From the NCBI GenBank assembly GCA_046726415.1, contig JBKPAK010000108.1, forward strand, positions 1-43,701: DNA of 43,701 nt. Direction: 5' to 3'. The stretch is from Candidatus Methylomirabilota bacterium. Its GTDB lineage: Bacteria > Methylomirabilota > Methylomirabilia > Rokubacteriales > CSP1-6. Below the pieces are notes generated by a model. The model was given only the letters and a program-made list of their open reading frames with translations, was not told the origin of the DNA and searched no databases. Positions 1 to 43,701 of this stretch are shown piece by piece (the first letter of the stretch is position 1; the number at the start of each line of letters is the position of its first letter). Both the position numbers and the translations under genes were made by a program.

Positions 1-419
1 GTGTGCAGAGTCGGTCCCACCGTCTCGCACGCCTGGGCGAGGGCAAACGCCTCCTTCACCTGCCCCAGGATCTGCGGCTCTCCGATCATCATCGAGTCGA
101 GGCTCGAGGCGACCCGAAAAGCGTGCCGGACGGCGTCAGCCTCCACGTGCGTGTAGAGGACCGGCTCCACCGCGGCGAGGTCCACGCCGCGCTGACGGCA
201 AAGGTGCCGGAAGATGGCCGCCCGCGCCTCACCCGGCGCCTCGGCGACCCCGTACACTTCCACCCGGTTGCACGTGGAGAGAATCACGATCTCTCGGGCG
301 ACGCTCGACGCCTGCACGTCGCCGAGGATTTCGCGGAGCTTGTCCTCCTCCACGGCGATCTGCTCGCGGACAGACACCGGCGCGTTCCGATGACTGAGGC
401 CAGTGACGAAGAGTGTCAC
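1..419 (-). CDS. hemA: Glutamyl-tRNA reductase, N-terminal part (runs off the left edge)
   Basis: Hand translation from GTG at 419: MTLFVTGLSHRNAPVSVREQIAVEEDKLREIL...VILSTCNRVEVY. Contains the HemA GLSHxxAP motif and catalytic STCNRxE motif. Not in the ORF track. Confidence 0.93.
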   Translation of the reverse strand, partial: MTLFVTGLSHRNAPVSVREQIAVEEDKLREILGDVQASSVAREIVILSTCNRVEVYGVAEAPGEARAAIFRHLCRQRGVDLAAVEPVLYTHVEADAVRHAFRVASSLDSMMIGEPQILGQVKEAFALAQACETVGPTLH

Positions 420-420
420 G

Positions 421-1230
421 TTAGGAGCCGTGCCGCCCGGGGAAAAACGCACCGACGCCGAGGGTCAGGACGAGCGTGGCGAAGCCAATGATGGCAAAGT
501 AGGCGGCTCGACGCCCACGCCAGCTTCCCGTGGCTCGGCCGGCCAAAACGGCGGCGTAGATGACCCACGCCAGGAAGGAGAACAGGGCCAGGGGGTCAAA
601 GGTGAACACGCTTCCCCAGGCGGTGCGCGCCCACAGCGCGCCCAGGAGAAGCCCGATGGTCAAGAAGGGAAAACCCAGTACGAGGGTGCGGTACGTGAGC
701 CGATCCAGCGTCTCGAGATCCGGGAGGCGGTAATAGAGGGACCCCGGCCGCCGCCCCTTGAGCTGATGCTCCTGCAGCAGGTACATGATGGCGCCCGCAA
801 AATTCAAGACGAATGCGGCGATGCCCAAGAGGGCCAGGCCGATGTGCACCCATATCCAGGCGCTTGCCAGGGCTGGTCCGATGGCATCTGGCTCCACGCG
901 TGTGGCGATGCCCTTGAGGCCGAGCAGGAGAATCACGGGGAGCACGAAGGCCCCCAGGACCTTGAGGTCATAGTGACGCTCCACCCACATCTCGAGCAGC
1001 ACCGCCGCCCAGACCGCGGCGGAAATCGCCTCGGTCAGGTTCCCCAGCGGCGGTCGTCCTGTCTCGATGGCCAGCGAGACGAGGGCCAGAGTGTGAGCGG
1101 CCCACCCGCCCAAGGTGGCCAGCGATGCCAGGCGGTGGATCATCTCCTCCTGTCGGACCAGGTACGCGAGAGCCAGACCCGTGGCGCAAAGGTAGCCGAC
1201 CAGAGCAAAGGTAAGGGCCGTTTGACTCAT
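421..1230 (-). CDS. Cytochrome c assembly protein family (CcsA/HemX-like) membrane protein
   Basis: Multi-TM ORF, probable ATG at 1230 (MSQTALTF). Motifs HIGLALLG, RLPDLETLD and GLLLGALWA...WG...DP. Directly upstream of hemA. Confidence 0.85.
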   Translation of the reverse strand: MSQTALTFALVGYLCATGLALAYLVRQEEMIHRLASLATLGGWAAHTLALVSLAIETGRPPLGNLTEAISAAVWAAVLLEMWVERHYDLKVLGAFVLPVILLLGLKGIATRVEPDAIGPALASAWIWVHIGLALLGIAAFVLNFAGAIMYLLQEHQLKGRRPGSLYYRLPDLETLDRLTYRTLVLGFPFLTIGLLLGALWARTAWGSVFTFDPLALFSFLAWVIYAAVLAGRATGSWRGRRAAYFAIIGFATLVLTLGVGAFFPGRHGS

Positions 1231-1358
1231 CACAGTCCGCGTATGCCTCGGAAAGTTTACTACAATCCCGATGCGCTTTTCGGATGCGAAGCGTCGTCTC
1301 GAAATGCCCCTGGGACTGAATCTCCATCTCTTCGAGGATCGCGCGCTACAATCCGCTC

Positions 1359-1697
1359 GTGGCGGAGCCACCCCTCCCTGACCCCTCGCGTAGTCCCGGC
1401 AACCGGCTGGTCTTCCGCCGGGGCAAGCTCCGGAAGCGCGAGGACGACGAGGTCCGGATGATGCGAGAAGCGGTGGCAGACCTCACCGATGTCCCCAAGG
1501 TGAAGCGAATCCTGCTGGAGCTCGGGCGTTTCTACAACCCGGTCACCAACGCCCAGGTGCTGGGTCCAGACATTCGCCACGGCGTGCTCACCCTGCTGGA
1601 AGCAGGAGATCTCGATGGGGCTCGGGCCATTCTAGAAGCCCATCTCGAAGCGTACCTGAAGCTGGACGACCGGCAGGCCGCGGGGCCGACGAGCTGA
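1359..1697 (+). CDS. Hypothetical protein (112 aa)
   Basis: Protein-like ORF filling the gap. TACAAT (1347-1352) lies 6 nt before the GTG. Confidence 0.7.
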   Translation: MAEPPLPDPSRSPGNRLVFRRGKLRKREDDEVRMMREAVADLTDVPKVKRILLELGRFYNPVTNAQVLGPDIRHGVLTLLEAGDLDGARAILEAHLEAYLKLDDRQAAGPTS

Positions 1698-1754
1698 TAT
1701 CTCCCTCCGTCGGCCCGGGATCCTCCGACGGCCGGCGCGAAGGTCGGCAAGTTC

Positions 1755-1783
1755 TTGACAGTGCGGTCAGACCACCCTAGCAT
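1755..1783 (+). promoter_or_regulatory. Sigma70 promoter of the FDH operon with an internal FadR-type operator
   Basis: TTGACA (1755-1760), 17-nt spacer, TAGCAT (1778-1783). The spacer carries CGGTCAGACCA (1764-1774). Confidence 0.75.
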
Positions 1784-1846
1784 TCAGGCGAACAGGCTCG
1801 TCGTAGTGTCCTTTCGTCGAGATCGGATCACCGAGTCGGAGGGAGG

Positions 1847-2125
1847 ATGGCCATGGCGCAGACCCTCACGGATTGGCTCCAGCAGAGCCGGGTGATGGTG
1901 GTCGAGGTCGATCGCCAGCAAGGCCGCCTTCGCGTCAAGGGCGAGACCTGTTCCGATCTCTCCTGCCATGAGCAGACTCTTGTCATCGACGAGGATGGCG
2001 TGGAGGCGCCCGTCGACACGCTGAATCCCGGGGACATCGTGCGTATCGAGGCGGGCGCCGCAGGCGTCGCCCGGATCGTCGTGCTGCGGAGGGTCTGGGA
2101 ACAGATCGCCAGTCCCGAGCTCTGA
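1847..2125 (+). CDS. Small hypothetical protein, possible OB-fold beta-barrel; first gene of the FDH operon
   Basis: Strong RBS GGAGGGAGG. Beta-strand pattern VVEVD...RLRV...LNPGDIVRIE and a CxxxxCH motif. Confidence 0.75.
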   Translation: MAMAQTLTDWLQQSRVMVVEVDRQQGRLRVKGETCSDLSCHEQTLVIDEDGVEAPVDTLNPGDIVRIEAGAAGVARIVVLRRVWEQIASPEL

Positions 2126-2177
2126 GCTGGGCCGGAGCCCCAGGTCCGAGCAACCAGCGCCACAAAGGAGTGCGCGC

Positions 2178-5100
2178 ATGAGCCTCTCACGACGCGACTT
2201 CCTCAAGTTCTCTGGGACCTCTGCCACCGGCGTGGCGCTCGGCGCGGGCGCGGTCAACTTGGCGCCGGTCGAGGCGGCCGCGACCGCGCTGCGGATCAAC
2301 GAAGCCAAGGTGTTCCCGGGCGTGTGCCCGTACTGCGCGGTCGGGTGCGCCCAGCTCATCTACGTCAAACACGGCAAGATCATCGACATCGAGGGCGATC
2401 CCGACACCCCGCACACCGAGGGTGCGCTCTGCCCCAAAGGGTCGTCGACCTACCAGCTCTCGGTCAACGCGAGGCGGCTCACGAAGTGCCTCTACCGGGC
2501 GCCGGGCAGCGGCCAGTGGGAGGAGAAGCCGCTCGACTGGATGATGACCGAGATCGCCAGGCGGGTGAAGGAGACCCGCGACGAGAGCTTCGTCGAGACG
2601 GTGAAGGTCGCGGACAAGACGGTGACGGTCAACCGGTGCGAGGGGATAGCCTGGCTCGGCTCCTCGGTCCTGGACAACGAAGAAAACTACCTCATCGCCA
2701 AGCTCTCCCGGGGCATGGGCCTCGTCAATCTCGAGAACTCGGCGCGACTCTGCCACTCGGCGACGGTGCCGGCGCTCGGCGCCAGCTACGGGCGCGGGGC
2801 GATGACCACCAACCTGATCGACGTGATAAACGCCGACGTGATCATGCCGACCTCCAACTGGGCCGAGTGCCACCCGGTGAGCTACCGCTGGGTGATGAAG
2901 GCCAAGGAGCGCGGAGCCAAGATCATCCACGTCGATCCGCGCTTCACCCGCACCTCGGCCACCGCGGACTACTGGGTACCGATTCGGTCGGGCACGAACA
3001 TCGTCTTCTTCGGCGGTCTCATCAGCTACGCCATCGAGAGCGGCAAGTACTTCCACGACTACGTCGCGCACTATACGAACGCCGCTTTTCTGATGGATCC
3101 GGCCTTCAAGACGCCCACGGACCTCGACGGGCTCTTCTCCGGATTCGACCCGGAGAAGAAGACCTACGATCAGTCGACCTGGAAGTACCAGCTGGACAAA
3201 GAGGGCAATCCCAAGCGGGACATGACGCTGAAGGATGCCAACACCGTCTTTCAGCACCTGCGGCGGCACTACCGTCGCTACACGCCGGACATGGTCGAGC
3301 GGGTCTGCGGCATCCCCAAGGCCAAGTTCCTCGAGGTGGCGGACGTGTTCTGCTCCGCCTCCGGGCCCGAAAAGACGGCGACGGTTTCCTACGCGCTGCA
3401 GCTCAACCAGTCCACCAACGGCGTGCAGCAGATTCGCGCACTCTGCGTGCTCCAGCTCGTTCTCGGCAACGTCGGCCGTCCCGGCGGGGGCGTGGTGGCG
3501 CTGCGCGGCCACTCGAATGTCCAGGGCGCCACCGATATGGGGACGCTCTACCACATGCTGCCGGGCTACCCGCCCATGCCGCTGCAGGGGCCACATCCGA
3601 CGTTCAAGGACTACCTCGACAAGACCACGCCCGCCTCTGGGTTCTGGGTGAACAACCCGAAGTTCGTCGTCAGTCAGCTCAAGGCGTGGTGGGGCGAGGC
3701 CGCGACCAAGGACAACGACTTCGCCTACGACTATCTGCCGAAGCGCGAGAAGGGCGACGCCTACTCGCACCAGCACTTCATGGTGGGCATGCGCGAGGGC
3801 ACGGTGAAGGGCTTCATCTGCCAGGGCCAGAATCCGGCGGTCGACAGCCCCAACGCCAAGATGGTCCGCGACGCCATGCGCAACTTGAAGTGGCTGGTGG
3901 TCGCCGACCTCTTCGAGACGGAGACGGCCCAGCTCTGGAAGGAGCCCGGAGTCGATCCGAAGAGCTGCCAGACCGAAGTGTTTTTCATTCCCGCTGCGCC
4001 GGCGGCCGAGAAAGACGGCTCTCTCACCAACACCATGCGCCTCGTGCAGTGGCACCAAAAGGCCGCCGAGGCGCCGGGGGATGCGCGGTCGGATGCCGCG
4101 TTCATCGTGGACCTCGGCACCCGGCTCAAGAAGCTCTACGCGGGCTCGAAGGAGGCGAAGGATCGGCCGATCCTGGATCTCGTCTGGGACTACCGGCCCG
4201 ATGGCGCCAAGCAGGAGCCCAAGATGGAGGTGGTGCTCCGCGAGATCAACGGCTTCGCCACGCGCGACATCCTGGACAAGGACGGCAAGCCGACCTACAA
4301 GGCCGGGCAGCACCTCAGGGCCTTCGTCCACCTGACCGATGACGGCTCCACGGCCTGTGGCAACTGGATCATGACCGGCATCTTTCCCGAGGAGGGCAAG
4401 AACCTGGCGGCCCGTCGCGAGCGGCCCAAGGCCGATGACTACCTGGCCCACGCCTGGGGCTTCGCGTGGCCGGCGAACCGACGCATCCTCTACAACCGAG
4501 CCTCCGCCGATCCCTCCGGCAAGCCGTGGAGCGAGAAGAAGAAGCTCATCTGGTGGGATCCGGAGGCTGCCGGCCAGACGCCCGACCAGAAGGGAAAATG
4601 GGTCGGCCAGGATGTGCCGGACTTCGGCGCGTTCATCGCCCCGAACGCGCCGGCGGCCAAGGACGGTCCGCTCAAGGGCATCGGGGGGACGGACGCGTTC
4701 ATCATGCGGGCCGACGGCAAGGGTGGGCTCCTGGCCTCCGTGCTCGACGGGGCCTTCCCCGAGCACTACGAGCCCTTCGAGTCGCCAGCGAAGAATCTGC
4801 TCTCGAAGGTGCAGAACAACCCCGTGGCCAAGCGGTGGAGCATCGGCGACGCCAACCAGCTCGGCACGGCTGACAAGTATCCCTACATCCTGACCACCTA
4901 CCGACTCACCGAACACCACGCCGCCGGCACCTCGCGACACGTTCCGTGGCTGTCGGAGCTGTTCCCCGGCCACTTCGCCGAGATCGGCGTGGAGATGGCC
5001 AAGTCGCTGGCCATCGCCAACGGCGACATGATCACCGTGGAGACGCCGCGCGGAACGATCAAGGTCCGCGCGATGGTGACCGAGCGGATCAAGCCGTTCC

Positions 5101-5279
5101 TCATCGACGGTCGAACGGTCTACCAGGTCGGTATCCCGTGGCACTGGGGGTGGGCCGGAGCGATGAAATCCTCGCGCGGCGACATCACCAACGACCTGGT
5201 GGCCAGCCTGGGCGATCCGACGACGTTCATCCAGGAGTCGAAAGCGCTCCTCTGCAACGTGCGGAAGGGGGTGGCCTAG
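2178..5279 (+). CDS. fdnG: Formate dehydrogenase-N/O-type alpha subunit (Mo/W-bisPGD), Cys-containing, Tat-exported
   Basis: Tat motif SRRDFLK; CPYCAVGC...C 4Fe-4S motif; active-site ARLCHS; RGHSNVQG; FPEHYEPFESP; TTYRLTEH. Confidence 0.95.
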   Translation: MSLSRRDFLKFSGTSATGVALGAGAVNLAPVEAAATALRINEAKVFPGVCPYCAVGCAQLIYVKHGKIIDIEGDPDTPHTEGALCPKGSSTYQLSVNARRLTKCLYRAPGSGQWEEKPLDWMMTEIARRVKETRDESFVETVKVADKTVTVNRCEGIAWLGSSVLDNEENYLIAKLSRGMGLVNLENSARLCHSATVPALGASYGRGAMTTNLIDVINADVIMPTSNWAECHPVSYRWVMKAKERGAKIIHVDPRFTRTSATADYWVPIRSGTNIVFFGGLISYAIESGKYFHDYVAHYTNAAFLMDPAFKTPTDLDGLFSGFDPEKKTYDQSTWKYQLDKEGNPKRDMTLKDANTVFQHLRRHYRRYTPDMVERVCGIPKAKFLEVADVFCSASGPEKTATVSYALQLNQSTNGVQQIRALCVLQLVLGNVGRPGGGVVALRGHSNVQGATDMGTLYHMLPGYPPMPLQGPHPTFKDYLDKTTPASGFWVNNPKFVVSQLKAWWGEAATKDNDFAYDYLPKREKGDAYSHQHFMVGMREGTVKGFICQGQNPAVDSPNAKMVRDAMRNLKWLVVADLFETETAQLWKEPGVDPKSCQTEVFFIPAAPAAEKDGSLTNTMRLVQWHQKAAEAPGDARSDAAFIVDLGTRLKKLYAGSKEAKDRPILDLVWDYRPDGAKQEPKMEVVLREINGFATRDILDKDGKPTYKAGQHLRAFVHLTDDGSTACGNWIMTGIFPEEGKNLAARRERPKADDYLAHAWGFAWPANRRILYNRASADPSGKPWSEKKKLIWWDPEAAGQTPDQKGKWVGQDVPDFGAFIAPNAPAAKDGPLKGIGGTDAFIMRADGKGGLLASVLDGAFPEHYEPFESPAKNLLSKVQNNPVAKRWSIGDANQLGTADKYPYILTTYRLTEHHAAGTSRHVPWLSELFPGHFAEIGVEMAKSLAIANGDMITVETPRGTIKVRAMVTERIKPFLIDGRTVYQVGIPWHWGWAGAMKSSRGDITNDLVASLGDPTTFIQESKALLCNVRKGVA

Positions 5280-5281
5280 CC

Positions 5282-6088
5282 ATGGCCCGCGCCGTCGCGA
5301 TGTTCACCGACGTCTCGCTCTGTATCGGCTGCCGCGCCTGCCAGGTGGCGTGCAAGCAATGGAACGAGCTCGCTCCCGAGGAGCCGGAGTGGACTGGGAC
5401 CTACCAAAACCACGCCCACTTCACCGACAAGAGCTACCGCCTCGTGCGCTTCTTCGAGGAGCCGGCCGATGACAAGGTCGGTTTGCGCTGGCACATGATG
5501 TCGGATGTATGCAAGCACTGCGCGGAGGCCGGCTGCCTCGAGGCCTGCCCCACCGGCGCCATCTACCGGACCGAGTACGGTACCGTCAACATCAACCAGG
5601 ACATCTGCAACGGCTGCCGGTACTGCGTCTCCGCGTGCCCGTTCGGCGTGGTGGCGTACAACCACGAGACCGGGACCGCCACCAAGTGCACGTTCTGCAA
5701 CGACCGGCTCCATAACGGCCTCGGCCCGGCCTGCGCCAAAGCCTGCCCGACGGAGTCCATCAAGTTCGGCTTCCGCGACGAGCTGGAGGCCAAGGCGCGC
5801 CAGCGCGTCGGCGAACTGCAGAGGATGGGCTACCAAGACGCCCAGCTTTACGGCGCCGACCAGGGCGGAGCGCTGGGAGGTCTCAACGCCTTCTTCCTCC
5901 TCCTGGGCAAGCCGGCAAAGTACGGCCTGCCCGAGCAGCCGAGGCTGCCCCAGCGAAACGTGTTCGTCGGTTCGCTCCTGTCCATCGGCTCCGCCGTCGC
6001 CGTCGGCCTCGGGGCGGTGTTCGCTTTCCGCGGACGCGGTGACCACGGCGGCCGCGATGGAGCGCGAAGGCCGGAAGAAGAGAGGTAA
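5282..6088 (+). CDS. fdnH: Formate dehydrogenase iron-sulfur beta subunit
   Basis: ATG at 5282. Cys motifs CIGCRACQVACK, CKHC...CLEACP, CNGCRYCVSACP, KCTFC...PACAKACP, plus a C-terminal TM helix. Confidence 0.92.
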   Translation: MARAVAMFTDVSLCIGCRACQVACKQWNELAPEEPEWTGTYQNHAHFTDKSYRLVRFFEEPADDKVGLRWHMMSDVCKHCAEAGCLEACPTGAIYRTEYGTVNINQDICNGCRYCVSACPFGVVAYNHETGTATKCTFCNDRLHNGLGPACAKACPTESIKFGFRDELEAKARQRVGELQRMGYQDAQLYGADQGGALGGLNAFFLLLGKPAKYGLPEQPRLPQRNVFVGSLLSIGSAVAVGLGAVFAFRGRGDHGGRDGARRPEEER

Positions 6089-6102
6089 AGGGGGATCGCG
6101 CA

Positions 6103-7038
6103 ATGGAGCCCGGACTCCTCAAGAGCGCCGACTGGCCGCTCCTCATCGACGTCTATTTCTTCCTCGGCGGTTTGGCTGGCGGAGCATTTGTCATCGCCAC
6201 CATCGCCCACCTGTTTGACGGACGCCGCTACCAGGACATCGTGCGGGTCGGCTACTACGTGGCGTTCCTGGCCATCCTTCCCTGTCCGCTGCTCCTGATC
6301 ATCGACCTCGGCGCCCCGACCCGCTTTCTCCACATGCTGATGATCTCGAAGCCGTCCACCGCCATCGGGATGAGTACCGTCGTGGCCGGACCGTTCCACC
6401 TGAAGCTCCTCTCGCCGATGAATGCGGGCGCCTGGGCCTTGCTGGCGTTCAGCCTCTGCGCCTTTCTCTGCGCCCTCGACGTGTTCCTGACCGACCGCGG
6501 CGGCCGTGGCATCACCGGCCTGCGAAAGGTGGCGGGGATGATCGGCGGTGTGTTCGGCTTCTTCATCGCGGCGTATCCCGGTGTGCTCCTGAGCGCCACC
6601 GCGCGGCCGCTCTTTGTCAACGCGCACTGGTTGGGCGCGCTGTTTCTGGCCGTGGGGGCCGCGACCGGCGGCGCGGCGATCGCCCTGATCCTGGTGCTGT
6701 TCCGCGGATCCGGCGCGCGCGACGGCCTGGCGCGAGTGATGCGCGTCACGTCGGTTGCCCTCGTCGTCGAGCTCCTAGCGCTGATCCTCCTCGTCGTCTC
6801 GATCAGGGCCGCCGGTTCCGCCAGGATCTCGGCGGCGCTGGGTCAGCTCCTGGCTGGTCCGTATAGCATCGCGTTCTGGCTGGGCGCGGTGATCATCGGT
6901 GTGGTCGCGCCTCTCGTCCTCCAGCGCGGAGCGGTCCGGCGCGGCGAGCCGGGGATGACCGCTCTGGTGTCGGTGTTCGTCCTCGTCGGTGGCTTTCTGG
7001 TGAAGTACGTCCTGATCTCGGTGGGGCAGGCATCGTAG
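6103..7038 (+). CDS. NrfD/PsrC-family membrane anchor (quinone-interacting)
   Basis: YFFLGGLAGG, LLIIDLGAPTRF and SPMNAGAWAL motifs; many TM helices. Confidence 0.88.
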   Translation: MEPGLLKSADWPLLIDVYFFLGGLAGGAFVIATIAHLFDGRRYQDIVRVGYYVAFLAILPCPLLLIIDLGAPTRFLHMLMISKPSTAIGMSTVVAGPFHLKLLSPMNAGAWALLAFSLCAFLCALDVFLTDRGGRGITGLRKVAGMIGGVFGFFIAAYPGVLLSATARPLFVNAHWLGALFLAVGAATGGAAIALILVLFRGSGARDGLARVMRVTSVALVVELLALILLVVSIRAAGSARISAALGQLLAGPYSIAFWLGAVIIGVVAPLVLQRGAVRRGEPGMTALVSVFVLVGGFLVKYVLISVGQAS

Positions 7039-7054
7039 GCGACGTCGGAGTCGC

Positions 7055-7912
7055 ATGACGTTGCTGGGGGACTGGGCGGACCTGATCCAGCGGCGCCCCG
7101 CCTTCCGCGAAACCCTGGAGCCGCTCGGTCAGATCCTCACGGCCTGGGCCGAATGGACGTACGACCGGCCCGCCCCACTTCGCTGGAGCGCAGAGGCTTG
7201 CCGCGACCGTTGGTCGCAGGGCCAGCCGCTCATCGCCGCGGCCCCGCCGGAGATCCCGCGCGAAAGCGTGGAGGGCCTCCTCGGCCTCGCACTGGACCTC
7301 CTCGCCGGGTTCGGGGAAGACGTCGGGCAGTTCGCCGAAGCCTGGGATCGCGGCGAGATCGGGCCGGCCGCGCTGTTCCCGGAGCGCGGGCAAATCGGCT
7401 CAGTCGAGGTTCAGGCGTGCTCCCGTCTCTCGCAGGACGCGCTGGCCTTCCTGGCCCTCGCCGGTCTGCGCCCGGCGCTCGCGGCATACTTCGCCCCGTG
7501 CCGCGAGCGCGTCGCGAACAGCGCCTGGGACCAGGGAATCTGTCCCTGTTGTGGAGCTCCGCCGGGCTTCGCCGATCTGTTGGAGGACGGTCGACGTCAG
7601 CTCGCCTGTCACCTGTGCACCGCGAGCTGGACGTTCGCCCGTCTCGTGTGCCCGCTCTGCGGTAACCGTACCCCCGGCGACTTCCTGCGGCTCCTGGCGG
7701 AGGACGCGGACGAGGGCTACGCCATCGGCGCCTGTCGATCCTGCCGTGGCTACATCAAGGAGCTCGATCGGCGCCTGCGCTGGAACGCCGGCGCGCCACT
7801 GGTCGAGGATTGGGGCTCGCCCCATCTCGACCTCATCGCGCAACGGCAGGAATTGTGGCGCCCGATCCCCACCCTCATCCAGCTCGCGCCGCCCCGTAAG
7901 CCGCCGCCGTGA
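7055..7912 (+). CDS. fdhE: Formate dehydrogenase maturation protein FdhE
   Basis: Four CxxC pairs (CPCCG, CHLC, CPLCG, CRSCRGYIKE) and position in the fdh operon. Confidence 0.88.
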   Translation: MTLLGDWADLIQRRPAFRETLEPLGQILTAWAEWTYDRPAPLRWSAEACRDRWSQGQPLIAAAPPEIPRESVEGLLGLALDLLAGFGEDVGQFAEAWDRGEIGPAALFPERGQIGSVEVQACSRLSQDALAFLALAGLRPALAAYFAPCRERVANSAWDQGICPCCGAPPGFADLLEDGRRQLACHLCTASWTFARLVCPLCGNRTPGDFLRLLAEDADEGYAIGACRSCRGYIKELDRRLRWNAGAPLVEDWGSPHLDLIAQRQELWRPIPTLIQLAPPRKPPP

Positions 7913-7947
7913 TTCCCGTCACGCGGCGTGGCCCTGACGACCGGCGC

Positions 7948-8721
7948 TTAGCCCCGCGATCCCCCCACGGCGTCACCCACCGCGACCCCTTCCCCGGCGT
8001 AGAGGTTCAGGCTGTCCCCTCGCACATAGCCACACACGGTGATGTTGAGCTGCTCGGCCAGCGCCACCGCCATCTCCGTCGGCGAGGTGCGCGAGGCGAC
8101 AATGGGAACGCCCATCCGCGCGGCTTTGAGGAGCATCTCGGAGGACACGCGGCCGGTGGAGAGCAGGATCCGGTCCTCGGTGGCGATGCCGCGGACGAGC
8201 GCTTCGCCCTTCACCTTGTCGACGGCGTTGTGACGGCCCACGTCCTCCGCCACCACCAGGAGACGGTCGCCATCGCTGAGGGCCGCGCCATGGATGCCGC
8301 GCGACTGCTGGTAGTGGACGGCGGCCGCGAAGAGATCCTTCATGCGCGCGGCGATCTGTTCGGGCCGCACGCGCTGCGAGGAGTGGAGTCGCGGAAAGAG
8401 GCGGTGGTCGATGCGGAAGGTGATGCCACCCCCGCAACCCGAGGTGAGAATGCGCTCCGTGGGGAGGGTGACGGTCTGGGTGAGGATGACATCGGCCCGA
8501 CCGTCGACGGTGGACACGTCCAGTCGGACCACGTCGTCGAGCCCGGCGATCACCTTCTCCATCCACAAATATCCGAGCACGAGGGCCTCGACCTGGACCG
8601 GCGTACACAGAAGAGTGAGGAAGCGCTCCCCGTCGACGTAGATGGTGAGCGGCTGCTCCTTGACGACGGCGCCGACGACCTCGTCGACGCGTCCGGCGCG
8701 CACCTTGAGATACGACCGCAT
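7948..8721 (-). CDS. fdhD: Formate dehydrogenase sulfurtransferase FdhD
   Basis: Probable ATG at 8721. Motifs TSGCG, GIHGAAL, EDVGRHNAVDK and STGRVSSEM. Confidence 0.93.
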   Translation of the reverse strand: MRSYLKVRAGRVDEVVGAVVKEQPLTIYVDGERFLTLLCTPVQVEALVLGYLWMEKVIAGLDDVVRLDVSTVDGRADVILTQTVTLPTERILTSGCGGGITFRIDHRLFPRLHSSQRVRPEQIAARMKDLFAAAVHYQQSRGIHGAALSDGDRLLVVAEDVGRHNAVDKVKGEALVRGIATEDRILLSTGRVSSEMLLKAARMGVPIVASRTSPTEMAVALAEQLNITVCGYVRGDSLNLYAGEGVAVGDAVGGSRG

Positions 8722-8844
8722 GAACTGCGGGGATCTTACCGCCGATCGCCCACCCAAGCCAGGCGGGGTGAGCCCCCGGAGGGGCCTCTGGGGACGTGGG
8801 CGCCCTCGCCGCGTCGCTCCGCCGTACTGGTGAATCATGGGGCT

Positions 8845-9630
8845 TCACAGACGATCGACCGCTTCCCGCCGAAGGACGACGCGAACCAGGATGAGACCGT
8901 GGGCCGGGGCGGTGGGCGCGGCCTGCCGACGATCGCGGCCGTCTAGCACGGCGGCCAGCCAGGGGGCATCGCGGAGGCCACGCCCCACGGCCACCAGGCT
9001 CCCTACGATGTTGCGCGCCATGTGGTGAAGGAACCGGTCTGCGGATACCACGAGGCCTAGCCGGCCGCGCCGCCATACGAGGTGGGCCGCGCGCAGCGTG
9101 CACATGGGATCCGCGTGGCGGCCGGGCGCCGCGCAGAAGGCCGTGAAGTCGTGTCGTCCCCGCAGTACCGCGAGCGCTTCTCGCATGGCGCGCGTGTCCA
9201 GGGCGTGAGGCACGTGCCAGGCGAACCGGCGAAGGAGCGGGTTGGCGACCTCCCCGGCGTCGATAAGGTACCCGTAGCGCTTCGCGATCGCCTCCCGCCG
9301 GGCGTTGAAACCGGCTCGCGCCTCCACGATGTCGCAGACGCGGATGTCGGCGGGAATGGTGGCATTGAGCGCCCGCCGCACCGTCTCTGGTGGGAGGCCC
9401 GTCGCGATGTCGAGCGAAGCGACTTGCCGCATGGCGTGGACCCCGGCGTCGGTCCGACTCGCGCCGGTCAGGCGTGCCGTCGAATCAAGGGTTCGCGCGG
9501 CACGCAGGAGCGTGCCTTGGATGGTCGGAGCCTGCGGTTGCCTCTGCCAGCCACAATACGCGGTTCCGTCGTAGGACACGACGAGCCGGAGCGTCCGTGG
9601 ATGCCGCTCCCCGCGCCCGCTCGGCGCCAC
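8845..9630 (-). CDS. truA: tRNA pseudouridine(38-40) synthase
   Basis: YDGTAYCGWQRQP, SRTDAGVHA, GRHDFTAF, FLHHMARNIVG and TAPAHGL motifs. Probable GTG at 9630. Confidence 0.95.
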   Translation of the reverse strand: MAPSGRGERHPRTLRLVVSYDGTAYCGWQRQPQAPTIQGTLLRAARTLDSTARLTGASRTDAGVHAMRQVASLDIATGLPPETVRRALNATIPADIRVCDIVEARAGFNARREAIAKRYGYLIDAGEVANPLLRRFAWHVPHALDTRAMREALAVLRGRHDFTAFCAAPGRHADPMCTLRAAHLVWRRGRLGLVVSADRFLHHMARNIVGSLVAVGRGLRDAPWLAAVLDGRDRRQAAPTAPAHGLILVRVVLRREAVDRL

Positions 9631-9641
9631 CGGGCGCCTGG

Positions 9642-10646
9642 TCAGGACCGGAGCAACAGCTCCGCGATCTGGACGGCGTTGGTCGCGGCGCCCTTGCGCA
9701 ACTGGTCGCCGACCACCCAGAAGCTCAGAGCGCGCGGGTGAGAGAGATCCTCCCGGATCCGTCCCACGTAGCAGTCGTCTCCTCCCTCGACCATCGTCGG
9801 CATGGGGTAGCGGTGATCGGCCGGCTCGTCCCATACCTGAAGCCCGGGGAAGCGCTCGAAGAGCTGCCGCGCGGCCGCTCTATCGATCGCCTCCTCCGTC
9901 TCCACGTTGACGGCAACGGAATGGCAGGTGAAGACGGGCACCCGGACCGTGGTCGGTGCGATGGGGAGGTTCGGAGCCTCGAGAATCTTCCTGGCCTCGT
10001 TGATCAGCTTCGCTTCCTCGCTCGTGTAGCCGTCGGGGCCGATCTCGCCGGCCGGGAGGAGGTTGAAGGCGATCTGGTGAGGGAAGTGGCGCGGGACGAT
10101 GGCCTCTCCCCGCGCCCAGGCCAGCGCCTGCTGGCGCAGGTCCTCGATGCCATTGACGCCCGCGCCGGAGACCGCCTGGAAGCTGGTCGCCACCACGCGG
10201 CGCAGACGGGCCGCGTCATGGAGCGGTTTGAGCGGCATGACGGTGACGATGGTCGTGCAGTTCGGACACGCCACGATGCCTTCGTGGGTCTTGACGGTAT
10301 GCGGATTGATCTCGGGCACCACCAGCGGCACCTTGGGGTCCATGCGAAAGGCGTTCGACTTGTCGACGACGAGGGCCCCAGCCTTCACGATCATCGGCGC
10401 GTACTCCTTCGACTGCGCGGAGCCGGCCGAGCAAAAGGCGATGTCCACCCCCTTGAAGGCAGCGGGCTCGATGGCCCGCACGGGCAGGGCCTCCCCCTGG
10501 AAGGCGACCGTCTTGCCGATGGAGCGCGGCGACGCAAACGCGCGAAGTTCCCGCACGGGGAACTTCCGCTCCTCGAGGACGCGCAGCGTCGTCTGGCCGG
10601 CGGCGCCGGTGGCGCCCACCACGGCGATGGTCAGTCCGGATGCCAT
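9642..10646 (-). CDS. asd: Aspartate-semialdehyde dehydrogenase
   Basis: VVGATGAAG, PNCTT, VSGAG, VRVPVFTCHS and DQLRKGAATNAVQIAE. ATG overlaps the leuB stop. Confidence 0.96.
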   Translation of the reverse strand: MASGLTIAVVGATGAAGQTTLRVLEERKFPVRELRAFASPRSIGKTVAFQGEALPVRAIEPAAFKGVDIAFCSAGSAQSKEYAPMIVKAGALVVDKSNAFRMDPKVPLVVPEINPHTVKTHEGIVACPNCTTIVTVMPLKPLHDAARLRRVVATSFQAVSGAGVNGIEDLRQQALAWARGEAIVPRHFPHQIAFNLLPAGEIGPDGYTSEEAKLINEARKILEAPNLPIAPTTVRVPVFTCHSVAVNVETEEAIDRAAARQLFERFPGLQVWDEPADHRYPMPTMVEGGDDCYVGRIREDLSHPRALSFWVVGDQLRKGAATNAVQIAELLLRS

Positions 10647-11731
10647 CAGAACTGAGCCTCCACTTCTCGGATGATCGCGTCGCCCATCTCCTTCGTGCCC
10701 ACCACCTTGGCCCCCTTGGCCGCGATGTCGCGGGTGCGGAGGCCTGCCTGCAGGACGCGCGCGACCGCGCGATCGACCTTCTCGGCGGCGTCCAGCAGGT
10801 CGAGCGAGTACCGAAGCAGCATCGCAGCCGAGAGGATGGATGCGATGGGATTGGCCACGCCCTGGCCAGCGATATCGGGTGCCGTGCCGTGGACCGGCTC
10901 GTACAGGCCGACGGTGCCACCGAGCGAGGCGGACGGTAGCATGCCCATGGACCCGGCCAGAATGGCGGCCTCGTCTGACAGGATGTCGCCGAAAGTGTTC
11001 TCGGTCACGATCGTGTCGAACTGCGTGGGCCTCCGCACCAGAGCCATGGCGCAATTGTCGACGAGGATATGCTCGAGGGAGACGTCCGGATAATCGTGGC
11101 CCACGCGAGTCACCACGTCGCGCCACAACTGCGACACGACGAGCACGTTCGACTTGTCCACCGACGCCAGGCGCTTGCGCCGCTTGCGGGCCACGTCGAA
11201 GCCCACCCGGGCCACGCGCTCGATCTCACGCGAGGTGTAGGCCATGGTGTTGACGGCGCGGGCGCTTCCGTCGGCGAACGTCTCCATACCTCGCGGCTCG
11301 CCGAAGTAGAGACCGCCCGTCAGCTCCCGGATGACCATCAGGTCGGTCCCATCCACCACCTCGCGCTTGAGCGGCGAGGCGTCCACCAGCATCGGGAAGC
11401 AGGTGGCGGGACGCAGATTGGCGTAGAGGTCCAGTTCCTTGCGGAGGGCGAGCAGGCCCCGTTCGGGGCGCGTCTCTTGCGGGGCGCCGTCCCACTTGGG
11501 TCCGCCCACCGATCCGAAGAGGATCGCGTGCGCCTCCTGGCAGAGCTTGAGCGTCTCCGGGGGGAGCGGGTGGCCCGTGGCATCGATGGCGGCCCCCCCA
11601 CACAAGGCTTGCTCGAACTCGAAATGGACGCCCGCGCCTTGGGCCACGGTCTGCAAGATCCGCACAGCCTGGGGCGTCACCTCCCCTCCGATACCGTCTC
11701 CGGGGAGGACCGCGATCTTGTATGTCGTCAT
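10646..11731 (-). CDS. leuB: 3-isopropylmalate dehydrogenase
   Basis: [38 protein letters not shown] and [13 protein letters not shown]. Confidence 0.96.
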
Positions 11732-11867
11732 CTTCGCCCCTTAGAATCCAGCGCCGCCTCCTTCGCTCAGGTCACCCTCCTGAGGATCCAGCCCTTCGAT
11801 CATGTCACCCTTCCCGCTGCGATACCCGCGCTGGCGGCCCCTCGGCCACCGCGCCGCTCGCCGGCTG

Positions 11868-12662
11868 TCAGTGCGATTCCCTCGGGGTCTCCAAGGTCGG
11901 AGCGAGGGGCGCCGGGGCGCGTCCCGACCACAGGCGGTAGATTGGTCCCGAGATCGCGTAGCCCACGAACAACAAAAACGGGAACTGCTCGTGATTGGTG
12001 GCGACGATCATGATGCCGAGCACCACCACCAACAGCGTCTGGAGCGGGCGCCGGCGGGCGAAGTCGATCTCCTTGAAGCTCCAGTACCGGAAGGTGGAGA
12101 CCATGAGGAGGGCCACCACGTACGTCCCCACCGCGATCACGGTCAAGAGCCACCGGGTCAACTCCACCCGCTGCAGCACGATGACCGTGCTCACGACCAC
12201 CCCCGCGGCCGCCGGGGTCGGCAGGCCCAGGAAGAAGCGCTTGTCTACCGATCCCGTCTGCACGTTGAAGCGCGCCAGACGCAGGGCGCCACAGATGACG
12301 AAGAGGGCCGCCCCGAACCACGCCGCGCGCGGCAACTCGGCGAGGGCGAACGAATACAGGATGAAGGCCGGGGCCACGCAGAACGAAACCACGTCGGCGA
12401 GCGAGTCGAACTCCACGCCGAACTGGCTGGTGGCCTTCATCAACCTGGCCACCCGACCGTCGAGCATGTCCATCACCATGGCCACAAAAATGGCCAGCGC
12501 CGCTTCCGTGTACCGGTGGTCCACCGTCAGGAGCAGCGCGTAGAAACCACAGAAGAGGTTGGCGATGGTCAGCAGCGCGGGGAGCAGGAACACGCCGCGA
12601 GCACGCTGGTCGCGGATTTCCTGCCAGCGGCGGCGGCGGAGCGCTTTGCCCTGGCGTCGCAT
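11868..12662 (-). CDS. pssA: CDP-diacylglycerol--serine O-phosphatidyltransferase
   Basis: DMLDGRVARL...SQFGVEFDSLADVVSF and ALRLARFN, FLGLPTP. Probable ATG at 12662. Confidence 0.92.
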   Translation of the reverse strand: MRRQGKALRRRRWQEIRDQRARGVFLLPALLTIANLFCGFYALLLTVDHRYTEAALAIFVAMVMDMLDGRVARLMKATSQFGVEFDSLADVVSFCVAPAFILYSFALAELPRAAWFGAALFVICGALRLARFNVQTGSVDKRFFLGLPTPAAAGVVVSTVIVLQRVELTRWLLTVIAVGTYVVALLMVSTFRYWSFKEIDFARRRPLQTLLVVVLGIMIVATNHEQFPFLLFVGYAISGPIYRLWSGRAPAPLAPTLETPRESH

Positions 12663-12726
12663 CAGTGCCGCCGGGCCTCGCCGCGCGGCTCGCACTGGTG
12701 ATGGCCGGCTCGAGGTGGGCGCCGTT

Positions 12727-13356
12727 TCATGCCAGCATGCCGATGGCCGTTTCGCCGCCGACCACCCGATCACCCGGCTGGACCAGGGCCTGCGTGCCTC
12801 GCGGCATGAAACAATCCGTCCGCGAGCCGAAGCGAATGATACCGAACCGCTCGCCCGCTTGAAGCTTGTCCCCGGCACCGACCCGGCACACCACGCGACG
12901 CGCCGCCACCCCCGCGACCTGCACGACGGTCACGCGGGCCCGTGCCCCCTCGATGTGCACGGCGCAGCGCTCGTTCTCCTCTCCGGCTTCCGGCCGGTAG
13001 GCGGGCAGGAAATGGCCGGACGTGTAGACCGTGCCCACCACCACGCCAGCGATGGGCGAGCGGGTCACATGGACATCGAAGGGCGAGAGGAAAATGGAGA
13101 TGCGCAAGGCCGACCCTACGAACGGATCGTCGTGCTCGTCCACGATCGTCACCCGTCCATCGGCCGGGGCGATCACGGCGTGGGCCGCGGTGGGGGTGAC
13201 GCGCTCGGGGTCGCGGAAGAAGCCGAGTGAGGCCAGCGAGGCGGCCGCAAAAGGCAGGGCAAGCCGGCGGCGCCCCCCCAGTGCGAGGGCCGCTGCGATG
13301 GCGCCGGGCAGCAACACGAACGGCCAGCCCTCCTGAGCGACGGGAATCCGGACCAC
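12727..13356 (-). CDS. psd: Phosphatidylserine decarboxylase (short type)
   Basis: FFRDPER, APADGRV, IFLSPFDVHV and the self-cleavage motif RFGSRTD. Confidence 0.92.
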   Translation of the reverse strand: MVRIPVAQEGWPFVLLPGAIAAALALGGRRRLALPFAAASLASLGFFRDPERVTPTAAHAVIAPADGRVTIVDEHDDPFVGSALRISIFLSPFDVHVTRSPIAGVVVGTVYTSGHFLPAYRPEAGEENERCAVHIEGARARVTVVQVAGVAARRVVCRVGAGDKLQAGERFGIIRFGSRTDCFMPRGTQALVQPGDRVVGGETAIGMLA

Positions 13357-13365
13357 GTCGCACCC

Positions 13366-14370
13366 CTACATCCGCGGGGGTTTGATCCAGGACATCATGG
13401 CCCGCAGCCGCTTGCCGACCTCTTCGATCTGATGGTCGGCGTCGCGCCGCCGCATGGCGAGGAAACCGGCGCGGTTGGCCTGGTTCTCCAGCACCCACTC
13501 GCGCGCGAACTGACCGGACTGGATCTCGGCGAGGATCTTCTTCATCTCGGCCTTGGTCTCGTCGCTGACCACGCGGGGGCCGCGCGTGTAGTCTCCATAC
13601 TCGGCGGTGTCGGAGACGGAGTAACGCATGTAGGCCAGTCCGCCCTGGTAGAAGAGATCGACGATGAGCTTCATCTCGTGCATGCACTCGAAGTAGGCCA
13701 CCTCCGGCTGGTAGCCGGCTTCCACCAGGGTCTCGAACGCCGCCTTGATGAGGTGGGAAACGCCGCCGCAGAGCGTGGTTTGCTCGCCGAACAGATCGGT
13801 CTCGGTCTCCTCTTTGAACGTGGTCTCGATGACCCCGGCCCGGGTGCAGCCCACGCCCTTGCCGTAGGCCAGGGCGAGATCACGGGCTTTTCCCGTCACG
13901 TCCTGGGAGACGGCTACCAGGGCCGGCACCCCCGGTCCTTGCGTGAAGAGATCGCGCATCACGTGGCCAGGCGCCTTGGGAGCGATCATGGTCACATCGA
14001 CGTCGGGGGGGGGTACCACCTGGTTGAAGTGGATGTTGAAGCCGTGGGCGAACATCAGCATCTTGCCCTTGCCGAGACCACCCCGGATCTCGCGCTCGAA
14101 GACCTCTCGCTGGCTCTGGTCGGGGAGCAGAATCATGACGACGTCGGCCATCTGCGCGGCCTCCGGCACGGTGGCTACCCGCAGCCCATCCTTCTCGACC
14201 TTGTCCCAGCTCTGCGAGCCCTTGTAGAGTCCCACCACGACGTTCTGTCCCGTGTCCTTGAGGTTGAGGGCGTGCGCGTGGCCCTGGCTGCCATACCCGA
14301 TGACGGCGATGGTCTTGCCCTTGAGGAGGCCAAGGTCGGCGTCCTGGTCGTAGTAGATCTTTGCCGGCAT
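13366..14370 (-). CDS. ilvC: Ketol-acid reductoisomerase
   Basis: ATG at 14370 (MPAKIYY). [29 protein letters not shown] and SVSDTAEYG. Confidence 0.97.
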
Positions 14371-14392
14371 CTCTTCGGTCCTTTCTTTCCGT

Positions 14393-14968
14393 TTAGTCCG
14401 CGAATCCCACCACGCGGGGGTCCTCGGTTGCCCGCGGGCGCGGGCGGGGTTCCACGCGCCGCACGCGCGTCTTGGGGCCTCGCGCGATGGCCACCTTGCC
14501 CGTGCGCGCGATTTCCTGGATTCCAATGGGGCGCAGCAGCTCGAGAAGGGCCTCCAGCTTCTCTTCGGTGCCGGTGGCCTCGAGAACGAAGGTCTGGGGG
14601 GTGACATCCACGACCTTGGCCCGGAAGATGTCGACCGTGCGCAAAACCTCCGCCCGATGCTGGGGCTCGGCGTTGACCCGGATGAGCACCAGCTCGCGCT
14701 CCACCCGACTTTCATCCGTCAGGTCCGTGACCTTGATGACGTCGACGAGTTTGTAGAGCTGCTTGATGACTTGCTCGATGACGAACTCGTCGCCCCGCAC
14801 CACCAGGGTCATCCGCGACACGCTGGAATCCAGCGTCTCGCCCACCGAGAGGCTCTCGATGTTATAGCCTCGCGCGGAGAACAATCCAGCCACGCGCGAG
14901 AGGACGCCGAACTTGTTCTCCACCTGCACGGCAATCGTGTGCTTGCGCGGCTCGCTGCCGTTCTGCAT
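14393..14968 (-). CDS. ilvN: Acetolactate synthase small (regulatory) subunit
   Basis: [38 protein letters not shown] and EIARTG. ATG at 14968. Confidence 0.95.
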
Positions 14969-16722
14969 CAGAACCCCGTTTGAGATTTGGCCGCCTTGTC
15001 CCGCACCTCGCGGCTGGGGGGGGCCAGGATCATGTCGGTGTTGGCCCCGCCCGCCGGCACCATGGGGAAGACGCACTCGTCCTTATCCACACACACGTCC
15101 ACCACCACCGGGGCCGGCGTGCTGATCATCTTCTCGAGGGCGGGCACCACCTCGCTGGGCTTGGTCACCCGAATCCCCACACAACCGTACGCTTCGGCCA
15201 GCTTGACCCAGTCGGGAATCCCGGGCAGGTCGATGGCGCAGTAGCGCTCCTTGTAGATGATCCGCTGCCACTGTCGGACCATGCCGTGGCCACTGTTGTT
15301 GATGATGACGGTCTTGACCGGCAGCCCCTCCGTGAAGCAGGTGGCCAGCTCTTGACTGTTCATGGCGAAGGAGCCATCGCCGTCGATGTTGATGACGAGC
15401 TTGCCGGGGTTGCCGGCCTGGACCCCCATGGCGGTGGGCAGCCCGTAGCCCATCGTCCCCAGCCCCCCAGAGGTGCACCAGCGGCGAGGGTGCGTGAAGC
15501 GGTAGTACTGGGCGGCCCACATCTGGTGCTGGCCCACGCCCGTCACCACGTAGGCCTCCCCGCGGGTCAGATTGGAGAGCTCCTCCATCACGTACTGCGG
15601 CTTGATCACCTCATCACTCCACTCGTAGCGGAACGGGAAGCGCTCCCGCCAGTCCGCGAGCTGCGCGTGCCACGCCTTGCGGCCTTCCCGCGCGGTCGCC
15701 GACGTCTCGCCGCCCATCTCCTCCCGCACTGCCTCCAGGAGCGCGCGCAGCACCCGCCGGCAATCGCCGACGATCGGGACGTCGACCTTCAGATTCTTGC
15801 TGATCGACGATGGGTCGATGTCGATGTGGATGATCTCGGCATTGGGTGCGAAAGCCTCCACTCTCCCGGTGACCCGATCGTCGAAGCGCGCGCCCACGGA
15901 GATCAGCACGTCGGAATGGTGCACGGCCATGTTGGCGTAATAGCTCCCGTGCATGCCCAGCATGTCGAGCGACAGCGGATGCGCGGAGGGGAACGCGCCC
16001 AGACCCATGAGCGTGGTGGTGACGGGGATCTGGGTCAGCTCCGCCAGCTCTCGCAGCTCGGTGCTCGCGTCGGAGGAGATGGCGCCGCCGCCGACGTACA
16101 GAACCGGCCGCCGGGCCCGGACCATGAGCCGGGCGGCGCGCTTGATCTGACCCGGATGGCCGTCGTAGTTGGGATTGTAGGAACGGAGGGTGACCCGCTC
16201 GGGCCACACGAACTCCGCCTCCTTGACCAACACGTCCTTGGGCAGGTCGACGTGCACGGGACCCGGGCGCCCAGTGGATGCGATGTGAAAGGCCTCCCGG
16301 ATGATGGGTCCTAGATCTTTGCCGTCCTTGACCAGGAAGTTGTGCTTGGTACAGGGGCGGGTAATACCGACATTGTCCGCTTCCTGAAAGGCGTCGTTTC
16401 CGATGAGATGGGTGGGGACCTGACCCGTGAACGCGACGATGGGGATGGAGTCCATCAGGGCGTCCTGCAGCGCGGTGACCAGGTTGGTGGCGGCGGGGCC
16501 CGACGTCACCAGGCACACGCCGACCTTGCCGGTGGTCCGGGCGTAACCCTCGGCGGCATGTCCGGCGGCGGCTTCCTGACGGACCAAGACGTGGCGAAGG
16601 CCCTCGAAATCGTACAGCACGTCGTAAATGGGCAGCACGGCACCCCCGGGCAGGCCGAAGACGAGATCGACCCCTTCCCGCTTCAGGGCCTCCAGCACGA
16701 TGCGCGCACCGGGCATCTTCAC
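14968..16722 (-). CDS. ilvB: Acetolactate synthase large subunit
   Basis: [42 protein letters not shown] and the TPP motif GDGSF...NN. Confidence 0.96.
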
Positions 16723-16734
16723 CAGCAGTCCCTC

Positions 16735-17622
16735 CTAGAGCAGGCCCGCCGTGGCGAGCAGTTCCTTGATGTCCTCGATGGCATCGCCATCGGGCGTGGC
16801 GAGCGGCGCGCGGCACGGCCCGCCATAGAACCCCAGCAGGTCGAGCGCGGCCTTGAGCCCACCGATGCCGTAACGGCCGCCGATGCTGCGATCGGCCGGC
16901 ATCATGCGCGCGGCGATGTCCTTCGCTTCCGCCCACCGGCCCTGGCGAGCCCCCGCGTACACGGCGCACCAGTCTCGCGCGGAGACGGCGGCGAGGGCCA
17001 GGACCCCTCCCGACGAGCCGATGGCCAGTGACGGGAGCAGCGCCGATGCGGCTCCCACCAGGACATGGAAGCTCTTGGGGGTCTGGTCGATGATCTGCGC
17101 GCACTGGGAGATGTCCCCCGACGAGTCCGCGATGCCGCACACGTTGGGGTGCTCGGCGATCCGGGCCACCGTCTCCGCCTCGAGGTTGATGCCGGTATTG
17201 AGCGGAACGTTGTCGACCATGATGGGGATCGGCGAGGCCTCGGCCACCGTCAGATAGTGCCGGATGTGGGCGGCCGCCTGACCGGAGCCCCTCGTGAAGT
17301 AATGCGGGGGAATGACGATGGCCGCGTCCGCCCCGATCTCCGCCGCGCGCCTCGTCTGCCAAATGGTGGTGAGCGTGGCATTCGTTCCCGTCCCCGCCAG
17401 GAACAGTTTGTCGCGGGGAATGGCCTCGCGCGCCGCGACCAAAATTCGATCGCGCTCGGACTCATTCAGCATGGGGAACTCGCCGGTCGAGCTCAGGACG
17501 ACATATCCGCGCAAGGGGCTCGCGTTCCACCGTCCGAGATTGGCGGCGAGTCGATCGGGCGCGACGTCGTCCCCGCGAAAGGGCGTGGGCGCGGGGACGA
17601 AGATGCCACCGAAATCAGCCAC
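16735..17622 (-). CDS. Dihydrodipicolinate synthase (DapA/NAL/HOGA) family protein with substituted catalytic residues
   Basis: GIFVPAPTPF, SSTGE, GADAAIVIPPHY and GLKAALDLLG. The usual YNxP reads DNVP and GIKDS reads GIADS. GTG at 17622 with GGAGGAGG RBS, overlapping the ppdK end. Confidence 0.85.
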   Translation of the reverse strand: MADFGGIFVPAPTPFRGDDVAPDRLAANLGRWNASPLRGYVVLSSTGEFPMLNESERDRILVAAREAIPRDKLFLAGTGTNATLTTIWQTRRAAEIGADAAIVIPPHYFTRGSGQAAAHIRHYLTVAEASPIPIMVDNVPLNTGINLEAETVARIAEHPNVCGIADSSGDISQCAQIIDQTPKSFHVLVGAASALLPSLAIGSSGGVLALAAVSARDWCAVYAGARQGRWAEAKDIAARMMPADRSIGGRYGIGGLKAALDLLGFYGGPCRAPLATPDGDAIEDIKELLATAGLL

Positions 17623-20308
17623 GGGGCCCTCCTCCCGACGCGTCGCGCTCCTTGATGCGAGCCTGGGCGGCGGACAGCCGGGCAATGGGCAGCATGAACG
17701 GCGAGCACGACACGTAGCTCATCCGCACGCGGTGACAGAACTCGACCGACGAGGGTTCCCCCCCGTGTTCGCCGCAGATGCCCACCTTGAGATCGGCCCG
17801 CGCGCGTCGGCCACGCTCGATGCCGATCCGGATCAGCTCCCCGACTCCTTCCTGATCCAGGACGGAGAAGGGATCGTGAGCTACCAGCCCCTTGTCGAGG
17901 TAGTGGGGCAGGAACTTCCCGATATCGTCCCGGCTGTACCCGTACGTCATCTGGGTCAGGTCATTGGTGCCGAACGAGAAGAACTCCGCGTAGCGGGCCA
18001 GCTGGTCGGCAATGAGCGCGGCGCGGGGCACCTCGATCATCGTCCCGATCAGGTACTTCACGGGCACGCCCAGCTCGGCGATGACGCCATCGGCCACCGC
18101 CTTCGTCGTCTCGTAGGTCAGCTTCATCTCCCCGATCGTCCCAGTGAGCGGGATCATGATTTCCGGCTCGACCTTCACGCCCTGCTCGGTGACCGTGCAG
18201 GCGGCCTCCATGATGGCGCGCACCTGCATGCCGTAGATCTCGGGGAAGGTAACGCCGAGGCGGCAGCCGCGGTGGCCGAGCATGGGATTCGCCTCCTGCA
18301 GCGATCGCACCTTGGCCATCATCCCTTCGAGGTGTTCGCGGGCCATGCTGCGCGCATCGAGTCGCGCGTGCTCCTCGACCAGATCCGTGTACTTGGGCAA
18401 GAACTCGTGCAGTGGCGGATCGAGCAGCCGGATGGTCACCGGCAGGCCGTCCATGGCGCTGAAGATGCCGATGAAGTCTTCGCGCTGGAACGGGAGGAGC
18501 TTGGCCACCGCCGCGCGCCGCGTGGTGGAGTCGGAGGCCATGATCATCTCCCGCACGAGCGGGATGCGATCGCTGGCGAAGAACATGTGCTCGGTGCGAA
18601 TCAGCCCGATCCCCTCCGCTCCGAATTCGCGCGCCTTGCGGGCGTCCTCGGGCGTGTCGGCGTTGGCCCGCACCCCGATGGTGCGCGCCGCATCGGCCCA
18701 GGCCAAGAACTCCTCGACCTCCTGGGACAGCGCGGGGGGCAGCAGCTTCACCGCGTCGAGGATCACCTCACCGGTGTCCCCGTCGAGGGCGATGATGTCC
18801 CCCTCACGCACGATCCGCCCTCCCGCCTCGAAGGCCCGGCGTTCCTCATCGACGGCGATGTCTCCCGCTCCCACCACACACGACTTGCCCATGCCGACGG
18901 CCACCACAGCGGCGTGCGAAGTGCGGCCGCCCCGCGAGGTGACGATGCCCTCCGCCGCATACATCCCCGCCACGTCCTCCGGGGACGTCTCGGCGCGAAC
19001 CAGGATCACCGGCTTCGCGCCCCCCTTGGCCAGCTCGACCGCACGGTCCGCGTCGAAGACCGCGTGTCCCACGGCGCCGCCCGGCGAGGCGGGCAGCCCG
19101 CGGGCGAGCAGGCGCCCAGCGGCGACGGCCCCCTCTCTGTCCTGGGGGTCGAGAGCCGGCAGGAACAGCTTTCGCAGTTCCCAGGGAGCCACGCGAAGCA
19201 ATGCGGTGTCGCGATCGATGACGTGCTCACGCACGAGGTCCACCGCCACGCGGACGGCGGCGCGGGCCGCGCGCTTGCCCGCGCGCGTCTGGAGCAGGTA
19301 GAGCTTGCCCTCCTGGATGGTGAACTCGATGTCCTGCATGTCTTTGTAGTGGCGCTCGAGTCGGCCGGCGATGCCCAGCAGTTCGTCGTAGATCACCGGC
19401 ATCCGCCGCCGGAGATCGTCGATGTGCTCCGGGGTGCGGATCCCCGCCACCACATCCTCGCCTTGCGCGTTGGCCAGAAACTCGGCATAGAACCGCCGCT
19501 CACCCGTGCGCGGATCGCGGGTGAAGCCGACGCCGGTGCCCGAGTTCTCGCCGAGGTTGCCGAAGACCATGGACATCACGGTGACGGCGGTTCCCCAGTC
19601 GGCGGGGATGCCGTTGATGCGCCGGTACTCTTCGGCCTTCTTGGCAAACCACGAGTCGAAGACGGCATTGATGGACAGGCGCAGTTGCTCGCGGGGATCC
19701 TCGGGAAAGGGTGTCGAGGTGCGTTCGGCGACGAGGTTCTTGTAGGTCTGCACGAGCGTCCGCAGTTCTTCGGCGGGCACCTCGGGATCGGTCTTCACGC
19801 CAAGGCGGCGCTTGACGGCGCCAAGCTCCTCTTCGAACACCTCGCGCTTGATGCGCAGCACCACCGTGCCGAACATCGCAATGAAGCGGCGATAGCAATC
19901 CCAGGCGAAGCGCGCGTTATCGGTGCGGGCGGCCAACCCCTCCACCGTGGCATCGTTCAGACCCAGGTTGAGGATGGTCTCCATCATGCCGGGCATCGAC
20001 ACGCGGGCACCCGACCGGACCGATACCAGCAGCGGGCGATCGCTGGCGCCGAAGCCACCAGTCGTCATCGCCTCCAGCTTCTGCAGATTCTCGAGAATCT
20101 CTTCCCAAAGCCCGTCCGCGTACCGACCACCGCTTCGCTTGTACTCGGCCCACGCCTGGGTGGTGATGGTGAAGCCCGGCGGCACCGGGATCCCCAGGTT
20201 GGTCATCTCGGCGAGCTCGCAACCCTTCCCCCCGAGGAGGTTCCGCATCAACGACGAGCCTTCCGCCTTGCCATCTCCGAAGAAGTACACGTATTTGGCC
20301 ATGGGCAT
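17615..20308 (-). CDS. ppdK: Pyruvate, phosphate dikinase
   Basis: LLGGKG, SVRSGARVSMPGMM, AQGEDVVAGIRTP, phospho-His motif GGRTSHAAVVA, SFGTNDLTQ and GICGEHGG. Start at 20308 or 20302. Confidence 0.97.
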   Translation of the reverse strand: MPMAKYVYFFGDGKAEGSSLMRNLLGGKGCELAEMTNLGIPVPPGFTITTQAWAEYKRSGGRYADGLWEEILENLQKLEAMTTGGFGASDRPLLVSVRSGARVSMPGMMETILNLGLNDATVEGLAARTDNARFAWDCYRRFIAMFGTVVLRIKREVFEEELGAVKRRLGVKTDPEVPAEELRTLVQTYKNLVAERTSTPFPEDPREQLRLSINAVFDSWFAKKAEEYRRINGIPADWGTAVTVMSMVFGNLGENSGTGVGFTRDPRTGERRFYAEFLANAQGEDVVAGIRTPEHIDDLRRRMPVIYDELLGIAGRLERHYKDMQDIEFTIQEGKLYLLQTRAGKRAARAAVRVAVDLVREHVIDRDTALLRVAPWELRKLFLPALDPQDREGAVAAGRLLARGLPASPGGAVGHAVFDADRAVELAKGGAKPVILVRAETSPEDVAGMYAAEGIVTSRGGRTSHAAVVAVGMGKSCVVGAGDIAVDEERRAFEAGGRIVREGDIIALDGDTGEVILDAVKLLPPALSQEVEEFLAWADAARTIGVRANADTPEDARKAREFGAEGIGLIRTEHMFFASDRIPLVREMIMASDSTTRRAAVAKLLPFQREDFIGIFSAMDGLPVTIRLLDPPLHEFLPKYTDLVEEHARLDARSMAREHLEGMMAKVRSLQEANPMLGHRGCRLGVTFPEIYGMQVRAIMEAACTVTEQGVKVEPEIMIPLTGTIGEMKLTYETTKAVADGVIAELGVPVKYLIGTMIEVPRAALIADQLARYAEFFSFGTNDLTQMTYGYSRDDIGKFLPHYLDKGLVAHDPFSVLDQEGVGELIRIGIERGRRARADLKVGICGEHGGEPSSVEFCHRVRMSYVSCSPFMLPIARLSAAQARIKERDASGGGPRG

Positions 20309-20352
20309 GAGTCTCCGTCGGCGATCTACCGCAGGAAGAAAAAAGTCTTTGG

Positions 20353-20382
20353 ATTCTAGCGGATGGCCAACACTAGTGTCAA
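20353..20382 (-). promoter_or_regulatory. Sigma70 promoter immediately upstream of ppdK
   Basis: Minus strand TTGACA (20377-20382), 18-nt spacer, TAGAAT (20353-20358). Confidence 0.65.
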
Positions 20383-20470
20383 TGCTTCCCCGCCTGTCCG
20401 CCGTCATGACTTTCCCTGCGCCTCTCCTTCGACCGACGAAGCGAACGCGTGAGCGCCCACGAAGACTCCC

Positions 20471-20508
20471 AAAAACAAAGGGCCACGGGATGAGAACCCG
20501 TGGCCCTT
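20471..20508 (-). terminator. Rho-independent terminator (attenuator 3:4 hairpin)
   Basis: Minus strand AAGGGCCACGGG-ttctcat-CCCGTGGCCCTT, a 12-bp perfect stem running into TGTTTTT. Confidence 0.88.
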
Positions 20509-20561
20509 CACAACTCGTCAGGCGCCACGGGCTTGCTCCTGCCCGCAGCACCCGGCGTCGT

Positions 20562-20645
20562 CTAGATCGCCGATGCTCCGGGCAGGCCCGGCAGCGCCAG
20601 GGTAATCAGTCCCAGCGACAGCACGCGCGCCGTCGACGCCTTCAT
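20562..20645 (-). CDS. Leu/Ile/Val-rich leader peptide (ilv/leu attenuator), 27 aa MKASTARVLSLGLITLALPGLPGASAI
   Basis: Hand translation ATG to TAG with 6 Leu, 2 Ile and 1 Val. Followed by alternative hairpins and a terminator, upstream of ilv/leu genes. Confidence 0.8.
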   Translation of the reverse strand: MKASTARVLSLGLITLALPGLPGASAI

Positions 20646-20653
20646 TGCCGAAG

Positions 20654-20683
20654 AATATACCGTCGCGCCGCGATGCACGTCAA
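20654..20683 (-). promoter_or_regulatory. Promoter of the leader peptide (probably leaderless transcript)
   Basis: TTGACG (20678-20683), 18-nt spacer, TATATT (20654-20659). The -10 is 8 nt before the ATG and there is no SD. Confidence 0.7.
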
Positions 20684-20876
20684 CCGCTTCGTGAAATGAC
20701 TGCTGGCGCTCTGACTGCTGCGTGAAATGACGCTCGCTTCGCGGTCGTCGAGGAGCCCATCGGAGTGCCGTCGTTCACTCGCGTACCGGATCCGCGGCAA
20801 CCGTATCGCACGTCGCCCTAGCGGGAGGGGTTGGGGGGATCAGGGGCCCTTGTACCCTCACGGGCCCGTCAGCCTG

Positions 20877-21644
20877 CTAGCGCGCGCTCTCGGGGCCGCC
20901 CAGGACCAGAGCCTCCACAGCCACCAGGTGATCGCGCATCGCGCGCTCGGCGGAGGCCGGCTGTCGTTCGGCAATCGCCTGCAGGATGCGTCGATGGTCT
21001 TCGTGCGAGCGCGTGGGTCGTCCCGGCGTGTTCAGCGATTCTTCGCGGCTCTGCGTGAGCAGATCCATCACCGCGTGCGCGATGCGCGTGATGGCTTCAT
21101 TGTGGGCGGCGCGCCCGATGGCCGCATGGAACTCCGCGTCCTGCGCGAAGCCGGTGCGCCCCGCCACCACCTCGCGCGCCTGGTCCTCGAGGATCCGCTC
21201 CATCTCCTGGATCTCATCGGGGGTGGCCCGCGCCGCGGCCAGCCCCGCGATGGCGGGCTCGAGCAGTCGCCGGGCCTCGAACAGTTCAGCCAGCGCCTCG
21301 CGCTGGGACACCATCACCAGGGCGAGCGGCTCCACCAGCCGATCGACGGACATCTCGCGGATGAAGGTCCCCTCCCCGGGCCGGATCTCCACGAGTCCCA
21401 GGCTTTCCAGGGCGCGCAACGCCTCGCGCACCGAGGTCCGGCTCACGAGGAACTTCTCGGCCAGCTCTCGTTCAGGGGGCAGGCGGTCCCCGCTGGTCAG
21501 CCGCCCCTCGGCGATCATGGTCTTGATCTGGCGGACAATCTCCTCGTAGATGCGCGTCGATCGGATCGGCACCAGATGCACGCCCCGTTCGCCTTCCGGT
21601 CCCCTGGGCCCGCCCTCCGGAGCGCTGCGTCGGTCGGCCGCCAT
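20877..21644 (-). CDS. GntR family, FadR subfamily transcriptional regulator
   Basis: GDRLPPERELAEKFLVSRTSVREAL HTH and FCD domain (DAEFHAAI...AHN, EDHRRI...MRDHL). Start at 21644 (ATG) or 21581 (GTG). Confidence 0.93.
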   Translation of the reverse strand: MAADRRSAPEGGPRGPEGERGVHLVPIRSTRIYEEIVRQIKTMIAEGRLTSGDRLPPERELAEKFLVSRTSVREALRALESLGLVEIRPGEGTFIREMSVDRLVEPLALVMVSQREALAELFEARRLLEPAIAGLAAARATPDEIQEMERILEDQAREVVAGRTGFAQDAEFHAAIGRAAHNEAITRIAHAVMDLLTQSREESLNTPGRPTRSHEDHRRILQAIAERQPASAERAMRDHLVAVEALVLGGPESAR

Positions 21645-22080
21645 CAGCGGTTCACGAGGGTCGGGGCGCCGGGTCCGCCACGCGCGCGAACCGGCCAACC
21701 TTCGGAGGTTCTCTCAGCGAGCAGGTACCACCAGCCCAGTGCGGCAAGGCCGATGCCGAGCGCGATGGGCAAGGGCAGCCGCGCAGACCACGCGATGCCC
21801 AAGACCACCAATATGAGGTGGCCGTGCGCCACCGCCGCCAGCGCGTTGTCCAGACGCATCACCACGTCGGCCACGACGATAATCCACATGGCCTCCATCA
21901 GCGCGGTGCCGTGGCGCCACGTGACCGCCCTCGCCGCCTCCGACATCCCGACAAACGAGCGTGAGGGCAATCCAGATCGGGAGAAGACCACCGGCGACTC
22001 GCCGGAGCGGAAGGCGCAAGAGAACGGTGATGATCGCGATGGAGACCAGGCCAGAATGCGGGCTCGAGCCGGGATGACAT
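21644..22080 (-). pseudogene. Decayed TerC/YjbE-family membrane protein
   Basis: Fragments in three frames: MSSRLEPAFW; IAIITVLLRLPLRRVAGGLLPIWIAL; EAMWIIVVADVVMRLDNAL...HGHLILVVLGIA (cf. the TerC DxVMSLDN motif). Far shorter than an intact gene. Confidence 0.72.
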
Positions 22081-22095
22081 GACGGCGACCTGTCC

Positions 22096-23613
22096 TCAGG
22101 TCCCCCCCAGAGGGTGGGCGACGCGGCTTCCTCGAAAGCGCTGCCACCACGGCGTCAGCACCGGGAGCAAGAAGAAGAAGACAGCCAGGGCGCTGATGAG
22201 ACCCGCGATGGGGCGTGTCGCGAAGATGGCCAGGGACCCCTGAGACATGATGAGACTCTGGCGAAGCGCATTTTCGGCCAAGTCGCCGAGGACCAGCGCG
22301 AGCACCAGCGGAGCCAACGGATAGTCGAGCTTCTTGAACACGTAGCCCACCACGCCAAACACCAACATGTACCACACATCGATCATGCTGCTGTGGACCG
22401 CGTAGGCGCCGATCGCGCACACCACCACGATGAGGGGAGTGAGGATGGCAAACGGAACGCGGAGGATCGCCGCGAAGCACGGCACGAAGAGCAACACCAT
22501 GAGCACGCCGATGATGTTGCCGGTGTACATGCTCGCGATGAGCCCCCACACGAACTCCGGCCTCTCCTTGAAGAGGAGCGGCCCCGGCTGCAGCCCCCAG
22601 ATGATGAGCCCTCCCAGCATGACGGCGGCCGTGGGTGAGCCCGGGATGCCGAGCGTGATCATGGGGAGGATGGCTGCCACCCCGGCGGAGTGCGCAGCCG
22701 TCTCCGGGGCCACGATCCCCTCCAACTCGCCCTTGCCGAACCGCTCCGGGTGCTTCGAGAACCGCTTGGCGAAGGCGTAGCTCATGAAGGACGCCGGGGT
22801 CGCTCCGCCGGGTTTGAAGCCCATCCAGAAGCCGATCACGGAGCCACGGATAAAGGTCCGCGTGTAGCGGGGGAGCACCTTCCAGGTGTCGAGCACCACG
22901 CGCGGGTTCATCCCCGTGCGCGCCCCGTGGAAACGCAGTCCCTCCTCGACGGAGAGCAGGATCTCTCCGATCCCGAAGAGGCCGATCACCGCGATGACGA
23001 AGTCGAACCCCTTCATGAGATCGGTGACGCCGAAGGTCAGGCGAAGTTGCCCGGTCACGATGTCCAGTCCGACGGTGGCGAGGATGAAGCCGAGGAGAAT
23101 GGAGACAAACGACTTCAGCGGATTGCCGCCGCCGAGGCCGATGAAGCTCGAGAAGGTCAGGAGCTGGATGGCGAAGAACTCCGGTGGGCCGAACTTCAAA
23201 GCCAGCTCGGCGAGGAGGGGCGCAAAGAAGGTGATGAGGACGATGGAGAAGAAGGCGCCGACGAACGACGAGCTGAAGGCTGCGGTCAGCGCCTGCCCCC
23301 CCTGTCCCTGGCGCGCCAGGGGATAGCCATCGAAGGTGGTGGCCACAGACCAGGGTTCCCCAGGGATGTTAAAGAGGATCGACGTGATGGCCCCGCCAAA
23401 GAGCGCGCCCCAGTAAATCGAGGTCAGGAGGATGATGGCCGAGGTGGGCGGCATCGTGAAGGTGAGGGGGAGCAAGATGGCCACGCCGTTGGCTCCCCCC
23501 AGCCCCGGCAGAACGCCGATGACCGTCCCCAGCAGCACCCCGACCACCGCGATGCCGAGATTGAAGGGCGTGATGGCGACCGAGAAGCCCATCACGAGGT
23601 TCTCGAGTCCCAC
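22096..23613 (-). CDS. tctA: Tripartite tricarboxylate transporter large permease
   Basis: GVLPGLG, SILFNIPGEP...TTFDGYPLA, GIVAPETA and LGIPGSPTAAVMLG. Confidence 0.95.
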   Translation of the reverse strand: MGLENLVMGFSVAITPFNLGIAVVGVLLGTVIGVLPGLGGANGVAILLPLTFTMPPTSAIILLTSIYWGALFGGAITSILFNIPGEPWSVATTFDGYPLARQGQGGQALTAAFSSSFVGAFFSIVLITFFAPLLAELALKFGPPEFFAIQLLTFSSFIGLGGGNPLKSFVSILLGFILATVGLDIVTGQLRLTFGVTDLMKGFDFVIAVIGLFGIGEILLSVEEGLRFHGARTGMNPRVVLDTWKVLPRYTRTFIRGSVIGFWMGFKPGGATPASFMSYAFAKRFSKHPERFGKGELEGIVAPETAAHSAGVAAILPMITLGIPGSPTAAVMLGGLIIWGLQPGPLLFKERPEFVWGLIASMYTGNIIGVLMVLLFVPCFAAILRVPFAILTPLIVVVCAIGAYAVHSSMIDVWYMLVFGVVGYVFKKLDYPLAPLVLALVLGDLAENALRQSLIMSQGSLAIFATRPIAGLISALAVFFFLLPVLTPWWQRFRGSRVAHPLGGT

Positions 23614-23616
23614 CCG

Positions 23617-24078
23617 TCAGTACCCGAGCCATGCCTCCAGGGGTCCCTTCGGCATGGGCACGAGGAACCACTGGTCGAAGACCACGAAAGCTACCACGGC
23701 GGTGCCGATGGCGCAGGCCAGCGTGGCCAGCCACGAGTGGTGGCCAATCCAGCGCATGTAGGTGGCGATGTAGAGGGCGGCGGCGACGTAGAGGCCGAGC
23801 CACTGCGTGAGCAGTACGAGGCCCACGGCCGGCAGAAGGACTTTGAGGACCAAGGCTAATTTTGCGCGCGTGACGAAGGGGTCACGGCCGCCCCGCCGCC
23901 ACGCCTGCACCATGGTGGCCGCGCAGGTCGCCACCATGAGCAATCCCAGCCAAAACGGAAAGAACCCGCTCTTGGGCCCGTCCGTCCCCCACCCGCTGCC
24001 GAGGCGGACGGCGTCGAACACGACGACGCCGCCCACCAGCATCAACAGCGCCGCAGTGATGAAGTCGGCGCGCCGCAT
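23617..24078 (-). CDS. tctB: Tripartite tricarboxylate transporter small permease
   Basis: GPKSGFFPFWLG, 4-5 TM helices and C-terminal VPMPKG; lies between tctC and tctA. Confidence 0.9.
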   Translation of the reverse strand: MRRADFITAALLMLVGGVVVFDAVRLGSGWGTDGPKSGFFPFWLGLLMVATCAATMVQAWRRGGRDPFVTRAKLALVLKVLLPAVGLVLLTQWLGLYVAAALYIATYMRWIGHHSWLATLACAIGTAVVAFVVFDQWFLVPMPKGPLEAWLGY

Positions 24079-25062
24079 TTACTTCTTCAGCAACCCGCCC
24101 TTCGCCATCAGGTCCTTGTGGAGCTGCTCAGCCCCCTCGAGCCACTTCACGTACTCGGGACCGGTGGCGAACGCCCCCTTGAGCGCGCCCTTGTGCAGGT
24201 AGTCCTGGAACTCCGGGCTGTCGTACACCTTTTTCAGGAGACTGACGTACCAGTCCACGGCATCCTTGGGCAGGTCGGGAGTCCCGAAGATCCCGCGCAG
24301 CATCTGGTACTGGAGATCCAAGCCGAGAGCTTCGTTGACCGTCGGGATTTCCTTCCAGTCCGGGTCGGGGATCCGCTCGGGGTCGAAGACGGCCAGCGGA
24401 CGAACGCGACCGGCCTTCCAGTGGCTGACGCACTCGATGGGATTGTTGACCGTCGAGTCCACGTGCTTGCCCACGAGATTGACGCACACCTCACCGCCGC
24501 CCCGGAATGGCACATAGGTGAACTTCACGCCTGTCCCCTGCTCGAGCTGGACGGTGATGATCTGGTCTTCCTGGGCGGAGCCGGTGCCCCCCATCTTCAT
24601 CCGATTGTCGCCGCCGGCGCGATCCTTGGCCGCCGCAATATATTCCTTGGCCGTCTTGTACGGCGTCTCGGCATTCACCCAGAGGATGAAGCGGTCGAGG
24701 GCCAGGCGGGCGATGGGCGTCAGGTCCTTCCAGTTGAAGGGCACCCCCGTGTGCAGGGGCGTCGTGAAGAGGTTCGAGAGGGTGATGATGATGGTGTGCG
24801 GATCGCCCTTCTTGCCTTTCACGTAGAGAAAGCCCTCGGCGCCAGCGCCGCCAGCCTTGTTGACCACGACGATCGGCTTCGGAGAGAGCTTGTTCTTCTC
24901 GACGATCCCGGCGATGAGCCGTGCCATCTGGTCAGCGCCCCCGCCGGTCCCCGCGGGGACGATGAACTCGATCGGCCGCGTGGGCTCCCACGCAGCCTGC
25001 GCCGGACCAACCCCAGCGACCGCGGCCCAGGCCACGACAATCACGAGCGCGATTGATTTCAT
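24079..25062 (-). CDS. tctC: Tripartite tricarboxylate transporter substrate-binding protein (Bug/TctC)
   Basis: Signal peptide, PAGTGGGADQMAR, VVNKAGGAG and VPFRGGG. Confidence 0.93.
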   Translation of the reverse strand: MKSIALVIVVAWAAVAGVGPAQAAWEPTRPIEFIVPAGTGGGADQMARLIAGIVEKNKLSPKPIVVVNKAGGAGAEGFLYVKGKKGDPHTIIITLSNLFTTPLHTGVPFNWKDLTPIARLALDRFILWVNAETPYKTAKEYIAAAKDRAGGDNRMKMGGTGSAQEDQIITVQLEQGTGVKFTYVPFRGGGEVCVNLVGKHVDSTVNNPIECVSHWKAGRVRPLAVFDPERIPDPDWKEIPTVNEALGLDLQYQMLRGIFGTPDLPKDAVDWYVSLLKKVYDSPEFQDYLHKGALKGAFATGPEYVKWLEGAEQLHKDLMAKGGLLKK

Positions 25063-25182
25063 GTGACGTTCCTCCTCAGCGCTGAGAAAGACTCCGCCCT
25101 ACGAAACAAGCCGGGGTCAAGCGCCGTTCCGCGCCTGACCCCGCCTCTCACGCGCGGGTGGTTGCAGACCGACCACGCACTC

Positions 25183-26214
25183 CTACTGAGCGCTGAGGGC
25201 AGCCTTCGTCGCCTCGAGCCGCCGGAAGGGAACGACGGCCGGGATCTCCCACGTGTCCCACATCTGATCGACCTTGGCCTGGAAGTATCCCAGGTCCTCC
25301 TCCGTGAAGTGGGCGAACCGCCCTTGCTTCAGGAGGTACTCGCGCACGGGCTTCCGCTTGCGTCCGTCGACGAGGGCCCGGGTCTTGCCGTAGTACTTGA
25401 CCACGCCGTCCTCGACCTCGTAGAGCGGGAACAAGCCCGTCTCGATGGCCAGCTCGCCCATCTCGTGGGACAGCATGGGATCGTAGTCCCAGCCCTTCGG
25501 GCACGGGTCCAGCGAGTGGATGAACGTCGGACCCCCGATGGTCAGGGCCCGGCGCACCTTGTTCATCATCTCCACCGCGTACGACGCGCACACGGTCGCC
25601 ACGTAGCGGCATTCTGGGTGCCCAGCCGCCATCATTCCCGCCATGTTCTTCTTCCAGCGGGTGTGGATGATGCGCTTGGCTTTGCCGGGCGGACTGAATG
25701 TCGTGTGGGCACCGTACGGCGTCATGCCCGAGAGCTGGATGTCGGTGTTGGCGTACGACTCATTGTCGTACAGCAGGATCAGGGAGTTGTATTCCTTGTG
25801 GGTCAAGGTCGCCGAGATGGCGCCGATGCCCATGTCGGCGCCTCCGCCGTCACCGCAGAAGGCGATGACGTTGATGGGCTCGGCCTTAATCTTGCCCTTG
25901 TTCATGAGGGACTTGAGTCCGGCCGCCGTCCCCAGCGCTGCCGAGCCGGAGGAGCCGAGCTGGGTGTGCATCCATGGCACCACCCACGGGGTCGTGTAGT
26001 ACGTGGTGTTGGCCACGTACATGCACCCGGTCGAACCCAGCACGATGGTGCGCGGGCCGGCGGCCTTGACCATGAGCTTCATAACCAGAGCCGACTCGCA
26101 GCCCTGGCAGGTCCGATGGCCCGACGTGAAGTACTCCTCGATGGTGACCCTCTTGATTCCCCGGAAGGGCTCGAGGATCTGCGTGGCGTTCGTAAATGTG
26201 GTCGTCTCGGCCAT
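25183..26214 (-). CDS. oorB: 2-oxoacid:ferredoxin oxidoreductase beta subunit (TPP-binding), oxalate oxidoreductase-like
   Basis: GHRTCQGC, TGCMYVANT, GDGG...YDNESYANT and PCPKGW. ATG at 26214. Confidence 0.8.
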   Translation of the reverse strand: MAETTTFTNATQILEPFRGIKRVTIEEYFTSGHRTCQGCESALVMKLMVKAAGPRTIVLGSTGCMYVANTTYYTTPWVVPWMHTQLGSSGSAALGTAAGLKSLMNKGKIKAEPINVIAFCGDGGGADMGIGAISATLTHKEYNSLILLYDNESYANTDIQLSGMTPYGAHTTFSPPGKAKRIIHTRWKKNMAGMMAAGHPECRYVATVCASYAVEMMNKVRRALTIGGPTFIHSLDPCPKGWDYDPMLSHEMGELAIETGLFPLYEVEDGVVKYYGKTRALVDGRKRKPVREYLLKQGRFAHFTEEDLGYFQAKVDQMWDTWEIPAVVPFRRLEATKAALSAQ

Positions 26215-26224
26215 GGGTGCTCTC

Positions 26225-27454
26225 CTATTCGCGGACGCCGAGCCAGTGGGTCGTGGCGTCGGACTTGCCGGAATCCGCGGCACTGTAACACATGTCGGTC
26301 GCCTTGTAGACGTCCTCCAGGGTCACTTCACGCCCGCCCAGGCCCGAGATGAAGCTGAGGAGCGGTGGCCGCCGGTCGGCGTTGTACAGGGCGGCCCGGA
26401 TCTCGTTGGCCACCACGCCGGAGCCGAAGGGCGACCCAAACGAGTAGTCGCGGTCGATGACACCGATGGCCTTGCCCTTCGAGAGCGCGGCCACCAGCTT
26501 CTCCGTCGGGAATGGCCGGAACCAGCGGAGCCGAACCAGTCCAACTTTCTTCCCCTGGGCGCGCATGTTGCGGATCCCCACCTTGATGGGCAGCGAGATG
26601 GTGCCCATCCCCACCAGGATGATGTCGGCATCGTCGGTCATGTACTCCTCGAACCACGGGTTCTCGGGTCCGCGGCCGAAGACGCGCCGAAAGTCGGCGT
26701 AGACTTCTTCGATGACAGAATACGCGCGCTTCATGGCTTCGTTGTTCTGGCGCCGAATCTCGATGACCCAGTCCTCGTTCGCCTGCGGGGCGACCGTGAT
26801 GGGGTTGTCGGGATGCAGGAGTAGGTCCCCGCGATTGTAGCGGGGCAGAAACGCATCCACCTTCTGCTTCGACGGCACCAGAGTGATCGCCTGCGAGTGG
26901 GTGAGGAACGCGCCGTCGGCCGAGATGGCGAGGGGTAGAAAGACGCGGCGATCCTCGGCCACGCGGTAGGCGATCAGGGTCGTATCCAGCGCCTCCTGCG
27001 AGGTGTCGATCCAGACCAGCATCCAGCCGAGATCGCGCACGAAAAGCGCATCGTTGTGCTCGACGCCGAACGCCCCCGGGTCATCCAGAGCCCGGTTGCC
27101 CACGAGGGTCACCATGGGGACCCGCAAGGGTGGCGTGACCACCAGGCACTCCATGGCATACGCCCAGCCCACGCCGGATGAGCCGCAGAAGACCCGCGCC
27201 CCCACGGTCGAGGCGTGCTTGACGATCTCGAATTGGCTGTGCTCACCCTCGGCCACGATGTACTCGGCCACGAGCTGGCCGCTGGAGATCTTCTTGGCGA
27301 TCGCCTGCATGACCGTGTCGTATGGCCGGATCGGATAGGCCGTGACCACGTCCAGGTCGGCTAGGGTGAGCGCCTCGGCCACCGCCTCGCTGCCGGAGAT
27401 GAGCAGCTCTTTGTCCTCGCTGACGGCCGGAACCGTCGCTGTGGTAACCGCCAT
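26225..27454 (-). CDS. oorA: 2-oxoacid:ferredoxin oxidoreductase alpha subunit, oxalate oxidoreductase-like (YPIRP)
   Basis: SGSEAVA, YPIRPY (27323-27337) in place of PFOR YPITP, EGEHS, GNRALD, FRPFP and GLGGRE. Confidence 0.8.
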   Translation of the reverse strand: MAVTTATVPAVSEDKELLISGSEAVAEALTLADLDVVTAYPIRPYDTVMQAIAKKISSGQLVAEYIVAEGEHSQFEIVKHASTVGARVFCGSSGVGWAYAMECLVVTPPLRVPMVTLVGNRALDDPGAFGVEHNDALFVRDLGWMLVWIDTSQEALDTTLIAYRVAEDRRVFLPLAISADGAFLTHSQAITLVPSKQKVDAFLPRYNRGDLLLHPDNPITVAPQANEDWVIEIRRQNNEAMKRAYSVIEEVYADFRRVFGRGPENPWFEEYMTDDADIILVGMGTISLPIKVGIRNMRAQGKKVGLVRLRWFRPFPTEKLVAALSKGKAIGVIDRDYSFGSPFGSGVVANEIRAALYNADRRPPLLSFISGLGGREVTLEDVYKATDMCYSAADSGKSDATTHWLGVRE

Positions 27455-27469
27455 GCCCGTTCCCCTCCC

Positions 27470-28678
27470 CTACACTGTCTTGTGCTTGGCGTTCTCGCCG
27501 GGAATGCCGGCGGTAATCTCGACGCCACCGGTGTCGAGGTCCGCCACTAGCTCCTGCTCGTACTGGCCTCGGAAGCGGAAACCGTGCGAGCGCGCCGTCG
27601 CCTTCTTGTCGGAGATCTTGTCGATCAGCCAGGTCTTATAGACCCCTTTGTCCTGGCGCCACATCTCCCACTGGCTGGCGTTGTCGTCGAAGAGCGACTC
27701 GTTGACCATGGTGATGCAGTGCTCCACGGGACAGACCGCCTCGCACACGCCGCAGCCGCAACAGGCCTCCATGTTGGCGTCGAAGGTGGCATCGGGCATG
27801 ACGTCGAAGCATGAGTCTGGGCAGGCGATCCAGCACAGATTGCACTTGACGCAGGTGTCGAAGTCGATCACCGGCCGCATCGTCCGCGTGGTGTACTTCT
27901 TGAAGTACGGGTTGCGCTCGGGCACGTAGCCCTTGCCTTCCTCCTTCGGCTTGCCGATGGGGATGGCGGGGATCGTGACGCCCTCCCGCATCTCCCACCA
28001 CTTGGGCATCTCGAAGGAGAACGGAACCTCGTCGTTGCCCTCGGTCATCGTCACCCCGCGCGTCTCCAGCCGGTCGTAGGCCTTGCGCGCCGAAGCGACC
28101 TTCAGGTCCGAGCCCCACTCGGTCTCCTTGACGGCCTGACATACGGCGTCGAGGCTAAGGAAGTCGGGCGCGATGCGGGCGAGGGCGCCGAGGATCCGCA
28201 CTTCCGTGTGATCCTCTCGGTACACCCAGAGGCCGGAGAAGGACGCCTTGGCGCGGATGAGGCTCAACTTCCAGGGCGCATCCTTCTTGTGGATGTCCTC
28301 GAGCAGGCTCTCGAACGATTGCAGGGACGTCATGAGGACCGTCCCGTTGGACACGGTCAGCCGGTTGATCGGCTGCAACCCGTACCAGGCCCACGATTCC
28401 ACGCCCTTGGACAGGGTATCGTCCACGCAGATGGTGACATCGGTGTGCTTGGGCTCGTAGCGCGCCATGTTCTGTTCGAGCTCTTCCTTGCTGTCGGCCA
28501 CGATCGCGAAGTCCTTGGCGGGAATCCCGTTCCGTTGCGGGCTGTCCCCATAACGGCCAAAGGCGATGCCCCATCGCCCCGCTTTCCGGGCCGATAGCAC
28601 GATGCCGCGGGTGATGCGCGCGGCCAGGTTCTTCTGGAAAATCCCGCGGTAGACCACTTCGCAGATCAGGGCAGACAT
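27470..28678 (-). CDS. oorD: 2-oxoacid:ferredoxin oxidoreductase fused gamma/delta subunit with 2x[4Fe-4S]
   Basis: Divergent gamma-like N-terminus ([12 protein letters not shown]) and a ferredoxin domain RTMRPV...[12 protein letters not shown]...[12 protein letters not shown]. Confidence 0.75.
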
Positions 28679-28712
28679 GCGGTCCCTCCTCGTCTCAAGC
28701 CAGATGCGGACT

Positions 28713-28763
28713 TCTGGTCGGATGGTCCGACCAGAGGGTACCCGACGCTCTCGGATGATTCAA
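28713..28763 (-). promoter_or_regulatory. Promoter of the oor-tct operon with adjacent FadR-type operator
   Basis: Minus strand TTGAAT (28758-28763), 17-nt spacer, TACCCT (28735-28740). Inverted repeat TCTGGTCGGA-TGG-TCCGACCAGA (28713-28735) contains TGGTCCGACCA. Confidence 0.75.
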
Positions 28764-28837
28764 GGGCCATCGGTGAATTGATGAACGGGCGTACATTGGC
28801 GGTCTCGGCGAAATCTGGGGGGGCGCGGAGGGCTGCC

Positions 28838-29254
28838 ATGGGAATTCTGAAAGAGTTCCGTGAGTTCGCGGTCAAGGGGAGCGTGGTGGACCTGGCCGTC
28901 GGCATCATCATCGGAGCCGCGTTTGGCAAGATCGTCAACTCCCTGGTGACCGATGTGATCATGCCGCCGATTGGCCTTCTCCTCGGAGGCGTCGATTTCT
29001 CGAGCTTTGCCCTGACCCTCAAGCCCGCCTCCGTCGACTCGGCCGGGAAGGCCGTGCCGGCCGTCCTCCTGAAATACGGTCTCTTCGTCAACACCGTCAT
29101 CGAGTTCGCCGTCGTAGCCTTTGCCGTCTTCCTGCTGGTGAAGGCGATCAACGCGGCTCGCCGCGAGCAGGCGCCGCCTCCGCCCGCCCCCCCTCGCGGG
29201 GAAGTGCTGCTCGGAGAAATACGCGATCTGCTGAAGGCCCAAACCAAGAGGTAG
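28838..29254 (+). CDS. mscL: Large-conductance mechanosensitive channel
   Basis: [37 protein letters not shown] and [10 protein letters not shown]. Confidence 0.97.
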
Positions 29255-29301
29255 GGTCAGGAGCATCGAGGAGCGCCACGTCGACAAGCGCGGGGGCATC
29301 G

Positions 29302-29371
29302 CGGGGCGCCACGGCTCCGCAGTGGCGCCCCGAGCGTCGGGGGGCTTGGGGGGCCCTTTCCAGGCCCCCCA
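29302..29371. repeat. Two GC-rich palindromes between convergent genes (REP-like or terminator)
   Basis: CGGGGCGCCAC/GTGGCGCCCCG (29302-29332) and TGGGGGGCC/GGCCCCCCA (29347-29371). Confidence 0.55.
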
Positions 29372-29376
29372 TCTCA

Positions 29377-30168
29377 TTAACTCACGCGTCCGAGGAAGGT
29401 CGTGATGGCGCGCGTGAACGCGTCGGGCTGCTCCAAGTTGGAGAGATGCGAGGCGGACTTGAGGATGACCAGTTCTGAGCCGCCAATCTTCTCGTGCATG
29501 GTCCGCGAAGCCGCGACCGGTGTGCCCTGATCCTCTTCGCCCACCACGATCAGGGTCGGCACCTTGATCGCGGAGATCTTCTCCGTGAGGTCCAAGGCCG
29601 AGATGGCGTGGCAGCAACCGGCATAGCCGGCCGGTTTGGTGGCGCGGATCATGGCCCGCACACGGTCCACCACATCCTTCCGCGCGGTGACGAACGGCGC
29701 GGTGAACCAGCGGCCGATGGTCGGCTCGACCAGTGGCTCCATTCCCTGCGTCTCTGCCGTCTTGATGCGCTCGCCCCACAGGGGCTTCGCCTCGGCGGGA
29801 ATCCGGCTCGAGGTGTCGCAAAGAGTCAGGCTCGCACAGAAGGCGGACGACGAAAGCGCGAGTGTCTGCCCGATCATACCCCCCATTGAGAGCCCGATCC
29901 AATGGGTGCGGCTGATGCCGAGGACCTCCAACAGGGCGCGAGCGTCCTGCGCCAACTGGTCGAGCGAGTAGCCGCCGGGCGGCGCATCGGTGCCCCCGTG
30001 GCCACGCGTGTCGTACCGCAGCACCCGATAGCGCGCGGTGAGAGCGGCCATCTGGGAGTCCCACATGGACAGATCGGCCGCCAGCGAGTGGCTCAGGGTG
30101 ACCACCGGAGCGTTCGCGGGACCGTCCAAGGTGTAGTTAACGGTGATGCCGTTGGCGCTGGTCTTCAT
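29377..30168 (-). CDS. Alpha/beta hydrolase, 3-oxoadipate enol-lactonase (PcaD/CatD)-like
   Basis: SHSLAADLSMWD, RYDTRGHG, GLSMGG nucleophile elbow and HLSNLEQP. ATG at 30168. Confidence 0.88.
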   Translation of the reverse strand: MKTSANGITVNYTLDGPANAPVVTLSHSLAADLSMWDSQMAALTARYRVLRYDTRGHGGTDAPPGGYSLDQLAQDARALLEVLGISRTHWIGLSMGGMIGQTLALSSSAFCASLTLCDTSSRIPAEAKPLWGERIKTAETQGMEPLVEPTIGRWFTAPFVTARKDVVDRVRAMIRATKPAGYAGCCHAISALDLTEKISAIKVPTLIVVGEEDQGTPVAASRTMHEKIGGSELVILKSASHLSNLEQPDAFTRAITTFLGRVS

Positions 30169-30181
30169 GCCTGCCTCCCTC

Positions 30182-30823
30182 TCATGCGCGGGGAGTGCCC
30201 ACGCGCTCGCGTTCGAAGTCGATGGTCCACTCCAGCGCCTCGGCCGCTCGCACATCGGCGGGCCGTCCGCGCTGCTTCAGATGCTCGATCACCCGTCGCC
30301 GCGCCGTCTCAGGGCGATTCTGCCCCAACTTGAACTTGGCGCGCACGCATGTCACGTCCAGCCGGACGGCGGCGAGTTGTCCGAGCGCGCCTCGATAGAG
30401 CGGATCGTCCGGGCTCAGGGGCCGGAATCCTCCCTCGGGCTGGTAGCGCGCCAAGAGACGCCGCTGCTGCGCGGCGACAGCCGCTGGATCCTCCACGATC
30501 GTCGCCTGCGACTCGAAGATCGCCGTGCGGTGATAGGCCGTGGCCGATCCTGCGTACTCCGGATGGACCCAGTAGGATGGAATCACCGCGAGGACTTCAT
30601 CGACCTCGAGCACGCACCGCGGACGGGCCTTGAGATCAGCCACCTGCTCATCGGTCTTCACCAGGTGAAGGTCGAAGCTCACCGCGTCGCACACGAATGG
30701 ATAGAGACCGATGTGAGGTGTGCCGTCATCGCCGACGGTGACCAGCCGAGCGAGCTCCTGGCCGTCGACGAGGCGGTCGATCTCCGCTCGGGGAATCTCC
30801 GAGTAGTAGTCGTGGAAGATCAT
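30182..30823 (-). CDS. FMN-binding split-barrel protein (PaiB-like)
   Basis: LARLVT...PHIGLYPF, IPSYW and AKFKLGQNR. ATG at 30823. Confidence 0.75.
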   Translation of the reverse strand: MIFHDYYSEIPRAEIDRLVDGQELARLVTVGDDGTPHIGLYPFVCDAVSFDLHLVKTDEQVADLKARPRCVLEVDEVLAVIPSYWVHPEYAGSATAYHRTAIFESQATIVEDPAAVAAQQRRLLARYQPEGGFRPLSPDDPLYRGALGQLAAVRLDVTCVRAKFKLGQNRPETARRRVIEHLKQRGRPADVRAAEALEWTIDFERERVGTPRA

Positions 30824-30858
30824 GAGGTCTCCGAGGAGTAGCCGTGGAAGATCATGAG
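30796..30858. repeat. 31-bp tandem duplication (period 32, 2 mismatches) of the PaiB-like gene start
   Basis: TCTCCGAGTAGTAGTCGTGGAAGATCATGAG (30796-30826) versus TCTCCGAGGAGTAGCCGTGGAAGATCATGAG (30828-30858). Confidence 0.9.
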
Positions 30859-31484
30859 ACCCTCGCGCTGGCCGCGGCCCCTCGTCGAGCGCGCCGGCTC
30901 TGGGCCACCATCTCGCAAAAGTAGCGATGCACGGTCGGATCATCGGTCAGCTCGGGGTGGAAGGTGGCCACCAGGATGTTGCCCTCCCGTGCCATCACCG
31001 GCTCGCCGTGGCGACTCGCCAGCACTTCCACCTCGTGGCCGAGCCGCCGGATGCGCGGCGCGCGGATGTAGACCATCTCGATGGGCACCGTCCGGCCGTT
31101 CAGGGTGGCCATCCCCTGCTCCTCGAACGACTCGCGCTGGCGACCGTAGGCATTGCGCTCCACAGTAGCGTCGATGAAGCCGAGCGAGAACTGATGGGGA
31201 TTCTGCACCTCGGCGGCGAGGAGGATCAGACCCGCACAGGTGCCGAAGATGGGCCGCTCGGCCCGTCGGAAGCCTCTCAGCGCCGGCGCGAAGTCCCACT
31301 CGTCCAGAAGCTTGAGCAGCGTGGTGCTCTCGCCGCCCGGAATGATGAGCCCATCCAGGCCCGCCAGTTCCTCGGGCTTGCGGACTTCCACCCACTGGGC
31401 GCCACAGCGCTCCAGAGCCTTGCGGTGCAGATGGAAGTCGCCCTGGAGCGCGAGGACGCCGATCTTCAGCGGCTCACCAGCCAC
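30852..31484 (-). CDS. pdxT: PLP synthase glutaminase subunit
   Basis: [35 protein letters not shown] and FHPEL. Probable GTG at 31484. Confidence 0.95.
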
Positions 31485-32370
31485 GGGTCTGTAGCAACTC
31501 GTCCTTGGCCATCTTGGCCACGTCGAGCCCGGGCATGGCATCCCCCAGCTCCTCGCTCACCCGAGCGAGGACGTCGGCATCCTTGTAGTGGGTGGTGGCC
31601 TGCACGATGGCCTTGGCCCGCTTCGGTGGATCCGACGACTTGAAGATGCCCGAGCCGACGAAGACAGCCTCGGCGCCGAGCTGCATCATGAGGGCGGCGT
31701 CGGCGGGCGTGGCAATGCCCCCGGCGGAGAAGTTCGGTACCGGCAGCCGCCCCGCCTTGGCGACCCAGCGCATCAGCTCGATGGGCGCGCCCAGGTTCTT
31801 GGCTTCCGTCATCAGCTCTTCCGGGGCCAGCGTCGTGAGTCGCCGGATGCCGCCCACCACCGCGCGCATGTGGCGGACCGCCTCCACGATGTTGCCGGAA
31901 CCCGCCTCGCCCTTGGTCCGGATCATGGCCGCGCCCTCCCCGATGCGACGCAACGCCTCGCCGAGGTCGCGCGCCCCGCACACGAACGGGATGCGAAAGG
32001 CGAACTTGTCGATGTGGAAGTGCTCGTCGGCCGGGGTGAGAACCTCGGATTCGTCGATGAAGTCGACGCCGAGCGACTCCAGAATCTGCGCCTCCACGAA
32101 GTGACCGATGCGCGCCTTGGCCATCACGGGGATGGTGACGCCCTTCTGGATCTCGCGGATCTTGGCCACCGAGGCCATGCGCGCCACGCCGCCCTCCTTG
32201 CGGATGTCCGCGGGCACGCGTTCGAGCGCCATCACCGAGGTCGCTCCCGCGTCCTCGGCGATCTTGGCCTGCTCGGCGTTGGTAACGTCCATGATGACGC
32301 CGCCCTTCAGCATCTCGGCGAGGCCGATATGCTTGCGGTCGGCAATGTGCAGTCCGTCTAATTCCGTCAT
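31474..32370 (-). CDS. pdxS: PLP synthase lyase subunit
   Basis: [39 protein letters not shown] and FVGSGIFKS. Confidence 0.97.
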
Positions 32371-32392
32371 GGTCTTCTCCTTTCGGGATTCG

Positions 32393-33931
32393 TTACACCA
32401 CCGGCACGGGAACGCCCGCCGCCGCCCGGCGTCCGACCGGGCGCCGAAGCGCGGCGCGAATCGCCTCGGCCAGCCGGCGCACTCCCTCGTCGATGCGGCT
32501 GGCCGGGACCGACGAGAAGGACAGACGCACCGTCTGCTCGCCACCGCCATCGACGAAGAACGACTCGCCCGGCGTGAAGGCCACCCCGCGCTCGATGGCG
32601 GTCGGCAGGAAGGCGCTGGCGCGGAACCCGGAGGGAAGGGTGAGCAGCAGCGAGAAGCCGCCCCGCGGCTCCGTCCAGCTCGTGCCCTCGGGCAGGCGCC
32701 GCCTCAGCGCGGCCACCAGAAGATCCCGCCGTCGCCCGTATTCGCGAGCGACCCGCGCCACGTGGCGATCGAGGAGCCGCCGGTCACAGAAGCGGTACAC
32801 GGCGGCCTGGATGAGCGCGCTCGTATGAAGATCGGCGAGCTGCTTGGCGGCCTGGAGCCGCTCGTGGATGGCGGCGGGGGCCACGATCCAGCCGAGCCGC
32901 AGCCCGGGGAACAGGATCTTCGAGAACGTGCCGATGTAAATCACCACGCCGTGGCGGTCGCTGGCTTTGAGCGGTGCGGTCGGGCGCGGACCGTAGTACA
33001 GACTTCCGTCGAACCCGTCCTCGACGATGGGGACCTGGCGCTGCGCCGCCGTGGTCAGGAGGCGATGGCCGGCCTCCCGCGTGATGGCGAGTCCGGTGGG
33101 ATTGTGGGCGTTGGGCTGGCAGTAGAACAGCTTGGGTGAGTGACGCTCCAAGAGCCGCTCGAGCACCTCAGCCCGCGGCCCCTCCCCGTCCCACGGCACC
33201 GCGAGCAGCTGAGCGCCGAACGACCGGAAGACCTGCAGGGCGCGCGGATACGTGGGCTGCTCGATGGCGATCACGTCTCCGGGGTCGATGAGGGTGCGCG
33301 CGATGAGGTCGAAGCCTTGCTGCGATCCGTTTACGATGAGGATCTCCTCCGGACGCGCCTCGATGCCGACGCGCAGGAGGTAGGCGCTGAGATAGCGGCG
33401 AAGTGGCGGGTAGCCCCCTGCGGGGTAATACTGGAGCAGCGACTCGCCCTCGTCGCGGATGACCCCATTGAGGACCCGCCGGAACGCATCGGTGGGGAAA
33501 AGCCCGCTATCGGGCATGCCCCCGGCGAACGAGATGACGTCCCCGTCGAGGGCCGCTGGCACGCCGTGACTCCGCCGGCGTTCCTCGTCGGCTCCGATGA
33601 TCTGGGCGCTGCGCGAGAAGAGGCCGGACCAGTCGATGGGGGTCGCGCTCCGCGCACGGCTGGGCGGGGTCGGCGCCCCGTCCATCCGTTCGGCGACGAA
33701 GGTGCCTTGTCCCACGTGGGCGCGCGCCAGCCCGGCCGCCACGAGCTCTTCGTAGGCCAGCGACACGGTAGCCCGGTTCACTCCAAGCGCCCCCGCCAAC
33801 TCCCGGGTGGCGGGCAGTTTCACCCCGGGCGCGAGGAGGCGCTCCTGGATGAGCCGCTCGATCTGCTCCTCGATCTGGCGGGCCAGCGGCACCGGCCGGC
33901 TCCGGTCGAGCTGAATGTTCATCCGTGCCAT
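32393..33931 (-). CDS. pdxR: MocR/GabR-family regulator (GntR HTH plus PLP aminotransferase domain), PdxR-like
   Basis: KLPATRELA...[20 protein letters not shown] and [15 protein letters not shown]. Directly upstream of pdxST. Start at 33931 or 33922. Confidence 0.85.
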
Positions 33932-33951
33932 TCTTGCCTCATTTCGATCAC

Positions 33952-33990
33952 CGTCAAGCGCCAATTGGCGCGTCTGGGAACGGGCCAATG
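33952..33990 (-). promoter_or_regulatory. Putative pdxR -35 element and MocR-type operator repeats
   Basis: Minus-strand TTGACG (33952-33957) abutted by the perfect palindrome GCGCCAATTGGCGC (33958-33971), plus a further GCCAAT (33984-33989). Confidence 0.5.
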
Positions 33991-34132
33991 ATCGGGGACG
34001 GCGTGACAGGAGCGGCCGGGACACGGGCCGGTGCGGTCGCGGAGCCGAGCCGACGCTATAATGGCGGCGAATGGCCGGTCGCCGAAGAGGGGCCCGGCGC
34101 CGATCCCGCGGGGGCGCGAGGCGGAGGACGCG

Positions 34133-34309
34133 ATGAGTGCAGGCGAGGCGCCCGTGAAGCAGGCCATCAAATGGCTCGATGACCGGCTCCAGGACAACCC
34201 GCAGGCGGACCGCGCCAAGCTGGTCGACGAAGCCTCGCGTCGCTTCGACCTGTCTCCCCTGGATGCCGACTTCCTCTATCGCCACCTCGCCACGCGGCCC
34301 CGATCGTGA
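34133..34309 (+). CDS. Small helical hypothetical protein (58 aa)
   Basis: GGAGG RBS and upstream TATAAT (34057-34062). MSAGEAPVKQAIKWLDD...RFDLSPLDADFL. Stop overlaps the next gene (GTGA). Confidence 0.75.
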   Translation: MSAGEAPVKQAIKWLDDRLQDNPQADRAKLVDEASRRFDLSPLDADFLYRHLATRPRS

Positions 34310-35079
34310 CCGAAGGCCACGCGCGGCTGGTGCAGGAACAGTTCGGACGAAGCGCGGCTGACTATGTTGTGAGCACGGGACATGCCAGCGGCGCCGACCT
34401 GGACACGCTGGTCGCGTGGGGCCGAGCCCTCCGGCCGCGACGGGTCCTGGACGTGGCCACGGGGGGCGGCCACACCGCCCTCGCCTTTGCCGCCTTCGCC
34501 GAGCTGGTGGTCGGGTATGACCTCACCGCACCGATGTTGAATGCGGCCCGGCGCTTCGCGACCGAGCGCGGCGCCACCAACGTCGCCTTCGCCGCCGGTG
34601 ACGTGGAATCGCTGCCGTTCCACGACGCGTTCGATATCGTCACCTGCCGGATCGCCGCTCATCACTTCGCCAATGTGGGCCCGGCTGTCCGTCAGATGGC
34701 GCAGGCCCTGCGGCCCGGAGGGGCGCTCCTCCTCCAGGACATCGTCGGCCACGACGATCCGGCCGCCGCGGCCTTCATTCTGGAGGTGGAACGACGGCGT
34801 GATCCCTCTCACGTGCGGGCCTACCGGGCCGTGGAGTGGAAAGCGCTGCTGCGCGGCGCCGGCCTCACGATCATGGACGAAGCGCTGGTCAGCAAAGTCC
34901 GCCCGTGGAGAGAGTGGACGGGACGGATGCGAATGAGCCAGGACGCGCGCGCCGACCTCGAGCGCTTCGTACGCGAGAGCCCGGCCGCCCGCCGCGAGGC
35001 CTTCGCCTTCCGCCTGACCGGCGACGGCATCGACTGCTTCACGGACCGGATGATCCTGATCCGCGCCGACCGCGACTAG
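34306..35079 (+). CDS. Class I SAM-dependent methyltransferase
   Basis: VLDVATGGGHTA, GDVESLPF, FDIVTCRIAAHHF, LRPGG and RDPSHVR. Confidence 0.9.
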   Translation: MTEGHARLVQEQFGRSAADYVVSTGHASGADLDTLVAWGRALRPRRVLDVATGGGHTALAFAAFAELVVGYDLTAPMLNAARRFATERGATNVAFAAGDVESLPFHDAFDIVTCRIAAHHFANVGPAVRQMAQALRPGGALLLQDIVGHDDPAAAAFILEVERRRDPSHVRAYRAVEWKALLRGAGLTIMDEALVSKVRPWREWTGRMRMSQDARADLERFVRESPAARREAFAFRLTGDGIDCFTDRMILIRADRD

Positions 35080-35151
35080 CCGGCCGATGAAAAAGGGTCA
35101 TCGGCGTCGTTGGCTCGTCAGGTGCTCCCTAGGGCGTATGCGACATACGCC

Positions 35152-35439
35152 TCAGTCGCACCGCTCCTCGCGCAGGCGGACGATCGTCGCCCCCCACCCA
35201 CCGCGTTCCGGCGGGGCGTCGGCGTAGCTCGCCACCAGGGGATGGCGGGCCAGGAGGGCGTGCACGGAGGCTCGCTGCGCGCCAGTCCCCCGGCCGTGGA
35301 TCAGGCGGACCTCGCGATAGCCTCGCACCCGAGCCTCCTGCAAGTAGTCAGCGACGACAGAGCGAACATCGGCCGGCGCGAAGGCGTGCAGGTCGAGGGA
35401 ATCCTCGATGGGAATGCGGATGGGCTCGTCCGTCGCCAT
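35152..35439 (-). CDS. Stand-alone Smr (small MutS-related) domain protein
   Basis: LDLH, IHGRGTG and GGWGAT motifs. Confidence 0.9.
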   Translation of the reverse strand: MATDEPIRIPIEDSLDLHAFAPADVRSVVADYLQEARVRGYREVRLIHGRGTGAQRASVHALLARHPLVASYADAPPERGGWGATIVRLREERCD

Positions 35440-35532
35440 GCGCAGTCCTAACGCTCAGAAGCGCGGGCCGGCCATCACGTGCTTTTGCCAGTGCTCGAAG
35501 CTCAGGAGATCCTCCCCCGAGAACTTGCACTG

Positions 35533-35940
35533 TCAAAAGGTCGCCGCCCGTTCAAAGAAGGTGACGTCCACGAGGATGACGCTCTCCGCGCGCGCCGTCT
35601 CTGCGACCTTCTGGGTCACCATCTGCCGCACGAACGGGATGGGGATTCGCCCGAGGCGGTGCAACACCTCATCGGTGCAGCGGATGCGGGTGCCAGGGAG
35701 GAGGGGTCCCTCGGTCGCGACGCCCACCTCGTCTGGATCGTGCTCGCACGTCTCGGGGACGAGTTGCTGGAGACGCAGGGAGACGTAGTCGGTCACCCAG
35801 GCTTGGAGTCCCGCCTTGGCCTCCTCGGCGCGAAGGGCCGCGCGATCGAGTTTTTCGCCCACAGACTGGACGAGCGTCTCCACGCGGGCCAGGCGCGCCT
35901 CCAAGGAAGCCAGCCGCTGATTGAGGGTCGAGTCATCCAT
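35533..35940 (-). CDS. Coiled-coil plus PCP_red (BchB C-terminal)-like domain protein; possible UGA readthrough to 35455
   Basis: ATG at 35940. N-terminal heptads LASLEARLARVETL; C-terminal TDEVLHRLGRIPIPFVRQMV...KVAETAR. Confidence 0.7.
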   Translation of the reverse strand: MDDSTLNQRLASLEARLARVETLVQSVGEKLDRAALRAEEAKAGLQAWVTDYVSLRLQQLVPETCEHDPDEVGVATEGPLLPGTRIRCTDEVLHRLGRIPIPFVRQMVTQKVAETARAESVILVDVTFFERAATF

Positions 35941-36000
35941 GCGCGGAGAATACCCGCCGGTGGCTCGGGCCGGCAAGGGGCCGGGGTAGAATCGACCGAC

Positions 36001-37869
36001 GTGGCTGTCCTCCTGACCATCCTCACCGACCCGCGCGATCCCTCGGTGCGCCGGGCGCTCAGTGCCGCGCCGGGCCTCTCGATTCTGAAGGCGGCCCAGG
36101 CCGGCGGGGTCGACATCACCGCGACGTGTGGCGGGCGCGGGCGCTGCACGTCGTGCCGCGTGAAATTCGTGGCCGGCCCCATCCCGCCCCCGACCATCAT
36201 GGACGAGGTTCAGCTCGGGGCCGACCAAGTGCGCGAGGGTTATCGCCTGTCCTGCCAGTGTCGGCCGGAAGAGCCCGTCAGCGTGCAGGTGGCGCCTCCG
36301 CTCGAGGAGCTTTCCTTTCAGATGCTAGGGCCAGAGGACCGCGCGGGAGCGCTCGGGCGGGTGGCCATCGACTCCGGCGTGGACAAGCGCCTGGTGACCG
36401 TCGCCCTCCCGCGGGAAGAGCACCATCAGACCTCGGACCTCGAGCAACTGCTCGCCGCCGTGGGCGGTGAGCCGATGGACGTCGGCGCCAGTGTGTTGGC
36501 CGGCCTGCCCCGGGCCCTGCGCGAAGACCCCGCCGGGGCCACCGTCACCACCTTCGGCCGGCGCATCATCGCCGTCGAGCGCGGCGACACGACGTCCATG
36601 AAGTTCGGCCTCGCGGTCGATGTGGGCACGACCAGCGTGGTGACCACGCTGATCGAGTTGACGTCGGGCGAGCAGCTCGCCTCCGTGTCGAGCTTGAATC
36701 CGCAGGCGGTGTTCGGTGGCGACCTCATGTCTCGCATCGCCTTCGCCCAGTTCAATCCCGCGAATCTCCGCAAGCTCACCACGCGGATCATCGGTCTGCT
36801 CAACCGGCACATCGCCCAGCTCTGCCATCAGGTCGGCGTGCTCCCGAAGTGGATCTATAAGGTCGTCGTGGTCGGCAATACCTGCATGCATCACCTGCTC
36901 CTGGGCATCGACCCGTCCTGGGTCGGGCTGGCGCCCTACGCTCCGGTCATGCGGCATCCGCTCACCATCCCGGCCCGCGATCTCTTCCTCCGCGTCGCTC
37001 CGGACGCGCGCGTGTGCTTTTTGCCCATCGTGGCGGGATTCGTGGGGGCGGACGCGGTGGCGGTGGCCCTGGCCACGCGAATCTACGAGTCGCCGAAGCT
37101 TCGCATGGCCATCGACATCGGCACCAACGGAGAGGTGCTCCTGGGCTCGCGCGACCGGTTGTGGGCCGCCTCCGCGCCGGCCGGGCCCGCCCTGGAGGGC
37201 GCGCAGATCCGCCATGGGATGCGGGCCGCCCTCGGCGCCATCGATCGCGTCGGGATCCGCGACGACATCAGCGTGCATACGATCGGCGAGACGCCGCCCC
37301 TCGGCATCTGCGGCTCTGGACTCATCGATCTGATCGCCGGCTTGCTCGATGCTGGCGTCATCGACGCGACCGGACTGATCCAGGTCGAGGAACGCGAGCG
37401 CTTCACGGCGGGGCTGCGCGACCGGGTCGAGATGCGGGGAGAAGAGCGCGTGGTGGTGGTCCAGCGCGCCGGTGAGTCGGGGGCCGGCCACGAGATCATT
37501 CTGACCCAGGACGACGTCCGCCAGGTCCAGCTCGCCAAAGGCGCTATCGCCTCCGGCGCGGCGCTGCTGCAGCGCGTGGCCGGTGTTCCCGCCGGTGAGA
37601 TCGAGGAGCTGATGCTGGCGGGAGGGTTCGGCAACTATGTCTCCGTGGCCAGCGCCCTGCGCATCGGTCTCATCCCCGCCATGCCGGCTTCGCGGGTTCG
37701 CTACGTGGGCAACGCGGCCGCGCTCGGGGCCCAGATGTGCCTGCTCTCCGAGACCGAGCGCGCGACGGCCGCGCGCATCGCCGCGCAGGTGGAGCACATC
37801 TCGTTGGCCGCGCACGGCGACTTCGAGCAGATTTTCGTCGACTGTATGAACTTCCCGCCGCGCGGATGA
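36001..37869 (+). CDS. ASKHA-family reductive activator of corrinoid proteins (RACo/AcsV-like) with N-terminal 2Fe-2S domain
   Basis: CGGRGRCTSC...RLSCQC, DVGTTS, NPQAVFGGDLMSRI, GFVGAD, DIGTNGE, AGPALEG, GICGSG, QLAKGAI and LAGGFG. Probable GTG at 36001. Confidence 0.9.
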   Translation: MAVLLTILTDPRDPSVRRALSAAPGLSILKAAQAGGVDITATCGGRGRCTSCRVKFVAGPIPPPTIMDEVQLGADQVREGYRLSCQCRPEEPVSVQVAPPLEELSFQMLGPEDRAGALGRVAIDSGVDKRLVTVALPREEHHQTSDLEQLLAAVGGEPMDVGASVLAGLPRALREDPAGATVTTFGRRIIAVERGDTTSMKFGLAVDVGTTSVVTTLIELTSGEQLASVSSLNPQAVFGGDLMSRIAFAQFNPANLRKLTTRIIGLLNRHIAQLCHQVGVLPKWIYKVVVVGNTCMHHLLLGIDPSWVGLAPYAPVMRHPLTIPARDLFLRVAPDARVCFLPIVAGFVGADAVAVALATRIYESPKLRMAIDIGTNGEVLLGSRDRLWAASAPAGPALEGAQIRHGMRAALGAIDRVGIRDDISVHTIGETPPLGICGSGLIDLIAGLLDAGVIDATGLIQVEERERFTAGLRDRVEMRGEERVVVVQRAGESGAGHEIILTQDDVRQVQLAKGAIASGAALLQRVAGVPAGEIEELMLAGGFGNYVSVASALRIGLIPAMPASRVRYVGNAAALGAQMCLLSETERATAARIAAQVEHISLAAHGDFEQIFVDCMNFPPRG

Positions 37870-38744
37870 TCCCGCGACCGCCGTGCCCCTCCGCTTCGGG
37901 GTTGGCCATCCCCTCCAGCATCCTGGGGCGCGAAGCCGGACCCTTCCGTGCGGCGATCGACGCACGGTGGCTCATGGCGTATGCCGCGGCCGCCGGACTT
38001 CACCACCCGTCGTACTTCGACACCACCACCGCCGACGGTCCACTGGCGCATCCGCTCTTTCCCGTGTGCTACGAGTGGCCGCTCCTCGTCGACATTCGCG
38101 ACCGCGCCATCGGGGAGGCCGCGGCGCCATTCGGCGTGCACGCCAGCCATCGACTCGTCCTCCATCGGCTCCCACGAGCCGGCGACATCATGACCACGGC
38201 GGCCCGGGTCCTCTCCGTCACCTCGCGCCGATCCGGCACTCTGGTGACGGTCCGCCTTGCCACCACGGACGAGCAGGGACGTCTGGTCAGCGAAACCGAC
38301 TACGGTTCCCTCTACCGGGGCGTGCCGCTCGCGGGAGCCGCGCTGGCGGAGACCCCCCTCCGACGGGCGGAGCCGGTGGAGCGTCGGCCGCGCTGGAGCG
38401 AGCGCGTCGACGTGCCCTATCACCTCGCACACGTTTACACGGAGTGCGCGCGGATCTGGAATCCCATCCATACTGATCTGGCGGCGGCGCGCGCGGCCGG
38501 GTTGCCTGTCCCGATCCTGCACGGAACGGCCACCTTGGCCCTCGCGGTGTCGCAACTCGTGGACCGCGACCTCCAGGGCGACGCCCGGGCTGTGCGCGGG
38601 ATCGAGGCGCGGTTCGCCGGCATGGTGGTCCTCCCCTCGATCTTCACCGTCTGCGCCGGCGGGCGGCAGCCGGAGGCCATCGCGTTCGAGGCGGTGGCGG
38701 CCGACGGGTCTCGCGTTCTGAGCGAAGGAGTCCTTCGTCTATGA
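37866..38744 (+). CDS. Double hot-dog MaoC-like dehydratase/hydratase
   Basis: AHPLFP, GVHASH and WNPIHTDLAAARAAGLPVPILHGTAT. ATGA overlap with the upstream gene. Confidence 0.85.
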   Translation: MIPRPPCPSASGLAIPSSILGREAGPFRAAIDARWLMAYAAAAGLHHPSYFDTTTADGPLAHPLFPVCYEWPLLVDIRDRAIGEAAAPFGVHASHRLVLHRLPRAGDIMTTAARVLSVTSRRSGTLVTVRLATTDEQGRLVSETDYGSLYRGVPLAGAALAETPLRRAEPVERRPRWSERVDVPYHLAHVYTECARIWNPIHTDLAAARAAGLPVPILHGTATLALAVSQLVDRDLQGDARAVRGIEARFAGMVVLPSIFTVCAGGRQPEAIAFEAVAADGSRVLSEGVLRL

Positions 38745-39766
38745 AACAGATGAGCCGTGGCGAACGCATCGCGGCCGCCCTGCGCCGAGAGCCCCTCGAT
38801 CGCGTGCCGTACGCAGTGTGGCGCCACTTCCCCATCGTCGACCGCTCGCCCGCCGGCCTCGCCCAGGCCACCCTCCGGTTCCACGAGCGCTATGGCTCGG
38901 ACTTCCTGAAGCTCACGCCCAGCGGGGGCTATGCCGTGCAGGCGTGGGGCTGCGTCGAAAGCGAAGAGGTCCGGCCCGACGGCCACCGTCCCTGCGCGTC
39001 CTGCGCGGTGCGCGATCCCGGTGACTGGGCGAAGATCCGCGAGCTTGATCCAGCAACGGCCGAGGGCTACGTGCAGCAACTCGAGGCGATCGTGCGGATG
39101 GGCTTCGACCGCCGCATCGGCGACACTCCGGTCGTACCGACCCTCTTCTCTCCGCTCTCCCTGGCCCGCAAGCTGTCCGGCGGCCGGCTCAACGCCGATC
39201 TACGCCAGCATCCCGCCGCGCTGACCGGCGCGCTGGAGGCCATCACGGCGACGCTCATCCGCTTCGCCGAGCTAGCGCTCAGCGAAGGTGTCTCCGGCAT
39301 CTTCTACTCCATCCAGGCGGCCAGCCGGAGCCTTCACACCGAGGAGGAGTACGCGCGGTTCGGAGAGCCCTACGATCGGCGCTTCCTGGAGGCCATCGCC
39401 AGAGGGTCGATCCTCACCATCATCCACGCGCACGGCGATCAGCTCATGTTCGACCGTCTGTCCCGTCTCCCGGGCCACGCGTGGAACTGGGACGACCGGG
39501 CCACGCCACCTTCCCTCGCCGCCGGGAGCGCCGCCGTGCCGGGCGCGGTCATCGGCGGGCTCAACCAATGGGTCACCCTTCGCGATGGAACCCCGGATCA
39601 GGCGGTGAAGGAAGTCGAAAACGCTATCGCGCAGACGGGCGGCACGGGATTGATCGTGGGTCCAGGCTGCGTGCTGCCCATGAATACGCCCGACGCCACT
39701 GTGGCGGCGGTGGTTCGGCGCTTGGGCGGGCCGCTGAAGCCGATTCCCGGCGTGAAGCTGGATTAG
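38741..39766 (+). CDS. Uroporphyrinogen decarboxylase superfamily protein (URO-D/MtaA-like)
   Basis: ERIAAAL...DRVP, SDFLKL, TLFSPL, IIHAHG, IGGLN and LIVGPGC. Confidence 0.82.
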   Translation: MKQMSRGERIAAALRREPLDRVPYAVWRHFPIVDRSPAGLAQATLRFHERYGSDFLKLTPSGGYAVQAWGCVESEEVRPDGHRPCASCAVRDPGDWAKIRELDPATAEGYVQQLEAIVRMGFDRRIGDTPVVPTLFSPLSLARKLSGGRLNADLRQHPAALTGALEAITATLIRFAELALSEGVSGIFYSIQAASRSLHTEEEYARFGEPYDRRFLEAIARGSILTIIHAHGDQLMFDRLSRLPGHAWNWDDRATPPSLAAGSAAVPGAVIGGLNQWVTLRDGTPDQAVKEVENAIAQTGGTGLIVGPGCVLPMNTPDATVAAVVRRLGGPLKPIPGVKLD

Positions 39767-39773
39767 ACAGGCT

Positions 39774-39795
39774 CCCCGAGCCCCCAAGCTCGGGG
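39774..39795. terminator. Hairpin between convergent genes
   Basis: CCCCGAGC-ccccaa-GCTCGGGG, with no U-tract. Confidence 0.4.
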
Positions 39796-39811
39796 CGTGG
39801 GGACGGCAAGA

Positions 39812-40891
39812 CTACTTGGCGACGTTGAAGCGGAAGTGGCAGATCTCTCCGTCCTGGATGAGGTAGTCCTTGCCCTCCAGGTGAAGCTGCGCCTTGGCGC
39901 GCACGTCGGCGAATGAGCCGGCCGCGGCGAGGAGATCGTGGTATGCGGTCACCTCCGCGCGGATGAAGCCGCGCGCGATGTCGGAGTGCACGGTGCCGGC
40001 CGCGTCCTGCGCGCGGGTGCCGCGACGGATCGGCCACGCGCGCACCTCGTCCTCACCCACCGTGAAGAACGACACGAGGCCCAGGAGCGCGTAGCAGTCG
40101 TGTAGCACCCGGTGGATGGCCGGCTCCGCCAGGTCGAGATCGGCGAGGAAGGCCTCGCGCTCGTCGCCGGCGAGCTTCGCCACTTCTGCCTCGATAACCG
40201 CCGATACCCAGCCCACGCGGGTCTGCGGCCGCGCGGCCACCTCGCCCAGGCCGAAGACCTCGACCACCCGGCCGCCGTCGGCAAGCCCCTTCTCGTGCAG
40301 ATTGACGCAATGGAGGATCGGCTTCTCCGACAGGAAGGTGAAGCCGTGCACGATGCGCGTTTCCTCGGGGGTCAGGGCCGCCGCCCGCAGGGGGATCTCG
40401 CGTTCGAGCTCACCTTTCAGGCGCCGGAGGGCCGCCTGCTCGGCCACCTCGGTGTCGGTGCGTCGCTTGCGCAGGGAGAGCTCGAGCCGCTCCAGGCGCC
40501 GGTCCACCACATCCAGGTCAGCGAGGAGCAACTCCATCTCGAGGTCGACGATGTCGCGCTGGGGGTCAGCCGTTCCCAGCGCTGGATCGTCGAAGGCGCG
40601 CACGACGTGGAGCAGCGCGTCGGCTCCCCGGAATTCGCCCGCGTCCAACCCCGAGCGCTCGCCCTTGGCGATGCCCGCCAGGTCCACCACCTCGAAGCTT
40701 GCGTAGGTCGTCTTCCTCGGGTTGAACAGCGCGCGCAACCGATCCACGCGCTCGTCGGGGACGCGCGCCACTCCGGCGTGCAGCTCGGCGCGCTCGCCCT
40801 CGAAGCGCGAGGTGGCGACCTTGGCGCCGGTGAGCAGGTTGAAGAGCGTGGTCTTGCCGCTCCGAGGAAGCCCGATGAGCCCAATCTTCAC
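39812..40891 (-). CDS. ychF: YchF/OLA1 Obg-family ATPase
   Basis: GLPRSGKTTLFN, VDLAGI, FFTVGEDEVRAW, AAGTVHSDIARGFIRAE and LEGKDYLIQDG. Confidence 0.93.
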   Translation of the reverse strand: MKIGLIGLPRSGKTTLFNLLTGAKVATSRFEGERAELHAGVARVPDERVDRLRALFNPRKTTYASFEVVDLAGIAKGERSGLDAGEFRGADALLHVVRAFDDPALGTADPQRDIVDLEMELLLADLDVVDRRLERLELSLRKRRTDTEVAEQAALRRLKGELEREIPLRAAALTPEETRIVHGFTFLSEKPILHCVNLHEKGLADGGRVVEVFGLGEVAARPQTRVGWVSAVIEAEVAKLAGDEREAFLADLDLAEPAIHRVLHDCYALLGLVSFFTVGEDEVRAWPIRRGTRAQDAAGTVHSDIARGFIRAEVTAYHDLLAAAGSFADVRAKAQLHLEGKDYLIQDGEICHFRFNVAK

Positions 40892-40938
40892 GGATGCTCA
40901 TTATGCCACCGGCCTCAACGTGCTAAGGTGCGCTTGCT

Positions 40939-41816
40939 CTGAACGACCGCCGCCCGATCGACGTCAACGCCGCCGTCGTCGCGCTCCTCCTCTCGCTGTT
41001 GTGGGGGGCCAATCCCGTGGCCATCAAGCTCGGCCTGGAGGACGTGCCGCCGCTTCGCATGGCGTGGATGCGCTTCGCCGTGGGCAGCGCGGTCATCCTC
41101 GTGTGGGCGTGGGCCACCGACCGACTGCGGGGGTGGCGACTCGAGCGCGCCGAGTATCGCCCGCTCCTGGTCCTCGGCCTCCTCTTCACGGCGCAGATTG
41201 CCACCATGAATGTGGGCACCGCCCTGACCAGCGCCGCACATTCGGCCATCCTGCTCAACCTCTACGCGGTGCACACCGTCGTGCTCTCGCATTTCATGAT
41301 CCCGGGCGACCGCTTGACGCTCTCCCGCGCCCTCGGCGTCCTGGTGGCGTACGCGGGCATCGTGCTGCTCTTCGTCCGCCAGACGTCCTCGGGGGCGCCC
41401 ACCCTCCTCGGCGACGGTCTCATGTTCGCCAGCTCGCTGTTCCTCGGCGAGCGCACGGTATATCTGGCCCGCGAGGCGCGGCGCCTCGATCCCGTCAAAC
41501 TCTTGCTGTCCCAGGCCGCGATTGGCTGCGTCTTCTTCGTCAGCTTCTCGGCGACGTTCGAAGCGGAGTCGACGCGCTGGACGTGGCGCTCGGTGCCGTG
41601 CTCGTCTTCCAGGGAGCCATCATCGCCGGCTTCAACTTCATCGTGAATCTTTGGCTGCTTCGCCACTATCGCCCCGGTGACCTCGCCACCATATTTCTGA
41701 CTCAGCCCATCTTCGGAGTGCTGGCCGCCAATCTCGTGACCGGTGATCCCCTGACGGTCGAACTGCTGGTGGCCAGCTTGGCCGTTGCCGCGGGGATCGG
41801 CCTCACCGTCCGTTGA
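40939..41816 (+). pseudogene. EamA/DMT transporter with a 1-nt frameshift near 41589
   Basis: First frame LWGANPVAIK...RFAVG...TRWTWR switches to LGAVLVFQG...FLTQPIFGV...GIGLTVR. The start is uncertain (CTG 40939 or TTG 40999). Confidence 0.75.
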
Positions 41817-41839
41817 AGGAGCGGAGGCTATACTGAGTC

Positions 41840-42205
41840 ATGCCCACGCAGCCGAGCACATCGCTGGCCATCGTCTCCAACCCGCACCCGGACCGCGACT
41901 ACGAGATCAGCATGGCGGTCCCGGAATTCACCTGCCTTTGCCCCCTTACCGGGCAGCCAGACTTCGCCACCATCCGCCTCCGCTACGTGCCTGACCAGCA
42001 CCTCGTCGAGCTGAAGTCGCTGAAGCTCTACATGTGGTCGTATCGCGGCGAGGGCGCCTTCCACGAGGACGTGACCAACCGGATCCTGAACGATCTCGTG
42101 ACGGCCGTGAAGCCGCGCTGGCTGGAGGTGGTGGGGGACTTCAACGTGCGCGGGGGCATCAAGACCGAAATCCGCGTCACCTACGGCAAGCGCCCGGAGA
42201 CGTAG
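41840..42205 (+). CDS. queF: preQ0 reductase (unimodular QueF)
   Basis: [28 protein letters not shown] and VRGGI. Confidence 0.96.
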
Positions 42206-42246
42206 TACCCCGTCACCTACGGCAAGCGGCCCGAGACGGAGTACCC
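42175..42246 (+). repeat. 36-bp tandem duplication of the queF 3' end (3 mismatches)
   Basis: CGTCACCTACGGCAAGCGCCCGGAGACGTAGTACCC (42175-42210) versus CGTCACCTACGGCAAGCGGCCCGAGACGGAGTACCC (42211-42246). Confidence 0.9.
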
Positions 42247-42255
42247 CGGGCGCCG

Positions 42256-43122
42256 CTATCGAGCGAGGGCGAGGAGGACCATGCCGACCACCATGATGAT
42301 CGCGCCCAACGCCGACTCGCGCACACGCTGGGCCTCGCCGAAGACCAGCACGCCGATGGCCATGGCCAAGAGGATCTCGATCTGCTTCACTGCTTCCACG
42401 TACGAGGACAGGGTGAGCGTGTAGGCCTTGCCCTGACTGAGTGTCGTCAGCGCCGCGAAGAGGCCGAGGCCGACGAAGTCCTTCCAATGGCGGGGGACCG
42501 CCGCGAAGTGGCGCGCCGACGTGGCCAGCGCGATGGGGGTCATGATCAGGCTGGCCGCCGCGTAGGCGCCGAGGGTGCCGGCGGCCGTGTTCGACGTCAG
42601 GATGGCTTGCTTGATGGCGATGACGGACGGCGCATAGAAGAGGGCGGCCACCAAGGTCCAGCGCTGACCGCGATCCGTGAAGAGCACCAGCAGCGGTTGC
42701 CACAGCGAGATGCGCGCCCGGGAGACGTTGAGGAAATAGACGCCGGCGGCGCTCAGGAGCACCCCGGTGATCCCCAGCGCGCTCGGCCGCTCACCGATCG
42801 TCACCCACGCCATGCCGAGCAGGATCAGCAGGCTGATCTTCCACAGCGCCGTTACGATGGAGATCTGTCCGAGCTTCAGGGCCTTGGACAGCGCGAGCGT
42901 GGAGATCGTCTGGCACACCCCGAAGGCCAGACACCAAGGGAGGAACCCCGGCTCGAGCGATGGCCAGCCACCGATCAGACACGCGGCCAGTGCGAAGGGA
43001 AGGAGAAAGCTGAACCGACCCCAGACGTTGATGTACTCGTCCAGAGCGTGGCCCAGGCGCTTCATGGCTGTGTTGCGCAGGACCTGAAACAGCGCCGAGG
43101 CCAGGGCCAGAGCCAGCCACAT
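42256..43122 (-). CDS. EamA/DMT family transporter
   Basis: About 10 TM helices in two EamA-like repeats (ALKLGQISIV...IGERPS; YVEAVKQ...VFGE). Confidence 0.85.
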   Translation of the reverse strand: MWLALALASALFQVLRNTAMKRLGHALDEYINVWGRFSFLLPFALAACLIGGWPSLEPGFLPWCLAFGVCQTISTLALSKALKLGQISIVTALWKISLLILLGMAWVTIGERPSALGITGVLLSAAGVYFLNVSRARISLWQPLLVLFTDRGQRWTLVAALFYAPSVIAIKQAILTSNTAAGTLGAYAAASLIMTPIALATSARHFAAVPRHWKDFVGLGLFAALTTLSQGKAYTLTLSSYVEAVKQIEILLAMAIGVLVFGEAQRVRESALGAIIMVVGMVLLALAR

Positions 43123-43278
43123 GTTCAGACGCCCTGCCCCTCGCGATCGACTGCCCCCCCGGTCTTCAGAGGGCGAGAGACCTCGCGGACGCTCGAGCCG
43201 GGGCTGCTCCCTTGGACCTTGCCGGCCCTCCGCGCGGACGAGCCACGGTCACTCCGGCATGCTCAGGGCCGCGCAGGG

Positions 43279-43701
43279 TCAGATTTCCAGGGCGATTTTG
43301 ATGGACGCGGGCTCGCGATGGGCGGCGAAAGCCTCGTCGATCGCGTCGAGGTGGAAGCGATGGGTGATGAGCGGGCGCGCGCGCACGGCGCCCTGCGCCA
43401 CCAGCCGCATGGCCTCGGCGAATTCGTCCTGGTAGATCATCGAGCCCATGAGGGTCACCTCGCGTCTCACGACGCCGAAGAACGCCACCGGGGTCGGCCC
43501 GTGGGGCAGGCCGGTGAGCACGATGCGTCCTCCCGGTCTCACCAGCTCCAGGGCGTGGGCGGCCGCCTCCGCCGCTCCCGCGGTTTCGATGACCACGTCC
43601 ACCCCCTCGCGGCCCGAGAATCGCTGCGCCACGTCAGCGAGTGGCCCGTCGGCGAGCGCGTGCGTGTGCGCGGCGCCCAGCGCATGGGCGAGCGCGAACC
43701 G
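43279..43701 (-). CDS. Zn-dependent medium-chain dehydrogenase, C-terminal part (runs off the right edge)
   Basis: GVDVVIETAG, VRPGGRIVLTGL, REVTLMGS, LITHRFHLD and SIKI. Confidence 0.85.
   Translation of the reverse strand, partial: RFALAHALGAAHTHALADGPLADVAQRFSGREGVDVVIETAGAAEAAAHALELVRPGGRIVLTGLPHGPTPVAFFGVVRREVTLMGSMIYQDEFAEAMRLVAQGAVRARPLITHRFHLDAIDEAFAAHREPASIKIALEI

Follow-up and report, generated by a model that had tools for sequence, protein, structure and literature searches.

The locus lies in a window of 43,701 nucleotides, by which we mean the whole stretch of DNA analysed, from an uncultured soil bacterium of the Rokubacteria type. It comprises genes for a 2-oxoacid:ferredoxin oxidoreductase-type enzyme (OFOR), a TctCBA (TTT) transporter and a transcriptional regulator, and a formate dehydrogenase (FDH-N) promoter elsewhere in the window is a possible regulon partner. 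The features are as follows.

20877..21698, minus: GntR-family regulator, FadR (FCD) subfamily (GntR 84.6 bits, FCD 101.1 bits)
21782..21922, minus: TerC/YjbE-family remnant of about 46 residues (Pfam E 7e-5, YjbE model E 1.6e-9)
22096..23613, minus: TctA, large membrane subunit (Pfam TctA 513.2 bits, full-length match)
23617..24078, minus: TctB, small membrane subunit (Pfam TctB 66.4 bits)
24079..25062, minus: TctC, periplasmic binding protein (Pfam TctC 98.8 bits)
25112..25143, minus: GC-rich hairpin of 13 bp separating beta and tctC; it resembles a terminator but has a weak T tract
25183..26214, minus: OFOR beta subunit (TPP, proximal [4Fe-4S]; TPP_enzyme_C domain)
26225..27454, minus: OFOR alpha subunit, 409 aa (POR_N and PFOR_II domains)
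27470..28678, minus: OFOR gamma-delta fusion subunit, 402 aa (Fer4 domains)
28679..28837, minus: intergenic region common to the gamma-delta gene and divergent mscL, with putative promoter and GGAGG ribosome-binding site
28713..28735, no strand: operator, a perfect 10+10 inverted repeat TCTGGTCGGA-TGG-TCCGACCAGA (repeat search)
1755..1784, plus: FDH-N promoter TTGACA-17-TAGCAT, whose spacer contains the palindrome GGTCAGACC (from sequence)

Each part that the sequence-only reading had named on the minus strand, from gamma-delta, alpha and beta through tctC-tctB-tctA to the TerC remnant and the GntR/FCD gene, was found where that reading had placed it. The beta open reading frame extends over 25183-26283 from a GTG, with the ATG at 26214 as the likely start. 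Gamma-delta consists of domain III, a two-[4Fe-4S] ferredoxin domain with two CxxCxxCxxxCP motifs and a conserved C-terminal tail, and both tail and Cys motifs are kept across 10 sequences of the enzyme's own clade, which we call clade A. The alpha subunit shows Y40-P-I-R43-P44 (YPIRP, with Arg43), Arg121 and the switch-loop N-R-A-L-D-D-P-G-A128-F; the beta subunit shows GHRTCQGC, GCMYVANT and the TPP motif GDGG...NESYANT, so that the YPIRP, GHRTCxGC and GCMYVANT motifs noted earlier are all present. The proposal of one operon stands as to gene order, but perhaps not as to a single transcript, since the strong hairpin at 25112-25143 splits beta from tctC and there may be two units. In the window and in eight related loci alike this spacer carries a strong hairpin, though its sequence differs between them; it may act as a partial terminator or stabilise the transcript. 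The spacer between tctA and the regulator gene, which here contains the TerC remnant, holds intact TerC genes in two relatives (L011 and L008; 153.6 and 161.4 bits).

The regulator had been called FadR, an identity that we reject because the score with the FadR model is 31.9 bits and the cut-off 189; the protein is a GntR regulator of the FadR (FCD) subfamily. Among the NCBIfam equivalogs none matched it, and the NanR, LldR, PdhR and GlcC models all remained far under their cut-offs. Its translation may begin further downstream than the TTG at 21698. The operator, 35-57 nt upstream of the codon at which gamma-delta starts, has the core TGGTCNGACCA, followed by a further GACCA half-site. Its 21-nt pattern has one match in the window versus 0.06 expected, and the strict core occurs only three times across the 7.6-Mb genome. 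This core is found upstream of the gamma-delta gene in all eight close Rokubacteria-type loci, with variation in the centre base and the flanks. The GntR/FCD protein is the probable repressor acting at this operator. Of the promoter/operator claimed earlier, the inverted repeat is confirmed. For the promoter, the scan before the OFOR genes gave no sigma-70-like match; the putative TTGAAT-17-TACCCT that abuts the operator was assigned by eye and by comparison with relatives, which have a clear TTGACA and a -10-like hexamer immediately before the operator. On the other side of the intergenic region lies mscL (28838-29254, plus; MscL by Pfam, 148.5 bits).

The closest solved relative of all three subunits is the oxalate oxidoreductase (OOR) of Moorella thermoacetica (EC 1.2.7.10; PDB 5c4i, 5exd, 5exe; NCBIfam NF045790-NF045792). 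Alpha scored 330.2 bits against 5c4i_A versus 202.8 against the PFOR chain 9bt4_B, beta 296.7 bits against 5c4i_C versus 204.2 against PFOR beta (9bt4), and gamma-delta 64.4 bits against the OOR delta chain versus 44 against PFOR 9bt4, its residues 10-328 aligning to 5c4i_B (E 7e-17). Both enzymes have three subunits with gamma and delta fused, a TPP motif together with the Cys motifs of three [4Fe-4S] clusters, and Arg31 and Arg109 of OOR are both retained in alpha. According to the available part of PMC5020499, Arg31 supplies the oxalate binding site and makes the unique YPIRP motif, the Thr of YPITP binds the carboxylate of pyruvate, and Asp116 of the switch loop is important in the OOR mechanism.

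An OOR orthologue is nevertheless ruled out by the failed NCBIfam OOR cut-offs (alpha 370.8 versus 500, beta 347.6 versus 590, delta 78.3 versus 230, the last being the best NCBIfam match of gamma-delta) together with the absent Asp116. The corresponding position is Ala128, and Asp116 and Pro113 of the Moorella enzyme are replaced by Ala and Asp, giving DDPGAF instead of DPPGDF; gamma-delta has 402 aa with the conserved tail, whereas the solved chain has 315. Since the DDPGAF loop is invariant in clade A, the electrostatic "switch" step would have to work differently from that of OOR. Of the earlier description as OOR-like we therefore keep the nearest solved OFOR, the YPIRP Arg, Arg109 and the three-subunit layout, but not the orthology.

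We compared clade A with clade B, the cut-off-passing OORs of soil Acidobacteria. None of 12 further clade-A alphas passed the OOR alpha model, whereas all 14 clade-B alphas did (575.7-790 bits), and the Asp116 position is never Asp in the 60 clade-A loci but Asp in 19 of 19 clade-B loci. The YPIRP Arg is present in every one of the 60 clade-A members, and among 150 representatives all [YF]PIRP matches fall among the closer relatives, with YPITP predominating below. Phylogeny placed the enzyme outside the YPITP PFOR/VOR group (SH-aLRT 98-99), as anticipated. As far as its sequences tell, clade A is large, separate from OOR and has an invariant, differing active-site loop; because the tree consists of three separate groups and is unrooted, the shared Arg motif is the basis for calling it a sister of OOR. 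Four-subunit PorABDG/VorABDG enzymes resemble it in POR_N, PFOR_II, TPP_enzyme_C and ferredoxin domains and in length, but they differ in the Thr of YPITP, the unfused gamma and delta and their clade, and the enzyme scores under all Por and Vor equivalog cut-offs. The statement that such a system exists outside acetogens is correct but understated, as clade A spans many phyla.

The neighbourhoods of 60 clade-A loci, 41 of them with full flanks, place the enzyme in context. Of the 41 full-flank loci, 33 have a homologous regulator no more than 9 kb away, and in the regulator tree those adjoining clade-A and clade-B enzymes intermix. OFA-family MFS genes occur within 6 kb in 17 of the 60 loci; the three bacterial ones tested all exceed the curated cut-off of the OxlT equivalog (508.5, 486.2 and 460.1 versus 335), and the scores of these OxlT-type neighbours also come close or up to the cut-off for the L-lactate transporter. 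The clade-A cassette of Acidobacteria shares its gene framework with OOR operons that pass the cut-off (AMP-ligase, PanE-like gene, GntR ... OxlT). In one locus (L014) it forms a direct string with such an operon, in three others (L027, L031, L074) it adjoins one, and in L025 it occupies the usual place of OOR, with OxlT and no second OOR in the 21 kb examined. The NAD(P)-linked clade-B operons likewise encode a YPIRP alpha, a GntR/FCD regulator and an OxlT-type transporter, and clade A can replace or accompany them; they differ in the cut-off-passing alpha with Asp116, a separate gamma, a 610-aa Fer4_20 and pyridine-nucleotide oxidoreductase subunit, and a Cdc48-like ATPase, of which the window has none. 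The presence of both clades in one gene string suggests that they are possibly not redundant. None of the three partner genes was found in 10 of the 41 full-flank loci.

The transporter agrees with the TTT family in that its three components exceed their Pfam cut-offs and follow the usual order C-B-A. The 13 OFOR-linked TctCs constitute one clade in the tree, apart from the five other paralogues of the genome (25-30% identity); on these sequences, TctC belongs to a set of orthologues that occurs only next to clade-A OFORs. It differs from the family's solved, ligand-defined members in being distant from them: its closest solved structure, 4x9t (129.9 bits), is an uncharacterised protein, and its solved relatives include, by entry names, binders of the aspartate, terephthalate and adipate type.

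Gene content, motifs, clade structure, conserved operator and conserved neighbourhoods are matters of observation, and we read the locus, with about even confidence, as a module, inducible by its substrate, that takes up and oxidises a small dicarboxylic or 2-oxo acid, for which oxalate is the leading candidate. Oxalate is favoured by gene context, namely the OxlT-type neighbours in other phyla and the framework common to the Acidobacteria OOR operons. Without inducer, the GntR/FCD regulator would sit on the palindrome abutting the -10 region and block transcription. With inducer, TctC would capture the periplasmic acid and TctAB, judging by their family, would import it. In the (gamma-delta)-alpha-beta enzyme with TPP as well as a trio of [4Fe-4S] clusters, the acid would be held between Arg43 and Arg121 of alpha and decarboxylated on TPP, with two electrons passing via the clusters to a ferredoxin-type acceptor. 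If Moorella OOR is a guide, oxalate would yield 2 CO2 and require no CoA; the substrate, repression by the regulator, CoA independence, the direction of the reaction and the ligand of TctC are what we infer.

A possible, though rather improbable, alternative is that the same module acts on glyoxylate, including glyoxylate derived from glycolate, and releases CO2 and formate or formyl-CoA, the formate going to a co-regulated periplasmic FDH-N. The promoter at 1755..1784 serves a small-ORF/FDH-N operon with FDH alpha at 2178-5279 (TIGR01553, 1147.3 bits versus a cut-off of 814.2). The sequence-only reading had linked this operon to the OFOR genes by a shared operator; in the window alone this is at chance level (GGTCNGACC occurs twice versus 2.03 expected), but the same promoter and palindrome precede the same operon in 15 relatives' loci, and it is from this conservation only that the link gains support. 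A palindrome common to both promoters makes more sense if formate is the product, which would also be available for export by OFA-family antiporters, and the active-site loop is unlike that of OOR. An FMN-dependent 2-hydroxyacid oxidase lies directly downstream in 9 of the 60 clade-A loci, nearest to an L-lactate oxidase entry and glycolate oxidases (290 bits for the latter); such neighbours fit glyoxylate or pyruvate as well as oxalate. In the string that unites clade A, a cut-off-passing OOR and a PanE-like gene, the last could presumably make glyoxylate from oxalyl-CoA. However, the L025 cassette takes the place of OOR, the operon has no CoA-handling or formyl-CoA gene, and the twin-arginine-like N-terminus MSLSRRDF of the catalytic subunit implies that FDH-N would act outside the cytoplasm. 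Moreover, to judge from PMC5020499, two substrate-facing arginines would suit a dicarboxylate better than glyoxylate.

It is unlikely that the substrate is another acidic 2-oxoacid or C2-C4 dicarboxylate (mesoxalate, oxaloacetate, oxamate and the like), with the oxalate-type neighbours reflecting related substrates. The 24 alpha positions fixed differently between clades A and B, including six around the loop (residues 118-134), would agree with it, as would the larger, more positive pocket expected from the change of Asp to Ala and the many carboxylates known as ligands of TTT binding proteins. The enzyme, present in 145 of the 201 genomes sampled from the phylum, is moreover a near-core gene, which is unusual for a niche substrate. 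Yet no neighbour gene suggests such an acid, whereas neighbours at the level of the OxlT equivalog and the framework of the OOR island indicate oxalate.

Pyruvate reportedly inactivates Moorella OOR, going by the title of Pierce et al. 2017, and the genome holds alternative pyruvate-oxidising candidates (five E1-alpha-type dehydrogenase genes, one SucA-like gene and two KorA-type OFORs), so that a housekeeping PFOR is not needed. We therefore regard as very improbable a conventional CoA-dependent 2-oxoacid:ferredoxin oxidoreductase for pyruvate or branched-chain substrates, perhaps tied to the adjoining pyruvate phosphate dikinase (PPDK) gene, even though databases label the enzyme "pyruvate ferredoxin oxidoreductase", the PorA and PorB models score just 40-66 bits under the OOR models (about 40 for alpha with archaeal PorA), the regulator is nearest to the NanR, LldR and PdhR models and PPDK follows it in seven of the eight close tct-type loci: PPDK is preceded by a 326-nt gap and a promoter-like site of its own, the clade lies apart from the YPITP group, and the pyruvate-binding Thr (available part of PMC5020499) is replaced by Arg in all 60 members.

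If the module serves oxalate, it would, like Frc/Oxc/OxlT of Oxalobacter formigenes, support the use of imported oxalate, and the cassettes of other phyla employ OxlT-type transporters. In contrast to that route, it has a TTT transporter, and neither a CoA cycle nor formate as a product is expected. As previously noted, domain and profile annotation found no frc, oxc or OxlT gene in the window, and genome-wide the best frc and oxc scores stay under their curated cut-offs (484.5 versus 504.2 and 525.4 versus 739.4). The cluster may be an oxalate-breakdown route missed by marker-gene surveys. In this soil Rokubacteria-type bacterium, which is no acetogen, the regulated genes would serve to import a small acid and oxidise it with a candidate sister of the one oxalate oxidoreductase known so far.

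All of the cluster genes and the inverted repeat described in the sequence-only reading were found on the minus strand, at 20877-28763 and upstream, and every motif quoted there (YPIRP in the alpha subunit of the OFOR, i.e. the 2-oxoacid:ferredoxin oxidoreductase; GHRTCxGC and GCMYVANT in its beta subunit) is present in the translations. The layout is as follows.

20877-28763, minus strand: cluster, transcribed in the order gamma-delta, alpha, beta, spacer, tctC, tctB, tctA, spacer, GntR/FCD regulator gene
27470-28678, minus strand: OFOR gamma-delta fusion subunit, 402 aa, with two CxxCxxCxxxCP motifs
26225-27454, minus strand: OFOR alpha subunit, 409 aa, with YPIRP at residues 40-44
25183-26214, minus strand: OFOR beta subunit, with GHRTCQGC and GCMYVANT
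Minus strand: beta-tctC spacer, 120 nt, with a 13-bp GC-rich hairpin at 25112-25143
Minus strand: tctA-gntR spacer, 397 nt, containing a 46-residue TerC-like fragment
28713-28735: perfect 10+10 inverted repeat upstream of the cluster, divergent from mscL

The DNA is of high GC content (about 65-70%) and belongs to a metagenome-type genome of 7.6 Mb, which is 98% complete according to marker genes. In public databases, the nearest relatives of the window carry the names Candidatus Rokubacteria or Methylomirabilota.

When each subunit was compared with all solved structures, the best match of all three was the oxalate oxidoreductase (OOR) of Moorella thermoacetica (330.2, 296.7 and 64.4 bits for alpha, beta and delta), followed by the four-subunit PFOR 9bt4 (202.8, 204.2 and 44 bits, respectively). 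The OFOR superfamily domains POR_N, PFOR_II and TPP_enzyme_C and a 2x[4Fe-4S] domain all scored above the Pfam cut-offs. The residue roles assigned here follow passages of PMC5020499 and, in part, general background. Like OOR, the window enzyme has three subunits with domains III and V fused, a TPP motif and Cys ligands for three [4Fe-4S] clusters; its alpha subunit carries Y40-P-I-R43-P44, in which Arg43 aligns with Arg31 of OOR, and Arg121, which is invariant in an 11-sequence alignment and aligns with the second substrate-binding Arg, Arg109 of OOR. Unlike in OOR, however, the loop that reads L-D-P-P-G-D116-F in structure 5c4i is L-D-D-P-G-A128-F, with Ala128 in place of Asp116; the passages found of PMC5020499 describe Arg31 and Asp116 as important for the "bait and switch" mechanism by which OOR works. 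The NCBIfam OOR models NF045790-92 are the best equivalog matches of the window subunits, but all three cut-offs were failed (alpha 370.8 vs 500, beta 347.6 vs 590, delta 78.3 vs 230).

Scanning a single genome of each species gave 80 loci, 60 of which form clade A together with the window, with alpha subunits 46-91% identical to that of the window, and 19 of which form clade B (41-44%), with one intermediate locus (L069) between them. The hosts of clade A include Rokubacteria, Acidobacteriota, Anaeromyxobacteraceae, Dehalococcoidia/SAR202, Bathyarchaeota, Thaumarchaeota and Thermoplasmata, and those of clade B are mostly Acidobacteriota, joined by the acetogen Clostridium ragsdalei. The Arg of the YPI(T/R)P motif is present in 60/60 clade-A loci, and every clade-A alpha subunit (60/60) combines [YF]PIRP with a DDPG(A/N)F loop (RALDDPGAF in 57 loci, RALDDPGNF in 2 and RTLDDPGAF in 1). 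The position of Asp116 is occupied by Ala in 58/60 and by Asn in 2/60 clade-A loci; all 19 clade-B alpha subunits have a DPPGDF loop, with Asp at this position. Clades A and B each have their own fixed residue at 24 alpha positions, and the stretch around the loop, residues 118-134, accounts for six of these. The OOR alpha model was passed by 14/14 clade-B proteins tested (575.7-790 bits) and by 0/12 clade-A proteins tested (366-413.6 bits). Since one clade-B beta (437.9) and one clade-B gamma subunit (171.8) also fell below the cut-offs of their own OOR models, only the alpha model separates the clades.

In a quick maximum-likelihood tree of 76 rows (IQ-TREE; 19 of the 60 clade-A and 8 of the 19 clade-B sequences, L069, three representatives and 45 of the 75 eligible YPITP sequences), clade A with an archaeal fringe was recovered with an SH-aLRT of 98, clade B with 100 and the YPITP Por/Vor-like group with 99. 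The tree is unrooted and has no outgroup, so that it is the common Arg motif that speaks for A and B as sisters. One long-branch row (P0154), probably a chimeric record, was placed inside clade A. The phylogeny that had been suggested as a check of the sequence-only reading thus bears it out in part: the window alpha subunit lies outside the YPITP Por/Vor group, but not in the clade of the cut-off-passing OOR either. Given the failed equivalog cut-offs, the missing Asp116 and the separate clade, the enzyme is not taken as an OOR orthologue. The OOR-like layout and basic residues, taken with the failed cut-offs, the altered loop and the clade split, point to an enzyme that would work like OOR in layout and basic residues, yet belongs to a distinct, uncharacterised clade.

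The neighbourhoods of the 41 clade-A loci with full flanks are summarized below. The usual place of the GntR/FCD regulator gene is directly upstream of delta.

Table. Neighbours of clade-A loci with full flanks (n = 41).
Homologous GntR/FCD regulator within 9 kb: 33/41
OFA-family MFS transporter: 12/41
TctCBA: 11/41
FMN-dependent 2-hydroxyacid oxidase: 8/41
None of MFS transporter, TctCBA and 2-hydroxyacid oxidase: 10/41

All three bacterial MFS neighbours tested scored above the oxalate/formate antiporter equivalog cut-off (508.5, 486.2 and 460.1 vs 335), and two of the three also just passed the L-lactate transporter model. The frame of the acidobacterial clade-B operons reads AMP-ligase, PanE-like reductase, GntR, Cdc48-like ATPase, gamma, a 610-aa NAD(P)-type subunit (Fer4_20 plus pyridine-nucleotide oxidoreductase), alpha, beta, two small genes (a response-regulator-like gene and a 107-aa gene) and OxlT; the string was seen in the loci L063, L064, L066, L070 and L077 (e.g. 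L064:5159-15926). The AMP-ligase/PanE-like pair presumably takes oxalate via oxalyl-CoA to glyoxylate, a route reportedly described by Schneider et al. 2012; the NCBIfam names are generic only. The clade-B string gives the impression of an NAD(P)-linked OOR island that includes an assimilation branch. A clade-A cassette takes this frame at locus L025, and the regulators of clade-A and clade-B loci intermingle in a tree of regulators. Tandem or adjacent sets of both clades were seen in four Terriglobia loci: in L014 (1-12382) the clade-A genes are strung ahead of the clade-B genes behind one regulator, and in L027, L031 and L074 a clade-A set adjoins a clade-B set. The occupancy of the clade-B frame, with its OxlT and regulators, is the strongest argument that clade A would belong to oxalate metabolism. 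It falls short of showing that both clades use one substrate: enzymes encoded side by side in a string may each have a role of their own.

Oxalate is the substrate to which we give about an even chance. In nine Dehalococcoidia/SAR202 loci (L033, L034, L036, L039, L040, L042, L044, L045 and L049) the clade-A genes have one or two FMN-dependent 2-hydroxyacid oxidase genes behind them and frequently, in front, a divergent TPP enzyme of the acetolactate-synthase/sulfoacetaldehyde-acetyltransferase type; no transporter adjoins them. The closest matches of these oxidases are an L-lactate oxidase entry and glycolate oxidases, and their product would be glyoxylate or pyruvate. We consider glyoxylate rather unlikely and another small acidic compound quite improbable. 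An ordinary PFOR/VOR function, which is what the database name of the clade-A enzyme, pyruvate ferredoxin oxidoreductase, implies, is very improbable: unlike PorA/VorA, the window enzyme has Arg in place of the Thr of YPITP and scores 330.9 against the PorA_Arch cut-off of 550, with the other Por/Vor models lower, and given the other 2-oxoacid oxidisers of the genome (five E1-alpha-type 2-oxoacid dehydrogenase genes, one SucA-like gene and two KorA-type OFORs) there is no need for a PFOR role.

The absence of Frc/Oxc, which had been noted for the window, extends to the whole 98%-complete genome, in which neither frc (TIGR03253; best 484.5 vs 504.2) nor oxc (TIGR03254; best 525.4 vs 739.4) exceeded the curated cut-off and the best matches lie on different contigs without oxalate-type neighbours. 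A homologue of the enzyme (E ≤ 1e-60) was found in 145 of the 201 sampled genomes of the phylum, which include the unpublished genomes G029, G058, G151 and G047, and in 83 of the 104 high-quality ones, most being 80-93% identical; the enzyme is therefore close to a core gene of the phylum.

As in TTT systems, all three transporter components lie together, and TctC, TctB and TctA (98.8, 66.4 and 513.2 bits) are all above the Pfam cut-offs; a TTT system is the transporter of the cluster in Rokubacteria. The 13 OFOR-linked TctCs from four lineages form one clade, and the other TctC paralogues of the genome are only 25-30% identical to the OFOR-linked one, which argues that the binding protein travelled with the enzyme. 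Between tctA and gntR, a TerC gene is intact in relatives, of which the window keeps a remnant only; at locus L005 this spacer holds a tandem pair of TerC-like ORFs (230 and 250 aa), and at L002 it holds nothing. The TerC gene is thus being gained and lost at this position. A strong GC-rich hairpin follows beta in the window (25112-25143, minus strand) and at L002-L005, L007, L008, L011 and L022, kept as a structure and not as a sequence, so that enzyme and transporter genes may differ in expression level. In one soil RNA-library run, whose library may contain DNA and whose contigs are no proof of transcription, 71 contigs fell on beta, alpha and delta, 6 of them at an identity of at least 99%, and almost none on the tct genes and the regulator; in a second RNA run no contigs matched the cluster.

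The regulator consists of an N-terminal GntR winged helix and a C-terminal FCD domain (84.6 and 101.1 bits). Its earlier naming as FadR was not upheld, since it reaches only 31.9 vs 189 and 28.1 vs 249.2 against the FadR equivalog cut-offs; it belongs to the FadR (FCD) subfamily only. In all eight close loci, TGGTCNGACCA-NCNGACCA stands immediately behind a TTGACA box and a -10-like hexamer, while its centre base and the sequence around it vary. This conserved core would be the phylogenetic footprint of a predicted operator placed to block RNA polymerase. The strict TGGTCNGACCA occurs elsewhere in the window's own genome (G000) only at G000:C104:5305 (L082) and G000:C245:28552 (L083). The L082 site precedes an operon of a luciferase-like monooxygenase, a molybdenum hydroxylase and a 2OG-oxygenase, at the end of which lies an FCD regulator belonging to that operon, and the L083 site adjoins a Peripla_BP_6 (ABC) binding-protein gene. 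The strict core at an operon with its own FCD regulator means that the motif is not unique to one regulator.

An operator shared with a formate dehydrogenase (FDH) had also been proposed. The relevant features are:

1755-7912, plus strand: FDH-N operon, with a 92-aa ORF without family match, an alpha subunit starting MSLSRRDF, a 4Fe-4S beta subunit, an NrfD-type membrane subunit and a weakly FdhE-like ORF
2178-5279, plus strand: FDH-N alpha, 1147.3 bits vs a cut-off of 814.2
7948-8838, minus strand: fdhD, opposite the FDH-N operon

Ahead of the operon stands the promoter TTGACA-17-TAGCAT (1755-1784), whose spacer contains GGTCAGACC. Within the window, the 11-mer with two mismatches gave 16 matches vs 17.2 expected and GGTCNGACC 2 vs 2.03 expected; at these chance levels the window by itself gives no support for a common operator, which comes from the relatives only. 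There, the pattern TTGACA-N3-5-GGTCNGACC was found in 25 of the 61 genomes of the family (including the unpublished G029), and a reversed control in none. Among 29 TTGACA-palindrome sites, 16 lie upstream of the small-ORF/FDH operon (the window's own and that of L108 in G029 included), 1 upstream of an OFOR delta gene (in another genome, with two operators there), 5 upstream of family-5 binding-protein genes and 7 at other or unidentified genes. The palindrome motif is hence conserved at both OFOR and FDH promoters, and the proposal stands to this extent. The same protein may bind both; a second FCD regulator encoded in the genome has a comparable site next to its own operon. A third promoter class was seen at L089, L092, L103, L105 and L106, where the TTGACA-palindrome arrangement stands before family-5 solute-binding protein genes of ABC transporters, and at L022 a transporter of this kind is found immediately ahead of the GntR-OFOR genes.

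Two further neighbourhoods of the window were observed. A RACo-type reductive activator of corrinoid enzymes, a MaoC-like gene and a URO-D/MtaA-like methyltransferase-family gene lie together at 35479-39766 (plus strand), which hints at a corrinoid-dependent methyl-transfer system, and pdxT and pdxS adjoin a MocR-type GntR-aminotransferase fusion regulator at 30852-34285 (minus strand) in a PdxR-like arrangement.

Judged by its genes, the cluster is a putative regulated import-and-oxidation module around an uncharacterised OOR-like enzyme. More tentatively, and with somewhat more doubt than confidence, we propose that clade A would be the main, unrecognised oxalate oxidiser of non-acetogenic soil and marine bacteria and archaea (Rokubacteria, Acidobacteriota, Dehalococcoidia/SAR202, Anaeromyxobacteraceae, Thaumarchaeota and others), lacking the Asp switch, near-core and with a dedicated TTT importer in Rokubacteria, and co-regulated with a periplasmic FDH via one operator. 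In a bolder variant, the altered loop would change the chemistry such that formate, and not a second CO2, leaves the enzyme, which would explain the FDH link; co-regulation with FDH slightly raises the probability of a formate-yielding reaction.

Oxalate is among the commonest organic acids from plants and fungi, and its microbial oxidation drives the oxalate-carbonate pathway. In the passages found of a 2024 review of oxalotrophy (PMC13409138), the CoA-dependent Frc/Oxc route is described and oxc/frc surveys are stated to underestimate oxalotrophy, and no TPP-dependent oxidoreductase route in soils was seen in them. Clade A was not found described in the parts seen of the literature on oxalate oxidoreductase, nor its enzyme in those on Rokubacteria with oxalate or ferredoxin oxidoreductase, and a search for literature linking oxalate oxidoreductase and Acidobacteria returned none. 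The dedicated TTT importer is new in the window, as are the architecture of the operator and the conserved palindrome that also occurs in the FDH promoter. Through the invariant loop change, the "bait and switch" proposal for OOR can be tested on a natural variant, and if the substrate is oxalate, TctC and the regulator would each become the first in its family to be linked to oxalate. If the reading of clade A as an oxalate oxidiser is true, the public annotation as "pyruvate ferredoxin oxidoreductase" would be wrong, a large share of soil oxalate turnover would follow a CoA-free, ferredoxin-reducing route invisible to frc/oxc surveys, and several of the most abundant uncultured lineages of soil and ocean would become candidate oxalate consumers.
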